Numbered from the stretch's first letter, positions 1 through 64,000 are shown. The stretch is DNA of 64,000 nt from Candidatus Bathyarchaeota archaeon (GCA_963739305.1 CAVTZU010000008.1:1-64000); one strand, 5' to 3'. Notes: generated from the sequence alone by a model not told the origin. Numbers and translations are program-made.

Positions 1-109
1 TGTTCCGTCATATTTGTTTGTCATCCTGACAAACCACCATTAACTAGAATCACCCGCAAGGCTAACGCCCGCGTGGGCTTCTATGAGTGAATAAACATCC
101 ATAGTCATT

Positions 110-430
110 ATGGGAAATAGATTTAAATCAACTACTCAGAACTATCAATTGGGGTGTTTGCTTACGACATTATCAAGAGACATCTGGAGCAAATACTTAG
201 ATGGATTAATTGGTGGCTTCTTACTAGGCATTGGAATAATGTTTCTAATCATAGACTATTTTTCGCAAGAATTATTGAGCAGGGAAATAGTTCAATACTA
301 CGATTACATAGGGTTTGCAGCGATCATACTTGGTATCGTTACCATAGCTTATGCAATAGCTACGATTCCCAAGATAGTAGCTCGGACAAATGACGAGTCG
401 TACAAACGGGAGGAAGGACACACTCCCTAG
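110..430 (+). CDS. Small membrane protein (2 predicted TM helices), cargo of integrated element
   Basis: 106-aa ORF with two hydrophobic stretches (LIGGFLLGIGIMFLII; IGFAAIILGIVTIAYAIA); AT-rich region inside the element bounded by attR at 1714. Confidence 0.5.
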   Translation: MGNRFKSTTQNYQLGCLLTTLSRDIWSKYLDGLIGGFLLGIGIMFLIIDYFSQELLSREIVQYYDYIGFAAIILGIVTIAYAIATIPKIVARTNDESYKREEGHTP

Positions 431-889
431 GAAAAGCATCAGCCCTAGTAGTATAAACCATTGTGAATATGTCTTGCCGTTGTTGTGATCCCAGTCAAGA
501 ATTGATGGTAAGGTTAGCCTTCTCATAGCCTTGTCATAGATTGTTCCAAAATATCATAATAGGAAAATAGATTGGTAAACTTCACTATTCTTCTTCGCCC
601 AACTTTCGGTATATTATTCGTGCTCCTATCAGTATTGCCACCATACCAAATAAACCCAAAAGCACATAGCCAATGATTATCAGAGGTGCCTAAGTCTCGT
701 TATGAGTTCCAGTAGTCGGAAAATTGCACCTAATAATGTTATAACAATAGACTCGTACCATGCTAGAACGCATAAAGTGGAAAATGCAGCAAGAGCTTGC
801 ATTGCGTTCATTATGATGCCTAGATGTCTCTATCGCAAAGTTCCCTAAAAACTGTCGCCTAGACTTGATGACGAGACGACACAGAAAGA

Positions 890-1760
890 TTACGTGTTGA
901 TGGTCAGGTTGGCCCTCTCATAGATAGCCTTGAGTTTCTCCGGTGAATAGTCTAAGTAATGTTTCGCAAGTATTGAACGTGGAATCCTTCCGCAGAACGC
1001 ATCAACGTAGCTATCACTTATTCCTTGGGAAACCATTTCAGAACAGAACCATTCTCTCAAAGTCTGTGGCGTTATCTGTAACCCTGTCTTATTCTTTGCT
1101 TTCTTCCATAGATCGAGAAACGTGTGAGAGCCTATTCTGAACAGCTTTCCTGTCTTGTCTTTCCTAGTCTCTAGATATTCAGTTAAGGCCCTCTCTGCCT
1201 CTAGATTGTAGAAGCTAACGAAACTTTGCTTAGTCTCTCCAACGTGGCAGTTAGGCAGAAGCATACGTTTCTGAAAATCTACGTTCTCATAGCGTAACGA
1301 AAGCAGTTCACGTTTTCTTAAACCGCTAGAAGCATACATCAAGAATAGAGCCTTACCTATCTTTGAATCAATAGCCTCATAGAATCTTTGCAGATCGTCT
1401 CTAGTTGGAATACGTCTAGGTTGAAATGGTTTCTTAGGTAAACGGAAGGATTCCACTAGCTCAGGCTTTTTAAGAATCCCGAAAGAATCGTTTCAAAGTC
1501 TTAACTACGTTTGAGTAAGTATGCACATTCTTGTCTGAGTATTGTTTGAGATAGCCTCTCAAAGTCTCCCGAGAGACTTCCTTGACATTCTGACTGTCTA
1601 ATCACTTCAAGAAACGCTTAGCTTGAATCACATGGCCCTTAACAGTGAGATCACTTAGTCTCAAATCTATCCTTAGAAAATCAGCGAAACCATTCAAATC
1701 TTGAAACGCATGTCTGTGGAGCCTATCGCCCGGGTTCAATTCCCGGCCCCGGCCCCACTC
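890..1760 (-). pseudogene. Tyrosine recombinase/integrase, C-terminal (intC) part of an SSV1-type split integrase, further decayed
   Basis: ORF 890-1456 has catalytic motifs SGLRKREL, QTLRxxF and GR..HY. Upstream the frame reads EWGRGRELNPGDRLHRHAFQDLNGFADFLRIDLRLSDLTVKGHVIQAKRFLK* starting in the antisense tRNA fragment; in-frame TGA at 1602-1604 and a frameshift near 1475. Confidence 0.85.
1714..1757 (+). mobile_element. attR-like site: 3' half of tRNA-His(GTG)
   Basis: CTGTGGA anticodon loop (GTG), T-arm CCGGG-TTCAATT-CCCGG, acceptor strand CCCCGGC, C73 discriminator and CCA; no D-arm or 5' half upstream; overlaps the integrase frame. Confidence 0.85.
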
Positions 1761-1842
1761 AACTTTACTTTAGAGTCATTTTCTTCATGGACGTAGACGT
1801 TCTGGTTGCCTATCTATGATTTGGTTGATTCGTTCAGGATTT

Positions 1843-2826
1843 TCAGATTGGAGGTTTTGTGCGTCTCTTCGTATCGTCGTTCGCTTTCATCCACTTCTCA
1901 AAATCGCGAGACGGAGCATTCTCGGCGAAGAGTCTTTTTCTCGAAGCTTCAAGTAAACTGTCTTTCCTGCCCAAGAACTCCGCGGCAGTCTGAATAGTGG
2001 ATCCTGATCTGTAGGCTTCGTAGAACAGATCCACCGTTTTTTCTCGCCAGTTTTCGTCCCTTGTTATGTGGTGGTCAAGGATTACGTGAGGAACTTTCTT
2101 GACGATTTCGATAAGGTTCATTAGTCCTTTTTCCATTTCTTTTTCACTGACATTGAAAGGAGACAGGTACAGCGGTGGTCCGCCTATCATCAACATCTGA
2201 GGCGCCTCCTCCGTGATTATTTCGAGTGGACGATTCGAGATTGGACCCTGAACGTCAGATGCAAACAAGAACTTCTCATTTCCTGTTTCAATAACGACCA
2301 TAATAACCCATCCCAGCTCCGATTTGTCCGGTCCATGGAAGACAGCCTCAGAAAATCGCAAGTTCGTTTGTCCAAAGGTGAATGTTTTGTTATCGGCGTT
2401 CTGGATTGATTGCGCGAATTTTCCGCCGGTTCTTGTGAATATCCAAGCTCTCTCGCGTTGGCTGAAGTTGATGTTCTCACGCGGATTCTTTGCCAAAACA
2501 ACTTTCTCTAGATAAATCTGTCTGGCCGTTTCGTCGCGTTCAGTCCAGTTGACCAACCAGTCCTCGAAAGAAGGAGTGTGATGGTCATAGTGATAATGAC
2601 TTATAGTAACCACTTGTGCTTTTTCGACCGCTTGGGCAATTCTTCTGCGAGCTTCTATAATTGCCTCAAACTCTTGGGGGTGAGGAGGCAAGCCAAACCT
2701 GTTCGGGCAAAGTGAAACTCCCGCATCTAAGATAACTCGTACGTCTGGGGTCTGCACGTACGTGCACATTGAACGTACTCCCAGACTTTCAGCGGCAAGC
2801 GGAACAACCTTGATTTCTTTCAGCAC
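1843..2826 (-). CDS. MBL-fold metallo-hydrolase, UPF0282/COG2248 family
   Basis: AAESLGVRSM N-terminus, SHYHYDHH metal motif, ASDVQGP, GGPPLYL, LDHH motifs. Confidence 0.85.
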   Translation of the reverse strand: MLKEIKVVPLAAESLGVRSMCTYVQTPDVRVILDAGVSLCPNRFGLPPHPQEFEAIIEARRRIAQAVEKAQVVTISHYHYDHHTPSFEDWLVNWTERDETARQIYLEKVVLAKNPRENINFSQRERAWIFTRTGGKFAQSIQNADNKTFTFGQTNLRFSEAVFHGPDKSELGWVIMVVIETGNEKFLFASDVQGPISNRPLEIITEEAPQMLMIGGPPLYLSPFNVSEKEMEKGLMNLIEIVKKVPHVILDHHITRDENWREKTVDLFYEAYRSGSTIQTAAEFLGRKDSLLEASRKRLFAENAPSRDFEKWMKANDDTKRRTKPPI

Positions 2827-3698
2827 AAGTTCTCACTGTTGACGGTAAAGTTGCGTATAAGGTTTTTATGTTTGCTACTTTTAGCTTTGCATAGCGGGCG
2901 ATGAAGACTCTGGCCCCCATGAATTTAGAATGATTGTGATCTTGAGTGCGGAGCACCGCTAAAGCTCTCTTCAGGTTCATACTGAACCTGGAGGGAGCAA
3001 TAATATCATAGAAAGCACAAAAGACTAACTAACTCTGCTGGCCCTGCGAAGGTACGGCAGCATTATTCTTTTCAATGTTGGCAAGAAGTTTCGGAAGTTC
3101 AACTTCGCTCCACAATCGCCCGTACCTCAACCCATCTCGTGACAATCTCACGGTCAGAGTTCTTCGAAGCTTACTGTCAAATTCACATCCACCGTTTTTG
3201 CATGACATGTCTTGTGCTCCTGGACAACTTGAAGGTTGAGGGTCTTGCTCCCAGAAAAACTCCTGATCTGAACTCTTGTGAGGGAATTGGCAACCACCCG
3301 AGACTGGACTGAGAGCAGGACCCGTCAAGCCTACAATCAGCAAGTTCACGTTGCAACTGGTTAAAAGAGTAATCCTGGAACGACTCTTCATGAAAATAGA
3401 GAGTTCAGTTAAAGTGAAGCGCAGAACGAGCCTTCGCCTCGTGAAAACTGACTCTTGTTGATGCTTTCGTATACGAGCGTTGCTTTTGCAACGAAAGCAA
3501 ACAACCGCTTTCAAAATGATGCTTATCTACAAAGAAGCCTGCGTTCTCTATCCTTAGTAACCAGTATCTGTCCGCCCTAACTAAGTCTCCGGCGCTAGAT
3601 AACAATATGATCGAACTTGCGTTTACACTTCGAAACAATCTTCGATTCATCCATCACGAACGAGGACGCATGAACCCCTTAAGTAATAGTGAATTAAC

Positions 3699-4280
3699 TC
3701 ATTTTTCTTCGTGGGGCTTTTCCCATAATTCAAGCTTTTTCTTCTTAAGTTCCCTGCGTTTTCTATGCAAGAATCTGTAGACAGTGCCGTGCATACTGCC
3801 CTTTATGAGCATCTCGATTGCCTCCCGTGCAATTTGAACCTGGTCCATCGTTCCAATTATGCCCACGGTATGCCCATAGACGGCCACGTTCGCATCAGTC
3901 AATTCCTCAATTATCGCTCGTGTCTTGCCGTTCATCCCGATAATCCGGCCCTTCACGCGCTTAATATCCGCTTCCGACTTCCCGAAGACTGCCCGCAGAT
4001 CAATCAAATCCAGCACGGCTTCTTCGTCGCGAATCAGACGAAAAGCGTGTTCAGGCGAGAATCCTCTGCCTAATGCTGTGACGACATCCTTAGCAGCAAA
4101 AAGCATTGAAGGATCTGCTGCGTTTTCCTTCATCAAAATGTTGACGTCGCCCGCCTCGCCGTCAATCTGGAGCTCGACCGAGAGTTTGTCCTCGATGCTC
4201 TTTTTCGTTCTGCCTTCTGGACCCACGAGGACGCCCACTCGTTCCTTCGGAATTTTTATGAACGTATTAGCTCTAGACAT
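3699..4280 (-). CDS. KH-domain rRNA-processing protein (Dim2/Pno1 family)
   Basis: RVGVLVGPEG and RVKGRIIGMNGKTR KH motifs, GRGFSPE; conserved position after rio1. Confidence 0.92.
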   Translation of the reverse strand: MSRANTFIKIPKERVGVLVGPEGRTKKSIEDKLSVELQIDGEAGDVNILMKENAADPSMLFAAKDVVTALGRGFSPEHAFRLIRDEEAVLDLIDLRAVFGKSEADIKRVKGRIIGMNGKTRAIIEELTDANVAVYGHTVGIIGTMDQVQIAREAIEMLIKGSMHGTVYRFLHRKRRELKKKKLELWEKPHEEK

Positions 4281-5064
4281 GACCAGTAACCCTCCTGTAA
4301 CACTCTTCGACTGAAGGCACCTTAACCTCCAGGCGGCTGAAGTACTTATTAAGGTTAGTTAAGTCTCGGCGCAGAAGGAAATCAGCCATGGGATGCACAA
4401 GCGGCACAGCCTGAGCAACGTCAAACAACACCGTGCGGCCCCGCCATATCATGACGTTATACTCACTGATGTCTCCATGAACCAGGCCGGCTTTCTTGTA
4501 AAGCCTTTCCAAATAGGTCATAAGGTCCTCGTAGACTTTGGCAGAGTTCTTGGGAGTTTTCTCTTTGAGCGACGGGGCACTCTCGCCGTTTTCACCGATG
4601 AACTCCATCACTAGAACATTGTTTTTCACGGCTATTGGCCTCGGAACTCTCACTTTCGCGCGTATGGCCAGCTCAAGGTTCTTGAATTCCTTCTGTGACC
4701 AAGCGAAAATCAGTGCGCGAGTTCCGTGTTTAACGCCTTGGAATCTCGGATCTCCCTCGATGTACTTCAGCATGCCCTTACGGAATTCAGAGGAGATGAC
4801 CAGGTAGATCTTTATTGCTAGTTCTTTCCCTTCCTTGTTCTTTCCCCAGTAGACGCGTGCTTCTTTTCCGGCTTTGATGACTCCGTGAATCTCATCTATG
4901 GTCCCCTTGTTCATGAAGTCGTAGATTACCATGAGCGTAGACCGATCGAAAACCTCTTCCAAGACCTCGTACTCTTCGCTGCGTTTGTCTTTCATCAATT
5001 GATCTGTCTCGTAATTCTTCTCTTCCTTCAGCAGTCTCTTGTCGACGTTTCTGCGGTAGGTCAT
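4273..5064 (-). CDS. rio1: RIO1 family serine kinase
   Basis: GKEARVY, AIKIY, VHGDISEYN, FDVAQAV motifs; start placed at ATG 5064 (track ORF extends to 5178, overlapping aIF-1A). Confidence 0.93.
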   Translation of the reverse strand: MTYRRNVDKRLLKEEKNYETDQLMKDKRSEEYEVLEEVFDRSTLMVIYDFMNKGTIDEIHGVIKAGKEARVYWGKNKEGKELAIKIYLVISSEFRKGMLKYIEGDPRFQGVKHGTRALIFAWSQKEFKNLELAIRAKVRVPRPIAVKNNVLVMEFIGENGESAPSLKEKTPKNSAKVYEDLMTYLERLYKKAGLVHGDISEYNVMIWRGRTVLFDVAQAVPLVHPMADFLLRRDLTNLNKYFSRLEVKVPSVEECYRRVTGHV

Positions 5065-5081
5065 CACGATCTCCCGAGGAA

Positions 5082-5387
5082 CTAGATAGTTACGTGACCC
5101 TGCCTGCGAAGCTGATCTGCCTGCGACTTCGTGTAGCGCCAGATCAAATCTCCACGTTTGTCGCTTTGAAAATCCCATGGTGAAACCAAGACGATGTCGC
5201 CTTCGCGTATCCAGACGCGTCTCTTCATCTTACCGCGGATGCGGCATAAGCGTTCGTGCCCGTCCTGACACTTAACGAGAACACGGTCATAGCCGAGTAG
5301 CTTTATGGCAACGCCTAAGATGTCGTTTGCAGAGGGCAATACAAGCGTGTTCAATTCCTGTTCGGACAGGACCTTCTTCTTACCCAA
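5082..5387 (-). CDS. eif1a: Translation initiation factor aIF-1A (core copy)
   Basis: RLCRIRGKMKRRVWIREGDIVLVSPWDFQ signature; aIF1A-rio1-KH cluster. Confidence 0.95.
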   Translation of the reverse strand: MGKKKVLSEQELNTLVLPSANDILGVAIKLLGYDRVLVKCQDGHERLCRIRGKMKRRVWIREGDIVLVSPWDFQSDKRGDLIWRYTKSQADQLRRQGHVTI

Positions 5388-5467
5388 TCGAGCACCTCGA
5401 AATCATGGCTGTTAAAGGATTATAATTCTTCCTTTTAAAACTATGTTCGAGAGCTCAGATTATCGTA

Positions 5468-6205
5468 CTAATTCCGAAGGTTTCTCGCCGTTGGCCTCGG
5501 CTTTTTTCTGTGAAGACCGACTGCAAGAAGAGTCGAAGTCACGAACAAGGTCAGCAGAATCAATAGCGAATATTCGGGCACCGGTTGGCCCAACACCGCG
5601 TGCAGAATAGTGATAGTAGTGACTGGCTGACCATCATCCGAAGGAACCGTTTGAACGCTACCTATGCTGTCGACCACGCTCATTCCAGCGATTACTTTGC
5701 CGAAAACAGTGTATCTGGTGTCCAAATCCGTATTGTTGACGAGGTTTATGTAAAACTGGCTATTAGCCGAATTCGGCTGACTTGTTTTTGCCATTGCAAC
5801 TGACCCTCTGATATTACTGTGCTTGTTCGGAAGCTCGTCAGGTATGGTTGGCACGATAATTCCTTTCGAGGTTGCGTCGCCACCTTGAATAACAAAGCCG
5901 TGGGCGACTCTGTGAAATATCGTTCCGTCATAGATGCCGTATTGAGTTAGGTTTTTGAAGTTGCCAGATGTAATCGGCATGTCGGCAAACACCTCGATTG
6001 ATATGTTGCCCATCGACGTAACGAGGATTACGACATCATCTTGAACTTTAGAGTACTGACTGTTGGTGTCCTTAAGACTTGGTGAACTGTTAGCTGCATA
6101 CGCCGTATGCGTTGGAGAACCAATTCCGTAACATGGCATTAGGATCAATGCAAGAAAGAGTCCGATGAAGATTGGAAGCGCCCTCATTTCATTCAGCCTA
6201 GTCAT
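5468..6205 (-). CDS. Secreted, membrane-anchored cyclophilin-type peptidyl-prolyl isomerase
   Basis: YDGTIFHRV..GFVIQGGD, RGSVAMA, SQFYINL, YTVFGKV; N-terminal signal peptide; C-terminal VPEY + TM + basic tail. Confidence 0.9.
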   Translation of the reverse strand: MTRLNEMRALPIFIGLFLALILMPCYGIGSPTHTAYAANSSPSLKDTNSQYSKVQDDVVILVTSMGNISIEVFADMPITSGNFKNLTQYGIYDGTIFHRVAHGFVIQGGDATSKGIIVPTIPDELPNKHSNIRGSVAMAKTSQPNSANSQFYINLVNNTDLDTRYTVFGKVIAGMSVVDSIGSVQTVPSDDGQPVTTITILHAVLGQPVPEYSLLILLTLFVTSTLLAVGLHRKKPRPTARNLRN

Positions 6206-6349
6206 ATGTGGAAAATCCGTTTTTTAAAAGTTGCGGAGCTCCTCACTTCGATGCTTCATGGATTGATCGCGTGGCGGCCGCGGTAATCATTGAAGCATAC
6301 CCATTGTTAAGGAAAAAAAGTAGAAAATTGTTGAACTAGGTCGAAAGTC

Positions 6350-6393
6350 TGGGTTTGGGGTAAAGTTTTATCCAACCAAACCAACCAACCAAC
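6350..6393 (+). repeat. Cassette-boundary palindrome copy 1 (forward)
   Basis: TGGGTTT-GGGGTAAAGTTTTATCC-AACCAAACCAACCAACCAAC; core 6357-6373. Confidence 0.85.
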
Positions 6394-6485
6394 ATTCGTT
6401 CCTGCAGAAAAGTTATAGCCAAATCAACTTGAGTATTTGAATTGGTGATTTGGGTTGATTGAAGGCAAGAACGTGAATCTGAGGG

Positions 6486-7238
6486 TTGAATATGGTTGAA
6501 TATGAGCAAAGAAGCAAGGCGTCAAAGCCGTTTGTTTATTTCTGGGAGTCAGTGCAGCATGGTGGCAAGAAAGCAGCAAAAGAAAGGGCAGACTACGTTC
6601 TTAAGCCTATCAATGAGCATCACAGGCGAGCAAAGAAGATAATGGAAATAGGATGCGGAATTGGAGCAGTCCTAGTCAATCTTCCAAAGAGATACCTCAT
6701 CTACGGTTTGGACGTTGAGAAAGACTACATTGAAGTTTGTAGGAGGAAAATTCCCAAAGGAAGATTCTTCGTTTCCAGTATGCACAACTTCAAGATCCCT
6801 GAGAAGTCTGATGTCATATTTTCTGCTGATGATGCAATCAATTTCTTGAAGGACTTTGACCATTGGAAATCCACGTTCAAAACAGTGAGTGAACATTTGA
6901 ACGAAGGCGGGCTCTTCATTTTTGATGTCTACACCCCAAAAATGTTGAGGGACACGCTTCGTTGGCGGGAGAAATACAAGAGGTTGACTTCAGTCAGGGA
7001 ATTTTCAGGAGGATACTACTATGACATGGGCATAGTGAACGGAAACAGGTTGACTTGGGACGTTAAAATATTCGAGAGACTTCCCGAAGGGCTTTTCCAA
7101 CTGAACAAATACAAATTCACAGAGAAAATATATCCAGTTGCAAAAATGAAGTCTGCTCTCTCTGAACACTTTGATATCCTTGAAAATAATCTCAGGGAAG
7201 AAGGCAGAAAGATTCTGTTTGTTTGCAGAAAGAAATAA
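6486..7238 (+). CDS. Class I SAM-dependent methyltransferase
   Basis: IMEIGCGIG motif I, GLDV, HLNEGGLFIFD. Confidence 0.88.
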   Translation: MNMVEYEQRSKASKPFVYFWESVQHGGKKAAKERADYVLKPINEHHRRAKKIMEIGCGIGAVLVNLPKRYLIYGLDVEKDYIEVCRRKIPKGRFFVSSMHNFKIPEKSDVIFSADDAINFLKDFDHWKSTFKTVSEHLNEGGLFIFDVYTPKMLRDTLRWREKYKRLTSVREFSGGYYYDMGIVNGNRLTWDVKIFERLPEGLFQLNKYKFTEKIYPVAKMKSALSEHFDILENNLREEGRKILFVCRKK

Positions 7239-7613
7239 TCCACAGTATTCTTCGAGAAGAATGGAAAGAACCAAAAATACTTACAAAAATGGCTTGAAAA
7301 GACCGATTTTGGTTTTGGGAAAAAGAAAGATGGTCAGCGGCGTTTACTGACCGTGTTTGTGTAGTATAGAACCCGTTGTCCCAAAATATCCATTTTCTTG
7401 TGTGCAGTTTCGAGCAGGTCTTGAATCTCGCTCAGAGAGTTGTAGATTTCTCCAAAGGTTTCCTCGTAGCTCAGTATTCGTCTTCCGCGCGCGCAAGCGC
7501 ATCCGATATTACAAGTTCAATGAAAACTCTTCCAAGGCGACAGCGGTACGTAACTTGATTGAGATGTTTGAGACATAAGGATACATTACGCTAGCAATTG
7601 TAAACGGCACTCG

Positions 7614-8792
7614 TTATCTTGTGTGTCCAAAGCAGTTGCATAGGGCTATTGCATCATATATGTCCACGACACCATCACCGTTGATGTCGGCATCTTCATT
7701 CCAACTCTGAAGGTCAGGTCGGGCTCCAAAGGACTTTGCAAAGAGAAGAGCATCGAATATGTCCACTCGGCCGTCACCGTTCAAGTCTCCACTCATAGCG
7801 TTCGAGAAGTACCCATTCTTGGAAGTGCTAATCAGATTATGTGCTGTCAGGTTGGTTGCTAAACCATCCAATAACAATGGGCATTTCCCAACGTTGATAA
7901 CTTGGAAGGTAACAACCGCCGCTGTATGGTTTCCAAATACGGGTCCGTAACCCAAAGGCAATCCGCTAATAAGAGACATTGCATCACTTGTATTTGACAA
8001 CAAAACCATCGTGTATATCATGGTCCAATTGGTCTGAGCTACAACTTCATGGAACATAACATCTTTCACGTTGACAAATTTTAGGAGTGTCGAGTTCCAG
8101 GAGAGGCCGAAACTGTAGGCTGCGACCCCTGAATTGTCTGCTATACTGTCTAGCTTTATTCCGACCGAGAACGTGCTGTTGATCATGAGGCTCTCGTTTT
8201 TCACTGCGCGGGGATCAACGTAGAATGAAACTTGCGGTTCAGGTGAAGGCGGCGGAGGGATTGGCGGAGGCGGAATACTGTTGCTGAAGAATCCGTCGAT
8301 TGTGTCGTGAACGATCTGAGCAGCCTCGGAATCAGCCAGTTTTGAAACATCAAAATTGAGGGTGCAGTTGCCGACGCTTCTGATCTGAAACAGAATGATG
8401 AAGATCGTGAAGTTTCCTGAAATGGGAGCGTAGCCAGCTTGAAGAGCACCATACCCATCCACGTAAGTGTAGGCGTAGCTGGCGCTGCCGAGTGTATTGT
8501 TAATCTCGTTCTGTATTCCCCAGATGTTGTTCCATTTACTCTGAGGAACTGTTTCGTGAAAAATCACGTCTGTCATGTTGACCGCGCAAAGAAGGGACGG
8601 GTTCCAATTCAACTTTAGTTGAACTCCCATGAGATTCTGAACGTTCTCGATCTTCACTGAGACATTGAAGAATGTTGGAGGATCGACGATGGAAGGTGGG
8701 TCAATGTAAACGCGTGTGGTTTCAGTTGCTAAACCATGGGTAGGTATGAGAATCGTGAAGGTTGCGGAAATCAGCATCATCACGAAAAGCAA
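7614..8792 (-). CDS. Secreted protein with two cohesin-like domains and a C-terminal dockerin
   Basis: Signal peptide; two repeats (YIDP..FNVSVKI..LNWNPSLL / YVDP..FSVGIKL..LSWNSTLL) joined by a Pro-rich linker; GDLNGDGRVDIFD...ADINGDGVVDIYD dockerin Ca loops. Confidence 0.85.
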   Translation of the reverse strand: MLFVMMLISATFTILIPTHGLATETTRVYIDPPSIVDPPTFFNVSVKIENVQNLMGVQLKLNWNPSLLCAVNMTDVIFHETVPQSKWNNIWGIQNEINNTLGSASYAYTYVDGYGALQAGYAPISGNFTIFIILFQIRSVGNCTLNFDVSKLADSEAAQIVHDTIDGFFSNSIPPPPIPPPPSPEPQVSFYVDPRAVKNESLMINSTFSVGIKLDSIADNSGVAAYSFGLSWNSTLLKFVNVKDVMFHEVVAQTNWTMIYTMVLLSNTSDAMSLISGLPLGYGPVFGNHTAAVVTFQVINVGKCPLLLDGLATNLTAHNLISTSKNGYFSNAMSGDLNGDGRVDIFDALLFAKSFGARPDLQSWNEDADINGDGVVDIYDAIALCNCFGHTR

Positions 8793-9031
8793 AGCCCACT
8801 TTCGGCTCGTCTAAACCACTCCCCCTTCACATATACAAGTGACTTGTCGGATACTAATAGTTTTCATTTGACTCGATCTGTTGTTTTTTACACGCCTTTT
8901 ATTGTGAGCATTGCGGGTTTGTTGAGCTTTACCGCGTCAAAAAGAAAACGTGGTAACTCGTTCCGCAGCACGCGCTTTGTAATGCATTATAATACAATAC
9001 AATCTACTTCAAAATGCCAGTCAGTTTTGTC

Positions 9032-9077
9032 GTTTGGGTTTTGGGTTTTGGGGGTAAAGTTTTATCCCACACACAAA
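9032..9077 (+). repeat. Cassette-boundary palindrome copy 2 (forward)
   Basis: GTTTGGGTTTTGGGTTTTG-GGGGTAAAGTTTTATCCC-ACACACAAA; core 9051-9068. Confidence 0.88.
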
Positions 9078-9083
9078 TTCTCT

Positions 9084-9314
9084 TCAATGTTTTCTCCAAT
9101 TCTGAAAGATTGCCCGCCAAAACTCGACAGTGAACACTACTCGTGCTATTGTCCCCAGGACTCCAAGCACCATCGAAACCACACCCAAAAACAAAAGCCT
9201 CGTGTCATGAATGGTGAAATATTCATACAAAGCAATAATAGAAACCAGAATCAGCCCTGAGAAAGCAATAAACAGAAGGTAGTCTTTGTACACTCGTTCC
9301 AGAGTCATTTCCAA
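9084..9314 (-). CDS. Small 2-TM membrane protein
   Basis: 76-aa ORF with two hydrophobic helices; stop a few bases from palindrome copy 2. Confidence 0.6.
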   Translation of the reverse strand: MEMTLERVYKDYLLFIAFSGLILVSIIALYEYFTIHDTRLLFLGVVSMVLGVLGTIARVVFTVEFWRAIFQNWRKH

Positions 9315-9413
9315 CTCCGACGCAAGCCCATCGTAAATGCCTCATCATCGAGGAGTTCTATCTGTGTTTAATTCCTAAGCGTATACTAGCGCGCGCTATA
9401 TGATTTGGACTTA

Positions 9414-10838
9414 TTACTTTCCAAAATCTTGCGAAATCAAAATCATATCGTAGATGTCGACTTGCCCGTCATGGTTTTGATCAGCTGCGGAATTCCATTT
9501 TGGGTCTCCCACAACGCACCCGAAAGAGTCGACGGCTAGGATGTAATTGAAAATATCAACGTTGCCGTTGGAATTCACATGTCCAAATTTGCCTGTTTTC
9601 ACAGACGAGTCTGTGGATTCGCCAATGGAAGCCAATATTTGAAGCCTTATTTGGAAAGGCGGCGTCGAGCCTGCTATCCAAGCGACAGCTGGGTTTCCGA
9701 CGCAGGACTCCGAGGTTCTGGTTCGGCGCACGTAATCAGAGTTGACTTCATCCACTTTCACGTCTTTGACCCAATTCACATAGTCCATCGAGTATGCCGC
9801 CAGTACTTGGTTTGTTTCAGCGTTTATGTAGAAGAAGTATATTCTGCCCGTGACAGTGTCGAAAGTAGCTGAACTGTCGCCTCCCCAATAGCTTTGGTTC
9901 AGCAGAAAGTCGCTGAAATACCAGCTTCCGTTGTAAACGGCAAGTTTCAGGTTTGTGACATAATCCCAGTGCGAGTATAGCATATACATTGTTCCGTTGA
10001 CCACTGTTTCGCACTGAGCCTTGTATAACCCATAATCCAAGTCGGCACCTGAAGTCGCGTATTCGTTGCTCCACTCTGAACCGTTGTAGAACATGTAGTT
10101 GAACTCGTTGCCTCCCCAACTTCCATAGAGGGCCATGAGCCTGCTGTCTTCTACGTACTTCAAAGTCACCTGTGAAACGTATCCGCCGTTTGCGTTGATC
10201 CAATCTTTGCTGAGGTCCCAAGTGACAAAGTCAGTTGTAGAGAAGATTGCGCATCTGTATTCAATTCCTCCATAAAGGTATTCGATGGTCAGCCAATGTC
10301 TATCGAAGGCATAATCACCCCAATAATCGCAGATTCTCCCGCCGATTTCAGGCCCGCTCAGTAGAACAGTTGGCGTTTCCCAAGTAATGTTTCTTGAAGA
10401 TATTGTTCCCATTCTGGTTCTGACGATGCAATCGAAGAAAGAATCGCTGGAGAAGGCTTGCATTGACGTGTATGCAACGACCACCGTATCGTTAAACTGG
10501 TAGAGACTGAAGTACACGGAGATGTTCGCATCTTCCGCCGCGATTTGCGGGTCACTCCAGTTTTCACCGTCCGAAGAAGATTTGTAAAGGATCACGCCGT
10601 CGGTGCACGCTACGTCTGAACCGTTGAAGTAGAAAACAAACCAGTATCCGTCATGGAAGAAAATCTGATTTCCCTTTGTGCCAATTGGATAGTTGAATTC
10701 AGTTTCTGCCACTACGGAAGGAGCATTTGACGCTGAACTTGACCCGTACATTAAAGAGGTCTGCCGACCAAGCGGAAACAACCCGAACAGGATAAGGATG
10801 GAAAACACCGCAATGCTTGCCTTGAGCAAGACCCCCAT
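9414..10838 (-). CDS. Secreted beta-propeller-like (Asp-box/BNR-like) protein with C-terminal dockerin
   Basis: Signal peptide from MGVLLK (10838); Asp-box-like YKSSSDGENW, STTDFVTW, YSMDYVNW; C-terminal ADQNHDGQVDIYD dockerin loop. Confidence 0.75.
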   Translation of the reverse strand: MGVLLKASIAVFSILILFGLFPLGRQTSLMYGSSSASNAPSVVAETEFNYPIGTKGNQIFFHDGYWFVFYFNGSDVACTDGVILYKSSSDGENWSDPQIAAEDANISVYFSLYQFNDTVVVAYTSMQAFSSDSFFDCIVRTRMGTISSRNITWETPTVLLSGPEIGGRICDYWGDYAFDRHWLTIEYLYGGIEYRCAIFSTTDFVTWDLSKDWINANGGYVSQVTLKYVEDSRLMALYGSWGGNEFNYMFYNGSEWSNEYATSGADLDYGLYKAQCETVVNGTMYMLYSHWDYVTNLKLAVYNGSWYFSDFLLNQSYWGGDSSATFDTVTGRIYFFYINAETNQVLAAYSMDYVNWVKDVKVDEVNSDYVRRTRTSESCVGNPAVAWIAGSTPPFQIRLQILASIGESTDSSVKTGKFGHVNSNGNVDIFNYILAVDSFGCVVGDPKWNSAADQNHDGQVDIYDMILISQDFGK

Positions 10839-11033
10839 CTCAAGTTGCACCAATAGTCTGTTTGATGAGCTAAAAGATAAGTCTTTTGAAGATCGTCTCC
10901 CACAGCGACACGTCACGTTTCGCAAATTAGTGCGCGCTAGTTGTTGTTTTGAGTTTTTGCGGGTTGGAGCGCGAGCGTGATGCGAGCGCGACAATAATGG
11001 TTAAGCATTATACTGAATAGAAAAAGGGGGATT

Positions 11034-11079
11034 TGTGGTGTTTGGGTTTGGGTTTGGGATAAAACTTTACCCCCAACCA
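11034..11079 (-). repeat. Cassette-boundary palindrome copy 3 (reverse)
   Basis: TGTGGTGTTTGGGTTTGGGTTT-GGGATAAAACTTTACCCC-CAACCA; core 11056-11073. Confidence 0.88.
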
Positions 11080-11129
11080 GCGCAATCTTATATTTGTTGA
11101 ATCGTAACTGTAGTGATGAGGTCTACTGA

Positions 11130-11243
11130 ATGGGAATCATTCAAAAGAAATGTTCAATTTGCGGAAAAGTCTTTACGACATTAGATAACAAAAACAAATA
11201 TTGCAGTGCCCAATGCGCTGGAAAAGCAAATAAGAAAAAATAA
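11130..11243 (+). CDS. 37-aa zinc-finger microprotein (CxxC...YCSxxC)
   Basis: Translated by hand: MGIIQKKCSICGKVFTTLDNKNKYCSAQCAGKANKKK; GATGAGGT SD-like and TTATATTT TATA-like upstream; below ORF-track cutoff. Confidence 0.7.
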   Translation: MGIIQKKCSICGKVFTTLDNKNKYCSAQCAGKANKKK

Positions 11244-11590
11244 AGACGTCTCAAAAAACCACCATTCTTCGATACGCCCTAATAACGTCCGGTCTACTTA
11301 TGGAAGATTCAACGTTCTTTCTGGAAGAATAGCCATAATTGTCTATAGCAGCATAAAGCAGTCCGTCCTTGGGTAGCGAGCTTTAACTCAACGGTTTCTC
11401 ATAAGACTTAGCTGGTTAAAGTCGAAATAATCATGGCGTCTATGATGATATCACGTCAGTATGAAGGGATTTAAGTTTGGTTCTTTTTTCCCAAGATGAT
11501 TTGACATTAAATTGATTCTGAGGCGCCACAACACCATCTTCTAAAGTAGGCTCACAATGAGCTTGCAGAGCAACTGAAAGAAGAGAAAAA

Positions 11591-11629
11591 GGGTAAAGTT
11601 TTATCCCCAAAACCCCAAAACCCCCAAAC
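11591..11629 (+). repeat. Cassette-boundary palindrome copy 4 (forward, left arm missing)
   Basis: GGGTAAAGTTTTATCCCC-AAAACCCCAAAACCCCCAAAC. Confidence 0.82.
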
Positions 11630-11721
11630 GTGCGCGTACCCCATCTGTCTCTGTCAGTTAGTCACACACAATTGCATAGAAAACCAAAACTCACACACAC
11701 CCAAGAAAGAGCGCGCGTCTG

Positions 11722-12033
11722 TTATGGGATTATTTGGGCGTCTGCGCAACCGCTGATTAGATTTGTTATTTTTATTTTTAGGTGTTCGTTGGGTTTTGCG
11801 TTGCTGATGAAGATTGGAAAGCCTTTGATTCTGGCGATGCCTTCCCCGTTTGGACTCATATCTACTATGTCTACTTCGTATTCTTCCCCAATTTTAATAG
11901 GGTAATTTATGCCTTTGCCGTGTTTGTTTTTTGCGTTTCTTGGAGCTCGCTTTTTGGGACTAAAAAAACATTCCTCGCTTTCAACATTAAATGTTAAGAA
12001 ATGCATTCCAAAGGCATAAGCGTTTTGTCTCAA
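11722..12033 (-). CDS. Single TRAM-domain RNA-binding protein
   Basis: PIKIGEEYEVDIVDMSPNGEGIARIKGFPIFI..AKPNE is a typical archaeal TRAM; true start probably near 11970 (GAGGA-ATG followed by a T7 run is one base out of frame). Confidence 0.85.
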   Translation of the reverse strand: MRQNAYAFGMHFLTFNVESEECFFSPKKRAPRNAKNKHGKGINYPIKIGEEYEVDIVDMSPNGEGIARIKGFPIFISNAKPNEHLKIKITNLISGCADAQIIP

Positions 12034-12116
12034 CCCTGCTAAGAAAAAAGTTAAAGAAACAGACTAGTAGGCTCAGGTGCTATAGACAGCGCGCGTGTCT
12101 AGAATTGTTCCTAAAA

Positions 12117-12149
12117 TTGTGTGTGGGGAAGTCTTATCCCAAACACAAC
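12117..12149 (+). repeat. Cassette-boundary palindrome copy 5 (forward, 2-bp core deletion)
   Basis: TTGTGTGT-GGGGAAGTCTTATCCC-AAACACAAC; core 12125-12140. Confidence 0.75.
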
Positions 12150-12277
12150 TATTTCGTACCTTTCGAATGTTTTGCAGGAAGCGAAACCTGTTTTTTCTCT
12201 TTTCTTTTCAGTTCTTTCTCTCGCTGCAATTTCTTATGCTGCTCTAAACCTGCAGCTTTCTTTTCTTTTCTTGACAA
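12149..12277 (-). CDS. Putative 42-aa lysine-rich basic microprotein
   Basis: Translated by hand from TTG: MSRKEKKAAGLEQHKKLQREKELKRKEKKQVSLPAKHSKGTK; stop abuts palindrome copy 5. Confidence 0.45.
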   Translation of the reverse strand: MSRKEKKAAGLEQHKKLQREKELKRKEKKQVSLPAKHSKGTK

Positions 12278-12471
12278 AACCACATCAACCTTGACTGGCA
12301 ATAGAAGCGTTACGCATTCTAAAGCGTTGTCCTTTTGTCTGCACCTGAAGGGGCGTATACTCGATTCGTATACTACCCCTATATCCTGCTCTTACTGTTC
12401 TTCCTTGCCTGTATTCCTGCTGCTGGATACTATTGCCTGAATCCCGTATACGCCCTGCTAGAAGCATCGTA

Positions 12472-12509
12472 GTTTGGTTTGGTTTGGGGTAAAGTTTTAT
12501 CCCACACAG
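12472..12509 (+). repeat. Cassette-boundary palindrome copy 6 (forward)
   Basis: GTTTGGTTTGGTTT-GGGGTAAAGTTTTATCCC-ACACAG; core 12486-12503. Confidence 0.88.
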
Positions 12510-12579
12510 GTGCGGTGGAACACCAATGCTAAATAGATTCTCTGGTTTACATAGAAAGAGTCTGGGGCATGGGAGCACT

Positions 12580-13644
12580 ATGATACTGATCAAAGAGGCC
12601 ACTGAGGACGATAATGATGCTCTTAATGAACTTCAGAAGAAATGTCCGATGGGCACCAGCATGGTTATTGGAATCGACAGCTCGCCCGACTATTTTGCCC
12701 GTTCTAGACCATTCAAAGAGTGGCAGGTTCTCGTGGCAGTTGAGAATAGTACAATAGTTGGTTCTGCCGCATACGCAATAATCGATACCTGCGTTGAAGA
12801 AAAACAGCTTAAGACTGCCTTTGAGTATGGTTTCATCGTTGACCCTCTTCACAGGCGAAAAGGAATTGCGGAACAACTTCAAAGGCACATCGAGCACGTC
12901 GTGCTGGAGAAGGATGTCAAACTATTGCACCTAGACATAATCGAGGACAACATGCCTTCGATAGACTTATTTTCCAAAATGGGATTCAAGAAAGTGAAAG
13001 ACTGCACAATATTTTCCCTGATGCCTTACAAGAAGCAGAAAACTGCAGGAGAGGCAAACATAAGGAGTATGAACGAGGCTGACGTTGATGATGTAACAAA
13101 CCTGATCAACGAAATGTACCGCGCCTACGATTTCTTCGCTCCTTTCCAACCTAAGGACTTCCTAGAGTATGTCAAGCGAATGCCATACTTCGAGTTTCAC
13201 AACATCCTCGTTCTTGAAGACAACAGTGGCATTAAAGCCTGTCTGGGATACTGGGATCACAGCAAAGTAAGAAGATACATTGTAGAGAAAATGAACCGGA
13301 CATTGAAAATACAGACATACTTGATGAAGTTGATTGGCTTATTTACCGAAATGCCTAGAATTCCCAAGCCTGGCGAACCAATGCTGAACTACAACTTGAC
13401 AGCTATGGCTTGCAGGAACTCAGAAAGCATGACAGAATTGATAAAACATACAGTCAACATTGCTCTCGAGAATAAGGTCAACCAGATCATTGCAGCGGTA
13501 GACCCAAGAAACCCGATAGCTGTGAACTTCTCAAAGTTCAGACACACTGAGATGAAACTACATTTTTTCACCAAATCGCTCAGACAGGAAAGATTACCGA
13601 ACCTTGGACAAAGGAAACTCTACGTTGACGCAAATCAAATGTAA
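12580..13644 (+). CDS. GNAT family N-acetyltransferase (tandem GNAT fold)
   Basis: VDPLHRRKGIA acetyl-CoA motif, NMPSIDLFSKMGF; second repeat NIRSMNEAD; ATG 12580 after GGGAG. Confidence 0.85.
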   Translation: MILIKEATEDDNDALNELQKKCPMGTSMVIGIDSSPDYFARSRPFKEWQVLVAVENSTIVGSAAYAIIDTCVEEKQLKTAFEYGFIVDPLHRRKGIAEQLQRHIEHVVLEKDVKLLHLDIIEDNMPSIDLFSKMGFKKVKDCTIFSLMPYKKQKTAGEANIRSMNEADVDDVTNLINEMYRAYDFFAPFQPKDFLEYVKRMPYFEFHNILVLEDNSGIKACLGYWDHSKVRRYIVEKMNRTLKIQTYLMKLIGLFTEMPRIPKPGEPMLNYNLTAMACRNSESMTELIKHTVNIALENKVNQIIAAVDPRNPIAVNFSKFRHTEMKLHFFTKSLRQERLPNLGQRKLYVDANQM

Positions 13645-13678
13645 CTATCGTTCACATTCACCCTGCAGCATACGACGA

Positions 13679-13723
13679 TTTTGGTTGGTTGGATAAGACT
13701 TTACCCCCAAACCCAAACACACA
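13679..13723 (-). repeat. Cassette-boundary palindrome copy 7 (reverse)
   Basis: TTTTGGTTGGTT-GGATAAGACTTTACCCC-CAAACCCAAACACAC; core 13691-13707; between convergent genes. Confidence 0.88.
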
Positions 13724-13744
13724 GAGAACTCACTTGAATTTGGA

Positions 13745-14674
13745 CTACTCACGTTTCTTGAAGAAAATGCCCAAGTTGCGAGGAAGACTGTCAAGGTAGT
13801 CCACTAGACTTAGACGCTCCAGTTTCCTTTGTGCTGTGGCTGGCAGCTTGTCATATGGTACACCTTCTAAGAGTAGAGCGGTTTCTTCCTCGGAGAATTC
13901 CTCTTCCTCTCCTGTCCATTGTATAACTTCTTTGTTCTGTGGACAGACTCTTTGGCAGCGCATACATCCTACGACGCAGTTATGCCACGAAGCATCCATC
14001 CACTTGGGAAACGGAACGTCGCCTTTCTTTTCATTATGATAAGAGATGCATCGTTCAGCACGCAGAAGGAAGCGGTCAGAAGGAATGGCTTCTGTGGGGC
14101 AAGCTCGGCGACACAGTTCACATTCCTCGCAGCTCTTCATCATCGTTGCTTCCTGCCAAGAGTCTTCTTCACAAGGCATATCAGAATAGACGGCAACTAG
14201 CTGGAGAAAACTTCCCAGCCCAGATACATAGCAAATATTGTTCCTGCCATATTGAACGAGACCACTTCGAGCTGCCAGCAGTTTGAGGGGCAGTGCCGTT
14301 CTTGCTGATTTGTAACCTTTTTCTCTAAATATTTTTGCTAGAAGATTTTCAACTTGTTTCGCTATGTCATCGTATGCTGTGTAAGTAGGAGGAAGAATCA
14401 GTGGACGTCGTTGTCCATTCCAGACAAAAATCGCTCGAGTCTGGGGTCTTGGGACAGCTACAACAATCAAGGATTGTGCTTTCGGCAGGTCTTCAGGAAT
14501 TTGGAAGTTGAACCAAGCAAGGCGGTCTTGATAGAACTGACCATCAAGGAAGGCATGACTACGCAGCTTTTCTATCTCTTTCTGCAACTCCTGCAAATGA
14601 AAGGCAGAGACAATTCGTGCCTGAAAGCCACGCTCTCCTAAGCGAACAAACAAGTTATCGACAAAACTGTCCAT
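13745..14674 (-). CDS. 4Fe-4S double-cluster protein, QueG/reductive dehalogenase-like
   Basis: LPLKLLAARSGLVQYGRNNI, CEECELCRRACPTEAI, RCIS, CVVGCMRCQRVCP. Confidence 0.8.
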   Translation of the reverse strand: MDSFVDNLFVRLGERGFQARIVSAFHLQELQKEIEKLRSHAFLDGQFYQDRLAWFNFQIPEDLPKAQSLIVVAVPRPQTRAIFVWNGQRRPLILPPTYTAYDDIAKQVENLLAKIFREKGYKSARTALPLKLLAARSGLVQYGRNNICYVSGLGSFLQLVAVYSDMPCEEDSWQEATMMKSCEECELCRRACPTEAIPSDRFLLRAERCISYHNEKKGDVPFPKWMDASWHNCVVGCMRCQRVCPQNKEVIQWTGEEEEFSEEETALLLEGVPYDKLPATAQRKLERLSLVDYLDSLPRNLGIFFKKRE

Positions 14675-14706
14675 GACTCATGACAACATGTTCATTTTTA
14701 TAAAAG

Positions 14707-14753
14707 TTTGGTTGGTGGTTGGTTGGGGTAAAGTTTTTTTTATCCCACACACA
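14707..14753 (+). repeat. Cassette-boundary palindrome copy 8 (forward, expanded T run)
   Basis: TTTGGTTGGTGGTTGGTT-GGGGTAAAGTTTTTTTTATCCC-ACACACA; core 14725-14746. Confidence 0.85.
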
Positions 14754-14767
14754 TTTTTGCGTCCGGT

Positions 14768-15187
14768 TCAGCTTCGTCGTTCTGCCTTCTGAGCGCCTTT
14801 CGCTGACACTTCATAATACTTCTTCCAGTCTATCTGTGTGACTTCAAGAATGTTCCCATCGGGGTCCGTGAAAGCTGCTTGCTTCCCACCCCAAGTTTCT
14901 TCGTGCAGGTCATTCTTGAAGTTCACGCCTTTCGCCTTCAACTTCTGATAAACCTCATTGACGTTGCTCACAAGGAACTCTACTGTGTTCGATACATTGC
15001 TTAGAGCATTTTCTTTGGGTTTCGGCATCAAGCCTATTTCCACGCCGCCACATTCAAAGCCAACGTAACTTGAGAACTCGTACTTCTTTTCCAAGCCCAA
15101 TACCTCTTCATAGAACTTGGCAGCCTTCTTCAAGTCTGAGACGTAAAGAGTTATGCCCCAAACAGTTTTAATCATTGCGTCCCCCAA
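14768..15187 (-). CDS. VOC/glyoxalase family protein
   Basis: LYVSDLKKAAKFYEEVLGL and WGGKQAAFTDPDGNILEV. Confidence 0.9.
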   Translation of the reverse strand: MGDAMIKTVWGITLYVSDLKKAAKFYEEVLGLEKKYEFSSYVGFECGGVEIGLMPKPKENALSNVSNTVEFLVSNVNEVYQKLKAKGVNFKNDLHEETWGGKQAAFTDPDGNILEVTQIDWKKYYEVSAKGAQKAERRS

Positions 15188-15235
15188 TGCTGAGGCAACC
15201 GAGAATCCAAATAAATCCTTTCATATTCTGGATTC

Positions 15236-15269
15236 GGGGCGTATAGAAAGTTTTATCCCACCAACCACC
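15236..15269 (+). repeat. Cassette-boundary palindrome copy 9 (right half, degenerate left)
   Basis: GGGGCGTATAG-AAAGTTTTATCCC-ACCAACCACC; marks the right end of the first accessory island. Confidence 0.65.
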
Positions 15270-15471
15270 TCCGCACCATCCTTCAGCGCAGGGATCGTGA
15301 TTCGTCTTTCGCGCGCGCGGCGACGACTACCACGCCAAAACAGCCAGAACAGAAACAGAAGCTCTCAAACAGATAGAAGCAGGATTCGATTATGTGTGTG
15401 AAGTAGGAGAGGTTAAACTGTTCAGAAAACGAAAATGGCCAGAAGGTTTCATCACACGGAAAAAAGCATGA

Positions 15472-15768
15472 TTAAAACTTCACGATTTGAGCGTGCGGTA
15501 TTCCCTCAATTCTCAAAACAGCTTCAGGGTGAACGTAGCCTTTCTCTATCGCTTTTTTCACAACGTTCTTGCCGACCATATTCACTATCGTCGAGGACTC
15601 GATCATTGATACGGCTTCTTCAATGTTGACTCGAGCACCTTTGTAGAAATTCTCTTTCACGCAGAAAACGATCTTGCCTTCACGAAATGTTCTACCCAAG
15701 ATCTCCGTGTCACACATGCAGAGAAGAACGTTTCTTCCGATCTTTGTGAGATTCATGTACACGTCCAA
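15472..15768 (-). CDS. DUF424 family protein
   Basis: CDTEILG..F, FYKG, IVNMVG, GIPHAQ; adjacent to aIF-2beta. Confidence 0.85.
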   Translation of the reverse strand: MDVYMNLTKIGRNVLLCMCDTEILGRTFREGKIVFCVKENFYKGARVNIEEAVSMIESSTIVNMVGKNVVKKAIEKGYVHPEAVLRIEGIPHAQIVKF

Positions 15769-15780
15769 TAGGGAACACTC

Positions 15781-16209
15781 TTACAACTGCTTGATTGACG
15801 ATCTCGCACCGCAGGCTTCGCAAACAATGAAGGACAAACGTTTTTCTTTGACGACTTTCGTATCTGGTAGTTTGCACACTGGACACACGACGAATGTTTC
15901 TTGATACCTCTGAATGAGCCTCAGAAACGTGTCTTCAGAGAACTTGCCTTGGAAGATAACTCTCGAACCTTGTATGGTTGCGGCCGTGGCCATTTCTCCA
16001 GACAGGTACTTTAGCAAGTGTTGAGGATCACGGTCTAGAGCCTCAGCTACTTCCTTGAAGTTGAAGATCACAGTTCGCATACCGATTCTAGCGTAATTGA
16101 GCTTGGGCAACTCTAAACGTGCACGCTTTGAAGCTACCTCTGGAATCTGGGAGCGTGCCTTCTTCAGTAGCATATCATAATCGTATGACATTTTGAACCT
16201 CCAGAACAA
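15781..16209 (-). CDS. eif2b: Translation initiation factor aIF-2 beta subunit
   Basis: NFKEVAEALDRDPQHLLKYL, CPVCKLPDT...CEACGA zinc ribbon. Confidence 0.95.
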   Translation of the reverse strand: MFWRFKMSYDYDMLLKKARSQIPEVASKRARLELPKLNYARIGMRTVIFNFKEVAEALDRDPQHLLKYLSGEMATAATIQGSRVIFQGKFSEDTFLRLIQRYQETFVVCPVCKLPDTKVVKEKRLSFIVCEACGARSSIKQL

Positions 16210-16355
16210 TCAAAACGCATGATACTATTAAAGACTTTACCGTAGATTCGCCTCTTTTTGTAAAAAGCGCTTATCGAACGGACTTGACCATCAAATTCTT
16301 CTGTGTTGGAAAATCATAATAGCCCGGCTGAACAAACAAACCATCCGGGACCATT

Positions 16356-16868
16356 GTGGGCCACGTGTATCTTTATACTGGTACTGGAGCAGGAAAGACC
16401 GCGAATGCGCTTGGTTTGGCCTTGCGGTCCGTAGGACACAAGCACAAAGTCGTCATAATTCAGTTTCTCAAATGGTGGAAAAACACTGGCGAGTTTCAGG
16501 TGCAGAAAATGCTCGAACCCTACTATGAAATCTACCAGTTTGGCAGAAAAGGCTGGATCGGTCTGAGCAGTTTGGGAGACGAAGACAAGAAATTGGCTGA
16601 AAAAGCCCTAGGGTTTGCCGAAAAAATCCTTAAGGAAAAGAAGCCGGCCCTGCTCGTTTTGGATGAGATCAACCTCGCAGTGTACTGCCAACTCTTGGAT
16701 CCAAGGAAGGTTCTGGAGTTTCTTGACAGAATCTCAGGCGACACGGATGTTGTGTTAACGGGAAGATTCGCAACGAAAGAGCTGCTCGACAGAGCAGACT
16801 TTGTAAACGAGATCAAAGACGTAAAATCGCCCAAGACAATCGTTACGAGGGAAGGAATACAATACTAG
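16356..16868 (+). CDS. cobO: Cob(I)yrinic acid a,c-diamide adenosyltransferase (CobO/BtuR)
   Basis: YTGTGAGKT P-loop, IQFLK, LVLDEIN, VVLTGR, ADFVNEI. Confidence 0.9.
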   Translation: MGHVYLYTGTGAGKTANALGLALRSVGHKHKVVIIQFLKWWKNTGEFQVQKMLEPYYEIYQFGRKGWIGLSSLGDEDKKLAEKALGFAEKILKEKKPALLVLDEINLAVYCQLLDPRKVLEFLDRISGDTDVVLTGRFATKELLDRADFVNEIKDVKSPKTIVTREGIQY

Positions 16869-16884
16869 GTCGCAGGAAAGACAA

Positions 16885-17748
16885 TTGACAAGGGCCAAAC
16901 GAAAACTCCTTGCGACGAGCACTTCTGACCGAGGCTATGAGAAAACCGTCAGAGACTACTATTCAAAGATGGCTCTGAAGGAATGGAGGAGGCTTGCCCG
17001 AGACGCTTACCATCAACTGGAATTCAAAACCACAATGCACTACCTGAAAAAGTATCTTCCATCAGACGGTTACGTTCTCGATGCAGGTGGCGGTCCTGGC
17101 AGGTACACGATTGCACTGGCGGAAATGGGTTACGACGTCGCTCTGGTCGATTTTACGCCTGAATTATTGACCGCAGCAAGAATTCAAATCAAGAAGGCAG
17201 GAGTAAGAGAGCACGTCAAACTCGTCGCCCAAGGCACCATTTGCGATCTTTCACGATTTGACGATGCGACTTTTGAGGCAGTTGTTTGCCTGGGTGGTCC
17301 ACTTAGTCACGTCTTGGATCGCGCAATAAGAAAGAAGAGCATCAACGAATTGATACGTGTTGCCAAGAAAGGGGCGCCGATATTTGTTTCTGTTATCGGA
17401 CGACCGGCTCTTCTCGTAACTGAACTCACGCGTTTTCCTCAGGAAATAGAGCTTCCCTATTTCCCGGTCGTAAGAGACAATGGCGACTATTGCGGTGGAT
17501 ATGGATTTGCTCCCTGCCATTTCTATAGTCCTGATGAGCTTAGACAAGACTTTGAAAAGGCTGGAGCAACGGTGTTACGGATGGTTGGTCTTGAAGGGCT
17601 GGCGAGTGGGCATCAGAAAGAGACAATTCGACTCTTCAAAGAATACCCTGTCGCTTGGAAAATATGGTGGGAAACCCACTTGAAGACCTGCACTGATCTC
17701 GTGAGCGTTGGGATAAGCGAGCACTTCATGATAATCTGCAGAAAGTAG
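16885..17748 (+). CDS. Class I SAM-dependent methyltransferase
   Basis: VLDAGGGPGRY motif I, FEAVVCLGGPLSH. Confidence 0.88.
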   Translation: MTRAKRKLLATSTSDRGYEKTVRDYYSKMALKEWRRLARDAYHQLEFKTTMHYLKKYLPSDGYVLDAGGGPGRYTIALAEMGYDVALVDFTPELLTAARIQIKKAGVREHVKLVAQGTICDLSRFDDATFEAVVCLGGPLSHVLDRAIRKKSINELIRVAKKGAPIFVSVIGRPALLVTELTRFPQEIELPYFPVVRDNGDYCGGYGFAPCHFYSPDELRQDFEKAGATVLRMVGLEGLASGHQKETIRLFKEYPVAWKIWWETHLKTCTDLVSVGISEHFMIICRK

Positions 17749-17840
17749 AGACGACGACGCTGTTTTGCGACTGCCAGATCGTTCTGCTTGAATGGTTTAA
17801 GAAAACTTAAAAAACCCTCCTCGATGTCTAAGTCACGACG

Positions 17841-19251
17841 GTGAAGTGCTTGGGCAATCGATGTCATCCGTACATACCGAATTCAGTGCCGGAAATCAAA
17901 GATGAGATGATGCGCGAAATCGGCATCACACAGATTGACGAGCTTTACCGGGACATCCCCGACAAGTGTCTCCTCAAAAGCAAGCTGAACCTGCCTGTTC
18001 AAGCTCTCTCCGAGTTTGAAGTAAGAAAGCACGTGGAGAAACTTCTGTCAAACACGCAAACCTGCAGTCAGATGCCCATGTTCTTGGGTGCCGGCTGTTG
18101 GCCGCATTACGTTCCTGCTGTCGTTAAAGAGATAATTGGACGAAGCGAATTCCTTACGGCTTACACTCCTTACCAACCTGAAATCTCACAAGGCATGCTC
18201 CAAGCACTCTTCGAGTATCAAAGCATGATCTGCGAATTGACAAGCATGACGGTTGCCAACTGCTCAATGTATGACTGGGCCTCGGCTTTGGGTGAAGCCG
18301 CAAGAATGGCTGCAAGAGTGAAAGGAAGAAACGAGATTTTAATTCCAGAGATCATCCATCCCGAACGGGCTTCTGCCCTGAAAGTCTACGCCGATCCAGC
18401 CGGGATAGAGGTGAAGAAAATAGGGTACGAAAAGGGCACAGGGCAATTGAGACTTGCAGATCTGAAGGAAAAGAATCACGGACAGGACGGCGGCTGTCTA
18501 CATTGAAAACCCATCTTACATGGGGTTCCTGGAAACTCAACTTGAAGCAATAGGTGAAGCAGCACACGCCAAGAACGCTCTCTTCATCGTGGGCGTCGAT
18601 CCAACATCCCTTGGCGTGCTAAGGCCACCAGGCGAATATGGCGCGGACATCGTCATCGGCGAAGCCCAACCACTCGGAAACGCCATGAACTTCGGCGGAC
18701 CCCTTCTTGGATTGATGGCCTGCCGCAACGACATGACATTGATAAGACAAATGCCCGGCAGAATAATCGGGCTGACAACGACTCAGGACAACAAAAGACA
18801 AGGCTTCTGTATGACCATGCAGACACGCGAACAACACATAAGGCGTGAAAGGGCAACGTCGAACATATGCACTAACGAAGCCCTGTGCGCCGTCGCATCT
18901 GCAGTCTACATGGCTCTTCTCGGCCCTGGAGGCTTCCGGGACTTGGGAGAAACGATAGCTTACAAAGCCAACTACGCGATACGCCTCATTTCGAGCATAC
19001 AGAAAATCCGAGCACCCGTCTTCAAGGCTCCTCACTTCAAGGAATTCACGGTGAATTTTGACGATGCCGATTTGACAGTCAAAGAAGTGAACGAAAGGCT
19101 TCTTAAGCGTCAGATTCAAGGTGGCAAGGATCTGTCAAAGGAACACCCAGAACTGGGACAGACTGCTCTGTACTGCGTGACAGAGATACACTCACAGGAA
19201 GAAATTCAGCGCTTGGCCACCGCTCTCCAAGAGATAGTCACAGGAAGGTGA
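17841..19251 (+). CDS. gcvPA: Glycine dehydrogenase (decarboxylating) subunit 1, split by one extra base at about 18474
   Basis: EFLTAYTPYQPEISQGMLQALFEYQ and TREQHIRRERATSNICTN; removing one A joins ORFs 17841-18506 and 18520-19251 as KEKITDRTAAVYIENPSYMG. Confidence 0.92.
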
Positions 19252-19257
19252 ACTGCA

Positions 19258-20788
19258 ATGTACAAACAGGCAAACTGGAACGAGCCATTAGTCTTCGACC
19301 TTGGGAAGACGGGAAGAAAGGGACATTTGCTGCCGACCGTTGAAAATGAGATTCGCAAAACTATGGGCGATCTGAACTCGTTCCTCCCGAAAGAAATTCA
19401 GAGAGAAGGAAAAATCGAACTTCCAGAACTTTCAGAGGTAGAAGTTGACCGACACTACCTGCGACTGTCAGAGATGAATTACGGTGTGGACTCAGGGTTC
19501 TACCCCCTTGGAAGCTGCACGATGAAGTACAACCCGAAAATCAACGAGTCACTTGCCAATCACCCTTCGATAGCGCTGACCCATCCGTATCAGGACGAAA
19601 GCAAAGTTCAGGGTCTGCTCGAGATCCTCTTCAAACTCGAGCGATGGCTTAGCGAAATCACAGGCATGTACGAAGTGTGTTTGCAGCCTGCTGCCGGCGC
19701 ACAGGGGGAGCTCTTGGGCACCTTGTTGATGCATGCTTGTCTAAGAGCGAACGGAGAATGCGACGACAAAACGGAGGTACTCGTCCCGGACTCTGCTCAC
19801 GGCACCAACCCTGCGAGCGCCTCGATGGCTGGATTCAACGTGGTCGTTCTCCCCTCTGGAAATGACGGATGCCTGGACGTTGAAGCCCTCAAATCAGCTG
19901 TGTCCAAGAAGACAGCTGGCCTCATGCTCACTAACCCTAACACGCTCGGTCTGTTCGAGAGAAACATATTGGAAATTGCGAAAATCGTTCATGAAGCGGG
20001 AGGATTACTCTACTATGATGGAGCCAACCTGAACCCACTTTTGGGCAAAGCCAGACCTGGAGACATGGGGTTTGACATAGTTCACATCAACATCCACAAG
20101 ACCTTCAGCACGCCCCACGGAGGCGGCGGACCAGGAGCCGGACCAGTTGGAGTCATCGAGGGCTTGGCTAAGTTCCTTCCCGTTCCCCGCGTGGTTAACG
20201 AAGGAAACAGGTATCGATTAGATTATGAGAGACCGCAAAGCATCGGAAAACTCAGAGGTTTCTACGGGAACACAGCTGTGCTTCTAAGAGCCTACGCCTA
20301 CATACTGAGCATGGGGTCGGAGGGGTTGAAAGAGGCAGCAGAAGTATCGGTTTTGAACGCCAACTACTTGATGGAAAAACTTCGTCGAATCAAAGGACTG
20401 AGTCTGCCGTACGACTCGGAAAAGCCGAGAAAACACGAGTGTGTTATCAGCGCGAAGACCCTGAAAGATGAAACGGGTGTTTCTGCCCTGAATGTTGCCA
20501 AACGACTGCTTGATTACGGCTTTCACGCCCCAACGATCTATTTTCCACTCATTGTCGAAGAAGCATTGATGGTGGAGCCTACAGAGACTTTTGAAAAAGA
20601 GGAGATTGATCGGTTCATCGAGACAGTGCGAAAAATATGTGAGGAAGCGTACTCAAACCCCGAAGAGATAATCGCAGCGCCACACAACACTGCGGTTTCT
20701 CAGGTTGGACGAGGTCAAAGCATCACACCCCAAAACCATGACGCTAAGTTGGCGAATGAAAAAAGCCAGAAGCGAAGAAAAACCGTAA
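19258..20788 (+). CDS. gcvPB: Glycine dehydrogenase subunit 2, one extra base near 20707
   Basis: PLGSCTMKYNP, SAHGTNPASA, NIHKTFSTPHGGGGPG (PLP Lys); corrected C-terminus VDEVKASHPKTMTLSWRM ends at TAA 20788. Confidence 0.92.
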
Positions 20789-20864
20789 CCCAGCAAAACA
20801 CGTATATAGGATGCAATTTCGATTTAGCGTACTAGAAAATTGCAGAAATTGGAAGTGCAATTGA

Positions 20865-21158
20865 TTGACTGAAATGGAAGATAAGGTCCGCGAAGCTGTT
20901 GGTCAAGTGGTGGACCCAGAAACAGGGATGACCTTCGCAGACATGCAGATGATTACAAGCGTAAAAGAACAGGAGCAGGGTGTCTTCAAAGTTGAGTTTG
21001 TCCCGTCGAGTCCCTTCTGTCCTATTGCCTTCAAACTTGCCCTGGACATAAAGAATGCCGCTATGAAAGTTCCAGGCGTCAAGAAGGCCTTGATTTTCTG
21101 TCGCGGTCACATGATGGAACAACAGATAAACGACCAGACCAACAAGGAACAGCAGTAG
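20865..21158 (+). CDS. DUF59/MIP18 Fe-S cluster assembly protein
   Basis: VVDPETG and PSSPFCPIA motifs. Confidence 0.85.
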   Translation: MTEMEDKVREAVGQVVDPETGMTFADMQMITSVKEQEQGVFKVEFVPSSPFCPIAFKLALDIKNAAMKVPGVKKALIFCRGHMMEQQINDQTNKEQQ

Positions 21159-21299
21159 AAAACCGGGTTTTCACCAGTTTTGGACGTTCCCACAGCCCAG
21201 TTAGCTGTTCTATCTCAAGTATGAGCTTTCTATCTTTTCTCTCACTGCTTAAATACTCAGACGCGTTGACCCCTTATCCAAAGAATACGAAGTGATTCG

Positions 21300-22193
21300 T
21301 TGTCCAAAGAAGTCAACCCGATCTGCGCCAAGCCCTGCGGATCTCACGAGATCTATTGTTGCGGATCACGCGTCAAAATCTCTGAAAAAGGCGTCGCCGC
21401 CGTGACCCAGCCAGTCGTTCGTAAATGCCCGCTGCATGAATCGCTCTATGGAACAAAGAGAATAGACTCTCGGACCGTGCAGAATAGCGTTGAAAGAAAG
21501 ATTAGAGAATTCGGATTTTGTTGCGAGAATCGTGAATTCAGCCTGGATCCAATCGTGGCCTATGGTGCATCTGAAATGATGAGCGTATGGCTTGACAGAC
21601 ATCTTATCGATTGTGCAGTTGTTGTCTGCGAAGGTGCAGGAACAGTGATGACAGACAACGCGAAACTTGTTCAAGGAATTGGTGCACGGTTGACTGGGAT
21701 CATCAAGACTTCGCCCATACAACAGGTGATTCAATACGTTGAGAAAAACGGCGGCAAAGTTCTCGACAAGACCGCCACACCAATCGACCAAGTCGAAGGG
21801 GTACGACAAGCTTTCCTGGCGGGCTCAAAACGTGTAGCAGTGAGTGTTGCAAGCTTTCAAAGCAAAGCAATAAGCGGGATCCGTCAGCTTGAGAAAACCG
21901 AACGCAAAGAAGCTGTTGTGTTCTCGGTTTGCAACACGCTTGCAAAGGATGCTGATGTGAAACACATCGTCAAAGCCGACATCGCTTGTGCAAGTGCTTC
22001 GAAAATACTTCGAGACCAGGTCGGAAGTAAGGCGCTACTGCAAGTTGGGATAACCATTCCAGTATACGCGTTGACGCAGAAAGGAAAGGAAATGGTGCTC
22101 GGATACTTGGAAGCGTTCAAAGACAAACTCGTAATTTTCAGGACCGGCACACTGCCATATGAAGCAAAGAACAAAGGTCCTGTGCTGACCTAA
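21300..22193 (+). CDS. DUF2099 / methanogenesis marker 8-like protein
   Basis: GASEMM, DCAVVVCEGAGTV, LVQGIGARLTG, IDQVEGV, CASKILR, LQVGITIPVYALT. Confidence 0.8.
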   Translation: MSKEVNPICAKPCGSHEIYCCGSRVKISEKGVAAVTQPVVRKCPLHESLYGTKRIDSRTVQNSVERKIREFGFCCENREFSLDPIVAYGASEMMSVWLDRHLIDCAVVVCEGAGTVMTDNAKLVQGIGARLTGIIKTSPIQQVIQYVEKNGGKVLDKTATPIDQVEGVRQAFLAGSKRVAVSVASFQSKAISGIRQLEKTERKEAVVFSVCNTLAKDADVKHIVKADIACASASKILRDQVGSKALLQVGITIPVYALTQKGKEMVLGYLEAFKDKLVIFRTGTLPYEAKNKGPVLT

Positions 22194-23134
22194 AGTCTCA
22201 ATTCTCCGCTATTTCTGAAGTATACTTCCAGAGAGACGATCAATAAGTTCTGAGCAACTAGGTTTGCTATCAACGGAGGCAGAATTGAAGAGCCAAAAAC
22301 CGCCAGGCCTATGACCAAGCTGAGCCCAGCATTCTTCACGCAAGTGGCGATTCCGACAGTCACAGCTCGTCCGTAACCAAACCTCCTCCCAAGTAGGTAA
22401 GCTACGGCAAACCCGAGGCCCAGAGAAACAAGCATGAAAACGTTCAGAGCACCAAATTGAGCCAAATCAGTTTCAACGCTTCCAGTTCCAGGAGCCATTG
22501 CCCCCCAAACGAGCATGAAAACGATGACAAGCTCTATCCAGTGCGTGTGGTCTGTCAATCGCCTCCAGTCAATTCGGACGACTCTCTTGAGAAGAAACAC
22601 AGCAACCACTGGAATCAGTATGAGCTCTGCGATCAAAGAAACCAAGTAGTAAAGATCCACCCCAGCCATAGTTCCAGTTGCCAAGAGCATCGTTGCAGGA
22701 ACAGTCACTATCGCGATAAGACTTGCCGATGCGGTGACGATGAGCGCGAAGGCGATGTCTCCTTTGAAGACTCGGGTCCAAAATGCGGTTGCGACGGCAG
22801 GGGGTGCCGCGAAACCAAGAACTATTCCTGCGAAGATTATCGGCGAGAACAACAGCTTCGCGGGTATAGCAAGAACCGGCATGAAGACGTAGACCATCAA
22901 CAACGCGAAGCCAATTGCCTTCGCGTTCCAAAGAGACTGTCTCGCATCTCCTGCGTCGATCCGCAGAAACGAAAAGAACATGAGAAGAACGAGTAGCAAG
23001 CCAACGTAGTTCCTCCAAAGCAACCCGATGGAGGGAAGCAGGAACCCCATCGCTATGCTTAGGAGTATCGCGATTGACGTGGCGTTTCTCTCAAGGAGAC
23101 TGGTCATTGCATTTTCGCATCCAGACGTAATCAA
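22190..23134 (-). CDS. Bile acid:sodium symporter family transporter
   Basis: About 9-10 TM helices; APPAVATAFWT..KGD and VKNAGL motifs. Confidence 0.8.
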   Translation of the reverse strand: MITSGCENAMTSLLERNATSIAILLSIAMGFLLPSIGLLWRNYVGLLLVLLMFFSFLRIDAGDARQSLWNAKAIGFALLMVYVFMPVLAIPAKLLFSPIIFAGIVLGFAAPPAVATAFWTRVFKGDIAFALIVTASASLIAIVTVPATMLLATGTMAGVDLYYLVSLIAELILIPVVAVFLLKRVVRIDWRRLTDHTHWIELVIVFMLVWGAMAPGTGSVETDLAQFGALNVFMLVSLGLGFAVAYLLGRRFGYGRAVTVGIATCVKNAGLSLVIGLAVFGSSILPPLIANLVAQNLLIVSLEVYFRNSGELRL

Positions 23135-23320
23135 GCGGGTTAGAAGGTATGTTTTGTTACTTGTCTAATATTAAAGCGAAACGTCATGGCTCCTTAGGGA
23201 GAAAGGAACACGGTTTCTCGAAGAACGCAGGATGAACACTGCGGATCTTTTCGCTCAGCGTTCATCAATCCCAACGTATTTATCCGAGATTCTAATACGT
23301 AGAGAACTAGGGATACATTC

Positions 23321-24697
23321 TTGGGACGACTAAGACTTGCGGTCGTCTTGACGCTCGCATTGCTGGTTCTCTGTGAAATAAGCAGCATTAGCTTCTGTTC
23401 AAACGCTTCCAACGCTGTTTTGCAGGTGGATCTCATCGGCGAAATCAATTCGGCGACGGCGACTATGATGCAGGACGCATTAAGCTTGGCTGCTGCTCAG
23501 AACGCTCGTTTAGTGATCGTAACACTGAACACTCCTGGGGGCGAAGTCGGCGCAGTTCAAACCATAATGAACCTATTCGATAACTCTTCAATCCCCGTTT
23601 GCTGCTACGTTTATCCTGTCGGCGCAACAGCTTGGAGCGGAGGAACCTACGTGCTGATGGCGTCCCATGTGGCCGCTATGGCGTCGGGCACAACGATAGG
23701 GTCCTGTCAACCCGTTGATTCAACGGGAACGCCTATAACTGATACCAAGTACTTGAACGCGCTAACTGCGCTCATGGTGAACCACGCAGTCCTGCACAGC
23801 CGGAACGACACCGCGGCCGGACTGTTTGTTACGCAGAACCTGAACCTCGGAGCAGATAGCGCCTTCCGAAACGATGTTGTTGAGGTGTTAGCTGACAACG
23901 TACACACCCTTCTGGTCAGGTTGGAAGGCTTCGCGCTCGTCCATCTTACAGGCGATTCCGGTCAGCGAACCTGGAAGCTTGTTCCAATCGTCGACGCTCA
24001 GAACTACAGCGAAACTCAACTTTTCGACAACATCAGCAACGCCACCATCATCAGTTACTCGCCTGGAATCCAGATTTTCCTTCTAGGCCTTCTTTACAAC
24101 CCTCTCGTGAGTTCGTTGCTGTTAATCGTGGGCATTTTCCTGTTCTTCATCGGTATAAAAACCCCAGGACACGGCGCTGAAGTTGCAGGAGCGATCTGTA
24201 TCGTTCTTGCCATCATCGGCTTTCAAGCTGTCGGTGTAGGTTTGGGCGCGATCGTGCTGTTTGCTGTCGGGGCGGTCATGATTGTGGCCGAACTGAAGAC
24301 GCACATCGGAGTTCTAGCAATAGGCGGAGCTTCATGCATGGTCATAGGTAGCCTGATTTTGTTCCCTTCTGCACAGTGGCTTCTCTACTACCAGGATATT
24401 CAACAAATTCAAGAATCGTTGGTCGCGATCACGATTGCTATGGCAGTTCTTTTCTCCGTCATCGTCTACAAGGCAGCTCAATCGCGGCGCTTCAAGGTCA
24501 GAACAGGGAAGGAGCCGCTAATCGGCGCGGAAGGAGTTGTTGTTAAAGATCTCGCGCCTGAAGGTCAAATTCGAGTGCTAGGAGAGTTTTGGCAGGCCCG
24601 AGCACAGGACGGTAGTATAAGCAGAGGCCAGAACATTCGAGTGGTGAGGCTCGAGGGTCTTTTCCTTATCGTCAAACCTGTCGAGGAAAAAGCTTAA
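23321..24697 (+). CDS. nfeD: NfeD family membrane-bound serine protease
   Basis: LNTPGG, AWSGGTY, GTTIGSCQP, TM region, C-terminal GEFWQA OB domain; upstream of a stomatin gene. Confidence 0.9.
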   Translation: MGRLRLAVVLTLALLVLCEISSISFCSNASNAVLQVDLIGEINSATATMMQDALSLAAAQNARLVIVTLNTPGGEVGAVQTIMNLFDNSSIPVCCYVYPVGATAWSGGTYVLMASHVAAMASGTTIGSCQPVDSTGTPITDTKYLNALTALMVNHAVLHSRNDTAAGLFVTQNLNLGADSAFRNDVVEVLADNVHTLLVRLEGFALVHLTGDSGQRTWKLVPIVDAQNYSETQLFDNISNATIISYSPGIQIFLLGLLYNPLVSSLLLIVGIFLFFIGIKTPGHGAEVAGAICIVLAIIGFQAVGVGLGAIVLFAVGAVMIVAELKTHIGVLAIGGASCMVIGSLILFPSAQWLLYYQDIQQIQESLVAITIAMAVLFSVIVYKAAQSRRFKVRTGKEPLIGAEGVVVKDLAPEGQIRVLGEFWQARAQDGSISRGQNIRVVRLEGLFLIVKPVEEKA

Positions 24698-24722
24698 CCG
24701 CTCTAACATATGACTCTATTTC

Positions 24723-25550
24723 TTGGTGCGAAACATGGATGGAGACATAATAGCTGGTGTACTGGCTTTCATCGCGGTCGTCATTGCAATAATCATAGTA
24801 AGCGGTCTCAGGATTCTGAAAGAGTGGGAAAGAATGCCCGTTCTCCGGTTGGGACGCTATTTGGGACTGAAGGGACCCGGCATCGCATACCTGGTTCCGT
24901 TCATTGATAGGGCGCCAATGCGGGTTTCCACTAGGCTCGATACCATCGCGTTCAAGACCGAGCAGACGTTGACTAAAGATAACGTTCCGGTGAACGTTGA
25001 CGCCGTAATGTACATGCGGCCTGTCGACGTGGAGAAGGTGGTCCTTTACGTGGAAGATTATCACAGTGCCACCTCACTAGCTGCACAGACCACTTTGAGA
25101 GAAGTGATCGGGAAGGTTGAATTGAACGAGCTTCTCTCTGAAAGAGACAAAATAGGCACTCACCTTCGAGAAATAATTGATGAAAAAGTCGAGGCGTGGG
25201 GCATAAAAGTCACCTCGGTCGAAGTCAGAGACGTGATAATTCCAACGGTTCTGCAGGACGCAATGTCGAGGCAGGCACAAGCAGAAAGGGAAAGGATGGC
25301 AAGAGTCACATTGGCCACGGCCGAGTTCGAAGCAGCCAAGAAGATGATACAAGCCGCAAAAATGTATGAAAAAAGCCACGAGGGACTAAGGCTCAGGTGG
25401 ATGAACATCCTCTACGAACTAGGTCAACAGTCAAGCGCGAACACAATTATGCTGATTCCATCAGTCATGCCTGAAGCAGGATGGCCGCCTGTGGGAATGT
25501 ACGGGTTTAAGGAATTACCAAAGAAAGAGACTAAACAAGAAAACAAGTAA
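24723..25550 (+). CDS. SPFH/stomatin (slipin) family protein
   Basis: TKDNVPVNVDAV, AQTTLREVIG, WGIKVTSVEVRDV, AMSRQAQAERE. Confidence 0.92.
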   Translation: MVRNMDGDIIAGVLAFIAVVIAIIIVSGLRILKEWERMPVLRLGRYLGLKGPGIAYLVPFIDRAPMRVSTRLDTIAFKTEQTLTKDNVPVNVDAVMYMRPVDVEKVVLYVEDYHSATSLAAQTTLREVIGKVELNELLSERDKIGTHLREIIDEKVEAWGIKVTSVEVRDVIIPTVLQDAMSRQAQAERERMARVTLATAEFEAAKKMIQAAKMYEKSHEGLRLRWMNILYELGQQSSANTIMLIPSVMPEAGWPPVGMYGFKELPKKETKQENK

Positions 25551-25597
25551 GAATCGGGACAATACCTACATATCTACTCACTTGACCGTTAATCAGG

Positions 25598-26350
25598 TCA
25601 AGGCCAGTCTGCGTTGTTGTCGTAGCCGTAGCTTTCCCAATATCCTTTGAAGCCGACGTTGTTGGACACTTCGATTTGGGTCACCCACTTTATCCACTTG
25701 TACCCCAGTTTGCCCTCGGCCACCAGTCGGAGAGGGTAACCTTCGCTTGCTGGCAGCGGAAGGCCATTGACTTTGAAGGCCAACATCAGGTTATTATTCA
25801 CGATGTAAGACAGCGGCAGGCTCGTGCTGTATCCGTCTTGAGCACGGAATATCACGACTTCAGCGCTCTGGTTGAAACCAGCATCCTGCAAGAGGTCTTT
25901 GAGCAGGACGCCTTCCCACAAAGCTGTGACTTCCCAGCCCTCCACACAGTGAAGCGTAACTACCTTCAAATAATGCGTGTGCTTACTAACAACGTCGTCA
26001 TACGTAAAGACAATTGGGTTTGCCACGAGGCCTGTGACACTGAGTCTATATGTGGCGTTGTCTATTTGCTGCACGCCGTTTATCGCTTCAATTCTAAAAT
26101 CATTGATTGAGCTGAGTTTCTGCCCGTTGTATTCGGTGATCTCGCCCGGAGGAGGACTCTTAGTACCAACAAACAAGTTCGCGTAGAGCCACGGTCCTAG
26201 GACGAATCCTACCACCAACAACGTCAGCACGATTGCTAACAGAATGTACCTTCTCAAAGTAAACAGCTCTCCATTTCCTAATCCTAGCCGATTTGAAATG
26301 AGGCTTATATCGTTTTTTATCCATCCAGCGTGGTAACAGATACTCTGCAA
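25598..26350 (-). CDS. Molybdopterin-dependent oxidoreductase (sulfite oxidase/MsrP-like), membrane anchored
   Basis: LHCVEGW, DGYSTSLPL, GYPLRLV..GKLGYKWIKWV, GYWE; true start probably downstream of 26350. Confidence 0.85.
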   Translation of the reverse strand: MQSICYHAGWIKNDISLISNRLGLGNGELFTLRRYILLAIVLTLLVVGFVLGPWLYANLFVGTKSPPPGEITEYNGQKLSSINDFRIEAINGVQQIDNATYRLSVTGLVANPIVFTYDDVVSKHTHYLKVVTLHCVEGWEVTALWEGVLLKDLLQDAGFNQSAEVVIFRAQDGYSTSLPLSYIVNNNLMLAFKVNGLPLPASEGYPLRLVAEGKLGYKWIKWVTQIEVSNNVGFKGYWESYGYDNNADWP

Positions 26351-26784
26351 GTTATGAAAAGGCGTACGTTGCGATTTGTAGAAAAGCTTTCAAAGGAACA
26401 AATTCCGTCGAGCCTCTGTTATCTCTGACTTTCCAGCCCAAGGTGAACGAGCAGCCAATCTCGTGGAGCATTATCAGATTAGGAACAGAATTGGACATAA
26501 TTCTGAAAAACACCTTAATAACCCGTCGGCCTTACCGTGATGTCGGAGGCTGAGAACAAATCGGAAAAAACTGCGTCGAAAATGGTGCTCGCCACGGTTC
26601 AGAAGAGTTGAAACATCATTTTTCATCCCCTTTTCTCCTTTCTCCTTTCAACCGACCTGGACCCTGGCGAGAACTAGGAGTTTAGGAGCAGTCTGAAGAG
26701 AAAGATCAGCTGCAGAAAGAATGGCTGTTGTTTTTGTTACGTACGTTCAGTCGCCGATTATTGCGGGATTTGGTTGAAATCAAG

Positions 26785-28236
26785 CTATCGAGATTTTGAA
26801 GCTCTGGAGTCTCTTTTTTCGCGTCCTCTCACCATCGATGTTGCGATGCCGAGTGCAGCGATGGCAGCTCCGACGATGAATGCTTGGCTTTCCCCTCGCA
26901 GGAGAACGTTCGCCGGAACCGAGCTTCCGTTTCCGATTCCAGCGAATATGGTTGAAAGAAATTCTGGCGGAATCACAGTTGCGGCCACTGCGCCCATGAT
27001 TGCCAAACTCAGCGACTGCCCGACAAACCTCATCGTGGCCAAAGTTGCCGCAGCGACACCCAATCGAGGTCTGTCCACTGAGCCCATGACTGAGCTCGTG
27101 TTGGGCGCCGAGAATAGGCCCATACCCACTCCGAGTGTCACAAGCGCGGCGGTAACTTCGAGAATGGGCGTTTCCAGACTCAGCTGACTCATGAAAGCCA
27201 GGCTGGCGAAGATGAGGCCCATTCCAATCGAGGAAAAGAGGCGTGAACCGTAACGATCTGATAGCCATCCGCTGAGTGGAGAAAGGAAGGCCATGGGCAC
27301 GGGCATTGAGATCAAGATCAAGCCTGCGCTAATCGGCGAGTAACCTAAGAGTCGTTGGAAATAGAATGAAAGAAAATAGGGCACCGCAAAGTAGGCGGTA
27401 TAGTTCAGGAGTGCTGAAAGGTTGGCTGCAGCGAAGAGTCTACTCTCTCGAAATAGACTGAGGTCGAGCAGCGCGTCTTTTCCACGCATTCGCTCAATGA
27501 TCAGAAAAACGAGTAGGAGAACTGAGCCACCTGATAAGGCTCCAACGATAAAAGGACTCGTGATAGGAACGCTTCCAACTATTGTCAAACCTAAGAGGAC
27601 TAGTGAAAGCCCCCCGGTGAAAGAAGCTGCGCCCAAGAAATCAAAATGGCCTTCGATATTTCTTCCTTTTGTTAGCTCTTTCAACTTCGTCGCCGCCACG
27701 TAGACGACGATTACGCCTATGGGCACGTTTATATAAAATATGGATCTCCAACCGAGAGACTGAACGATTACTCCTCCCAACGTTGGACCTGCTGATAATC
27801 CCGTGTACACGGCCAGAGTGTTGATTCCTAAGGCTCTGCCCCTCTTCTCAGGAGGAAAAACTTCGGTGACGATCGCCGCGGACGTTGCACCGAACATGGC
27901 GGCACCGACACCTTGAGCACCACGGAAAACTATGAGTTCTACACCATTTTGAGCGGAGCCGCAGAGGGCCGAGGCGATCGTGAACAGCAGAAAGCCAAGT
28001 GTGAAAAATGATTTGCGTCCCCTGGTATCCGATAGCCTTCCGAATGTCAAGAGTAGCGTTGCGAGACAGAGCAGGTAGGCGACAGGAATCCAGATAACCT
28101 CTGCATAACCCATCTCGAAGGTCGCGGCGATCGATGGCAGAGCGACGCTGACAATACTTGCGTCAAGAGGAGACATGAAAGCACCCAGCGTCGTGACGAA
28201 CAACACCCGTCGCCGGTAGGAGCCTGTCATTTCCAT
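26785..28236 (-). CDS. MFS transporter, DHA2 (14-TM) type
   Basis: LDASIVSVALPSI, GRLSDTRGRK, GPTLGG, GWRSIFYINVPIG. Confidence 0.92.
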   Translation of the reverse strand: MEMTGSYRRRVLFVTTLGAFMSPLDASIVSVALPSIAATFEMGYAEVIWIPVAYLLCLATLLLTFGRLSDTRGRKSFFTLGFLLFTIASALCGSAQNGVELIVFRGAQGVGAAMFGATSAAIVTEVFPPEKRGRALGINTLAVYTGLSAGPTLGGVIVQSLGWRSIFYINVPIGVIVVYVAATKLKELTKGRNIEGHFDFLGAASFTGGLSLVLLGLTIVGSVPITSPFIVGALSGGSVLLLVFLIIERMRGKDALLDLSLFRESRLFAAANLSALLNYTAYFAVPYFLSFYFQRLLGYSPISAGLILISMPVPMAFLSPLSGWLSDRYGSRLFSSIGMGLIFASLAFMSQLSLETPILEVTAALVTLGVGMGLFSAPNTSSVMGSVDRPRLGVAAATLATMRFVGQSLSLAIMGAVAATVIPPEFLSTIFAGIGNGSSVPANVLLRGESQAFIVGAAIAALGIATSMVRGREKRDSRASKSR

Positions 28237-28437
28237 AGTCGAAGACCCATCGTTATTTCTTCAATGCGAGTCTCATTCTCATGCGCTTTTAAGAGCTTTG
28301 TAACCCTAATCGCGGATTTTTTATGAGATAGCGCGTAGCAAAGCTGCTCCAGATCGGAACTGGTCGTCTCAGAATTGCCCCTCGTCAGATTATTAAGTAA
28401 CGGGAACATAGTAGAGACTGTTTCCGCGGTGAATGCA

Positions 28438-28920
28438 ATGTCGAAGCAAGTGTCTCGCCGATCATTGAGACAAAAGTTACCAAAGAAGACGCTTGCTATG
28501 ATCATTGCTTTAATCGCGCTCGTTGCCGCAATATCCACGGTATCATACGTTTACTTTCTTCCAAAAGATACAAACCCAAATCCAACCCTAGTTTACCACA
28601 AGATCTTCGACACCGGATTCGTAACCGTGCAGCGATACCATCAATATCGATCTGAATACTTTGTCATAAATGAGACTTTTTGGTACGTAAGATGGAAAGA
28701 TTGGCAACCGAACGTCCCAACAGGGACGCAGTTGGAGATTCGCGTGTATGAAGCCTACGCGAACCAAAATCAGTGGAACATGTGGCTCGATATGAATGGC
28801 GTAGAATACCTGAGCTTCAACGGCGTGTTCTATATGAACATATCAATATGGCCATACAGCCGGGCAGTAACAGTTGTTCCTAGCAGCTTCAACGCCGCGA
28901 TAGAAGTTTGGGAAGCCTAG
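28438..28920 (+). CDS. Membrane-anchored hypothetical protein
   Basis: Basic N-terminus + single TM + beta-rich soluble domain; ATG 28438. Confidence 0.6.
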   Translation: MSKQVSRRSLRQKLPKKTLAMIIALIALVAAISTVSYVYFLPKDTNPNPTLVYHKIFDTGFVTVQRYHQYRSEYFVINETFWYVRWKDWQPNVPTGTQLEIRVYEAYANQNQWNMWLDMNGVEYLSFNGVFYMNISIWPYSRAVTVVPSSFNAAIEVWEA

Positions 28921-28973
28921 ACATAAAAAAAGGATTCTTTGATACATTGTAAGTTGATGACGAAAAATGGGCC

Positions 28974-30146
28974 CTAAGACTTCACGCCCATTGCTTCAGC
29001 AACCAAGACGGGCAAATCATAAACAGGAATCTCAATTCGTTCTCTCGATTTCACCCATGCCGCGGCCTTGCTCAGAGTGGCCACACACCCTGGGCAGCAG
29101 GTCACTATGGCCTCTGCGCCCGCGCGTCTGGCTTCATCTATTCTCTCGGCTGATATCTTCCTTGTTAAGTTCGGATTAACCGCGTTGACGACGACTCCTT
29201 CTCCGCAGCACCAGGCAGCCTTGCGGTTTCTTTCCATCTCGCACAACACAACTCCTGGGATCTTCTTGATCACGTCTCTTGGTTCTTCGTAGACTTTTTC
29301 CTCTCTGCCAAGATGGCACGGATCGTGATATGTCAGCTTCTTCTTCAGTGACTTGAGGAACTGGATTTTTCCTTCTTTAAGCGAGTCTGCAACAAATTGA
29401 CTTATGTGAGTGATTTTGAATGGAACCTTGCCAGCTGTTGAGTAATTGGTTTTAATCATGTTATAGCAGACGGCGCAGCCCAGTATCACTTCTTTCGCTC
29501 CGCTGGCTTTTATGACCCTCAGATTGTGAAGCGCAATCTGTTCAAACAGCTTCTTGTTGCCGCTCCAGAAGGCCGGTGCTCCGCAACACCATTCCTTCTC
29601 GCCCAAATAGGCAACTCTTTTGCCAGTCTTCTGTAGAATCTTCACGCAGGCCCGTGCCGTTTGCGGGTACGAGTACGAATCGCTGCAGCCTGCAAAAAAG
29701 AGTGTTTCTCCTCTCTTTGGAAGGTTTAAGCCTTCTGCCCATTCTGACCTAGGTCCCTCCTCTCCGAAGAGGTTGTGCATTTTCTTTAGTTCAGATTGAA
29801 TTTGACGTATCTTGCCCGGCTGAAGTTTTCGCCTGAATACTTCTAGTCGCAGGTTTCTAGTTATTCCGCAAACATCTATCTTTTCGGGGCATATTTCCTT
29901 GCAGGCTCCACAACTCAGACACGTGAAAATAACATCAGTCAAGGGTTTCGAGAATCGGATGACGCCTTCGGATAAGCCTAATGCAACCGTGGTTCGTCCT
30001 CGTCCTGAATAGTGCTCCATTCTTAAGTTCTTGTAAACTGGGCACACATGGTAGAAGCCTAGCTCGTCGGAGACGGTATCCCTGCAATATCCACACTTGG
30101 AGCATCTGTACAATTGCGCTTTGAGTTCTGGCTGTTTTTCGAACAA
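28974..30146 (-). CDS. Fe-S oxidoreductase, GlcF/HdrD-like (2x 4Fe-4S + CCG domains)
   Basis: CSKCGYC...CP, CLSCGACKEICP, WCCGAP, TYHDPCHLGR, WCCGEG, TCCPGC. Confidence 0.9.
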   Translation of the reverse strand: MFEKQPELKAQLYRCSKCGYCRDTVSDELGFYHVCPVYKNLRMEHYSGRGRTTVALGLSEGVIRFSKPLTDVIFTCLSCGACKEICPEKIDVCGITRNLRLEVFRRKLQPGKIRQIQSELKKMHNLFGEEGPRSEWAEGLNLPKRGETLFFAGCSDSYSYPQTARACVKILQKTGKRVAYLGEKEWCCGAPAFWSGNKKLFEQIALHNLRVIKASGAKEVILGCAVCYNMIKTNYSTAGKVPFKITHISQFVADSLKEGKIQFLKSLKKKLTYHDPCHLGREEKVYEEPRDVIKKIPGVVLCEMERNRKAAWCCGEGVVVNAVNPNLTRKISAERIDEARRAGAEAIVTCCPGCVATLSKAAAWVKSRERIEIPVYDLPVLVAEAMGVKS

Positions 30147-30158
30147 TTTCTTTTTCTC

Positions 30159-31595
30159 CTAGAGCATCAGGCTTCCCGGGTTCATTATGTGGTTAGGATC
30201 GAGAGTTTTCTTGAGAGTTTTCAGAAGAGTGTAAGTTGGTTCTGCGACCGTCCAAATGTAGTTTACCACGGGCAGTCTTCCCAGGTCGTAAAAAGCTGCT
30301 CCGTACTGAACGGCGTTTTTCTGTATCTCTTTGAGAACTTCAAATGCTTGTCTACGAATCTTCGAATCGCTTCTGTCGGCCGTAAAACCGTAACCGTAGT
30401 TACACATCGGATGCTTTACTCCTCCAGAGCCCGTGACTGACCAGAGTTTCTTCCCCGGATCACCCATCATCACTTCCTCGTTTTCCTTCAAGAACTTCTC
30501 CACCTGCAGATGAACCTCAGGAATCCTCAGGACAGGCATTATGACGACTATTCCCCATCCAAGCGATTGACCCGCCGCCGTCTCAAAACCCGAGTAATCA
30601 GACGCGAATTTGTCCGCAAATGAAGGATCCAACTCTTTCGCTTTCCATTTTCCAACCGTGGCTGACCACATCCCAGCGTGAACCGCGATCGTCTCTTCAT
30701 CGTAACCCGCTGTGTACAAGGCCAGCACGGAATCGGTCTTGTCCAGAGGTTCAGGATAACTCAGTTCAACCGTGTGTCTACCGCAGAGCATCCAAAAGTC
30801 GTGGTCGTATCCCACCCTGGATATTTCATGCATAGCTCGACACGAGTCGGCAAGCCTTTCAAACCCGAAGGTCGCATGTGCAGTAAATTGCTCCTTAGGA
30901 TAAACTCGGATCGCGGCTTCAGTCACTATTCCCAAAGAACCGCTGGCCCCAAGGAAAAGACCGGCCAAATCAGGACCGTTGCAGTATCTGTGGTAAAACA
31001 ACGATTTGGGGTTTGTCTGCGACCCAGTTTCGATGACTTCCCCCGTTGGAAGAACAACTTGAAGAGTGAGCAGATCCTCGGACAATTGGCCGTACTGATG
31101 TGAGTCCACGCAACATGAGTCATAAGAAAGTGCTCCTCCTATCGTAGACCCCCAAGTTCCGTGCGGTCCAAGCGGTCCGGGTCTGAGGCCAAGTTTTCCG
31201 AGTTCGTGTCTCAGCTTTCCCCATGTCACACCTGATTGAACTCGAACCGCCATTGAAGGCTCGTCTATTTCGACGATGCTCTCCATATCAGTCATGTCAA
31301 TGAGTATTCCTCTTTTTGAGGACAACGTGCCGAGAGACGCTCCGGCACCTCCTCCTTTCACCACGATCGGCACTCTAATTTCGTTGGCCAACTTGACGAT
31401 CTCGACAACCTCTTCGGTTGTCTGGGGTTTCACCACGACTTCTGGCAGTTTGAACATGTCTGAGAAGGGCGACAGAAACGATATCCCAATAGCGGTCGAT
31501 TCAACGCTCACTGCCAAGCGAGCGAAGTCTTGATCTGATACTCGATCGTCTCCAACTATTTTCGCCAATTTCTCGCAGAGAGAATTTTTGCCCAA
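30159..31595 (-). CDS. FAD-binding oxidoreductase, GlcD/D-lactate dehydrogenase family
   Basis: PEVVVKPQTTEEV, STIGG, GPDLAGLFLGASGSLGIVTE, LDPNHIMNPG. Confidence 0.9.
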   Translation of the reverse strand: MGKNSLCEKLAKIVGDDRVSDQDFARLAVSVESTAIGISFLSPFSDMFKLPEVVVKPQTTEEVVEIVKLANEIRVPIVVKGGGAGASLGTLSSKRGILIDMTDMESIVEIDEPSMAVRVQSGVTWGKLRHELGKLGLRPGPLGPHGTWGSTIGGALSYDSCCVDSHQYGQLSEDLLTLQVVLPTGEVIETGSQTNPKSLFYHRYCNGPDLAGLFLGASGSLGIVTEAAIRVYPKEQFTAHATFGFERLADSCRAMHEISRVGYDHDFWMLCGRHTVELSYPEPLDKTDSVLALYTAGYDEETIAVHAGMWSATVGKWKAKELDPSFADKFASDYSGFETAAGQSLGWGIVVIMPVLRIPEVHLQVEKFLKENEEVMMGDPGKKLWSVTGSGGVKHPMCNYGYGFTADRSDSKIRRQAFEVLKEIQKNAVQYGAAFYDLGRLPVVNYIWTVAEPTYTLLKTLKKTLDPNHIMNPGSLML

Positions 31596-31815
31596 CTTAT
31601 CATTTCACCTTTTGGTTTGACTAACCTTCATACAAGAACGAACTCGACGGATGCGTTCATGTGCAATCATTCAAGGAAGCAGGTTTGCCTCATATACTTT
31701 TTTCGAATAATCGTCTAAATTCATGAATCATCATTGATCACGGACTTAGGGCGCAGGAGAAGTGTTGAAAAAACAAGAAATCAAGTCTGTCCATGTTGTG
31801 CTAGTCGATCTGTCG

Positions 31816-33261
31816 CTACTCTTCTATTTTGTATTTCTTTCGTATTTCCGCGATTTTTGCTTCCAATTCCTTCGGCAGCGGTTCTGGTTTGTGAGTTTTG
31901 AGTATCTCCTCTGCTCGCTCATGAGCTCTCTGCAGAAAAGTCTTTGCTCCCAGCTCCATCCATTTTTCTCGACTGTGTTTTTCGAACACGAAGTCTTTTC
32001 GAGGTCTCTGCTCCTTCTCGTACCACGTGAGAGTGTGTCTCTGATCCAAGAAGTGTCCGATGCGTCTTCCCTTCTCAATCTTGGAACAAACGTTCCTAAT
32101 AATTTCTGCAGCCAAGGTTTCAGGAGTGACGTCTATGCCATCCAAGAGTCTGCGAGCGGCGATGACCATGTCATCGATGAGGAGCAATAACTCATTGTTG
32201 AAGGCGCGGGTGTTGTCCAAACCATGAATCACTATGGTTCTGTTTCCTCCAAGCATCTGAGGGAGCAGGGTGAAACCCAATTCATACGCTTCCTGCATAT
32301 CAAGCATGTGTGAATCAGGGGACACGGGGGATATTATCGGGACATCAATGTACCTCTCCAATTGTCCCATGGCGCAAGCTTGAACGAAGTCGCCGTGAGA
32401 CGCAAGACTGACCATACCTGTTCTTTGATCGAAAGATTCGTGAACATTGATCCACAAGACAGGCATACCCTTATTTAGTAATTGCAGGATTACGTCTCCA
32501 CTCAAGTACTCTGCCATCTTCTGAGCTAAGTCTCCAGCGATGGTAACAGGACCCGTGTCGCCCACGGGTGCCTCGGTTGCCAGAGCTGGCTGTATGCCCC
32601 ATCTTGCAACGGCTTTGAGTGCATCACACGCCTGCTGAGTCCAGGCAAGGGGGGATACTGCGCATAGACAAACGGTCATGAGAGCTCTTTTTTTGAGCTC
32701 CTCTTTTCCTCCTGCTATGGCCATGGCGAGTTCATAAGTCGGTTCGATGGACTGCGGCTCAAGCGTGCTGACGCAGACGGGTTTCGTGGTGTTTCGAATT
32801 CCCATTTCAAAACCGTGGAACATGTACATTTCCTTGAATTGTGAAAGCATCGTAATGATCCATACGCCGTCAATCGTGTCAAGGTAGTCGCAGATCTTGA
32901 CAAAGTCCTCAACGCGCTCTTTCGTTGTAGGCACGTATTTTTCAGTCACAGCATCATAGTAGTTCACGTTTAGCACGTGCGGAACGATATACGGATACTT
33001 CTGTCTTCCAATAGTCATGTCCTTCTTCGGGTCTCTGCCGCATATCGTGACTTCCTTAGGGGTGTGACTCAGACAGTCTTTTACGAGCCATTCTGGAAAG
33101 TGAACGAGGTTGTGTCCTCCGACGTCGCATCCGTTGTTAGCTAGCAGTTTCACAATTCCTTCGTCCTGAACTTGTACGCCAACATTCTTGAGCAAGTATA
33201 GTGCAGTTGTGTAAATCGCATCCAATTCATCCTCATTCAGTATTTTCAGATTCGGTTTCAT
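31816..33261 (-). CDS. MttB-superfamily (COG5598) methyltransferase without pyrrolysine
   Basis: LKILNEDELDAI..AL.LL..VGV N-terminus, VSPL, TGPVTIAG, GIDVTPETLA, GHFL..RHT, RAHERAEEILKTHKPEPLP; no in-frame TAG. Confidence 0.88.
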   Translation of the reverse strand: MKPNLKILNEDELDAIYTTALYLLKNVGVQVQDEGIVKLLANNGCDVGGHNLVHFPEWLVKDCLSHTPKEVTICGRDPKKDMTIGRQKYPYIVPHVLNVNYYDAVTEKYVPTTKERVEDFVKICDYLDTIDGVWIITMLSQFKEMYMFHGFEMGIRNTTKPVCVSTLEPQSIEPTYELAMAIAGGKEELKKRALMTVCLCAVSPLAWTQQACDALKAVARWGIQPALATEAPVGDTGPVTIAGDLAQKMAEYLSGDVILQLLNKGMPVLWINVHESFDQRTGMVSLASHGDFVQACAMGQLERYIDVPIISPVSPDSHMLDMQEAYELGFTLLPQMLGGNRTIVIHGLDNTRAFNNELLLLIDDMVIAARRLLDGIDVTPETLAAEIIRNVCSKIEKGRRIGHFLDQRHTLTWYEKEQRPRKDFVFEKHSREKWMELGAKTFLQRAHERAEEILKTHKPEPLPKELEAKIAEIRKKYKIEE

Positions 33262-33292
33262 GTTACAACCTAACCTCCAACATTATGTGAGT

Positions 33293-33946
33293 TCAGTTGC
33301 GCTTTTGAAGCGCCTTTTTGATTACTTCCACGCCTTCAACAGCATCTGAGGCGTAGTAGTCGGCTTTAACCTCTCTGGCCCAGTCTTGGTCAGTTGCCCC
33401 TCCTCCGACCATGGTCTTCACTTTTTCACGAATTCCTGCTTCCCTGAGTTTTTCCTCAATTATCTTTTGCTGAGGTCTCGTCGTCGTCAGGAGCGCCGAG
33501 GAAGCGACCAAATCCGCTTTCACTGAAGCTGCCTTCTTCGCGAATTCTTCGGCGGGCACGTCGATTCCGAGGTCGAAGACTTCGTATCCAGAAGTTTCAA
33601 GCAGCACCTTGAGTATGTCTTTGCCTATGTTGTGCACGTCGCCCCGAACGGTGCCCAAAACGATTCTTCCCTTCGACTCTCCAGTTCCTCGTTTTTCCTC
33701 TAGCAATCGCTGTTTTGCGATCTCTATCCCTGCCATGCATGCGTTTGAGGCAAGCAGGAGTTCTGTTAGGAATATTTCGCATCTACCGAACTTGTCGCCA
33801 ATTTCTCTGATGGCGGGAGTCAGCCCTTCATTCAAGATTTTGAGAGGGTCGATGCCTCCATCGATGGCGTCTTTGACGAGTCTCTTGAGTTGATCTTCAT
33901 CATAGCTCGCTATGGCTTCTTTCATGGCTTCAAAAGGATGGGTCAT
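33293..33946 (-). CDS. Corrinoid (B12-binding) methyl-acceptor protein, MttC/MtbC type
   Basis: GTVRGDVHNIGK (DxHxxG), DLGIDVP, SSALLTTT, MVGGG. Confidence 0.93.
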   Translation of the reverse strand: MTHPFEAMKEAIASYDEDQLKRLVKDAIDGGIDPLKILNEGLTPAIREIGDKFGRCEIFLTELLLASNACMAGIEIAKQRLLEEKRGTGESKGRIVLGTVRGDVHNIGKDILKVLLETSGYEVFDLGIDVPAEEFAKKAASVKADLVASSALLTTTRPQQKIIEEKLREAGIREKVKTMVGGGATDQDWAREVKADYYASDAVEGVEVIKKALQKRN

Positions 33947-34006
33947 TTCTGTTCATTCACCTGACTGTGTTGGATTGATTTTAGGCTATCGCTTGAAGTA
34001 TTCTTT

Positions 34007-34363
34007 CTAGGTCTGCATCTTTCCATTCTTGGTTTCTACTATGCTGACTCCTTGAACCTCATTTTTCTTTCCAGTCACAGGGTTCTTAAAGTCGACGAGC
34101 CATTCAACGACGACGCTGTCTTTTTTTTCGCAAACAAAGAGTTTCTTGGATTTGTAGCCTTCTATTTTCTTGAATTCATCTTGCATGAAGGCCCTCAACG
34201 AATGTCTGCCTGAAACAGGCTTGTAAGGCTGTGCGTACACGACGTACGTGGCATCGTCATTGAATAGGTCCATCATCTTGTCGATGTCCTTTTTCACGAT
34301 ATATTGGGTGAAGGAATCAAACAGTTCGCCTGAATCGGGCGTCATCTGAAGGTCTCCTTTCAA
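34007..34363 (-). CDS. NTF2/SnoaL-like protein, possibly truncated by an amber codon
   Basis: DLFNDDATY, VVVEW, GVSIVETKNGKM; after the TAG the frame continues KEYFKR* to 33986. Confidence 0.75.
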   Translation of the reverse strand: MKGDLQMTPDSGELFDSFTQYIVKKDIDKMMDLFNDDATYVVYAQPYKPVSGRHSLRAFMQDEFKKIEGYKSKKLFVCEKKDSVVVEWLVDFKNPVTGKKNEVQGVSIVETKNGKMQT

Positions 34364-34793
34364 CTTGTGGTCGTAAATGCTTTCTCATCGTATTTAGTTT
34401 TCTGCTTTTTTCTAAGTCCTTGTCAGGAGCATAAAGAAATCATGCACAGAATTCTTTGAGAATTTTAGCTTCAAGATGTTACGAACAAAATTCGTTTATT
34501 CAGAGTTCCAAACGCGCGCGAAAGAAACAAAAGAGAAGATAAGCAGCAGTTTCGTCGCACCGTGATTCCTTTGCTAGGACTCATTAGTTCTTGAATGCAA
34601 AATCAAATAATAGTAGGCGGTGCGATGGCTTTCAAACATTGATACACCTACGCTTGAGCAAATTGTTCTCCCAGTATTGACAATCGTTGCCCTGGTTGCA
34701 GCGGTCGCTTTGATTGAGTCACCGAAGACGACAAAGCTCTCGCACGCGTTGGATAGCCGACACATCAAAGTAGACAAAAAACGGGAAGCCACG

Positions 34794-34967
34794 CTAAAGC
34801 ATGCGCGTGGGCTTCTTCTTCAGAGTCTTTTTCCATTCTTCGAACAGACTCCAATATATACTGTCGACAGTCTCGTCTTGCAAGTTCCCCTCAGCAATGA
34901 ACTTCTCGACGAAGTCATTCAGCTCCAAAGAGTTCCTGCACTTCCTGACATCACTAATATTCAGCAC
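34794..34967 (-). CDS. 57-aa hypothetical protein
   Basis: Translated by hand from GTG after GGAG: MLNISDVRKCRNSLELNDFVEKFIAEGNLQDETVDSIYWSLFEEWKKTLKKKPTRML; follows the wHTH gene. Confidence 0.5.
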   Translation of the reverse strand: MLNISDVRKCRNSLELNDFVEKFIAEGNLQDETVDSIYWSLFEEWKKTLKKKPTRML

Positions 34968-35001
34968 AAGACCGACTCCTTGATTCTTTCCTCGGTTCTG
35001 G

Positions 35002-35382
35002 CTAAACTAGGAAGGGTGAAGAAATTCCAGAATCAAGTAGCAGAGCCATCCTCTTGAATAAGTCTAGAAACTCCTGGCCAGTTTCTGTTCTCTGATACGT
35101 CACTTTTCCTGCACAGGCACCCATCCGAACAAGATTACTTGAAGTCATAAGATTCAGGTACTCCCCTGATTGTGCGGTGCTCATATTACAGTGGGACATG
35201 ATGTTGGACTTTCCTACTGGTATTCGCAGCTGCCTCAGAATCTCCGCAATGATCTGTAATCTGCTGCGGTTTCCGTCAGATACCTTTCTCAGATTTAACA
35301 CGTATAACACGATCCATAAAAAAGCAGGCCAGTTCTTATGCAAATGATGTTGCGATAAGTCGGTAGCACGCCTTTCCTGCAA
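35002..35382 (-). CDS. Winged-helix (HTH_45-like) transcriptional regulator
   Basis: NRSRLQIIAEIL...KSNIMSHCNMS....YLNLM...Y..TETGQEFL; true start likely near 35300. Confidence 0.8.
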   Translation of the reverse strand: MQERRATDLSQHHLHKNWPAFLWIVLYVLNLRKVSDGNRSRLQIIAEILRQLRIPVGKSNIMSHCNMSTAQSGEYLNLMTSSNLVRMGACAGKVTYQRTETGQEFLDLFKRMALLLDSGISSPFLV

Positions 35383-36055
35383 TATAGATTATCAGCCCGG
35401 CTTATAAGGGTGAGAGGCCAAAAGTCGCTTTTTTACGTTTTCTTCTTTTTCTTCGCGCCACTGAGGCACGCGCCATTCAGTTGCTGGGTCAACTTCATGA
35501 AAGGAAGGGCAAAATGGCTATGTTCGCTTATCATTGGGAAGGCTGAGACCGCAAAAGCGGGGATGTCTTGTTCTATGTAGATATGCGTTAGAAATATCGT
35601 GGAAACACGCTGGACTTGGCGTTCAGACGAGCGCGCGCTAAGCGAAGAGAAAGGGACTTGTAGAAAATAAAAATGTTTTCGTAAGCTACGGACGCCTTCA
35701 CCTATGGAGACGCACTGGCTAGAAGAGTCCGTGCTTCTTCTAGTCTCCTCACTTTCTCAACGTTACTCTTTCCATGTTTCCATTTTCCTCGACTTTTCAT
35801 TCTTTTCAAAAATCGTTCTTTTTTCGCCTGCTTCTTCTTCGATCGTTTCAAACAAATCTTCCTTCCAAGAATCAAATAGTAACAACAAACAAGGCTTATA
35901 ACCTTCACCTAATGCGAACTGAATTCTGTGGAGTGCAAGCGTGGTAAAAAGAAAGAGGGATTGGCGGGGGAACTGCGAAATACAATTGCGTAAATCTCGA
36001 CTCGAAATCTGGATTCTGACTTCAGAATTGCCTTATCCAAGGAGCGTGAAAAAAT

Positions 36056-37217
36056 ATGGATATGGCAAAAATGGAAGACTGGCTTTCGGCTCTTCCAAGC
36101 AAATACACGAGAAAGACTTACAAAAGCGGAATCAAGAAGTTTGAGGAGTTTTACGGCAAACCTATCGAGAGTCTTGTTGATCTCAGTGACGAAGAACTGG
36201 GACACAGCATTGACAAATTCTATTCGTGGCTGAAGCAAGAGAAAGGGCATCCTCAAAACACTTGCCGAAACTATGTTAACTGTCCGATTCAATGTATGAA
36301 ATACTTCAGCAAAAATCCGAAATATAAGAAGAGTCTAGGCATTTACCGAAGCACCATAACCACTAGAGACCACCCGGTAGAAATCTCGGAGATTCAAAAG
36401 ATGGCGAGTGTTGCCGATTTGAGAGAGCAGATTCTCTCGGAGGCCTATCTTTTGGGTTTGAGGGTTCGTGATGTAGCTTGCTAGCTAGCAAGCAGCGAAC
36501 CCCCAATCCCAGTTATGATAAATTGCGTAAAAGAGGAAACCGTGGCCCATGCCTTCATAAACGAAGAATTCAAAGCTCTCCTAGACAAGTATCTGCCAAC
36601 GATTGACAAGGAAAACCCGTATCTGTTTCAGAGCAAGAACTGGCAAGGAATCAAGAGAAAAGGCATTCAAAAGCTGAGTTCAAGGCAAATCTCAAACATC
36701 TTGAATGATTTGATTAATAGGGCTGGCATACAGAAGAATGCCGTGTTCGCCTGGCACACGGGAAGAAAGCTCTTTATGACAACCGCAACGGAACTAGGCG
36801 CTCCCACCTTAGGCTTCAAAACTGATGGTTGGCAAGTCAATTAAAGCCAGCGACGAAACTTACAACATCCGAACAAGGTTGAAGCCAGACTTCATCAAAA
36901 TAAGCAACGTATTGAAGTTGTTCCTGAAAGCTACTAAGGACACTGGAAAAGTCAAGAACTTGGAGAACACGATATTTGAGTTGTAGAGGCATATCACAGT
37001 GCTAACGACGACCTTAGAAGTGTTGCAAAAGGGATTCGGGGTGACTGAAGAGGCTGTGAGCGAGTTGCTCAAACCCCTACTACAGAAGAAACTTCTGGAG
37101 AGAACAGTAAACGCTGGAACGACTGGCCTAGGCTTTCTGCAAGTGGAAAACGTGAACAAAATGTCACCCAAGAAGATAGTCTCCAGATACCTTGAGATTA
37201 CAAAAGGCAAACGATGA
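36056..37217 (+). pseudogene. Decayed tyrosine recombinase/integrase
   Basis: Fragments 36056-36484 (TRKTYKSG..F, GLRVRD catalytic Arg), 36515-36844 (YLFQS, WHTGRK = HxxR) and a C-terminal extension to 37217; stops and frameshifts. Confidence 0.8.
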
Positions 37218-37358
37218 AAAGTTGCCACAACTACGGGAAACGTGACAGCTAATCCCTTTTCTTTCTAGGTCTAAGTCTTGGCGCGCGCGCTAAATCAAAA
37301 AGGTGACAAAACGTCTATATATATTAGGTATCTGAGCTTGAACTAGCGGAGATCGAAT

Positions 37359-37547
37359 ATGAAACCTGAACATTATAAACCGATAAGGAAAACAAAGCCC
37401 AAACGAAAAGGCAAGATTAGTGCGCGCAAAAGTCGAATGCTTGCAGTGGCTCAAAAATGGAAACCCATTACTTCTCCACGATTGCGTGAAGCTTACTCTA
37501 CTAAAATAGAATGGGTAAGGAAGCTAATTCCCAAATTGAAAAACTAA
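37359..37547 (+). CDS. Small basic hypothetical protein
   Basis: 62 aa, K/R rich; TATATATA box and GGAG upstream. Confidence 0.45.
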   Translation: MKPEHYKPIRKTKPKRKGKISARKSRMLAVAQKWKPITSPRLREAYSTKIEWVRKLIPKLKN

Positions 37548-37687
37548 GCAGAAGCGCCGGAAGAAAAAGAAGAGCCCAGATAAGCCGCACGCGCTTTTTA
37601 CGTTTCGCTTAATTATCCTAATGTTGTTCTTTTCCTGACAACTATCGGAAGTACCAAATCGTGAATTACTATTCTGCTCATTTGAAA

Positions 37688-37915
37688 TCACTCCATCTTG
37701 ACTTTAAGAATCCATTTTCCTTTAGGATTGCCGTCTAAATCGACTCCTCTGCCCTTCAACACTTTGAATTCGCCCTGTTTTAAATCCAAATTTTGCATAG
37801 CGAATTCTGTTGCTTGTTTAATCGTACAGAATCCAGCTGGTTTCTTTGCCTCAGTCTCTGTAAATCCCCATTCTGGTGGAACTAAACTGCCTATTGGCAA
37901 GACTTTCAATCTCAT
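37688..37915 (-). CDS. Hypothetical protein
   Basis: 75 aa; strong GAGGAGGT SD upstream. Confidence 0.55.
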   Translation of the reverse strand: MRLKVLPIGSLVPPEWGFTETEAKKPAGFCTIKQATEFAMQNLDLKQGEFKVLKGRGVDLDGNPKGKWILKVKME

Positions 37916-38172
37916 TCCTCTTTTACCTCCTCAAGGGAAATAGCAGAACAGTCTATGAATTGACAGTCTCGTCACTTCATATCTTCGCTCCAGCTAGTAT
38001 AGAATGGAAATCGCTGTTAAAGCTTGCTTATCCCTCTAAGAAATCTCCTTCAAGCCAATTTTATGTATCAGAGAAAAATAGGGAATGTGCGGGAAGCGTC
38101 TATACACTGGCAACATAAGAACCCTTATAAAGGGTATTTAAGCATCCGCTACGCTATAAGAAGTGGTTTCTA

Positions 38173-38733
38173 ATGCCGAAGACTAAAGCCATAGTAAACA
38201 TTCAAAACGTTGTTGCCACTGCCACCTTAAACCAGAAAGTTGACTTAAACGCCGTCGTGAAGAGTTATCCTGGAGTTGAATACCACCCAGAGGAATTTCC
38301 AGGACTTGTGTTTAGGCTTAAGAGACCGAAGACCGCCACGTTGATTTTCAACTCTGGAAAAATGGTTTGTACAGGCGCCAAATCAGAGCAGGAAGCGCGC
38401 AGGGCTGTTATGACAGTTGTTAAAGAGCTGAAGAAGGGCGGAATAATCATCATCAGTAGGCCGGATTTGAAGGTTGTGAACATGGTTGCTTCTGCAAGCT
38501 TGGGCGGAAGGGTAGACTTGGAACTGGCAGTGAGCGCGCTTGGAAAAAGCATGTATGAGCCGGAGCAGTTTCCAGGATTGATCTACAGGATGGACGAGCC
38601 TAAGGTGGTTATACTGATATTCGCAAGCGGAAACCTTGTCTGCACCGGAGCGAAGAAAGAACAGGACGTTTATGACTCAGTGCACAAGCTTCACGCAAGG
38701 TTGGAGGAACTAAACCTCATATTCTACGAATAA
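38173..38733 (+). CDS. tbp: TATA-box-binding protein
   Basis: Two repeats IQNVVAT..YHPEEFPGL..LIFNSGKMVCTGAKS / VNMVAS..YEPEQFPGL..LIFASGNLVCTGAK. Confidence 0.96.
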   Translation: MPKTKAIVNIQNVVATATLNQKVDLNAVVKSYPGVEYHPEEFPGLVFRLKRPKTATLIFNSGKMVCTGAKSEQEARRAVMTVVKELKKGGIIIISRPDLKVVNMVASASLGGRVDLELAVSALGKSMYEPEQFPGLIYRMDEPKVVILIFASGNLVCTGAKKEQDVYDSVHKLHARLEELNLIFYE

Positions 38734-38839
38734 AAACTTCATAGTTAATCGCCTATCGCCTTCGCGCGTGCGGGGGGCTTTGACCTAAACTGTTAAATTC
38801 TGTTGGTTGTTATCCGAAGAATAAGATCTGGAGGTCGTT

Positions 38840-39166
38840 ATGCCGATTAAGCGCATGCGCTCTGAGTTAGATTGTGTGGCCGAGGTTTTGAAGAGACATA
38901 TGGACTGTATTGACCGATCCAAGGATTTTATTGAAGCTGATAAGACTGAAAGGTTACCGGATAAGGTTTGGATACTTGTTGAATTGCGATATGACGCAGC
39001 CAGAGTATTAACAATCGATAGAATATTTGAAAGCAAAGAGACAGAGCCAAATACTATGCCTTCCGGTAATAGATTCAAGAATATGACAGAGAATTACAGT
39101 AATCACTCGTATGTGAAGGGACTGCTGAAGTTGATCAATGAAGATATTCAGAAAACTTGCAAGTAA
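38840..39166 (+). CDS. Hypothetical protein
   Basis: 108 aa, GGAGGT SD upstream. Confidence 0.55.
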   Translation: MPIKRMRSELDCVAEVLKRHMDCIDRSKDFIEADKTERLPDKVWILVELRYDAARVLTIDRIFESKETEPNTMPSGNRFKNMTENYSNHSYVKGLLKLINEDIQKTCK

Positions 39167-39463
39167 TCGCATGTTTTCGAGCCCTTCTTTTTCTATTATG
39201 GGCAAATCGCTGCATGATGCAGCTTGATTTTGTCGAGAGACTCAGAATTCCGTAAGGTCGCCGTTGTCGATGACGATGAAAACTTGGTCATGCTTCTCAA
39301 ATTGCTCGTAGCCTAGAATTCTACGCGGAAAATGTTGACCAAAATAGTGAAAGGCAAAGGGTAAACCGCCTTTCGAGAAGGATAATACGACAAGCTTCGC
39401 GTTCAAGGATTCATACAGATTTGTTTGTTTCATCATTTCAACCATCCATTTTTGTTAATCCCT

Positions 39464-40468
39464 CTAGGGTTCGCGTAATTCTAGCTTCAGCTGCCTTTTC
39501 AGGGTCTTGTAGCGGTTTCTCACCGTGACCTCAGTGACGCCTGCAGCTTCAGCGATGTACTTCTGTGTCTTCTTCTCGTTGTTCTGCAAACAAGCAATGT
39601 ACAGTGATGCAGCAGCCAATCCCATAGGGTCCTTTCCGGCAGCAGCCCGCTTCTTTCTGGCTTCTCGAAGAATCTGTATAGCAATTCCCTGGGTCTTGCC
39701 CGAAATGCCTGTTCTTTCAGCGATTTTTGAAACGTACGTAAGGGGGTCAGCGATGGGCATGTGCATATCAAGTTCACGTAGCAAAAGCCGGTAGCAACGG
39801 GCAACGTCCTTTTTATCGACTAGGCTTGCCTCTGCGATTTCATGAAGTGCTCTTGGGGTTCCACTTCCGCGGCAAGCCGCATAAACCGCAGCAGCCGTTA
39901 TGGCTGCGATAGACCTTCCGCGGACTAAGCTCTTATCTAAAGCTTTACGGTAAATAACCGCAGCCTTCTCTTTGATTGGCCGTGGAATGTAGACCCTGTC
40001 TGACAAGCGGTCAAGTTCAGCCATTGCCTGGGCTAGGTTTCTGTCAACTGAAGAATGCGCCCTAGAACGGATCTGCCATTTTCTCAGGCGCCACATCAGC
40101 AGGCGCGTTGATAATGGAAGTTTTCTTCCGAAGGCGTCACGGTCAATCTGGCCTATGGCCGTTGACAAGCCTTTATCATGCACAGAATAAGATGTTGGCA
40201 TCCCAACACGGCTTCTTGACGCTTTCTCTTCTTGGGTAAATGCACGCCATTCGGGTCCTTTATCCATCATTTGCCCGTATAAGACGAGCCCACAGTCGCC
40301 GCAAACGGTCTCACCCGTATCATAGTCATGGATAAGGTTTACACTACCACATTCCGGACACTTATCCCGCAACGTTTGCTGAGACCGTGTCACTTTCTTT
40401 CTTTTTTCCATCTTTTCGGTCTCTATCATATGGAGTAGGCTCATCACAGGACAACCTTCACAAAACAC
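39464..40468 (-). CDS. tfb: Transcription initiation factor IIB
   Basis: CPECGS..CGDCG zinc ribbon, GPEWRAF, RLRKWQ, cyclin repeats, AGVTEVTVRNRYK; real start likely downstream of 40468. Confidence 0.96.
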   Translation of the reverse strand: MFCEGCPVMSLLHMIETEKMEKRKKVTRSQQTLRDKCPECGSVNLIHDYDTGETVCGDCGLVLYGQMMDKGPEWRAFTQEEKASRSRVGMPTSYSVHDKGLSTAIGQIDRDAFGRKLPLSTRLLMWRLRKWQIRSRAHSSVDRNLAQAMAELDRLSDRVYIPRPIKEKAAVIYRKALDKSLVRGRSIAAITAAAVYAACRGSGTPRALHEIAEASLVDKKDVARCYRLLLRELDMHMPIADPLTYVSKIAERTGISGKTQGIAIQILREARKKRAAAGKDPMGLAAASLYIACLQNNEKKTQKYIAEAAGVTEVTVRNRYKTLKRQLKLELREP

Positions 40469-40576
40469 AATTCCTCATATTACGTATCAGAATTTGAGCG
40501 ATTTGATTGTTAGTCCGCAAAGCGCGCGTTAGAAAGAAGGATACTAAGGGTTGATGCTTTGTTCGGCAGGGTTTTC

Positions 40577-40864
40577 CTACTCTTTTGCAAGGGTTATTTC
40601 CATTGTTGAAACCATCCGTGCTCTGTTTTCGCCTTCTCTTGCTGGCATCTCCTCTGTTCCTATCGCGACTTTGCTCACTTTTAAGTCTTTTAGGAAGCGA
40701 TTTCTGGTTATTTCAGCTGCGTCAACTGCCGTGGTGATCGCTTGTCCTCGGGCTTTCAAGGTTATTTCTTTAGCATTGGATGCCGATAGGCTTGTAATAA
40801 TCGCTAGAACATAGCTCATTACTGGTTTACTTCCAATGAAAACAATTCCCGATTTTTCCGACAT
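40577..40864 (-). CDS. albA: DNA/RNA-binding protein Alba
   Basis: VFIGSKPVMSYVLA, LKARGQAITTAVDAAE, VSTMEITL. Confidence 0.93.
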   Translation of the reverse strand: MSEKSGIVFIGSKPVMSYVLAIITSLSASNAKEITLKARGQAITTAVDAAEITRNRFLKDLKVSKVAIGTEEMPAREGENRARMVSTMEITLAKE

Positions 40865-41405
40865 TTCCATCAATCCTTTCATCATTAATTGTAACGTACA
40901 ACGTTGCTGTGTTCTTCTCGTCCTTCAACAACAGAACGCTACTGACCTATACTACACACTTTCTTATAAAGCGATTAAACAGCAGAGCAGCCTGAGGATA
41001 TTTTCACGCGGCTCCCTTATCCTAGATTCCTATCTTAGACACAGCATTCACTTTGCATTTAGGTGATAGGTCATAATTAGGTGCAGAAAACTCGTATATG
41101 CGCGCGCTAACCCCCGCTCCTTTGCCGCCATCCACACATAGCGCGCTAGGGCGTTGCTTAATTCAGATTTTAATAGTTTTTATTCGGTTTCATGAGTAGT
41201 TGGCAGCTTTTGGTTGAACAATCCTCCCATCAGAGGCATCTCAATACGCACCGCGCGCGCTAACTTTACTCCTGCACCTTTCCCCAAAAGGAAAGAGAAG
41301 GGTTTCCAACGATTCAACCCTGTAGCAAACTGACAGGCACCAGTTGCATTTGTTGGATTGAACCTGGAAACCCATCCAAGACTGAAGGATGCCTAAATAA
41401 AAGTG

Positions 41406-41612
41406 TTAGCGCGCTGGCTTGTCCCTAAAATGGTTAAAAATGATATTTATTCCTTTTTTGTGGTTTGGGGGCGGTTTCGAGGCGCACTTGCTGCTAGCTT
41501 TCACGACCACGCCTTGGAGCTCCAAGCGGGCTAGGTGAAGCCTCAACGTGTCATGGGAAACCCCCACTTCCCGCAGGATCTGCCATAGCTTCCATGATTT
41601 ACCATCCCTCAA
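41406..41612 (-). pseudogene. Fragment of a winged-helix protein
   Basis: QILREVGVSHDTLRLHLARLELQGVV resembles an HTH recognition helix; no good start, degenerate C-terminus, bounded by GCGCGC runs. Confidence 0.5.
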
Positions 41613-41693
41613 AATGCCAGGATTTGCCTATCAAACAAGGTCAAATTGAACCCAAAAAGGCAAAGAAGAATTAAGACCAATTTCGGGCGCGCG

Positions 41694-41969
41694 CTAGCCA
41701 GGTAGTTCGACTCTTGCCCCTAATGCTTGCCCAGGTATGCCTTTGTGGAATTTGGCTGTGACAACGCCTTTCTTGCCGTGCAAGCTCATGATTCTGCCGA
41801 TGAAGCTGTTCTTTCCATACTTCAGAACCACTTTTCGACCAATGAGCTGGCCTGACTTAGAGACAGTATCTTCACCAATGATCCGGATGAGGCACCATTT
41901 TGGCATCTGTGTTCTGATGCCTATTCGATAGTTCACTATTGTTCCATAAGCAGGTTGATGCATAAACAT
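41694..41969 (-). CDS. rpl35ae: 50S ribosomal protein L35Ae
   Basis: GTIVNYRIG, LIGRKVV, GRIMSLHGKKGVVTAKFHKGIPGQALG. Confidence 0.9.
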   Translation of the reverse strand: MFMHQPAYGTIVNYRIGIRTQMPKWCLIRIIGEDTVSKSGQLIGRKVVLKYGKNSFIGRIMSLHGKKGVVTAKFHKGIPGQALGARVELPG

Positions 41970-42122
41970 ACGCCATTGCAACACCCTTCTAATGCATACC
42001 TCGCTCTTAAACATGCATAATTTGATTTAAGGGTGCTCTGTTTATAAGCCCCGGCGCGAACCTTAATTCAGCGTGTAAGAAGCGATTTTTGCACAGCAGC
42101 ATACGAGGAGTTGAAATAGTCA

Positions 42123-42263
42123 TTGTACGAGAAAGAAATGCATAAGGCAGTTTGTGCTGATTGTGGAAAAGACTGTGAAGTTCCATTCAAGCCTGACCCG
42201 AGCAGACCTGTTTACTGTCGAGATTGCTATTCGAAACGTGGACCACCAAGAAGAAGATTCTAA
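42123..42263 (+). CDS. CxxC-x17-CxxC zinc-finger protein 1
   Basis: Translated by hand: MYEKEMHKAVCADCGKDCEVPFKPDPSRPVYCRDCYSKRGPPRRRF; GAGGAG upstream; absent from ORF track. Confidence 0.88.
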   Translation: MYEKEMHKAVCADCGKDCEVPFKPDPSRPVYCRDCYSKRGPPRRRF

Positions 42264-42341
42264 GTTAAGCCAGCAACGCTAGCTTGGCATCATTTTTCTT
42301 CCATTTTTCACATTTTCTAATTACGCTCAACACGAATAGAG

Positions 42342-42593
42342 GTGATCAATAGATTGCAGAAAAGAATGTTCGAAGTCACGTGTACGGACTGTGGCAGCGC
42401 CACTACTGTACCTTTCAAGCCCACTGTCGGGAAACCAGTTTACTGCAGAACATGCTTCTCGAAACATATGCTGAAGCGATCAGAAAAAGAGGGTATGAAC
42501 TTCAGTTTTGATCCGAAACAGGCATGGGCACGTCGAGGAGACGACTGGAAAGGAAGAATCGAGCAAGAACCCACCAGCGTCTTCAACCGATAA
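42342..42593 (+). CDS. CxxC-x17-CxxC zinc-finger protein 2
   Basis: CTDCGSATTVPFKPTVGKPVYCRTC plus C-terminal KQAWARR extension. Confidence 0.88.
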   Translation: MINRLQKRMFEVTCTDCGSATTVPFKPTVGKPVYCRTCFSKHMLKRSEKEGMNFSFDPKQAWARRGDDWKGRIEQEPTSVFNR

Positions 42594-42861
42594 TGCAGTG
42601 TTCTGAGACAGAAATTGTTCCGAGTGCGCCAAGAACAAAGGCCGAAACACTCGAAACACTCTCTGAACTGAACGCAAGGCTGTGCCAGATGGTACTTTTA
42701 CAAATCCATCCGCATAGACCTATATACTTGATGATACATCCTTTAACAGTTAGGATTCTCTAGAGGAAGAGTTCAATCGCAGAGTATGCTTTTTCTCTGA
42801 TCGTTCTGACTAGTCACGACTCGTAGGCAACCATGTTCTCATGGTTCTGAAGGTGCGAAAA

Positions 42862-43167
42862 TTGGGTAAAAGAAAAGTCCTTAATGAAGAAAACTTGGAA
42901 AATATGTTGTATCCAAGCAAGAATGATGTGCTAGGAATAGCGGTCAAAATGCTTGGCTTTGACCGAATAATGGTCAAGTGCCAAGATGGCAAGGAACGAT
43001 TGTGCCGGGTTCGAGGCAAACTCAAAAGACGCGTGTGGATCCGAGATGGAGACATCGTGTTGGTTTCTCCTTGGGACTTCCAGTCAGACACGAGAGGCGA
43101 CATATTCTGGCGGTACAGGAAGAACCAGACTGAGCAATTGAGGCTCAAAGGCTACCTCACGATGTAG
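42862..43167 (+). CDS. eif1a: Translation initiation factor aIF-1A, second copy
   Basis: TTG start MGKRKVL..; RLCRVRGKLKRRVWIRDGDIVLVSPWDFQ; co-linear with the copy at 5082-5387. Confidence 0.93.
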   Translation: MGKRKVLNEENLENMLYPSKNDVLGIAVKMLGFDRIMVKCQDGKERLCRVRGKLKRRVWIRDGDIVLVSPWDFQSDTRGDIFWRYRKNQTEQLRLKGYLTM

Positions 43168-43237
43168 CTGCTGTGAAGGTTTCGAAATTGACCAGCATTT
43201 CCGAAACAGGTGAAGTATCGAAAATGAGTGAGAGATC

Positions 43238-43882
43238 TTGAGAAGGAAAACTTCATCAACTAGCGAGTATCTCGCGTTTCTTTCAGCAAAATACGAGGTT
43301 GACCCAGACAGTCTTTTCTACGCGTTGATTGTGGCAGAAGAAAGCAAAAAGTCCGTTTGCGGAGACCTTTCGATCGAGTGGCGTGGCGAAACGCGGGATA
43401 AGGTTATGTTTCTAATTCTGACGAGTTCCAAAGTTGTTGCACAGCTTTCAGTATTCAAACAATTCCTTTTGGAGAAAGGCCATCCGATCAGAGATTTCAT
43501 GGAGACTGAAAAGATACGCAGACTCCTGGCTAAGAGAGATAGGCAATCATCGGTTCTTCCGATCAGAGATCTGCGGAGTGGGATGACGCAGATTTGTCTG
43601 AAGGCCAAGGTTTTGGAGATTCCAAAGCCAACCATGGTCTACACACGCTATGGAAATTACGCGAGCGTAGCGAATGCACTGATAGCAGATGAAACTGGAA
43701 CGATTAGGCTGTGTCTCTGGAACGAGCAGATATATTGCATTTCTGCTGGAGACACTGTTCAGATCCAGAATGCAAGGGCTTCCACATTCAAAGGCCAAAG
43801 GCAATTGAACATTGGAAGAAAGGGCTTGCTCAGCAGTGTTGATGTGTCAAACTGTCAAGCGAAAGTGTTGATCAGCTCTTAG
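43238..43882 (+). CDS. RPA/SSB-type OB-fold protein with unknown N-terminal domain
   Basis: IRDLRSGM..LKAKVLE..IADETGTIRLCLWNE..GDTVQI.NA..FKG..QLNIG. Confidence 0.85.
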   Translation: MRRKTSSTSEYLAFLSAKYEVDPDSLFYALIVAEESKKSVCGDLSIEWRGETRDKVMFLILTSSKVVAQLSVFKQFLLEKGHPIRDFMETEKIRRLLAKRDRQSSVLPIRDLRSGMTQICLKAKVLEIPKPTMVYTRYGNYASVANALIADETGTIRLCLWNEQIYCISAGDTVQIQNARASTFKGQRQLNIGRKGLLSSVDVSNCQAKVLISS

Positions 43883-43917
43883 GTCCTGCTAGCCAAAGAA
43901 AGGCGATTGAGGAATAG

Positions 43918-44202
43918 TTGTTGAAAATCGTAAGAGGCTGGAGAAAAATGGACCGACAGCAAGGATTCATTAATGAGACCACGGGACAGAATCTGATCGT
44001 CACAAAGAAAGAGTTTGGAAGGCATTACGTGGTGCTGCTGTTTCCCAGGGTAAGAATTGATGATAAAGGAGAGACTATTTCACCAGAGTATGCGACTGCA
44101 TCGAAAGCAGAAGCCTATGCGTTGAAATGGATGGAGAAGCATCCGAGAGGAGCCGAACCAGCCCCTGAGCAAAGTTCAGGTGGAAGTGACGAAAATGAGT
44201 AG
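43918..44202 (+). CDS. Hypothetical protein
   Basis: 94-aa ORF; likely start ATG 43948 after GGAG. Confidence 0.55.
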   Translation: MLKIVRGWRKMDRQQGFINETTGQNLIVTKKEFGRHYVVLLFPRVRIDDKGETISPEYATASKAEAYALKWMEKHPRGAEPAPEQSSGGSDENE

Positions 44203-44293
44203 GAAAGATAAGCCTACGGGAAAAGCAATCGATAGGCAGAAGGGGCATCAAACAAGAAGGGCTAGCGGCGGAAAGAAACAGAAGAGAAGATAA
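44195..44293 (+). CDS. Putative 32-aa basic microprotein
   Basis: Translated by hand: MSRKDKPTGKAIDRQKGHQTRRASGGKKQKRR; overlaps previous stop, followed by a T run. Confidence 0.45.
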   Translation: MSRKDKPTGKAIDRQKGHQTRRASGGKKQKRR

Positions 44294-44660
44294 GAAGCAA
44301 CTTTTTTCGCATTGTCATGGTTATGACTTGCGTTGACCACTTGTTTTGCAGGCAATGCTTGCCGGCAGATCACCTGTAACAGAGCGCGTTAAACTCGAAG
44401 AAAAAGGGGAAGAGTGGGTATTGAGTGAGGGCCTACTCAACATGGTTTTTGAGTGTTTTCAGCTCTAAAACACCCTACCTCCCGGCCTTTTTTTCTTGCG
44501 GAGTACTGTCGATGGAGCTTTCGCTGGGGCGCTGGCTGATTCTTGCCGTGGTTTTCTTTTGGATTTGCATGTTTACTTTGATAGAAAAGGTACTGTTTCG
44601 GTGCGCGCTGCGCTAGGTCTGACCCAAAACTCTAAATGGGAAAGGACCAGATGACTTTTC

Positions 44661-45575
44661 ATGAACATTCAACCGGTCCGTTCCTTAACGATCATTACTC
44701 TTGTTGAAAATTCAGCCATGTCATTTCTGCTCGGTCAATGGGGTCTCTCATTTCTCTTGGAGTTTAGTGACGCTCAGAATCGCCAAAGAAAAATCATCTT
44801 CGACACCGGAAAGGACAAGCGTGCACTGCTCCAGAATATAAAACTCCTGAAAAAAGACCTTAGCGAGGTTGACTGTGTTGTATTGAGCCACGGTCATCTA
44901 GATCACACAGCGGCTACGGTGGAGATCGTCAAAGCCGCTGGAGGAGTAAAGGTCTACGCGCACCCACACACGTTTCTCCCTCGCTTCCAGAAAACCAAGG
45001 ACGGAAAGACAAGACGAATAGGAGTTCCTGAAAGAGAAGGCGTAGCAGACATTGAGAAAGCGGGAGGAACCGTCGTTCACACGTCAAGACCCACCGAAAT
45101 ATTGCCGGGACTGTGGACTACAGGCCCGATCCCAAGGACATCAGAATTCGAAAATGTTATGGATCTCCCCGAAGGGGAAAGATTGACGATTTGTCTTGAT
45201 GGAAAGGAAACTGATGATCACATTCGCGATGACCAGGCTCTTTATGCACAAGTCAAGGACGTGGGGGTTTACGTCATCACAGGCTGCGCCCACTCTGGTC
45301 TCATAAATACCCTGTCTCATATCCAAAAAGTAGGAGGCTTCAAACAACTTGCTGGAGTGATCGGGGGTACTCACCTCATCGGTCGTTCGGATGAATACAT
45401 TCAGCGAACGATCACAGATCTTAGCCATGTTGGAATGAACTTGATCTCACCTTGTCACTGCACAGGTTTCAAAGCCCAAACGAGACTCTGGCAAACATTC
45501 CCGAATGCTTTTGTCTTGAACTATGCTGGCAGAATTATCGAAGCTGGCAAAGAGCCAAAACCTCGTGTAATTTGA
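44661..45575 (+). CDS. MBL-fold metallo-hydrolase, COG1237 family
   Basis: FDTG, VLSHGHLDH, DDQAL, TGCAHSG, IGGTHL, PCHCTG. Confidence 0.88.
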   Translation: MNIQPVRSLTIITLVENSAMSFLLGQWGLSFLLEFSDAQNRQRKIIFDTGKDKRALLQNIKLLKKDLSEVDCVVLSHGHLDHTAATVEIVKAAGGVKVYAHPHTFLPRFQKTKDGKTRRIGVPEREGVADIEKAGGTVVHTSRPTEILPGLWTTGPIPRTSEFENVMDLPEGERLTICLDGKETDDHIRDDQALYAQVKDVGVYVITGCAHSGLINTLSHIQKVGGFKQLAGVIGGTHLIGRSDEYIQRTITDLSHVGMNLISPCHCTGFKAQTRLWQTFPNAFVLNYAGRIIEAGKEPKPRVI

Positions 45576-45681
45576 GCGTGCGTAGCCCCCGCGCGCGCGA
45601 TGTGCGATATACACGAGACTAAAACAGACACTAAAGTAGGAAATACGGGAATGAAGGGAAAGTGATGGTACGATGTTTTTG

Positions 45682-46154
45682 CTATTCTTTAGTCTTTGCA
45701 GAAGGCTTACGCATCGAACCCAAATATAGCCCTATGAAAACAAGCACCAAATCAAAAACAGCGTTCAAAGCTGTGTTGACATACAGGTACATTGTCTCGA
45801 AAGTGAACCAATCCATGTTTGTCCATGAACCAGTGGAGAACATTTTCTGAAGAGCTTCATCAGCCACAGCATTGTAATGTCCAACGCCACTGTAAAGCAT
45901 CAGACTAATGAAATAGTTACAAAAGTGAACAATACAACTATTTTACCAATTGACCTCATCCTAGACTCCTCTTGTATCTTCTCAGCGAAGACGTAACCAG
46001 CAACCAAACTACCAACAAAAAGAGACACACTTCCAGTAGCCAATAGTCCTGGATAAGAACCCGCTGGAACCAACACCAATCCTAGAACAGCAAATAGCAA
46101 AACGAAAATCACAGACGCAGATGCCGTAGCCATAATGACATCCCCAAACTTCAA
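45682..46154 (-). CDS. 4-TM membrane protein split by an apparent single-base deletion at about 45900
   Basis: ORFs 45900-46154 and 45682-45900 overlap as TGATG inside a hydrophobic helix; adding one base gives a continuous membrane protein. Confidence 0.6.
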
Positions 46155-46227
46155 CCTATCACCTCCTCTGAAGCCAAAAACACATATGTGCTCTCTATTC
46201 AGCTATAACTTTTCCCTAAAACCAAAA

Positions 46228-46265
46228 GTTGGGTTTGGGGGTAAAGTTTTATCCCAAACACACAG
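46228..46265 (+). repeat. Cassette-boundary palindrome copy 10 (forward)
   Basis: GTTGGGTTTG-GGGGTAAAGTTTTATCCC-AAACACACAG; core 46238-46255. Confidence 0.88.
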
Positions 46266-46832
46266 CTAGCTACGATATCTCATTAGCTCCGCAGCGTTAT
46301 CAGGCAAGTGGTCTATTCCACCAAACTCTTTGACAACAATCGACTCTATCTTGGACTTCAGTTCTTCCCTAATGCCAGGGTAAGTCATTTCTTCTTCTCC
46401 GCCAATGCTCTCACAGTCATCCTCGACTATAATATCTGGCAGGACTTTCTCCGCCACGTCTTTGTAATCCTCACCTTCTTTTCTGGAAAGTAGTTGTCCT
46501 TGAGGGAATTTGAATTTCTTGAGAATTTTTCGTATGATGTCGATTTCCTCTGATTTCGTTCTGGATGTAAGATACACAATAGTTGCACCTTGTTTCTTCC
46601 AGGCTCCGATTTTTCTTACGCTGTTCCCTATTGGAACTGAAGCTGCGAAATATTCAGGAGAAGGTGCGTCACCAGATTTCCGCAGTTTTTCAAGCTCTTC
46701 TTTCGAGAGGTTTGACCATTTCTTGACTTGCTTGACTATCTCTTCTCTTGGAATACCAATCCATTTCTTGTTTGTTAGAATAGTTCCCTCGGTGAAAACC
46801 AGAATCTTGACAGACAGGTCTACGCCCTCCAA
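46266..46832 (-). CDS. HAD-like hypothetical protein
   Basis: ILVFTEGT, IVYLTSR, IIVEDD resemble degenerate HAD motifs; sole gene between palindromes 10 and 11. Confidence 0.65.
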   Translation of the reverse strand: MEGVDLSVKILVFTEGTILTNKKWIGIPREEIVKQVKKWSNLSKEELEKLRKSGDAPSPEYFAASVPIGNSVRKIGAWKKQGATIVYLTSRTKSEEIDIIRKILKKFKFPQGQLLSRKEGEDYKDVAEKVLPDIIVEDDCESIGGEEEMTYPGIREELKSKIESIVVKEFGGIDHLPDNAAELMRYRS

Positions 46833-46888
46833 GCTGGACCTTACAATTTCCTAAGCAGTCGGAGCGTATCTTATGGCTTGTGGTAGGA

Positions 46889-46927
46889 TTTGGTTGGTGG
46901 GATAAAACTTTACCCCCAACCCACCCC
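46889..46927 (-). repeat. Cassette-boundary palindrome copy 11 (reverse)
   Basis: TTTGGTTGGT-GGGATAAAACTTTACCCC-CAACCCACCCC; core 46899-46916. Confidence 0.88.
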
Positions 46928-46961
46928 TTTTGAAAATGCTAATTAACTGTTGACCCAATAG

Positions 46962-47315
46962 TTGTTTTGCAGTGGAAAAATGAATGGACCAATTGCTAAA
47001 AGGAATTTCTTAATGAAAGCAGGGTTGATATTCCTAATTTTCGGAATACTAGATTTCTTGATGCTTCTTCTGGCGATTCTTTTTAGTTTTGGGGGGCAGC
47101 CCTACCCGTACAGACCTATGCCAGAATGGGCTGCGGTATTAGAAACAGCTCTCCTCGGGATTCTATTTTTTTGGTGGGTATTCTTGTTTGTAGGTGGAGT
47201 TCTGATTGTTGTAGGAACAGTAGTGCGCGATAGAGCGCGGTCGCGCGCGCTAAGTCATTTGTTACAAACAACATTCTTCTCAACACAAAAAAAGGCTTTT
47301 GAAACACTCTTGTGA
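46962..47315 (+). CDS. Small 2-TM membrane protein
   Basis: Two hydrophobic helices; 3' end runs through a CGCGCGCGC junction at 47242. Confidence 0.55.
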   Translation: MFCSGKMNGPIAKRNFLMKAGLIFLIFGILDFLMLLLAILFSFGGQPYPYRPMPEWAAVLETALLGILFFWWVFLFVGGVLIVVGTVVRDRARSRALSHLLQTTFFSTQKKAFETLL

Positions 47316-47557
47316 CAGTTGCGCGTCGTCAAAAAAAGAAATTAATGTGATCCTCTTGGAAGCCTGAGTTTCATCTCAATCAAATCTGATTTTTCTCTTT
47401 TTCAAATTCTCCTTCTGTCCACCAGTGTGCAAAAATAAGTAGCGCTCGTTCATAAATGATTTATCTATAATCCCTTTAGGTTGACCCTGTGAATTGGACT
47501 TATCCTCGATTACGACTTGCGAAAAACACGCGAATCCCGTAAACAGTAGGCGAGACA

Positions 47558-49381
47558 ATGGAAATGCGGAAGAGAACATTGACCATAATTGGCATTCTAG
47601 CTATCACCATGATGGTAACAGTATATTTCGCTTCTAATTCCTTATTGTTGAATAGCTTCAAAGAACTGGAAGAAACCAATGTATATCAAAACCTTGGCAG
47701 ATTTCAAAGCGCTCTGTCCAGTGATATCTCTGATTTGTACAGCAAGTCAGGCGATTGGGCAGTATGGGACGACACCTACGCATTCATTGTTGCCCCAAAC
47801 GACAATTACATTAACTCAAATGTTGTGGATTCAGCTTTCACCACTTTGAAGATCAACATTCTGTTGTTCGTAAACCTCTCGGGTCAGATTGTGTGCGGCA
47901 AAGCCTACGACTTGCATAACCTGACGGAAGTCCCAGTTCCAGAGAGTCTGGAAAGAGAACTCGCTTCTCATGATGTTCTTTGGCGCTTTTCCACAACTGA
48001 CAGAAGGATTGACGGGATCATTCTTCTGCCAGAAAATCCCTTGTTGATTTGCTCAAGGCCCATTTTGACAAGCCAAGGTAACGGACCTGTTCATGGAGCA
48101 CTGATCATGGCACGCTACTTGGACTCTGATGAAATCGAACAACTAGCCCGAACGACGGATTTGTCTCTCACATTACAGCGTTATAATGATTCGCCAGTGC
48201 TTCCAGATTTCCAAAACGCACTCTCAGCATTTGCGAATAACGAAACAGGCTTCTGCCAACCCTTGAACGCAGATTATGTTGCCGGATATTCTTTAATAAA
48301 AGATGTTTATGGAAATCCCATTCTCACTTCAAGGATTGACATGCCTAGAGACATTTACAAACAAGGACTAAGTACGATCAACTACTTCCTCCTGTCGCTC
48401 ATTGGTTTGACCGTTGTTTTCGTAGCAGCCATTATGTTACTCATGGAAAGAACAGTTTTGTCTCGGGTTGTCAGACTTACCAAGGCTGTGCGGAACATAG
48501 GAAGAAATAGAGATCTCAAAACTCGTGTGCCAACCGATGGAAATGACGAGTTGGCAGGTCTGGCAAAGTCGATAAACAGAATGTTGACCGACATCGAAGA
48601 CAAGTCTTCTAGATTGCGAAAAGCAGAGCATCTTGCAGCCATCGGCCAGGTGGCAGCGATGGTTGGACACGACTTGCGAAATCCCCTGACAGGAATCAGT
48701 GGGGCCACGTACTATTTGAAGACAAAGTTGGAAGCAAAAATGGATCCCAAATCAAAGGAAATGGTTGAAACCATTCAGAGGGCAATCGCTCACTCGGATA
48801 GAATCATAACTGACCTCTTGAAGTGCGCAGAGGAGATGAAGCTTGACATATCCGAAACCGAACCAAGACATATCCTGAGCGAAGTCCTTTCCCGTGTGAA
48901 GGTTCCAAGCAATGTTAGAGTACTGGACAAGACACAAGAAACACTAAGAATCAAATGTGATCAAGAAAAAATGAAAACCGCTTTCGCCAAAGTAGTAGAA
49001 AACGCGTTTGACGCGATGCCGAACGGCGGAACGTTGACGGTGGAGAGCGCAAGAGCGAAGGAAGGTGTTACAGTCAGTTTCTCTGACACGGGCGTCGGCA
49101 TATCAAGTGAGGTCATGACAAAACTCTGGTCACCTTTTTTCACAACCAAAGCTAGTGGAATGGGCCTCGGACTGGCAATTTGCAAACGCATGGTAGACGC
49201 ACACGGAGGCACAATCTTCGCGGAAAGCTCCGCAGGAAAAGGCTCCACGTTCACCATTACACTTCCGACAGATCCAAGAATCAAGCAAGAAGATTCCGAA
49301 AACTTCATAGCTATTCCAGAACATCCACTATCAACGCTAGAAAAACAGCAAAACAATGAGAAAGCCGCAAAAGAATCATAA
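47558..49381 (+). CDS. Sensor histidine kinase: TM-CHASE4-TM-HAMP-HisKA-HATPase
   Basis: DWAVWDDTYAF (CHASE4), GNDELAGLAKSINRM (HAMP), GHDLRNPL, ENAFDAM, DTGVG, FFTTK..GMGLGL. Confidence 0.92.
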   Translation: MEMRKRTLTIIGILAITMMVTVYFASNSLLLNSFKELEETNVYQNLGRFQSALSSDISDLYSKSGDWAVWDDTYAFIVAPNDNYINSNVVDSAFTTLKINILLFVNLSGQIVCGKAYDLHNLTEVPVPESLERELASHDVLWRFSTTDRRIDGIILLPENPLLICSRPILTSQGNGPVHGALIMARYLDSDEIEQLARTTDLSLTLQRYNDSPVLPDFQNALSAFANNETGFCQPLNADYVAGYSLIKDVYGNPILTSRIDMPRDIYKQGLSTINYFLLSLIGLTVVFVAAIMLLMERTVLSRVVRLTKAVRNIGRNRDLKTRVPTDGNDELAGLAKSINRMLTDIEDKSSRLRKAEHLAAIGQVAAMVGHDLRNPLTGISGATYYLKTKLEAKMDPKSKEMVETIQRAIAHSDRIITDLLKCAEEMKLDISETEPRHILSEVLSRVKVPSNVRVLDKTQETLRIKCDQEKMKTAFAKVVENAFDAMPNGGTLTVESARAKEGVTVSFSDTGVGISSEVMTKLWSPFFTTKASGMGLGLAICKRMVDAHGGTIFAESSAGKGSTFTITLPTDPRIKQEDSENFIAIPEHPLSTLEKQQNNEKAAKES

Positions 49382-49740
49382 CGCGATGATGAGCGCGCAT
49401 GTTCCTAAACTAGTTGCGAAGCATCGTATGCTTCTCGTTTTGCTTGGTTTGGGTCGTTGACTGCAGCTTGATCAGTGCGTGCGCGAAAACCGCCTCAGAA
49501 CAACGACCGACAGCATCGAAGTTCTATTGCAGGGAACTTGAATCTTGCAGTTGAATCTCACTCATGCTTTGAACGGCTCGTATGTTGTCTAGGACTCACA
49601 AATGCACGCAATGATCGAGGTCATTGTGCATGACAAATCGGAAACGATTCTGGAAGACTAATCGTTGAGACAGAAACAGCGCGCGCGATAGATAGAAGAA
49701 TGCTCTACTGGGGTTCTTCATTGTTCGATGTGTTTGGTCT

Positions 49741-49944
49741 TCATTGACTTGTGCTTTTGCTCTTTCTCGTGGAGGCTAAGGCGAAGCCGAAAACTAATCC
49801 AAATGATGCTCCAAGTGCAATGCCTAAGGCAAGATTGTCCATTAATATTCCAAATACGACATCTAGTCCGACTCCCATTGCAAGTCCAATTCCGGTGCCA
49901 TAGGTCACATCTTTCTTGGATTCTGACCGATTATCTGTAGTCAA
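49741..49944 (-). CDS. Small glycine-zipper-like membrane protein
   Basis: GTGIGLAMGVG...LGIALGASFG; GAGG upstream. Confidence 0.6.
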   Translation of the reverse strand: MTTDNRSESKKDVTYGTGIGLAMGVGLDVVFGILMDNLALGIALGASFGLVFGFALASTRKSKSTSQ

Positions 49945-50292
49945 GTTTGTTCCTCAATTTGCTAATGAATCAAAGAGGATAGAAAAAGAAGAATAGATTT
50001 ATGCCTGAAAGTCTAATGCACAAACTGTGCCTGATGCGAGAAATGGTTTCATCACCGCCACAGTAGGAGTGCTTAATGGTATCATACTATATCGCGCGGC
50101 AGATGTCTCCCGACATGAGAACTTGATCGATCTGTGCCATATGTCATGGGATATTAGTTTCGACTCTGAATTACAAAGCTTATAAATCTACACAATCAAT
50201 TCGTAAGCATTTAATCTTTCAAACGCAAACTAAGAAGCTAGTATTAGATAGTCAGTGTATGTTTGAGGTTGCGTAAGGAGTAGATGATCTGA

Positions 50293-53200
50293 ATGGCAGA
50301 ATCTATCGTTGAGTCTTCTGCAGAAACAGTTTTGAATGTAGCCATGGCAGGAACGATCAAAGTCTTACACGTTGATGATGACCAGGTATGCCTGAAGGTT
50401 GCGAAACAATGCTTGGAAATGCAGGGTGAAATTTACGTAGACACCGTGTCTTCAGTCAATGAAGCCTCTGAAAAACTGAAGAAGACGGATTATGATGCTG
50501 TTGTTTGTGATTACCAGATGCCTGGTAAAGATGGGCTTGAATTTCTAAAAGAACTGCGAGCAAATGGAAACAATATTCCATTCATTGTTTTTACTGGAAA
50601 AGGCAGAGAGGAAATAGCCGTAAAAGCACTGAACTTGGGTGCTTCGGGATACTTCGACAAACATGGTGAACCAGAAACAGTCTATGGCGAATTGGCACAT
50701 GGCATAAGAACTACCGTGGAACAGAAGAAAGCCGAGGAGAACCTGTTTGCTGAAAGAGATAAGCTTGAAACAGTTACAAGAAGCATTGGTGCTGGGCTTA
50801 TCATGATTTCGAAAGATTACCGTACTCTTTGGGCGAATGACGTTCTCAAACGAATATTCGGCGATCTAGAGGGCAAAACCTGCTACTCAACCTACAATCA
50901 TAGAAAGAACATTTGTCCAAAATGTGGAGTTCAAGAGATTTTTGAAACTGGAAAATCCAAAGTTGTTCACGAACAAGTGAGAAAGGATGCTGACGGAAAA
51001 ATTATCTGGTCAGAGGTCACGGCTACTCCGATTAAGGACACAGATGGAAATGTCACAGCGGTGCTGGAACTGGTCATACCCATCACTCAACGTAAAAGGG
51101 CAGAGGAGGAGCTTCACGATTCTGAGGAAAAATATAGAAGTCTGGTTGAGCTGGCTCCCGACGGCATAGTAGCTGTGAATACAGAAGGCATAATCACATC
51201 GGCCAACCGTAGTTTCCTGACTTTAGTAGGCTATGACTCTGAAGAAATCGTTGGCAAACCATTCACGGAGTTGAAATCCAGTCGAGTGGAAGACATTCCA
51301 AAATTCCAGAGCATGTTCAAGTCTCTGATGAAGGGAGAATCACCTTCACCAGTTGAATTTCTTTATGTTCGGAGAGATGGAACGAGTCGATGGGCAGAAG
51401 TGCATCCTAGTTTATTGACTAAAGATGGCAATCCTGTGGGAGCTCAAGTAATCATGAGAGATGTCACTGAACGAAAGAACGCAGAGGAAAAACTGAGGTC
51501 TTTGAATGAATTCAATGAAAATGTAATTGATTCAATCGCTGACTCTCTTCTGGTAATCGATCCTAACGACTATAGAATTACAGGCTTCAATGAAGCAGCA
51601 TTGAAACGATTAATGTTAAGAAAAGAAGACCTAATGGGGAAGACTTGCTATGAAACAACTCATCATCGCTCCACACCTTGTGAACCTCCTCTTCATATTT
51701 GTCCAATTCAGGAAGTGTTAAAGACTGGCAAAACCGTTACAGTTGAACACACGCATTTCGATAAAGGCAACAACGAAATATTCGTGGAAGTTTCTGCCCA
51801 TCCTGTAAGAAACCAAGAAGGAAACACAGTCCAACTGGTTTACATCTCCAGGGACATAACAGAACGCAGTGAGTCTGAGGAGAAATTTAGGGTTCTTGCA
51901 GAACAGTCGCCAAATATGATTTTTATGAACAAGATGGGAAAGGTATTTTATGCAAATAAAAAATGCGAAGAAATTGTTGGATACCGAACGGAAGAGCTCT
52001 GCTCTCCTGATTTTAAGTTCCTCACCTTGATTGCCCCAGAATCTATAGATCAAGTAAAGTCAACTTTCAGAAGACATATGGAAGGCGAATACGTCACTCC
52101 ATACGAATGTACGCTTCTCACAAAAGAAGGAAAGAGAATAACCGCAATAATTGCGACAAATTTGATAACCTACAAGGGAGAAAAAACTATTCTTGGAATG
52201 ATAACTGACATCACAGGACGCAAAAAAGCGGAGGAAGAAAAAAGCAGGCTTCTTCATAACCTTCATGAGCGTGTAAAGGAGCTCAACTGTTTTTATGGTA
52301 TGTCAAGGCTTTTTGAGAAATCTGACATTTCGTTAGATGATGCATTGCAAAAAACGGCTGACCTGCTTCCCCCTGCTGTGCAATATCCAGACATTACATG
52401 TGCAAGAATAGTTGTTGAGAATCGAGAGTTTTCGACGAAAAACTTCAAGGAGACCAGATGGAAGCTGCAGGCTGACATTGAAGTATTTGGAAAAAAGGTT
52501 GGCTCTGTGGAAGTCGGTTACCTTGAAGAACGGCCTACAATTGCTGAAGGTCCCTTTCCGAAAGAAGAAAGATTCCTAATAGATGCCGTTGCAGAGAGAT
52601 TGGGAAGAATCACTGAACGCAAGAAAACAGAAAAGATGCTGCAGGAGAGCGAAGAAAGATTTAGAGCAATCTTTGAGGGAGCAAACGATGGCATTCTTGC
52701 TGCCGATGCTAAAACAAGAAGATTCTCTTTTGCTAATCCCGAATTTGTGAAATGACAGGCTATTCATTAGAAGAATTGCTCAAATTAGGTGTAGGTGACA
52801 TTAATCCTAAGAAAGATTTGCCTTATGTAATTGACAGTTTTGAAAAGCAAAGGCATGGGAAAGTGGCTCTTTCGAAGGACATTCCTGTTCTGAGAAAAGA
52901 TGGAAGAGTGGTTTATTGCGATGTTAGTTCTAAATCCCTGAAAATTGGAAGCCAAGAATACTTGGTAGGCATATTCAGAGACGTCACTGAAAGCAAAAAA
53001 GCGGAGGAGAAGTTAAGACAAAATAGCGATAGAATTGAAATGATGAATGAAAAGTTACGTGTGGTTGGAGGCTTGTCTAGGCATGATGTTAATAACAAGC
53101 TTTCAGCGGTGACTGGATATGCGTATTTGCTGAAGAAGAAGCATGCTGATCAGGCAGACATCGTAGAGGGATTGGGCATGATGGAGCAGGCTGTTAAAGA

Positions 53201-53708
53201 GGTTAGAAAGATTTTTGATTTCGCCAAAATATACGAGAAGTTGGGCGTTGAAGAGTTAACCTATGTTGATGTGGAGAAGACCTTAGATGAGACTGTGGCT
53301 CTTTTTTCTGGCTTAACCATTAAGGTGGTTAATGGATGTCATGGATTAACCGTGCTGGCGGATTCGTTTCTTAGGCAACTATTCTACAATTTCATTGACA
53401 ACACTAGAAAATACGGCGGGAAAGCCACAGCGGTAAGGGTGTATTATGAAAAAGCAGAGTCGGGTGAGTTGCGTCTGGTCTATGAGGATGACGGCGTAGG
53501 CATCTCCGCAGAGAACAAATTGAAACTCTTCACTGAGGGCTTTAGCACTGGGGGTAGCACAGGCTTTGGCTTGTTCTTGATCAGGAAGATGATGGAGGTT
53601 TACGGCTGGCAAATCCAAGAAACAGGTGAACCGGGTAAAGGAGCCAAATTCATCATAACGATACCCAAAGCAAACCTAAATGGAAAAGAAAACTATCAAC
53701 TCTCTTGA
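50293..53708 (+). CDS. Hybrid REC-multi-PAS histidine kinase, split by a single-base deletion at about 52741
   Basis: VLHVDDD..DYQMPGKDG receiver, repeated PAS/PAC ending DVTERK/DITER, SRHDVNNKL H-box, DDGVG, GFGL; restoring one base gives FANPxICEMTGYS. Confidence 0.88.
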
Positions 53709-54037
53709 TCGATCGATCAGTCAGGTTTCTGTAGTGCGGCTGGCTTCGGCGAAAAGATTCTTAACAAAGGGACCCATACCTTTTCCATGTTGCGGCTGGC
53801 TGTAGTCTTTTCATGCATTGTCCTGTGATTTCTTCTCCATAGTATTCTGTCATTTCTTTGCCATTCTTCTCTATACTAGTACAGGCACCATCTACTAATA
53901 CTCCTTGTGCCGAGAATCGAAGATACGGTCGGCTTGTCGTGTTTGTTCTACGGCGCGCGCGGTAACCTCAAAGTAAACGAAAGATTCTTCTAGGAGTACA
54001 TCGGTTCTTCTCAGTAGAGGGTTATTCAGGAGGAGTC

Positions 54038-55131
54038 GTGCATATGAAGCATATTAGCAGAAAGGTTGTGGCTGCTGCTCTTGTGATGCTTGCGGGACTG
54101 TTGATCCTGTTAGGTCTCCCAATATCTAAAGTTCAATCGCAATTACCTGTAGATGTAGCAATAACCAGCATTACGAATGTTGATGGCATGGTTGTATACT
54201 TCTCTGGAATGAATAAGACAAGTAACACAAACATTACAATTGACGTAAGAGTCGAAAGACTAGACAGCCAACCCATTCCATTAGTATTGGTCAACCTGAC
54301 TTTGACAAGGACAGACAGCGTTACCTCTGAAAACACGACGCTGTACAACACAACTATCCTTGTTCCCCCACTTGGAACAGTGAAACTGCCTTTGTATTGG
54401 AATGAGACGCTAGGCAAACTCTCACCCGGCACTTACGACGTGCACAGTTTTGCCGACGTGATTTCTGACGGCACCATCTACGATTCGAACATGACGAACA
54501 ACTTCATAAACGCAGGCAGAGTCAGAGTCTTTGTGGTTAAGGAAGACCTGGACGGAGACGGAATCTTGGAGTGAAAGATTCGATGTTGATGGCGAGTGCA
54601 TTTGGATGGCACGGACCGCCCGGTTCGATTCCACAAGATCTGATGCCCGACGGAGTGGTTGACTCGTTTGACGTACAAATGCTGTTGAGGATGTTTGGTT
54701 GGACGATTCAGAATCCTATACCACCAAAACCCGTCACGTGGACACTGACCATTACAACGTACCGGGGAAACTACACTGTCGAAGTCTTCAGTGACTACAT
54801 TGTGTATTCACAGTATAGTTTCAACAAGACCCTGAAGCAGCTGAGTTTCAACATAACGTCCAGCATCGACGGATTCTGCAACGTTTCAATCCCGAAAACC
54901 TTGATGTCCGGGGCTTTCACTGTGTACTTGGACGATGCGCCCACACCGTCCGTCATAACGTGGAATGCAACACATTATTTTGTATATTTCAATATAACAG
55001 GGCTTTCTCAAAAGGTCAGAATAGTGTCCGAGTACGCTGAGGAAATATTGGGCGACATAAACCACGATGGAGTCGTCGACATTTACGACGCCATCATCTT
55101 AGCGGACCACTTTGGTTGGACAGATCCCTGA
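54038..55131 (+). CDS. Secreted Ig/CARDB-like protein with dockerin loops, split by a single-base deletion at about 54566
   Basis: Signal peptide, DVAITSI..DSNMTNN, EDLDGDG../QDLMPDGVVDSFD and C-terminal GDINHDGVVDIYD; ORFs 54038-54574 and 54571-55131 join with +1 base. Confidence 0.75.
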
Positions 55132-55219
55132 CAAGCCTCGGCAAACCATCAATCTCCCCCTCTTTTTCTGAGCTTCAGGCCAACAACGTTCTTTATTTTC
55201 TAGTCGACACAAGAAACAA

Positions 55220-55253
55220 GTGTGGGGGTAAACTTCACCCCAAACCAACCAAC
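55220..55253 (+). repeat. Cassette-boundary palindrome copy 12 (variant core)
   Basis: GTGTG-GGGGTAAACTTCACCCC-AAACCAACCAAC; core 55225-55241. Confidence 0.75.
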
Positions 55254-55299
55254 TTATTTCAGAGATAGAGATATCAGATAACTGAAGGAGGCAGGATGG

Positions 55300-55743
55300 T
55301 TGAGCCAAACGGAAGACGACAAACTTCTAGCACCTTGTGGTCTCTACTGTGGGGCTTGCATAGATTATCTGGTATACAAGAGCTGTCATGGTTGTGGCTG
55401 TGATTGCGGGGAATGTGCTGCTTCGGCGCACCATGGAACCTGTGATATCTACAAATGTTGGGCCGAGCAGAAGGGTCATGAAACCTGCAGCGATTGCGAT
55501 GAATTTCCTTGCTCAAAACTCATCCAGTTCTGCCATAATCCCGTTTGGCTGCACCATTTGCCAGTCATAGAAAATCTCCGAAGACAGAAAGCCAGAGGAG
55601 CCAAGAAATGGTTGGAAGAACAGAAACAAGCTTGGAGTAATGAATGGTATCTTCAACGTTGGCTTTGGCTGCAAAAAGAATGCGAGAACAGACGAAAACA
55701 ATCTCTGGAAGAATCGAAAAATATGCTCTCCAGAAAAAAGTAG
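55300..55743 (+). CDS. DUF3795 cysteine-rich protein
   Basis: APCGLYCGAC...CHGC...CDIYKC...CSDCDEFPC..L. Confidence 0.82.
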   Translation: MSQTEDDKLLAPCGLYCGACIDYLVYKSCHGCGCDCGECAASAHHGTCDIYKCWAEQKGHETCSDCDEFPCSKLIQFCHNPVWLHHLPVIENLRRQKARGAKKWLEEQKQAWSNEWYLQRWLWLQKECENRRKQSLEESKNMLSRKK

Positions 55744-55755
55744 CAGGCGCTAATC

Positions 55756-55789
55756 TTGTTGTTGTTGGAATAAGACTTTACCCCAACAA
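55756..55789 (-). repeat. Cassette-boundary palindrome copy 13 (reverse)
   Basis: TTGTTGTTGTT-GGAATAAGACTTTACCCC-AACAA; core 55767-55784; between convergent genes. Confidence 0.82.
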
Positions 55790-55796
55790 TAAAACT

Positions 55797-56120
55797 CTAC
55801 TTGGTGGCTAATACCTTCCAGTAGTTTGGCTTGTCTTTCATTCTGGTGACCTTCTTGTTGAGGAAGTTATGCAGCAATCTGAAAAGCTCAGATTTTGTAA
55901 AGAAATGATGTAATTCTCCGAAGCACTTCTCTTCGAAAGCCTCCGTAATCCAAGAGGTATTGTCTTCCAACATTTTACCAGTACCGAATCTTGGGTCTGT
56001 CACCGAGGCTAGATTTGCGAGAAACCAACCGTTCTTACTGAGGATTCTGAAAATCTCGTTCACAGTTGCAACAATTTCCTTCTTGAATGCATGATGTATG
56101 ACGCTGACGAATATGTGCGC
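55797..56120 (-). pseudogene. C-terminal fragment of a class I SAM methyltransferase
   Basis: VIHH....IVATVNEIFRILSKNG.F and HHFFTKSEL; the N-terminal SAM motif I is absent, break near a GCGCTGCG run at about 56117. Confidence 0.65.
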
Positions 56121-56341
56121 TGCGTGTTGCTGCTTTTTCCTTCAATGAAGAGTCTCGAGGCTTCAAGCAGGCTCATGTTAGGTCTCCGCGTGCACTAAAA
56201 GATGACAATGATTCCTCTTCAAGGAAAAAGAAAAAGGATGGGATTGTTGCGGGAGACTTCGCCACTCTTTCATACCAAAAGCCTTAAGTGCGGTCTGTTT
56301 GTTAAAGTTGAATCGTCGAAAAAATAGGATGTTGAAAAAGC

Positions 56342-56845
56342 TTGGCAGTTGAAGGATTTACCGGAGCTAAACAACCCGTAGACGTCAAAATCGGCGAACT
56401 CAACCCATCTTCCCGAGCCGTGAACGTGCTGGCCAAGGTCTTGTCCAAGAGCGAAGTCAGGAACGTTGCCGCAGGAAGAGATGGAGAACCGCACAAAGTC
56501 AGCGATGCCATGGTCGGAGACGAGACAGGATGCATCTACCTAACACTTTGGGACGACAACATTGAAAAAGTCAACGACGGAGACACTGTGAACATCAAAA
56601 ACGGTTACATAAACCTGTTCAGAGGCAACATGCGACTGAACGTAGGGAGATACGGAACGCTCGAGATAGCGGAAACACCACTCGCAGGCGAAGTGAACAC
56701 GGAGAACAACATGTCAACCAAAGTGTACGAGCAAGAGAGAAGACCATTCAGAGGCGGCGGAAGAGGAGACTTCGGCGGCGGCAGACGCGATTTCGGCGGA
56801 AGAGACAGAGACAGAAGAGGCGGCTTCCGACCGAGACGTTACTAA
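56342..56845 (+). CDS. ssb: Single-stranded DNA-binding protein (crenarchaeal type) with RGG-rich tail
   Basis: VGDETGCIYLTLWD..NGYINLFRGNMRLNVGRYG OB fold; C-terminal RGGGRGDFGGGRR. Confidence 0.9.
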   Translation: MAVEGFTGAKQPVDVKIGELNPSSRAVNVLAKVLSKSEVRNVAAGRDGEPHKVSDAMVGDETGCIYLTLWDDNIEKVNDGDTVNIKNGYINLFRGNMRLNVGRYGTLEIAETPLAGEVNTENNMSTKVYEQERRPFRGGGRGDFGGGRRDFGGRDRDRRGGFRPRRY

Positions 56846-57225
56846 ACGCAACGTAGCGTTTAGAGCAACTTCCACCATTTTCTTTCATTCAACTCGACGA
56901 GTGAGAACCCTGTCAGTTTGAGACAAGCTCTGCGAAGAAGTGCTTCTTGAAAAAAGACGTGGAACATAACCTCACTTGACAGAAGAAACGAGCAGGAGTT
57001 CCCGCAAGCACGCGCTTGCACCTGAAGCCTGCTCCTTGGGTTGCAAATGACAACATCCCTGCGAGACGAGTCCACGAGAAGATCGGGTTCAGAAGGACTG
57101 CAAACAGTCTTCTCGGGTTTCATCGGAAGAAACACTAATTTCCTGCGTAACTTCCATGAGTCGACACCGCAACCCTTAAACGTTTTTGGCAACTCAAAAA
57201 CACTTCACCAATAGGAGAACCAGGA

Positions 57226-58611
57226 ATGTCCAAACCTAAAGCCAAAGAAGTCAAGCCAACCGTCGAGGAGTTATTGGCAAAAGCTAAGAAACCCTCATTA
57301 CTAGCTCCACCGCTCCACAGATTCTACGAAGGAAAAGTCCAAGTGATGCCCAAATGCGCGGTCACAAGCCCGGCTGACTTCGCAATATGGTACACGCCTG
57401 GAGTAGCAGCTGCCTGCAAGGAAATTCAAGCCGACAAGGACAAGTCTTTCGAGCTCACAAACCGATGGAACTACGTCGCCGTCGTATCGGACGGAACTCG
57501 AGTGCTGGGACTCGGCGACATCGGACCCGAGGCCGCCTTGCCCGTTATGGAAGGAAAAGGGTTACTCTTCAAGTACCTGGGCGCCGTGGACGCGTTCCCA
57601 ATCTGTATTAGAACCAAAGATCCAGATGAAATAGTGAGAACGTGCGAACTGATAGAACCCACATTCGGCGGCATAAATCTAGAAGACATCGAGAAACCAA
57701 AATGCTTCTATGTCCTAGAAAAAGCCAGAGAGAAACTGCAAATCCCAGTCTGGCATGATGACCAGCAAGGAACAGCAACAGTCATACTCGCGGGCCTGAT
57801 GAACGCATTCAAGATCGTAGGCAAAGACCCCAAGAAAGCCCTGATAACACTCGTGGGCGCCGGCTCCGCAAACCTCCGCACAGCATACGTCCTAATAAAA
57901 TGGGGAATAAAACCAGGCAACATAATGCTAGTTGACACCAAAGGCCTGATTTACCCAGGAAGAAAAGACATAACCAAAGACGAAGACCCATGGAAATACG
58001 AGCTGACACAGAAGACAAACGCGGAACACAGAACAGGAGACATCGCTGCAGCCTTCAAGAACGTTGACGCAGTCGTGGCCGCATCGAAACCAGGACCAGG
58101 CACGATAAAGAAAGAATGGATAAAAACAATGTCCGACAAATCGATAATCTTTGCATGCGCAAACCCGATACCGGAAATATGGCCCTGGGAAGCAGAAGAA
58201 GCAGGAGCCCGCATCATCGCAACAGGTCGGAGTGACTTCCCCAATCAAGTCAACAACAGCCTGGGCTTTCCAGGAATATTCAGAGGAGTTCTAGACGTGC
58301 GGGCGAAAACCATCACGGATGACATGTGCGTCGCCGCAGCACAGGAACTAGCAAAGTTCGCGGAAGAACGTGGAATGCATGAAAAAGACATCTTGCCCCG
58401 CATGGAAGAATGGGAGGTCTTCCCGCGCGAAGCAGTAGCCTGTGCACTCAAGTCGATCGAACAAGGAGTTGCAAGGATAAAACCAAGCAAGAAGGAACTC
58501 TACGACAGAGCTGTGGCATTGATCCAGAACTCTCGCGAATCAGTCAAAGCTCTCATGAAGCAAGGCTTGATTAAGCCGATGCCTCCTGAAGACAAACTGC
58601 TTGGCAAATAG
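57226..58611 (+). CDS. NAD(P)-dependent malic enzyme
   Basis: YTPGVA, VSDGTRVLGLGDIG, PVMEGK, GGINLEDI, HDDQQGTA, ATGRSDFPNQVNN. Confidence 0.95.
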   Translation: MSKPKAKEVKPTVEELLAKAKKPSLLAPPLHRFYEGKVQVMPKCAVTSPADFAIWYTPGVAAACKEIQADKDKSFELTNRWNYVAVVSDGTRVLGLGDIGPEAALPVMEGKGLLFKYLGAVDAFPICIRTKDPDEIVRTCELIEPTFGGINLEDIEKPKCFYVLEKAREKLQIPVWHDDQQGTATVILAGLMNAFKIVGKDPKKALITLVGAGSANLRTAYVLIKWGIKPGNIMLVDTKGLIYPGRKDITKDEDPWKYELTQKTNAEHRTGDIAAAFKNVDAVVAASKPGPGTIKKEWIKTMSDKSIIFACANPIPEIWPWEAEEAGARIIATGRSDFPNQVNNSLGFPGIFRGVLDVRAKTITDDMCVAAAQELAKFAEERGMHEKDILPRMEEWEVFPREAVACALKSIEQGVARIKPSKKELYDRAVALIQNSRESVKALMKQGLIKPMPPEDKLLGK

Positions 58612-58722
58612 GCAGAAAGAGAAGGCATAGCCACAAACAAGCCTAAATCTCCTTTTTTTACTTAACAAATTCAGAAAATTATTTAAACACTTCCATAGAG
58701 AATAGAGGGCGGGAGAAACAAC

Positions 58723-59220
58723 ATGCGCTCAGACTACGTGTTGTACGCAGTGGCAATAATATGTTTCATCATTACCGGTACAGTAGCCGCCTATGCAGCC
58801 ACCGAGCAAACACTATGGATCGTCATACCCGCCGTCGTCGGACTCGCCTTCATCGGAGTAGGATACACACAGAGACCAAGAGAACAAGCTGGAACCACAC
58901 AGATGGCAGTCTCTCCGCCCCCTCCGCCGCCAACAGTGACAATGCCAAAAGTCGATGATGTCATACCGGAAACGAAGGTCGACGAAAAGATCGAACCTCA
59001 ACCAGCACCGATCGTCGAAGTCAAAACGGTCATGCATGACCTGCTCGAAGTCAAAGGCATCAAAGACAAACGTGCACTACAACTAAAGGCAGTCGGAATA
59101 AACACCGTAGAAGACCTAGCAAAAGCCTCACCAGAAGAGTTGGCCTCAAAGCTAAAGATAGCGCCTTACTTCACCGGTAAATGGATCGAAAACGCCAAAG
59201 CAATCGTTGAAAAGACCTGA
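58723..59220 (+). CDS. Membrane protein with Pro-rich linker and C-terminal helix-hairpin-helix (DUF4332-like)
   Basis: 2 TM, PPPPPP linker, VKGIKDKRALQLKAVGINTVEDLA...KWIENA. Confidence 0.75.
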   Translation: MRSDYVLYAVAIICFIITGTVAAYAATEQTLWIVIPAVVGLAFIGVGYTQRPREQAGTTQMAVSPPPPPPTVTMPKVDDVIPETKVDEKIEPQPAPIVEVKTVMHDLLEVKGIKDKRALQLKAVGINTVEDLAKASPEELASKLKIAPYFTGKWIENAKAIVEKT

Positions 59221-59531
59221 CAAGGGTTCAGACAAGCCTCTCGATAACTAGATTATCGAGATTCCTACTGTGCAGCATCTCGACGGAAAAATGCCGGCAC
59301 GTTTGGGACAGCTCAGAAAAAACTCAATCTTTTTTCTATTGAATTCACTCAACGCACTGACGCACCTGACGCTTCCCAGATGGAACCCAGGCGCCCAATA
59401 TTTGTTTTCTAATCACAGTGTTTTCCGAAAAAAGCCACAGGGAATAAATCGTTTTATGCTTGCTAATTTTCTTCAGTTGATGACCACGTTGCATGGTCTA
59501 CTTCCAAAGAGAAGCTTCCTCAAAGGCGCCA

Positions 59532-59816
59532 CTACATCATCGCGATCTTGACTATATTCCGCCTTTCCAACCTCTTCAAAGCGTCCAGAAACTCGTTCTT
59601 TTTCTTGCCCGTCAGCTTGAAGCTTTGAATCATATCTTTGATCGGCATGCCAGGCTTCCCAAAACCAGCGTTCCGTCTGCAGAGATTCTTCACTATCGAT
59701 CTCTCCAGCTTTCCACACCGCCAAGTCGTGTTTCGAATAAGAATCACAATTGCCTTGACGAGCCTCTGAGTTTCCTTCTCTTCCCCTGCGACCAAAGCCC
59801 TCTCACTGTTCATCAT
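59532..59816 (-). CDS. Hypothetical protein, possible winged helix
   Basis: 94 aa ending FLDALKRLERRNIVKI; divergent promoter region shared with the next gene. Confidence 0.55.
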   Translation of the reverse strand: MMNSERALVAGEEKETQRLVKAIVILIRNTTWRCGKLERSIVKNLCRRNAGFGKPGMPIKDMIQSFKLTGKKKNEFLDALKRLERRNIVKIAMM

Positions 59817-59892
59817 GATATATGAACAAAAGGCTTTTAGAGTTTGCGTTCACAAAGAAACCCTTAGATAACCATCATGGAGAATCAATACG

Positions 59893-60318
59893 ATGTTAAA
59901 GGGATCCGTAGGCAGAATATGCTTCGCCCGCTTCCGCGAAGACGATGACATCGCCGAATCCATAAAGAAAACAGCCCAACAAAACGACGTAAAAGCCGGA
60001 GCCATAATCCTCATCGGTGCTCTAAAACAAGCCGTGCTAGGCTGCTACAAGAACGGAGAGTACATCAACACCGAACTGAAAGGCCACTTCGAAATAGCAT
60101 CATGCACCGGCAACCTAGCTATCGACGAGAAAGGCGAAACTGCAGTACACGCTCACATCGTCGTCTCAAACGAAAAAGGCCAAGCCTTTGGAGGACACTT
60201 GCAAAAAGGCTGCCTCGTAGGACCCACAGCTGAACTCATAATAATAGAAGCAACAGGAATCGACCTCCAAAGAGCATTTGACGAAAAGACCAAGCTGAGG
60301 CTCCTGAAACTAAGCTAA
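59893..60318 (+). CDS. PPC/DUF296 domain protein
   Basis: EIASCTGN, VHAHIVV, GGHL, TAEL. Confidence 0.9.
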   Translation: MLKGSVGRICFARFREDDDIAESIKKTAQQNDVKAGAIILIGALKQAVLGCYKNGEYINTELKGHFEIASCTGNLAIDEKGETAVHAHIVVSNEKGQAFGGHLQKGCLVGPTAELIIIEATGIDLQRAFDEKTKLRLLKLS

Positions 60319-60762
60319 TCTCTTCCTCAGATACACGCCGTGAGCATTGCGATAGTAGTTCTTCAGCTTCCCAACTGTATCGTAACCCAATTTCCTGTAC
60401 AACCCAATGGCTGCCGCATTATCTTCTCTGACCTCAAGACTGGAAGCTTCAACATCTTTCTGTCGAAAGACACTCTCGATCTCCAGTAGCAGTTTTTCGC
60501 CGATACCACGCCGACGATAAGCGGGCAACACCTCTATCGTATAGATGTGTCCGTGCAATGCCTTTCTATCCGCATAGATAACTCCGATCACGAAGCCCGC
60601 GATTTGTCCTTCAACCCGCGCAACCAAACTTATCGAGTTGTAGTCTCCGAGCAACCGGGCAATCTGACTCTTCGTGAATGCCTCTTCCTTGAAACACTCG
60701 GACTCGATCTCGTAAAGTCTGTCGAGGTCTCCGAAAGATGCATCTTCGATCGTTATGGACAT
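60310..60762 (-). CDS. rimI: RimI/Ard1 family N-acetyltransferase
   Basis: GHIYTIEVLPAYRRRGIG, LEVREDNAAAIGLYRKLGY, NYY. Confidence 0.88.
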   Translation of the reverse strand: MSITIEDASFGDLDRLYEIESECFKEEAFTKSQIARLLGDYNSISLVARVEGQIAGFVIGVIYADRKALHGHIYTIEVLPAYRRRGIGEKLLLEIESVFRQKDVEASSLEVREDNAAAIGLYRKLGYDTVGKLKNYYRNAHGVYLRKRLA

Positions 60763-60812
60763 TGTTCAGGACTAGTGAACGATACTCCACGGTAGAATTT
60801 AGGCTTTCATAG

Positions 60813-61952
60813 TCATTTGAGATTGGCTTCTCCGTTAGTATTGGACATTATTGCTTTGATGCCCAGCCACTGCTGTGCTCCGAAACCTATGAAGAACCTC
60901 AGCCACAGCGTCAATAGACGCGTCAAGATCGTAGCCGTCGCCCCTATCAACCCGGGAACTCCGAAACCCTGGAAAAGCGCCGTTAAAGTGATTTCAGGAA
61001 GACCGACCTCGAAGGGAACGCCTATCGGTATTGACTTGACCGCGACAAAAATCGCCACGATGACGAGGATTGCACCCCACGGTACTTGAGGGTATCCGAT
61101 CGCTTGAAAAGTGAAATAGAAGACAAGGAGATTAAGAATCCAAGAGATTACAGAAAAGGAAGAAGCAAGGAACAGCGTTTTCGGAGCATGAAGGTACTCC
61201 TTGACGGCTAAGTGGAAATCCCGATGGGCTTGAAGAAATTCCTCCCTCACTGCGGTCAGTTTCCACCGGCCCCTGCTTATCCATTCGGCGAATCTAATCA
61301 GCCCGTCCAACAATCGGTGCGTCCATTTTTCCCTGAAGGAAAAGAAGACCACTATCAAGAAGAACATGCAGACCATTGCGATCAGAAAAAGTATCAGCGT
61401 CAGCATTATTCCGTGTAGAAGACTCTCAACGAGAAGAAAAGCTGCACCTGCCAACAATGATGCAATGGTGATTCCCATTCCGATTAGCCTCTGGGCCACG
61501 ATTGAAGCTGTGGCTTTTCCTGAAGTTCCATACTGCTCCTTGTTGACGAGGTAAATCCTCGCAAGTTCTCCACTGATGGACTCTGCGGGGATGATCGTAT
61601 CAACGTATATGCCAATCCACACAAAGGCCAAAGACTTCAAAAAGGAAAACCTCACTGATAGAAACCGCAGCAACAACTGCCAAGCACCCGTGAAAAAGAG
61701 CACATCGAGCAAGGACGCCGCGACAGCCAGAACGTAGTAATAGAAATTGACCTTCCAGACTTCTGCGATGATGGCTTGTACGTCTACGTTGAAAACATAA
61801 ATGTAGATAATGAACGCCGCTATCCCTATCAACGGAAGAGCCAAAGTCTTCCAAGTGAAATTATACTTCGGCGGCGAGGACAAATCTTCTGACACCTGTT
61901 TACCTAGGGCATGGAAGCATTGAGCAACATTATATATTTTGCCAAACTCCAA
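60813..61952 (-). CDS. UPF0104 / lysylphosphatidylglycerol synthase TM-domain (flippase-like) protein
   Basis: Multi-TM, SGELAR, IVAQR, P..VGLPE, ILTRLLTLW. Confidence 0.82.
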   Translation of the reverse strand: MEFGKIYNVAQCFHALGKQVSEDLSSPPKYNFTWKTLALPLIGIAAFIIYIYVFNVDVQAIIAEVWKVNFYYYVLAVAASLLDVLFFTGAWQLLLRFLSVRFSFLKSLAFVWIGIYVDTIIPAESISGELARIYLVNKEQYGTSGKATASIVAQRLIGMGITIASLLAGAAFLLVESLLHGIMLTLILFLIAMVCMFFLIVVFFSFREKWTHRLLDGLIRFAEWISRGRWKLTAVREEFLQAHRDFHLAVKEYLHAPKTLFLASSFSVISWILNLLVFYFTFQAIGYPQVPWGAILVIVAIFVAVKSIPIGVPFEVGLPEITLTALFQGFGVPGLIGATATILTRLLTLWLRFFIGFGAQQWLGIKAIMSNTNGEANLK

Positions 61953-62195
61953 GCCCCTATCATAGGGGTTTTTGCAGAAGTTACAGCCTCTCTATACAAA
62001 CATTCAGTTCTCTTCGTCCAGTTCGGAATTCAGGGTCAAACCGACGTTTACGCGTGTGCATACCTGAGGTCCGGCTGAGACCCAATATCCCCAAGAATAG
62101 ACATTATCTCTAAGGTCTCTGAAACCCACGTTCGCGACGTGCTTTTAAATACTTAAACCCAGTGGTGTAAACAAGAAAATGCGAAGTGACCTCAA

Positions 62196-63206
62196 ATGGC
62201 GCTACCAACAATTGTCAGAGAGATTGAAATCAAAAAGATCCACCCATCCAAACTCAACCCAAGAACGGAAGTGAACATAGAACGTTTAAACGAGTTAGCA
62301 GTCAGCATAAGAGAAGTCGGCCTATTGCAACCCATAATCGTTAGACCAATGGACGATGAGTACGAAGTCGTGTTGGGAGAAAGGCGATATCGAGCTTCAC
62401 AACAAGCGGGAATCGAAAGAATGCCAGTGATAGTTAGAGACTACACGGACGATGAGGTTGTCCAATTGAACCTTATCGAGAACATACAGAGGCAAGAGTT
62501 AAGCGCGATTGAAAAAGGAAAAGTCTGCAAGTACCTTCTCGAGAACTGCAGTGAGAAATATCCTTCGCAAACTTCGATAGCGAGAAAAATTGGAGTCAGC
62601 AGCGACTCCGTCTCACTATGGCTTAGAACCGTCGAGGTCGTTCCGAAAGAAGCCCAAGAATACATCGCTCCTTCAACGGTCTCTGGACAAGTACCTGAAG
62701 GCAAAATCGATTACCTAACAGCCGTAAAAGTGGGACGATCCGTGGAACAACCCGAAAAAAGAGTTGAATTAATCAAGAAGCTTGCGGAGAAAAAACGCCC
62801 ATCAAAAGACAAGGCCCAGATCATCGAGAAACTGATACGGCAACCCGAAAAACCAGTTGAACAGGCAATAAAAGAAGTCGAAGACGCCCCCTACGAAATG
62901 AAGTTCGAATCAATTGACAAGGACCCGCTGCTTAAAGGCGTCAAAACGCAGACCTCAAGACCGAACCTGCCAGACATCAAGGTGAAGACAGGCGCGGCAG
63001 TCCGCGTAGCCATATGGGAACCCCACGTCGCAGACATCCGAATCACCTCGATCGAAAGAAAGCGGCTGAAATACTTCAACGAAGAAGATGCAAAGAGAGA
63101 AGGGGGATACACCCTAGAGCAATTCAAAAAACAGTGGAAGAGAAACCATGGAGAATGGGACGAGAACCAGCTCGTCTACGTAATTCACTTCGAAAGAATA
63201 AAATAG
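62196..63206 (+). CDS. ParB/Spo0J-like protein fused to a C-terminal ASCH domain
   Basis: LAVSIREVGLLQPIIVRP..GERRYRA, LIENIQRQELS; C-terminal GVKTQTSR..EDAKREG..VYVIHFE. Confidence 0.85.
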   Translation: MALPTIVREIEIKKIHPSKLNPRTEVNIERLNELAVSIREVGLLQPIIVRPMDDEYEVVLGERRYRASQQAGIERMPVIVRDYTDDEVVQLNLIENIQRQELSAIEKGKVCKYLLENCSEKYPSQTSIARKIGVSSDSVSLWLRTVEVVPKEAQEYIAPSTVSGQVPEGKIDYLTAVKVGRSVEQPEKRVELIKKLAEKKRPSKDKAQIIEKLIRQPEKPVEQAIKEVEDAPYEMKFESIDKDPLLKGVKTQTSRPNLPDIKVKTGAAVRVAIWEPHVADIRITSIERKRLKYFNEEDAKREGGYTLEQFKKQWKRNHGEWDENQLVYVIHFERIK

Positions 63207-63216
63207 CGGTCTTTCC

Positions 63217-63999
63217 TCATCCAAGCAGGACGTTGTATTCCTGCTCGCTTCTAACTCCGAGACCCAGCTCAACCGCATGACGAATCTGCGTCATACCCCA
63301 CGGATTCCCCGAAAGGTTGGCACCCTCAAAACCTTCTATGACCTTAATGCTTTCAACGTCCATCGCAATCCTGTCTCCCGAAGCCATTATCAGATTCGGC
63401 TCTCTTACCTCGCCATGAAATGGCCCGCCCGTAATGAAACATTTCCTGCCATCCATGAGTATCAGGCTTGGATTGACGACCAAGTTAAGGTCAACAAGCT
63501 TCTCCTTCAAGTGCCGCAAGTGAAAACCCATTCGTTCACTGCCCTTCGTAAAACCAAAAGCCAGCTTCATGCTGAGAGAAAAGTCTGCTCGAAAATGAGT
63601 TTTCATGCAGCAACTATACACGAGCTTATCAACGCTAAGAGCTCGCATTGCCAGGCTGACGTCCGCAAGGAACTTGCCGCCAACTTTGGTCTTCATCCAC
63701 TTTTCTTCATCGAAGAAGACGACTTCCGCGCCCGTGTCCTTCAATTCGTTTAGTGCTCCGGCTTTTTCCATAATCCTTCGCGTGGAAGTACCCTGCATTG
63801 AAGACTCGCCTACGACAACTTCTCTCGCCCCGTGCTCAAACAACAACTCGACCAAGGCACGCAGAAAATCGGGGCTACTAGAGGCAGGCGGCGGGTCCGC
63901 GCTGTTGAAATTCGGTTTTAATAGCACGCTATCGCCCTTTTCGATGGTCTTTCCGAACCCACCTATCAAGTCAACAGCCTTCAGAATGTTGCCTTTCAG
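63217..63999 (-). CDS. DUF362 domain protein (5' end outside window)
   Basis: VLLKPNF, VGESS, KTH, SMKL, DRIAMD; frame open to the window edge. Confidence 0.85.
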   Translation of the reverse strand: MKGNILKAVDLIGGFGKTIEKGDSVLLKPNFNSADPPPASSSPDFLRALVELLFEHGAREVVVGESSMQGTSTRRIMEKAGALNELKDTGAEVVFFDEEKWMKTKVGGKFLADVSLAMRALSVDKLVYSCCMKTHFRADFSLSMKLAFGFTKGSERMGFHLRHLKEKLVDLNLVVNPSLILMDGRKCFITGGPFHGEVREPNLIMASGDRIAMDVESIKVIEGFEGANLSGNPWGMTQIRHAVELGLGVRSEQEYNVLLG

Positions 64000-64000
64000 G

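Follow-up and report, generated by a model that had tools for sequence, protein, structure and literature searches.

The closest described parallels to the locus reported here are integron arrays, pdif/Xer modules, REP-type palindromes and the exchange elements of Neisseria. Integron cassettes mostly lack promoters, and their attC sites are conserved in structure, not in sequence; each folds into a long, imperfect hairpin that has extrahelical bases and the boxes R''(RYYYAAC)...R'(GTTRRRY). A pdif module has a site at either end, the two pointing in opposite directions. The minimal mobile elements and uptake-sequence islands of Neisseria exchange accessory genes in a cassette-like manner via conserved flanks and with no element-encoded enzyme; these flanks offer hundreds of bases of gene homology, and the elements occupy fixed chromosomal places. 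Integrons and integrase-less arrays (CALINs) are reported from bacteria and archaeal MAGs (PMC9668308), with cassettes lying "generally in the same orientation". The archaeal XerA-dif site consists of two 11-nt arms and a 6-nt spacer (PMC8371274, PMC2958812). Bathyarchaeia are abundant and nearly uncultured, and the movement of their accessory genes is largely unexplored.

We analysed a 64,000-nucleotide stretch from a Candidatus Bathyarchaeota archaeon (GCA_963739305.1 CAVTZU010000008.1:1-64000; the window), in which an initial annotation had placed a gene-cassette array, delimited by a repeated palindrome, at 6350-15269. On balance we take this palindrome, P1, to be the core of an undescribed site-specific cassette-exchange system acting in trans.

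Results and discussion

P1 is a polar palindrome with compositional arms

P1 is the 18-base palindrome GGGGTAAAGTTTTATCCC. At up to three mismatches it has nine matches in the window against 0.04 expected, a number reached by none of 100 shuffles, and the whole 2.3-Mb genome holds about 50 copies; the repeated site is real. Six of the nine matches fall in 6350-15269 and three elsewhere in the window (Table 1). The nine copies first reported for the array thus comprise six clean ones and three, at 12125, 14725 and 15247, that are real yet degenerate, and the window total, clean and degenerate together, is 12 rather than the 13 counted earlier. P1 is present in 11 of 11 genomes of the genus, in which the 18-mer is kept despite divergence of core DNA to about 77% identity; other genera have 0-5 copies.

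The site is longer than first described: the palindrome extends past the 18 bp into about 10 G/T-rich bases on the left and about 10 A/C-rich bases on the right, the full site being the G/T-rich arm, GGGGTAAAGTTTTATCC(C/A) and the A/C-rich arm. Polarity is constant among 41 non-identical copies, with G4 opposite T15 and G9 opposite T10; the half cores differ constantly (G4/G9 versus A/A), a G-type half is always paired with an A-type half, and in the 41-copy consensus the centre varies no more than the ends. Besides about 60 sites that are good on both halves there are eight right and seven left halves, whose breakpoint is the edge of the central AAAGTTTT; at some of them GCGCGC takes the place of the expected G/T arm. 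P1 hairpins are weak (stem 7-8 bp, -2.5 to -8.8 kcal/mol, z -0.2 to -2.2) and are not followed by a T run. The centre is similar to the BRE/TATA-like promoter elements of the same genome, AAAGTT(T)TAT, a likeness that counts against the cassette-exchange reading.

P1, its reverse complement and two shorter forms had no match in the text of the literature searched. Nor did that literature yield a description of such a site in work on archaeal integrons, XerA/dif, mobile elements of Bathyarchaeia or archaeal cassette recombination.

Table 1 Sites, units and genes of the P1 loci in the window
Feature	Position	Strand	Description
Leftmost variable unit	5445..6356		Cyclophilin gene 5468-6205 (-); not syntenic in congeners; common to contig C30
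P1	6357..6374	+	1 mismatch; left joint of the unit absent from C30
Unit 1	6375..9050		Methyltransferase gene 6486-7238 (+); dockerin/cohesin gene 7614-8792 (-); exactly absent in 99.3%-identical C30
P1	9051..9068	+	Exact; right joint of the C30 deletion
Unit 2	9069..11055		526-aa protein of no known family, 9414-10994 (-)
P1	11056..11073	-	Exact, reverse direction
Unit 3	11074..11589		37-aa zinc-ribbon gene 11130-11243 (+)
P1	11590..11607	+	1 mismatch
Unit 4	11608..12124		TRAM-domain gene 11722-12033 (-)
Degenerate P1	12125..12140	+	Two bases missing: GGGGAAGTCTTATCCC
Unit 5	12141..12485		Conserved multi-copy stretch; no supported gene
P1	12486..12503	+	Exact
Unit 6	12504..13689		GNAT acetyltransferase gene 12526-13644 (+)
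P1	13690..13707	-	2 mismatches, centre variant GTCT; between convergent genes
Unit 7	13708..14724		4Fe-4S protein gene 13745-14674 (-), own TATA-like element
Degenerate P1	14725..14746	+	Four extra T in centre: GGGGTAAAGTTTTTTTTATCCC
Unit 8	14747..15246		Glyoxalase/VOC gene 14768-15187 (-)
Half site	15247..15259	+	Right half AAAGTTTTATCCC and A/C-rich arm; unrelated sequence replaces the left half
Second locus	46238..46916		188-aa gene between P1 46238 (+) and P1 46899 (-)
P1	55767..55784	-	2 mismatches; flanked by convergent genes; close to the right end of 34 kb absent from congeners

Array content and arrangement

The cargo named in the initial annotation (methyltransferase, dockerin/cohesin, 37-aa zinc ribbon, TRAM, GNAT, 4Fe-4S and glyoxalase/VOC) was recovered with Pfam. 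Its statement that all sites are intergenic holds for supported genes, the only overlaps being with the unsupported ORFs 8736-9260 and 11440-11610, and housekeeping blocks are indeed free of P1, all nine window sites lying in two stretches that are missing from five congeners. The stretch at about 11260-11590 in unit 3 is conserved and multi-copy, with no supported ORF and no Pfam or Rfam match; neither Rfam families nor tRNA genes were found anywhere in the window. Unit boundaries away from P1 also exist, at 11258 and at about 12370-12390, and count against the reading of the units as P1 cassettes.

The spacing of 92 neighbouring P1 pairs has a median of 1018 bp, and the median cassette is about 1 kb long. 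As a rule a cassette has a single gene and the promoter for it, TATA-like elements being found inside the units. With duplicates removed, 66 neighbouring pairs have the same direction and 24 the opposite; this co-direction of neighbours is the one observation that points to the asymmetric centre as a putative determinant of direction, as the initial annotation had it. Along a closed congener genome, P1 direction seemed polar (12 of 2000 shuffles), but this was lost after merging neighbouring sites (362 of 2000).

Units are gained, lost and reused at the site

Contig C30 of the same assembly, 99.3% identical on both sides, is without exactly 6374..9042 and retains one P1, a joint made of the left flank from the site at 6357 and the last core base and right flank from the site at 9051; gain or loss between close relatives, for which the initial annotation had proposed a search, thus falls exactly at the core. 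Two of three indels between contigs C2 and C3 (96-98% identity) are likewise bounded by P1. The conserved genes flanking the array are 10 kb apart here and 0.3, 0.5, 0.95, 4.5 and 4.75 kb apart in five congeners; judged from such sequence comparisons, the 10-kb array locus is an insertion hot spot. The sequence TAAAACT, which occurs at either end of the 10 kb, was considered as a crossover marker and rejected, the homology of the empty site extending beyond it on the left.

Units 2, 3, 4, 5 and 7 and the 46238-46899 unit were found again in other species, several of them between P1s and in unrelated outer DNA. Cross-species identity is 87-99% for units 3, 4, 5 and 7 and 79-82% for unit 2 and the 46238-46899 unit, neighbouring core DNA being about 77% identical. 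A 79% identical copy of unit 2 lies between two P1s in G005, the zinc-ribbon gene of unit 3 adjoins P1 in four congeners (95-99% identity), unit 4 has a 94% identical counterpart enclosed by two P1s in G008 (L013), and unit 5 has counterparts of 87-91% identity in four congeners. Unit 7 recurs at 95% in G009 and at 88% in G005, flanked by P1 each time and with unrelated outer DNA, and the 46238-46899 unit lies between two P1s in G002 as well (82% identity). The variable arms of P1 travel together with the adjacent unit. Besides passing from species to species, cassettes turn up again in (pro)viral contigs; the P1 cargo of one viral contig includes a TIR-domain gene.

In a comparison set of 100 sequences (829 kb, 228 P1 sites), a P1 centre is no more than 30 bp away from 65 of the 282 internal homology endpoints (null mean 5.1, maximum 12 in 200 trials), and the expected concentration of synteny breaks at the motif was thereby found, at 13-fold enrichment. 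Within the genome, 12 of 219 endpoints are at P1 versus 0.3 expected. Among alignments at no more than 99.5% identity, 0 of 475 cross P1 by 30 nt and 154 end at P1; in the control for this test, 12 crossings appeared where pieces of a single record overlap. Of 170 junctions, not one is shared collinearly, and no copy of P1 stands at a conserved position beside core genes.

Every comparative pattern given above would also arise by short-homology recombination at any conserved 18-38-bp repeat. P1 could then be a passive hot spot, a binding site kept for other reasons (chromatin, insulator, uptake signal) whose 18-38 identical bases are used by homologous or microhomology recombination. The same genome has a 4.2-kb indel with another repeat, TAGCGCGCGC, at its ends, so short repeats as such can bound indels in this genome; GCGCGCGC by itself is strongly over-represented and 64% intergenic; and both observations, the GCGCGC found in place of some G/T arms, and the outcome of the enzyme search below (13 loci, 100 sequences, two families over 41 genomes) would fit such a passive site. 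We nevertheless consider it unlikely, since the exchange rate implied by 0 of 170 shared junctions and 0 of 475 crossing alignments is hard to obtain from 18-bp homology, and since the fixed polarity, the 66:24 excess of same-direction pairs and the half sites that break beside the centre all count against it. A housekeeping binding site would moreover be expected to hold an orthologous position by some conserved gene, and P1 holds none. The Neisseria elements differ too, in that P1 units share only 18-38 bp and appear at many places.

P1 has no fixed relation to genes

The absence of a fixed relation to gene starts and ends, already apparent in the array, extends to 38 sites, of which 11 lie between divergent, 8 between convergent and 19 between tandem genes (a hand tally on crude ORF calls, with 4 of 42 sites dropped). 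Gene and site direction are unrelated: of the 39 genes that stand alone in a unit between same-direction sites, 21 share the direction of the sites and 18 oppose it. It is very improbable that P1 is an ordinary regulatory signal, that is, a promoter, operator or two-way terminator of an accessory-gene regulon. Its likeness to the BRE/TATA-like elements of the genome, the genes at 11630 and 12526 that begin 22 nt after a site and the several stop codons 10-45 nt from one are what such a signal would explain; the mixture of gene arrangements, the independence of site and gene direction, the lack of any site kept beside orthologous genes at the 170 junctions, the weak hairpins with no T run, and the TATA-like elements carried by the units themselves are what it would not.

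Comparison with described systems

P1 arrays share with integron arrays and CALINs mostly single-gene units of about 1 kb with one imperfect palindrome between each, units that are singly gained, lost and exchanged between species, mostly co-directed sites, a cargo rich in GNAT, VOC and methyltransferase genes, and a location often far from an integrase. The comparison with integrons made in the initial annotation is sound as to this cassette logic and as to its reservation that the site is not an attC. P1 is a fixed 18-mer with compositional arms, whereas attC sites are defined by structure, 55-140 nt long and provided with R and L boxes; P1 cassettes carry genes in either direction with their own promoters. 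GTT-like runs lie 5' and AAC-like runs 3' in the 41-copy consensus, the reverse of the attC box order, and no attI or Pc platform was found. The best of ten tyrosine recombinases scanned with the IntI model TIGR02249 scored 62.1 bits against a cut-off of 265, and a six-frame search of the genome reached 34.9 bits. A canonical integron array without integrase and with unusually short attC sites is scarcely credible here, despite the tandem short units split by an imperfect palindrome, the integron-like cargo and the integrons and CALINs reported for archaeal MAGs (PMC9668308): IntI and the R''/R' boxes in attC order were not found, the 7-8-bp hairpin is weak, genes are not co-oriented, and one exact 18-mer is used throughout.

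P1 resembles the pdif/Xer modules of Acinetobacter plasmids in its short core, an inverted repeat of the kind that recombinases bind, in modules of one to few genes and, as proposed here, in an enzyme encoded elsewhere in the genome and supplied in trans. The site might be divided into 6 conserved plus 5 compositional bases, AAGTTT as a putative spacer, and the mirror image of the first arm. In contrast to pdif, 66 of 90 neighbouring pairs have the same direction; dif is single-copy whereas P1 has about 50 copies per genome; and the strongly conserved part of P1 is 18 bp with TAA-N4-TTA spacing. No XerA reached the NCBIfam cut-off (best NF040815 score 92.6 bits against 220). REP/BIME-RAYT and IS200/IS605 palindromes resemble P1 in being genus-specific, extragenic, present in tens of copies and found in all gene arrangements, but REPs do not mark the joints of exchangeable units, the P1 hairpin is weak, and neither Y1 nor TnpB was found in this genome.

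Search for the enzyme and proposed mechanism

The genome searched for recombinases is 97.1% complete. It had no match to the resolvase domain of serine recombinases (PF00239), to the Y1 (HUH) transposase or TnpB (PF01797 and PF07282) or to the IS110 DEDD transposase (PF01548). Recombinase genes are absent from 13 congener array loci (about 149 kb); a tyrosine recombinase occurs within the fetched flanks of only 7 of the 100 sequences, those seven being of different families; and clusters of 1100 neighbouring ORFs showed no enriched recombinase or nuclease. The suggestion that the presence of the motif might correlate with a recombinase family failed for the two tyrosine recombinase families (261-aa and 304-aa types) profiled across 41 genomes, neither of which follows P1.

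The cassettes might instead be non-autonomous, cargo-carrying transposons with terminal inverted repeats (...kkkGGGGT and ATCCCmmm...), moved by a transposase in trans into the 8-bp target AAAGTTTT, in which case P1 would be two abutting ends plus the target. All units do have inverted arm-plus-half-core ends with AAAGTTTT on both sides, half sites look like one end and AAAGTTTT beside unrelated DNA, and genes lie either way inside the units (21 versus 18). We hold this to be quite improbable, given a centre that varies no more than the ends do, an unusual trait in a target duplication, and half cores that differ constantly and join only as G-type plus A-type. Lone units bearing two half sites are uncommon (8 right and 7 left halves versus about 60 full sites), and the transposase searches above, which covered Y1, TnpB and IS110, found none.

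Returning to site-specific exchange acting in trans, we propose that the system would excise, insert and reshuffle small gene cassettes at P1, each cassette ending in an A/C-rich arm on one side and in a G/T-rich arm on the opposite side. Strand exchange within the 18-bp core would restore one complete P1 per joint; recombination of two same-direction sites would release the intervening DNA; and insertion at another P1, or in rare cases at a sequence resembling the centre, would build arrays. We infer the enzymatic, site-specific nature of the exchange, and with it the position of the strand cut and the kind of enzyme, which would be encoded elsewhere; these genomes have many divergent tyrosine recombinases, and one of them is the likeliest candidate. 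Somewhat short of an even chance is what we would give the fuller statement, that a previously unrecognised archaeal system with a polar 18-bp site, G/T and A/C arms and a putative, possibly new type of trans-acting recombinase moves promoter-bearing single-gene cassettes, defence genes included, among chromosomal hot spots, the species of one Bathyarchaeia genus and their viruses, parallel to integrons in function and independent in origin.

Implications and further observations

One short sequence marks the joints of a highly fluid gene pool. A pattern search with P1 can yield a cassette catalogue from any metagenome and make gene flow between species and viruses traceable, and a pull-down with the 18-mer is a direct route to the protein that recognises it. 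If the exchange is enzymatic, it would be a second, independently evolved integron-like solution, set apart from integrons by a fixed site defined by its sequence, by cassettes that may point either way and by promoters of their own, and possibly a new site/recombinase pair for engineering. If it is passive, a repeat of 18-38 bp would suffice to make every junction unique among the sampled genomes, which bears on how archaeal recombination shapes pangenomes.

The methyltransferase gene of unit 1 sits between what remains of the N- and C-terminal parts of a RimL-like GNAT gene. The 85-nt "repeats" around it, examined as attC-like ends, were rejected as such, since they belong to a family of GNAT paralogues, of which they are the promoter and the two termini of the protein (N and C).

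The short contigs of the public runs gave no demonstrable circular or inverted junction. Many joints between them are P1-to-P1, including back-joints that would fit circles; their shorter sides measure only 20-33 nt, which is the repeat itself, and they are evidence neither way. The contigs of these runs often end at P1, and several short stretches have a very high summed depth.

Structure and copies of P1

The 18-mer GGGGTAAAGTTTTATCCC (P1) matches the window nine times at up to three mismatches, against 0.04 matches expected, and none of 100 shuffles attained this number. The initial annotation had proposed nine palindromes delimiting a gene-cassette array at 6350-15269; six of these are clean copies and the other three are degenerate, and three more clean sites lie beyond that range. 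The 2,317,032-base source assembly contains 50 sites (12, 14, 16 and 8 with zero, one, two and three mismatches, respectively), clearly clustered and carried by 17 of its 36 contigs; the few three-mismatch matches inside long ORFs are probably due to chance.

Positions of P1 and related sequence features (window coordinates unless a contig is named)
Feature	Position	Direction	Remark
P1, in 6350-15269	6357	+	≤3 mismatches
P1, in 6350-15269	9051	+	≤3 mismatches
P1, in 6350-15269	11056	-	≤3 mismatches
P1, in 6350-15269	11590	+	≤3 mismatches
P1, in 6350-15269	12486	+	≤3 mismatches
P1, in 6350-15269	13690	-	≤3 mismatches
P1, beyond 6350-15269	46238	+	≤3 mismatches
P1, beyond 6350-15269	46899	-	≤3 mismatches
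P1, beyond 6350-15269	55767	-	≤3 mismatches
Degenerate P1	12125		two bases missing
Degenerate P1	14725		four additional T
Half site (degenerate copy 15247)	15242		right half alone, adjoins unrelated DNA
Half site	C18:4950		left half
GCGCGCGC/CGCGCGCG	7480-7495		example
GCGCGCGC/CGCGCGCG	12083-12092		example
GCGCGCGC/CGCGCGCG	15305-15318		example

Alignment of 41 non-identical copies revealed a structure larger than the core, a 38-bp site with about ten G/T-rich bases to the left of the core (73% G+T) and, to its right, an A followed by about nine A/C-rich bases (30% G+T). Two constant breaks, G4 opposite T15 and G9 opposite T10, interrupt the 18-bp palindrome of the core and give every site a direction. 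Natural variants exist at core positions 4, 11, 15 and 18. The breakpoints of the half sites lie beside the central AAAGTTTT; that P1 marks cargo-carrying inverted-repeat elements inserting at AAAGTTTT is decidedly unlikely. In some copies GCGCGC stands in place of the G/T arm. GCGCGCGC/CGCGCGCG occurs 351 times genome-wide; crude ORF calls take up 88% of the genome, and 64% of the copies fall outside them.

Presence and absence among strain variants

The assembly includes strain-level variants (contamination 7.8%; overlaps at 95-99% identity between many contig ends). Contig C30 aligns with the window at 99.3% identity over 11052..9042, and the alignment resumes immediately at 6373..5437. The 2.67-kb segment from site 6357 to site 9051 is thus lacking and one P1 is left, with the left flank of site 6357 and the last core base and right flank of site 9051. 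The exact sequence common at this joint amounts to 17-18 bases, fewer than the usual assembly words, which makes a chimeric join unlikely. Three indels distinguish contigs C2 and C3 (96-98% identity). Two have P1 at their bounds; the third spans 4.2 kb and has a direct repeat of TAGCGCGCGC at its ends (G000:C2:5781 and 9980). Within the genome, 12 of the 219 distinct homology endpoints fall within 30 bp of P1, against about 0.3 expected. One contig end (G000:C10:109989-117278) is a 7.3-kb inverted repeat of itself at 94.9% identity that contains two P1 copies and is probably an assembly artefact.

Homology between genomes ends at P1

The window was pooled with 99 loci (13 congener, six viral and 80 from the genome-collection matches listed), giving 829 kb and 228 sites; the pooled loci were selected for containing P1, and empty sites elsewhere were sampled for the window alone, by genus-wide BLAST. 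Among alignments of at least 200 bp and at least 80% identity, 65 of the 282 distinct internal endpoints are no more than 30 bp from a P1 centre; in 200 trials of random placement the mean was 5.1 and the highest count 12. Not one of 475 alignments (at least 150 bp, at most 99.5% identity) crosses a P1 by 30 nt on each side, and 154 of them terminate within 35 bp of one; the 12 crossings above 99.5% identity, which serve as a control of the method, proved to be overlapping pieces of the same records. Likewise, none of the 170 sites situated 300 nt or more away from the end of a locus has collinear homologues of both sides in another sequence (homologues of both sides in different places, 23; of one side, 69; of neither, 78), and no alignment of the genus-wide BLAST of the window runs through a P1 site.

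Neighbouring sites less than 6 kb apart (92 pairs) have a median spacing of 1018 bp (quartiles 634 and 1980, range 339-4809), and 68 pairs share their direction versus 24 that are opposed (66 versus 24 with duplicate units removed). An apparent polarity of P1 along the closed chromosome of the congener G001, where + copies fall mostly on one arc, was gone once neighbours were merged (362 of 2000 shuffles).

These data show that P1 is a joint for the exchange of small promoter-bearing gene units, at a rate that leaves no shared junction among the sampled genomes, and that the units reach other species and viral contigs. We lean towards a dedicated site-specific system, because a polar 18-mer is kept across a genus whose core DNA has fallen to about 77% identity, same-direction neighbours are in excess, half sites exist, and the deletion product is a clean single site.

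Variable places in the window

In five congeners the order of an MBL-fold gene, KH, RIO1, a small gene, a gap, DUF424, aIF2-beta and CobA is conserved, and the gap measures about 0.3, 0.5, 0.95, 4.5 and 4.75 kb; in the window it measures 10 kb (5445 to 15470). A second stretch of about 34 kb (~22.2-56.3 kb), which contains the remaining three P1 sites, is absent from four congeners, in which the genes homologous to 20865-21158 and 56342-56845 adjoin, with one extra gene between them in G002. All nine window sites therefore lie in non-syntenic DNA, a fact that is weak alone because the two stretches together account for about 70% of the window. TAAAACT, the P1 centre reversed, stands at both ends of the 10-kb stretch (5437-5445 and 15462-15475); the left copy belongs to the promoter of the conserved small gene, and homology to the empty site of G009 extends 6 nt beyond it. 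At the place of the 34-kb stretch G001 carries a 15-kb insert of its own, bordered by a tyrosine recombinase. Within the 0.95-kb RIO1-DUF424 gap of G001 (loci L001 and L002) is a small ORF whose translation, read by eye, shows a GIY-YIG-like motif; GCGCGCGC flanks this ORF on both sides.

Units reused in other species

The cargo named in the initial annotation was recovered by Pfam: methyltransferase, dockerin/cohesin, zinc ribbon, TRAM, GNAT, 4Fe-4S protein and VOC. BLAST of window 5200-15500 against the genus placed several single units much closer to their congener copies than the conserved flank at 5200-5448, which is 70-80% identical. For the Fe-S unit (13708..14724), identity is 93% with G009 and 87% with G005 (95% and 88% by local BLAST); for the TRAM unit (11608..12124) it is 94% with G008 and 92% with G005. 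The zinc-ribbon stretch (gene at 11130-11243) reaches 95-99% in four genomes, and the stretch adjoining it 93-97% in several. In the fetched loci the unit copies are again flanked by P1, with unrelated DNA outside the sites. The A/C-rich and G/T-rich arms travel with the adjacent unit and vary in repeat number, the core being the sole sequence shared by all contexts. The unit between the two sites at 46238-46899 is present in G002 at a different place, there too enclosed by two P1 sites.

Recurrent ends also lie away from P1, at 11258 and about 12370-12390. Window 11260-11590 and 12149-12392 recur at 87-97% identity at many places in several congeners and gave no supported ORF and no Pfam or Rfam match. 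Their summed depth is very high in contig sets from peat and wetland, and they may represent small RNAs or genes of very small size. The methyltransferase gene is flanked by remnants of a RimL-like GNAT gene, its promoter and first codons (6403-6503) and its last 15 codons (7238-7325). Intact paralogues of this GNAT gene are arranged in tandem in G001, and its middle part seems to have been replaced here.

Evidence against a promoter or terminator role of P1

In a hand tally based on crude ORF calls, the flanking genes are divergent at 11, convergent at eight and tandem at 19 of 38 sites with up to two mismatches, four of 42 being left out since their neighbours were unclear. Gene and site direction are unlinked in the 39 single-gene units between same-direction sites (21 with, 18 against). 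Single-strand folding is weak in eight copies (-2.5 to -8.8 kcal/mol; z -0.2 to -2.2), which speaks against intrinsic termination and against recognition by structure, as in attC or REP. The units bear TATA-like elements of their own, and the P1 centre resembles such elements (AAAGTT(T)TAT); that P1 is itself a regulatory signal is highly improbable.

P1 across genomes and viruses

At up to two mismatches the motif is present in all 11 genomes of the genus, with 24-42 copies in each of the seven largest. In the same family and order, thirty genomes from other genera hold 0-5 copies; with the reversed control pattern one match was obtained in total. Among the exact-match loci listed from a species-representative genome collection, 75 of 80 belong to Bathyarchaeia/Bathyarchaeota MAGs. 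Six IMG/VR contigs bear the motif, one of them in three copies. Terminase and portal protein genes are present on one of the six, where a TIR-domain gene is enclosed by a P1 and a degenerate P1 and a Shedu-like gene is adjacent; in another, type I restriction-modification genes adjoin P1.

Search for the enzyme and comparison with known systems

The genome has 15 Phage_integrase matches, 12 above cut-off; the best scores of its recombinases are 92.6 bits against the XerA NCBIfam cut-off of 220 and 62.1 bits against the integron integrase cut-off of 265. A search covering serine recombinases, Y1 transposases, TnpB and IS110 transposases found none in the genome, and the 13 congener array loci (~149 kb) have no recombinase genes. 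Recombinase genes occur within the fetched flanks of only seven of 100 sequences; in two cases the gene is 58 and ~650 bp away from P1, and the two proteins share only 34% identity. Across 41 genomes, two recombinase families are patchy in the genus or common in P1-free genomes. Clustering of 1100 neighbouring ORFs gave the RimL-like GNAT as the commonest (13 of 99 loci) and no enriched recombinase or nuclease. The enzyme, if it exists, therefore acts in trans. Short-homology exchange at a palindrome retained for another reason would agree with this lack of an enzyme and with a GCGCGC-bounded indel; set against the site polarity and half sites that favour a dedicated system, we regard it as unlikely.

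The P1 system works in the manner of integron arrays (PMC9668308) or pdif modules (for Xer-dif, with two 11-nt inverted arms around a 6-nt spacer, PMC8371274, PMC2958812), yet it fails defining tests of each, such as an integron integrase or a XerA above cut-off; a canonical integron array is the least probable reading of all. Neither the motif string nor, by topic, a description of such a site was found in the running text of the literature searched. There is a fair chance that the P1 system, which falls within the already known site-bounded cassette exchange, is an independent invention.

A tyrosine recombinase gene at window 893-1739 (-), non-syntenic in congeners, is split by a frameshift, and an intact 283-aa copy (99% identical) lies on contig C31. 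A ~90-nt repeat adjoins the P1 at 11056 (window 10932-11036; also in the fetched loci L135-L138). In G008 and G009 it is found 7-100 nt downstream of a variety of tyrosine recombinase genes with no P1 nearby, and it may be the attachment site of a family of integrating elements.
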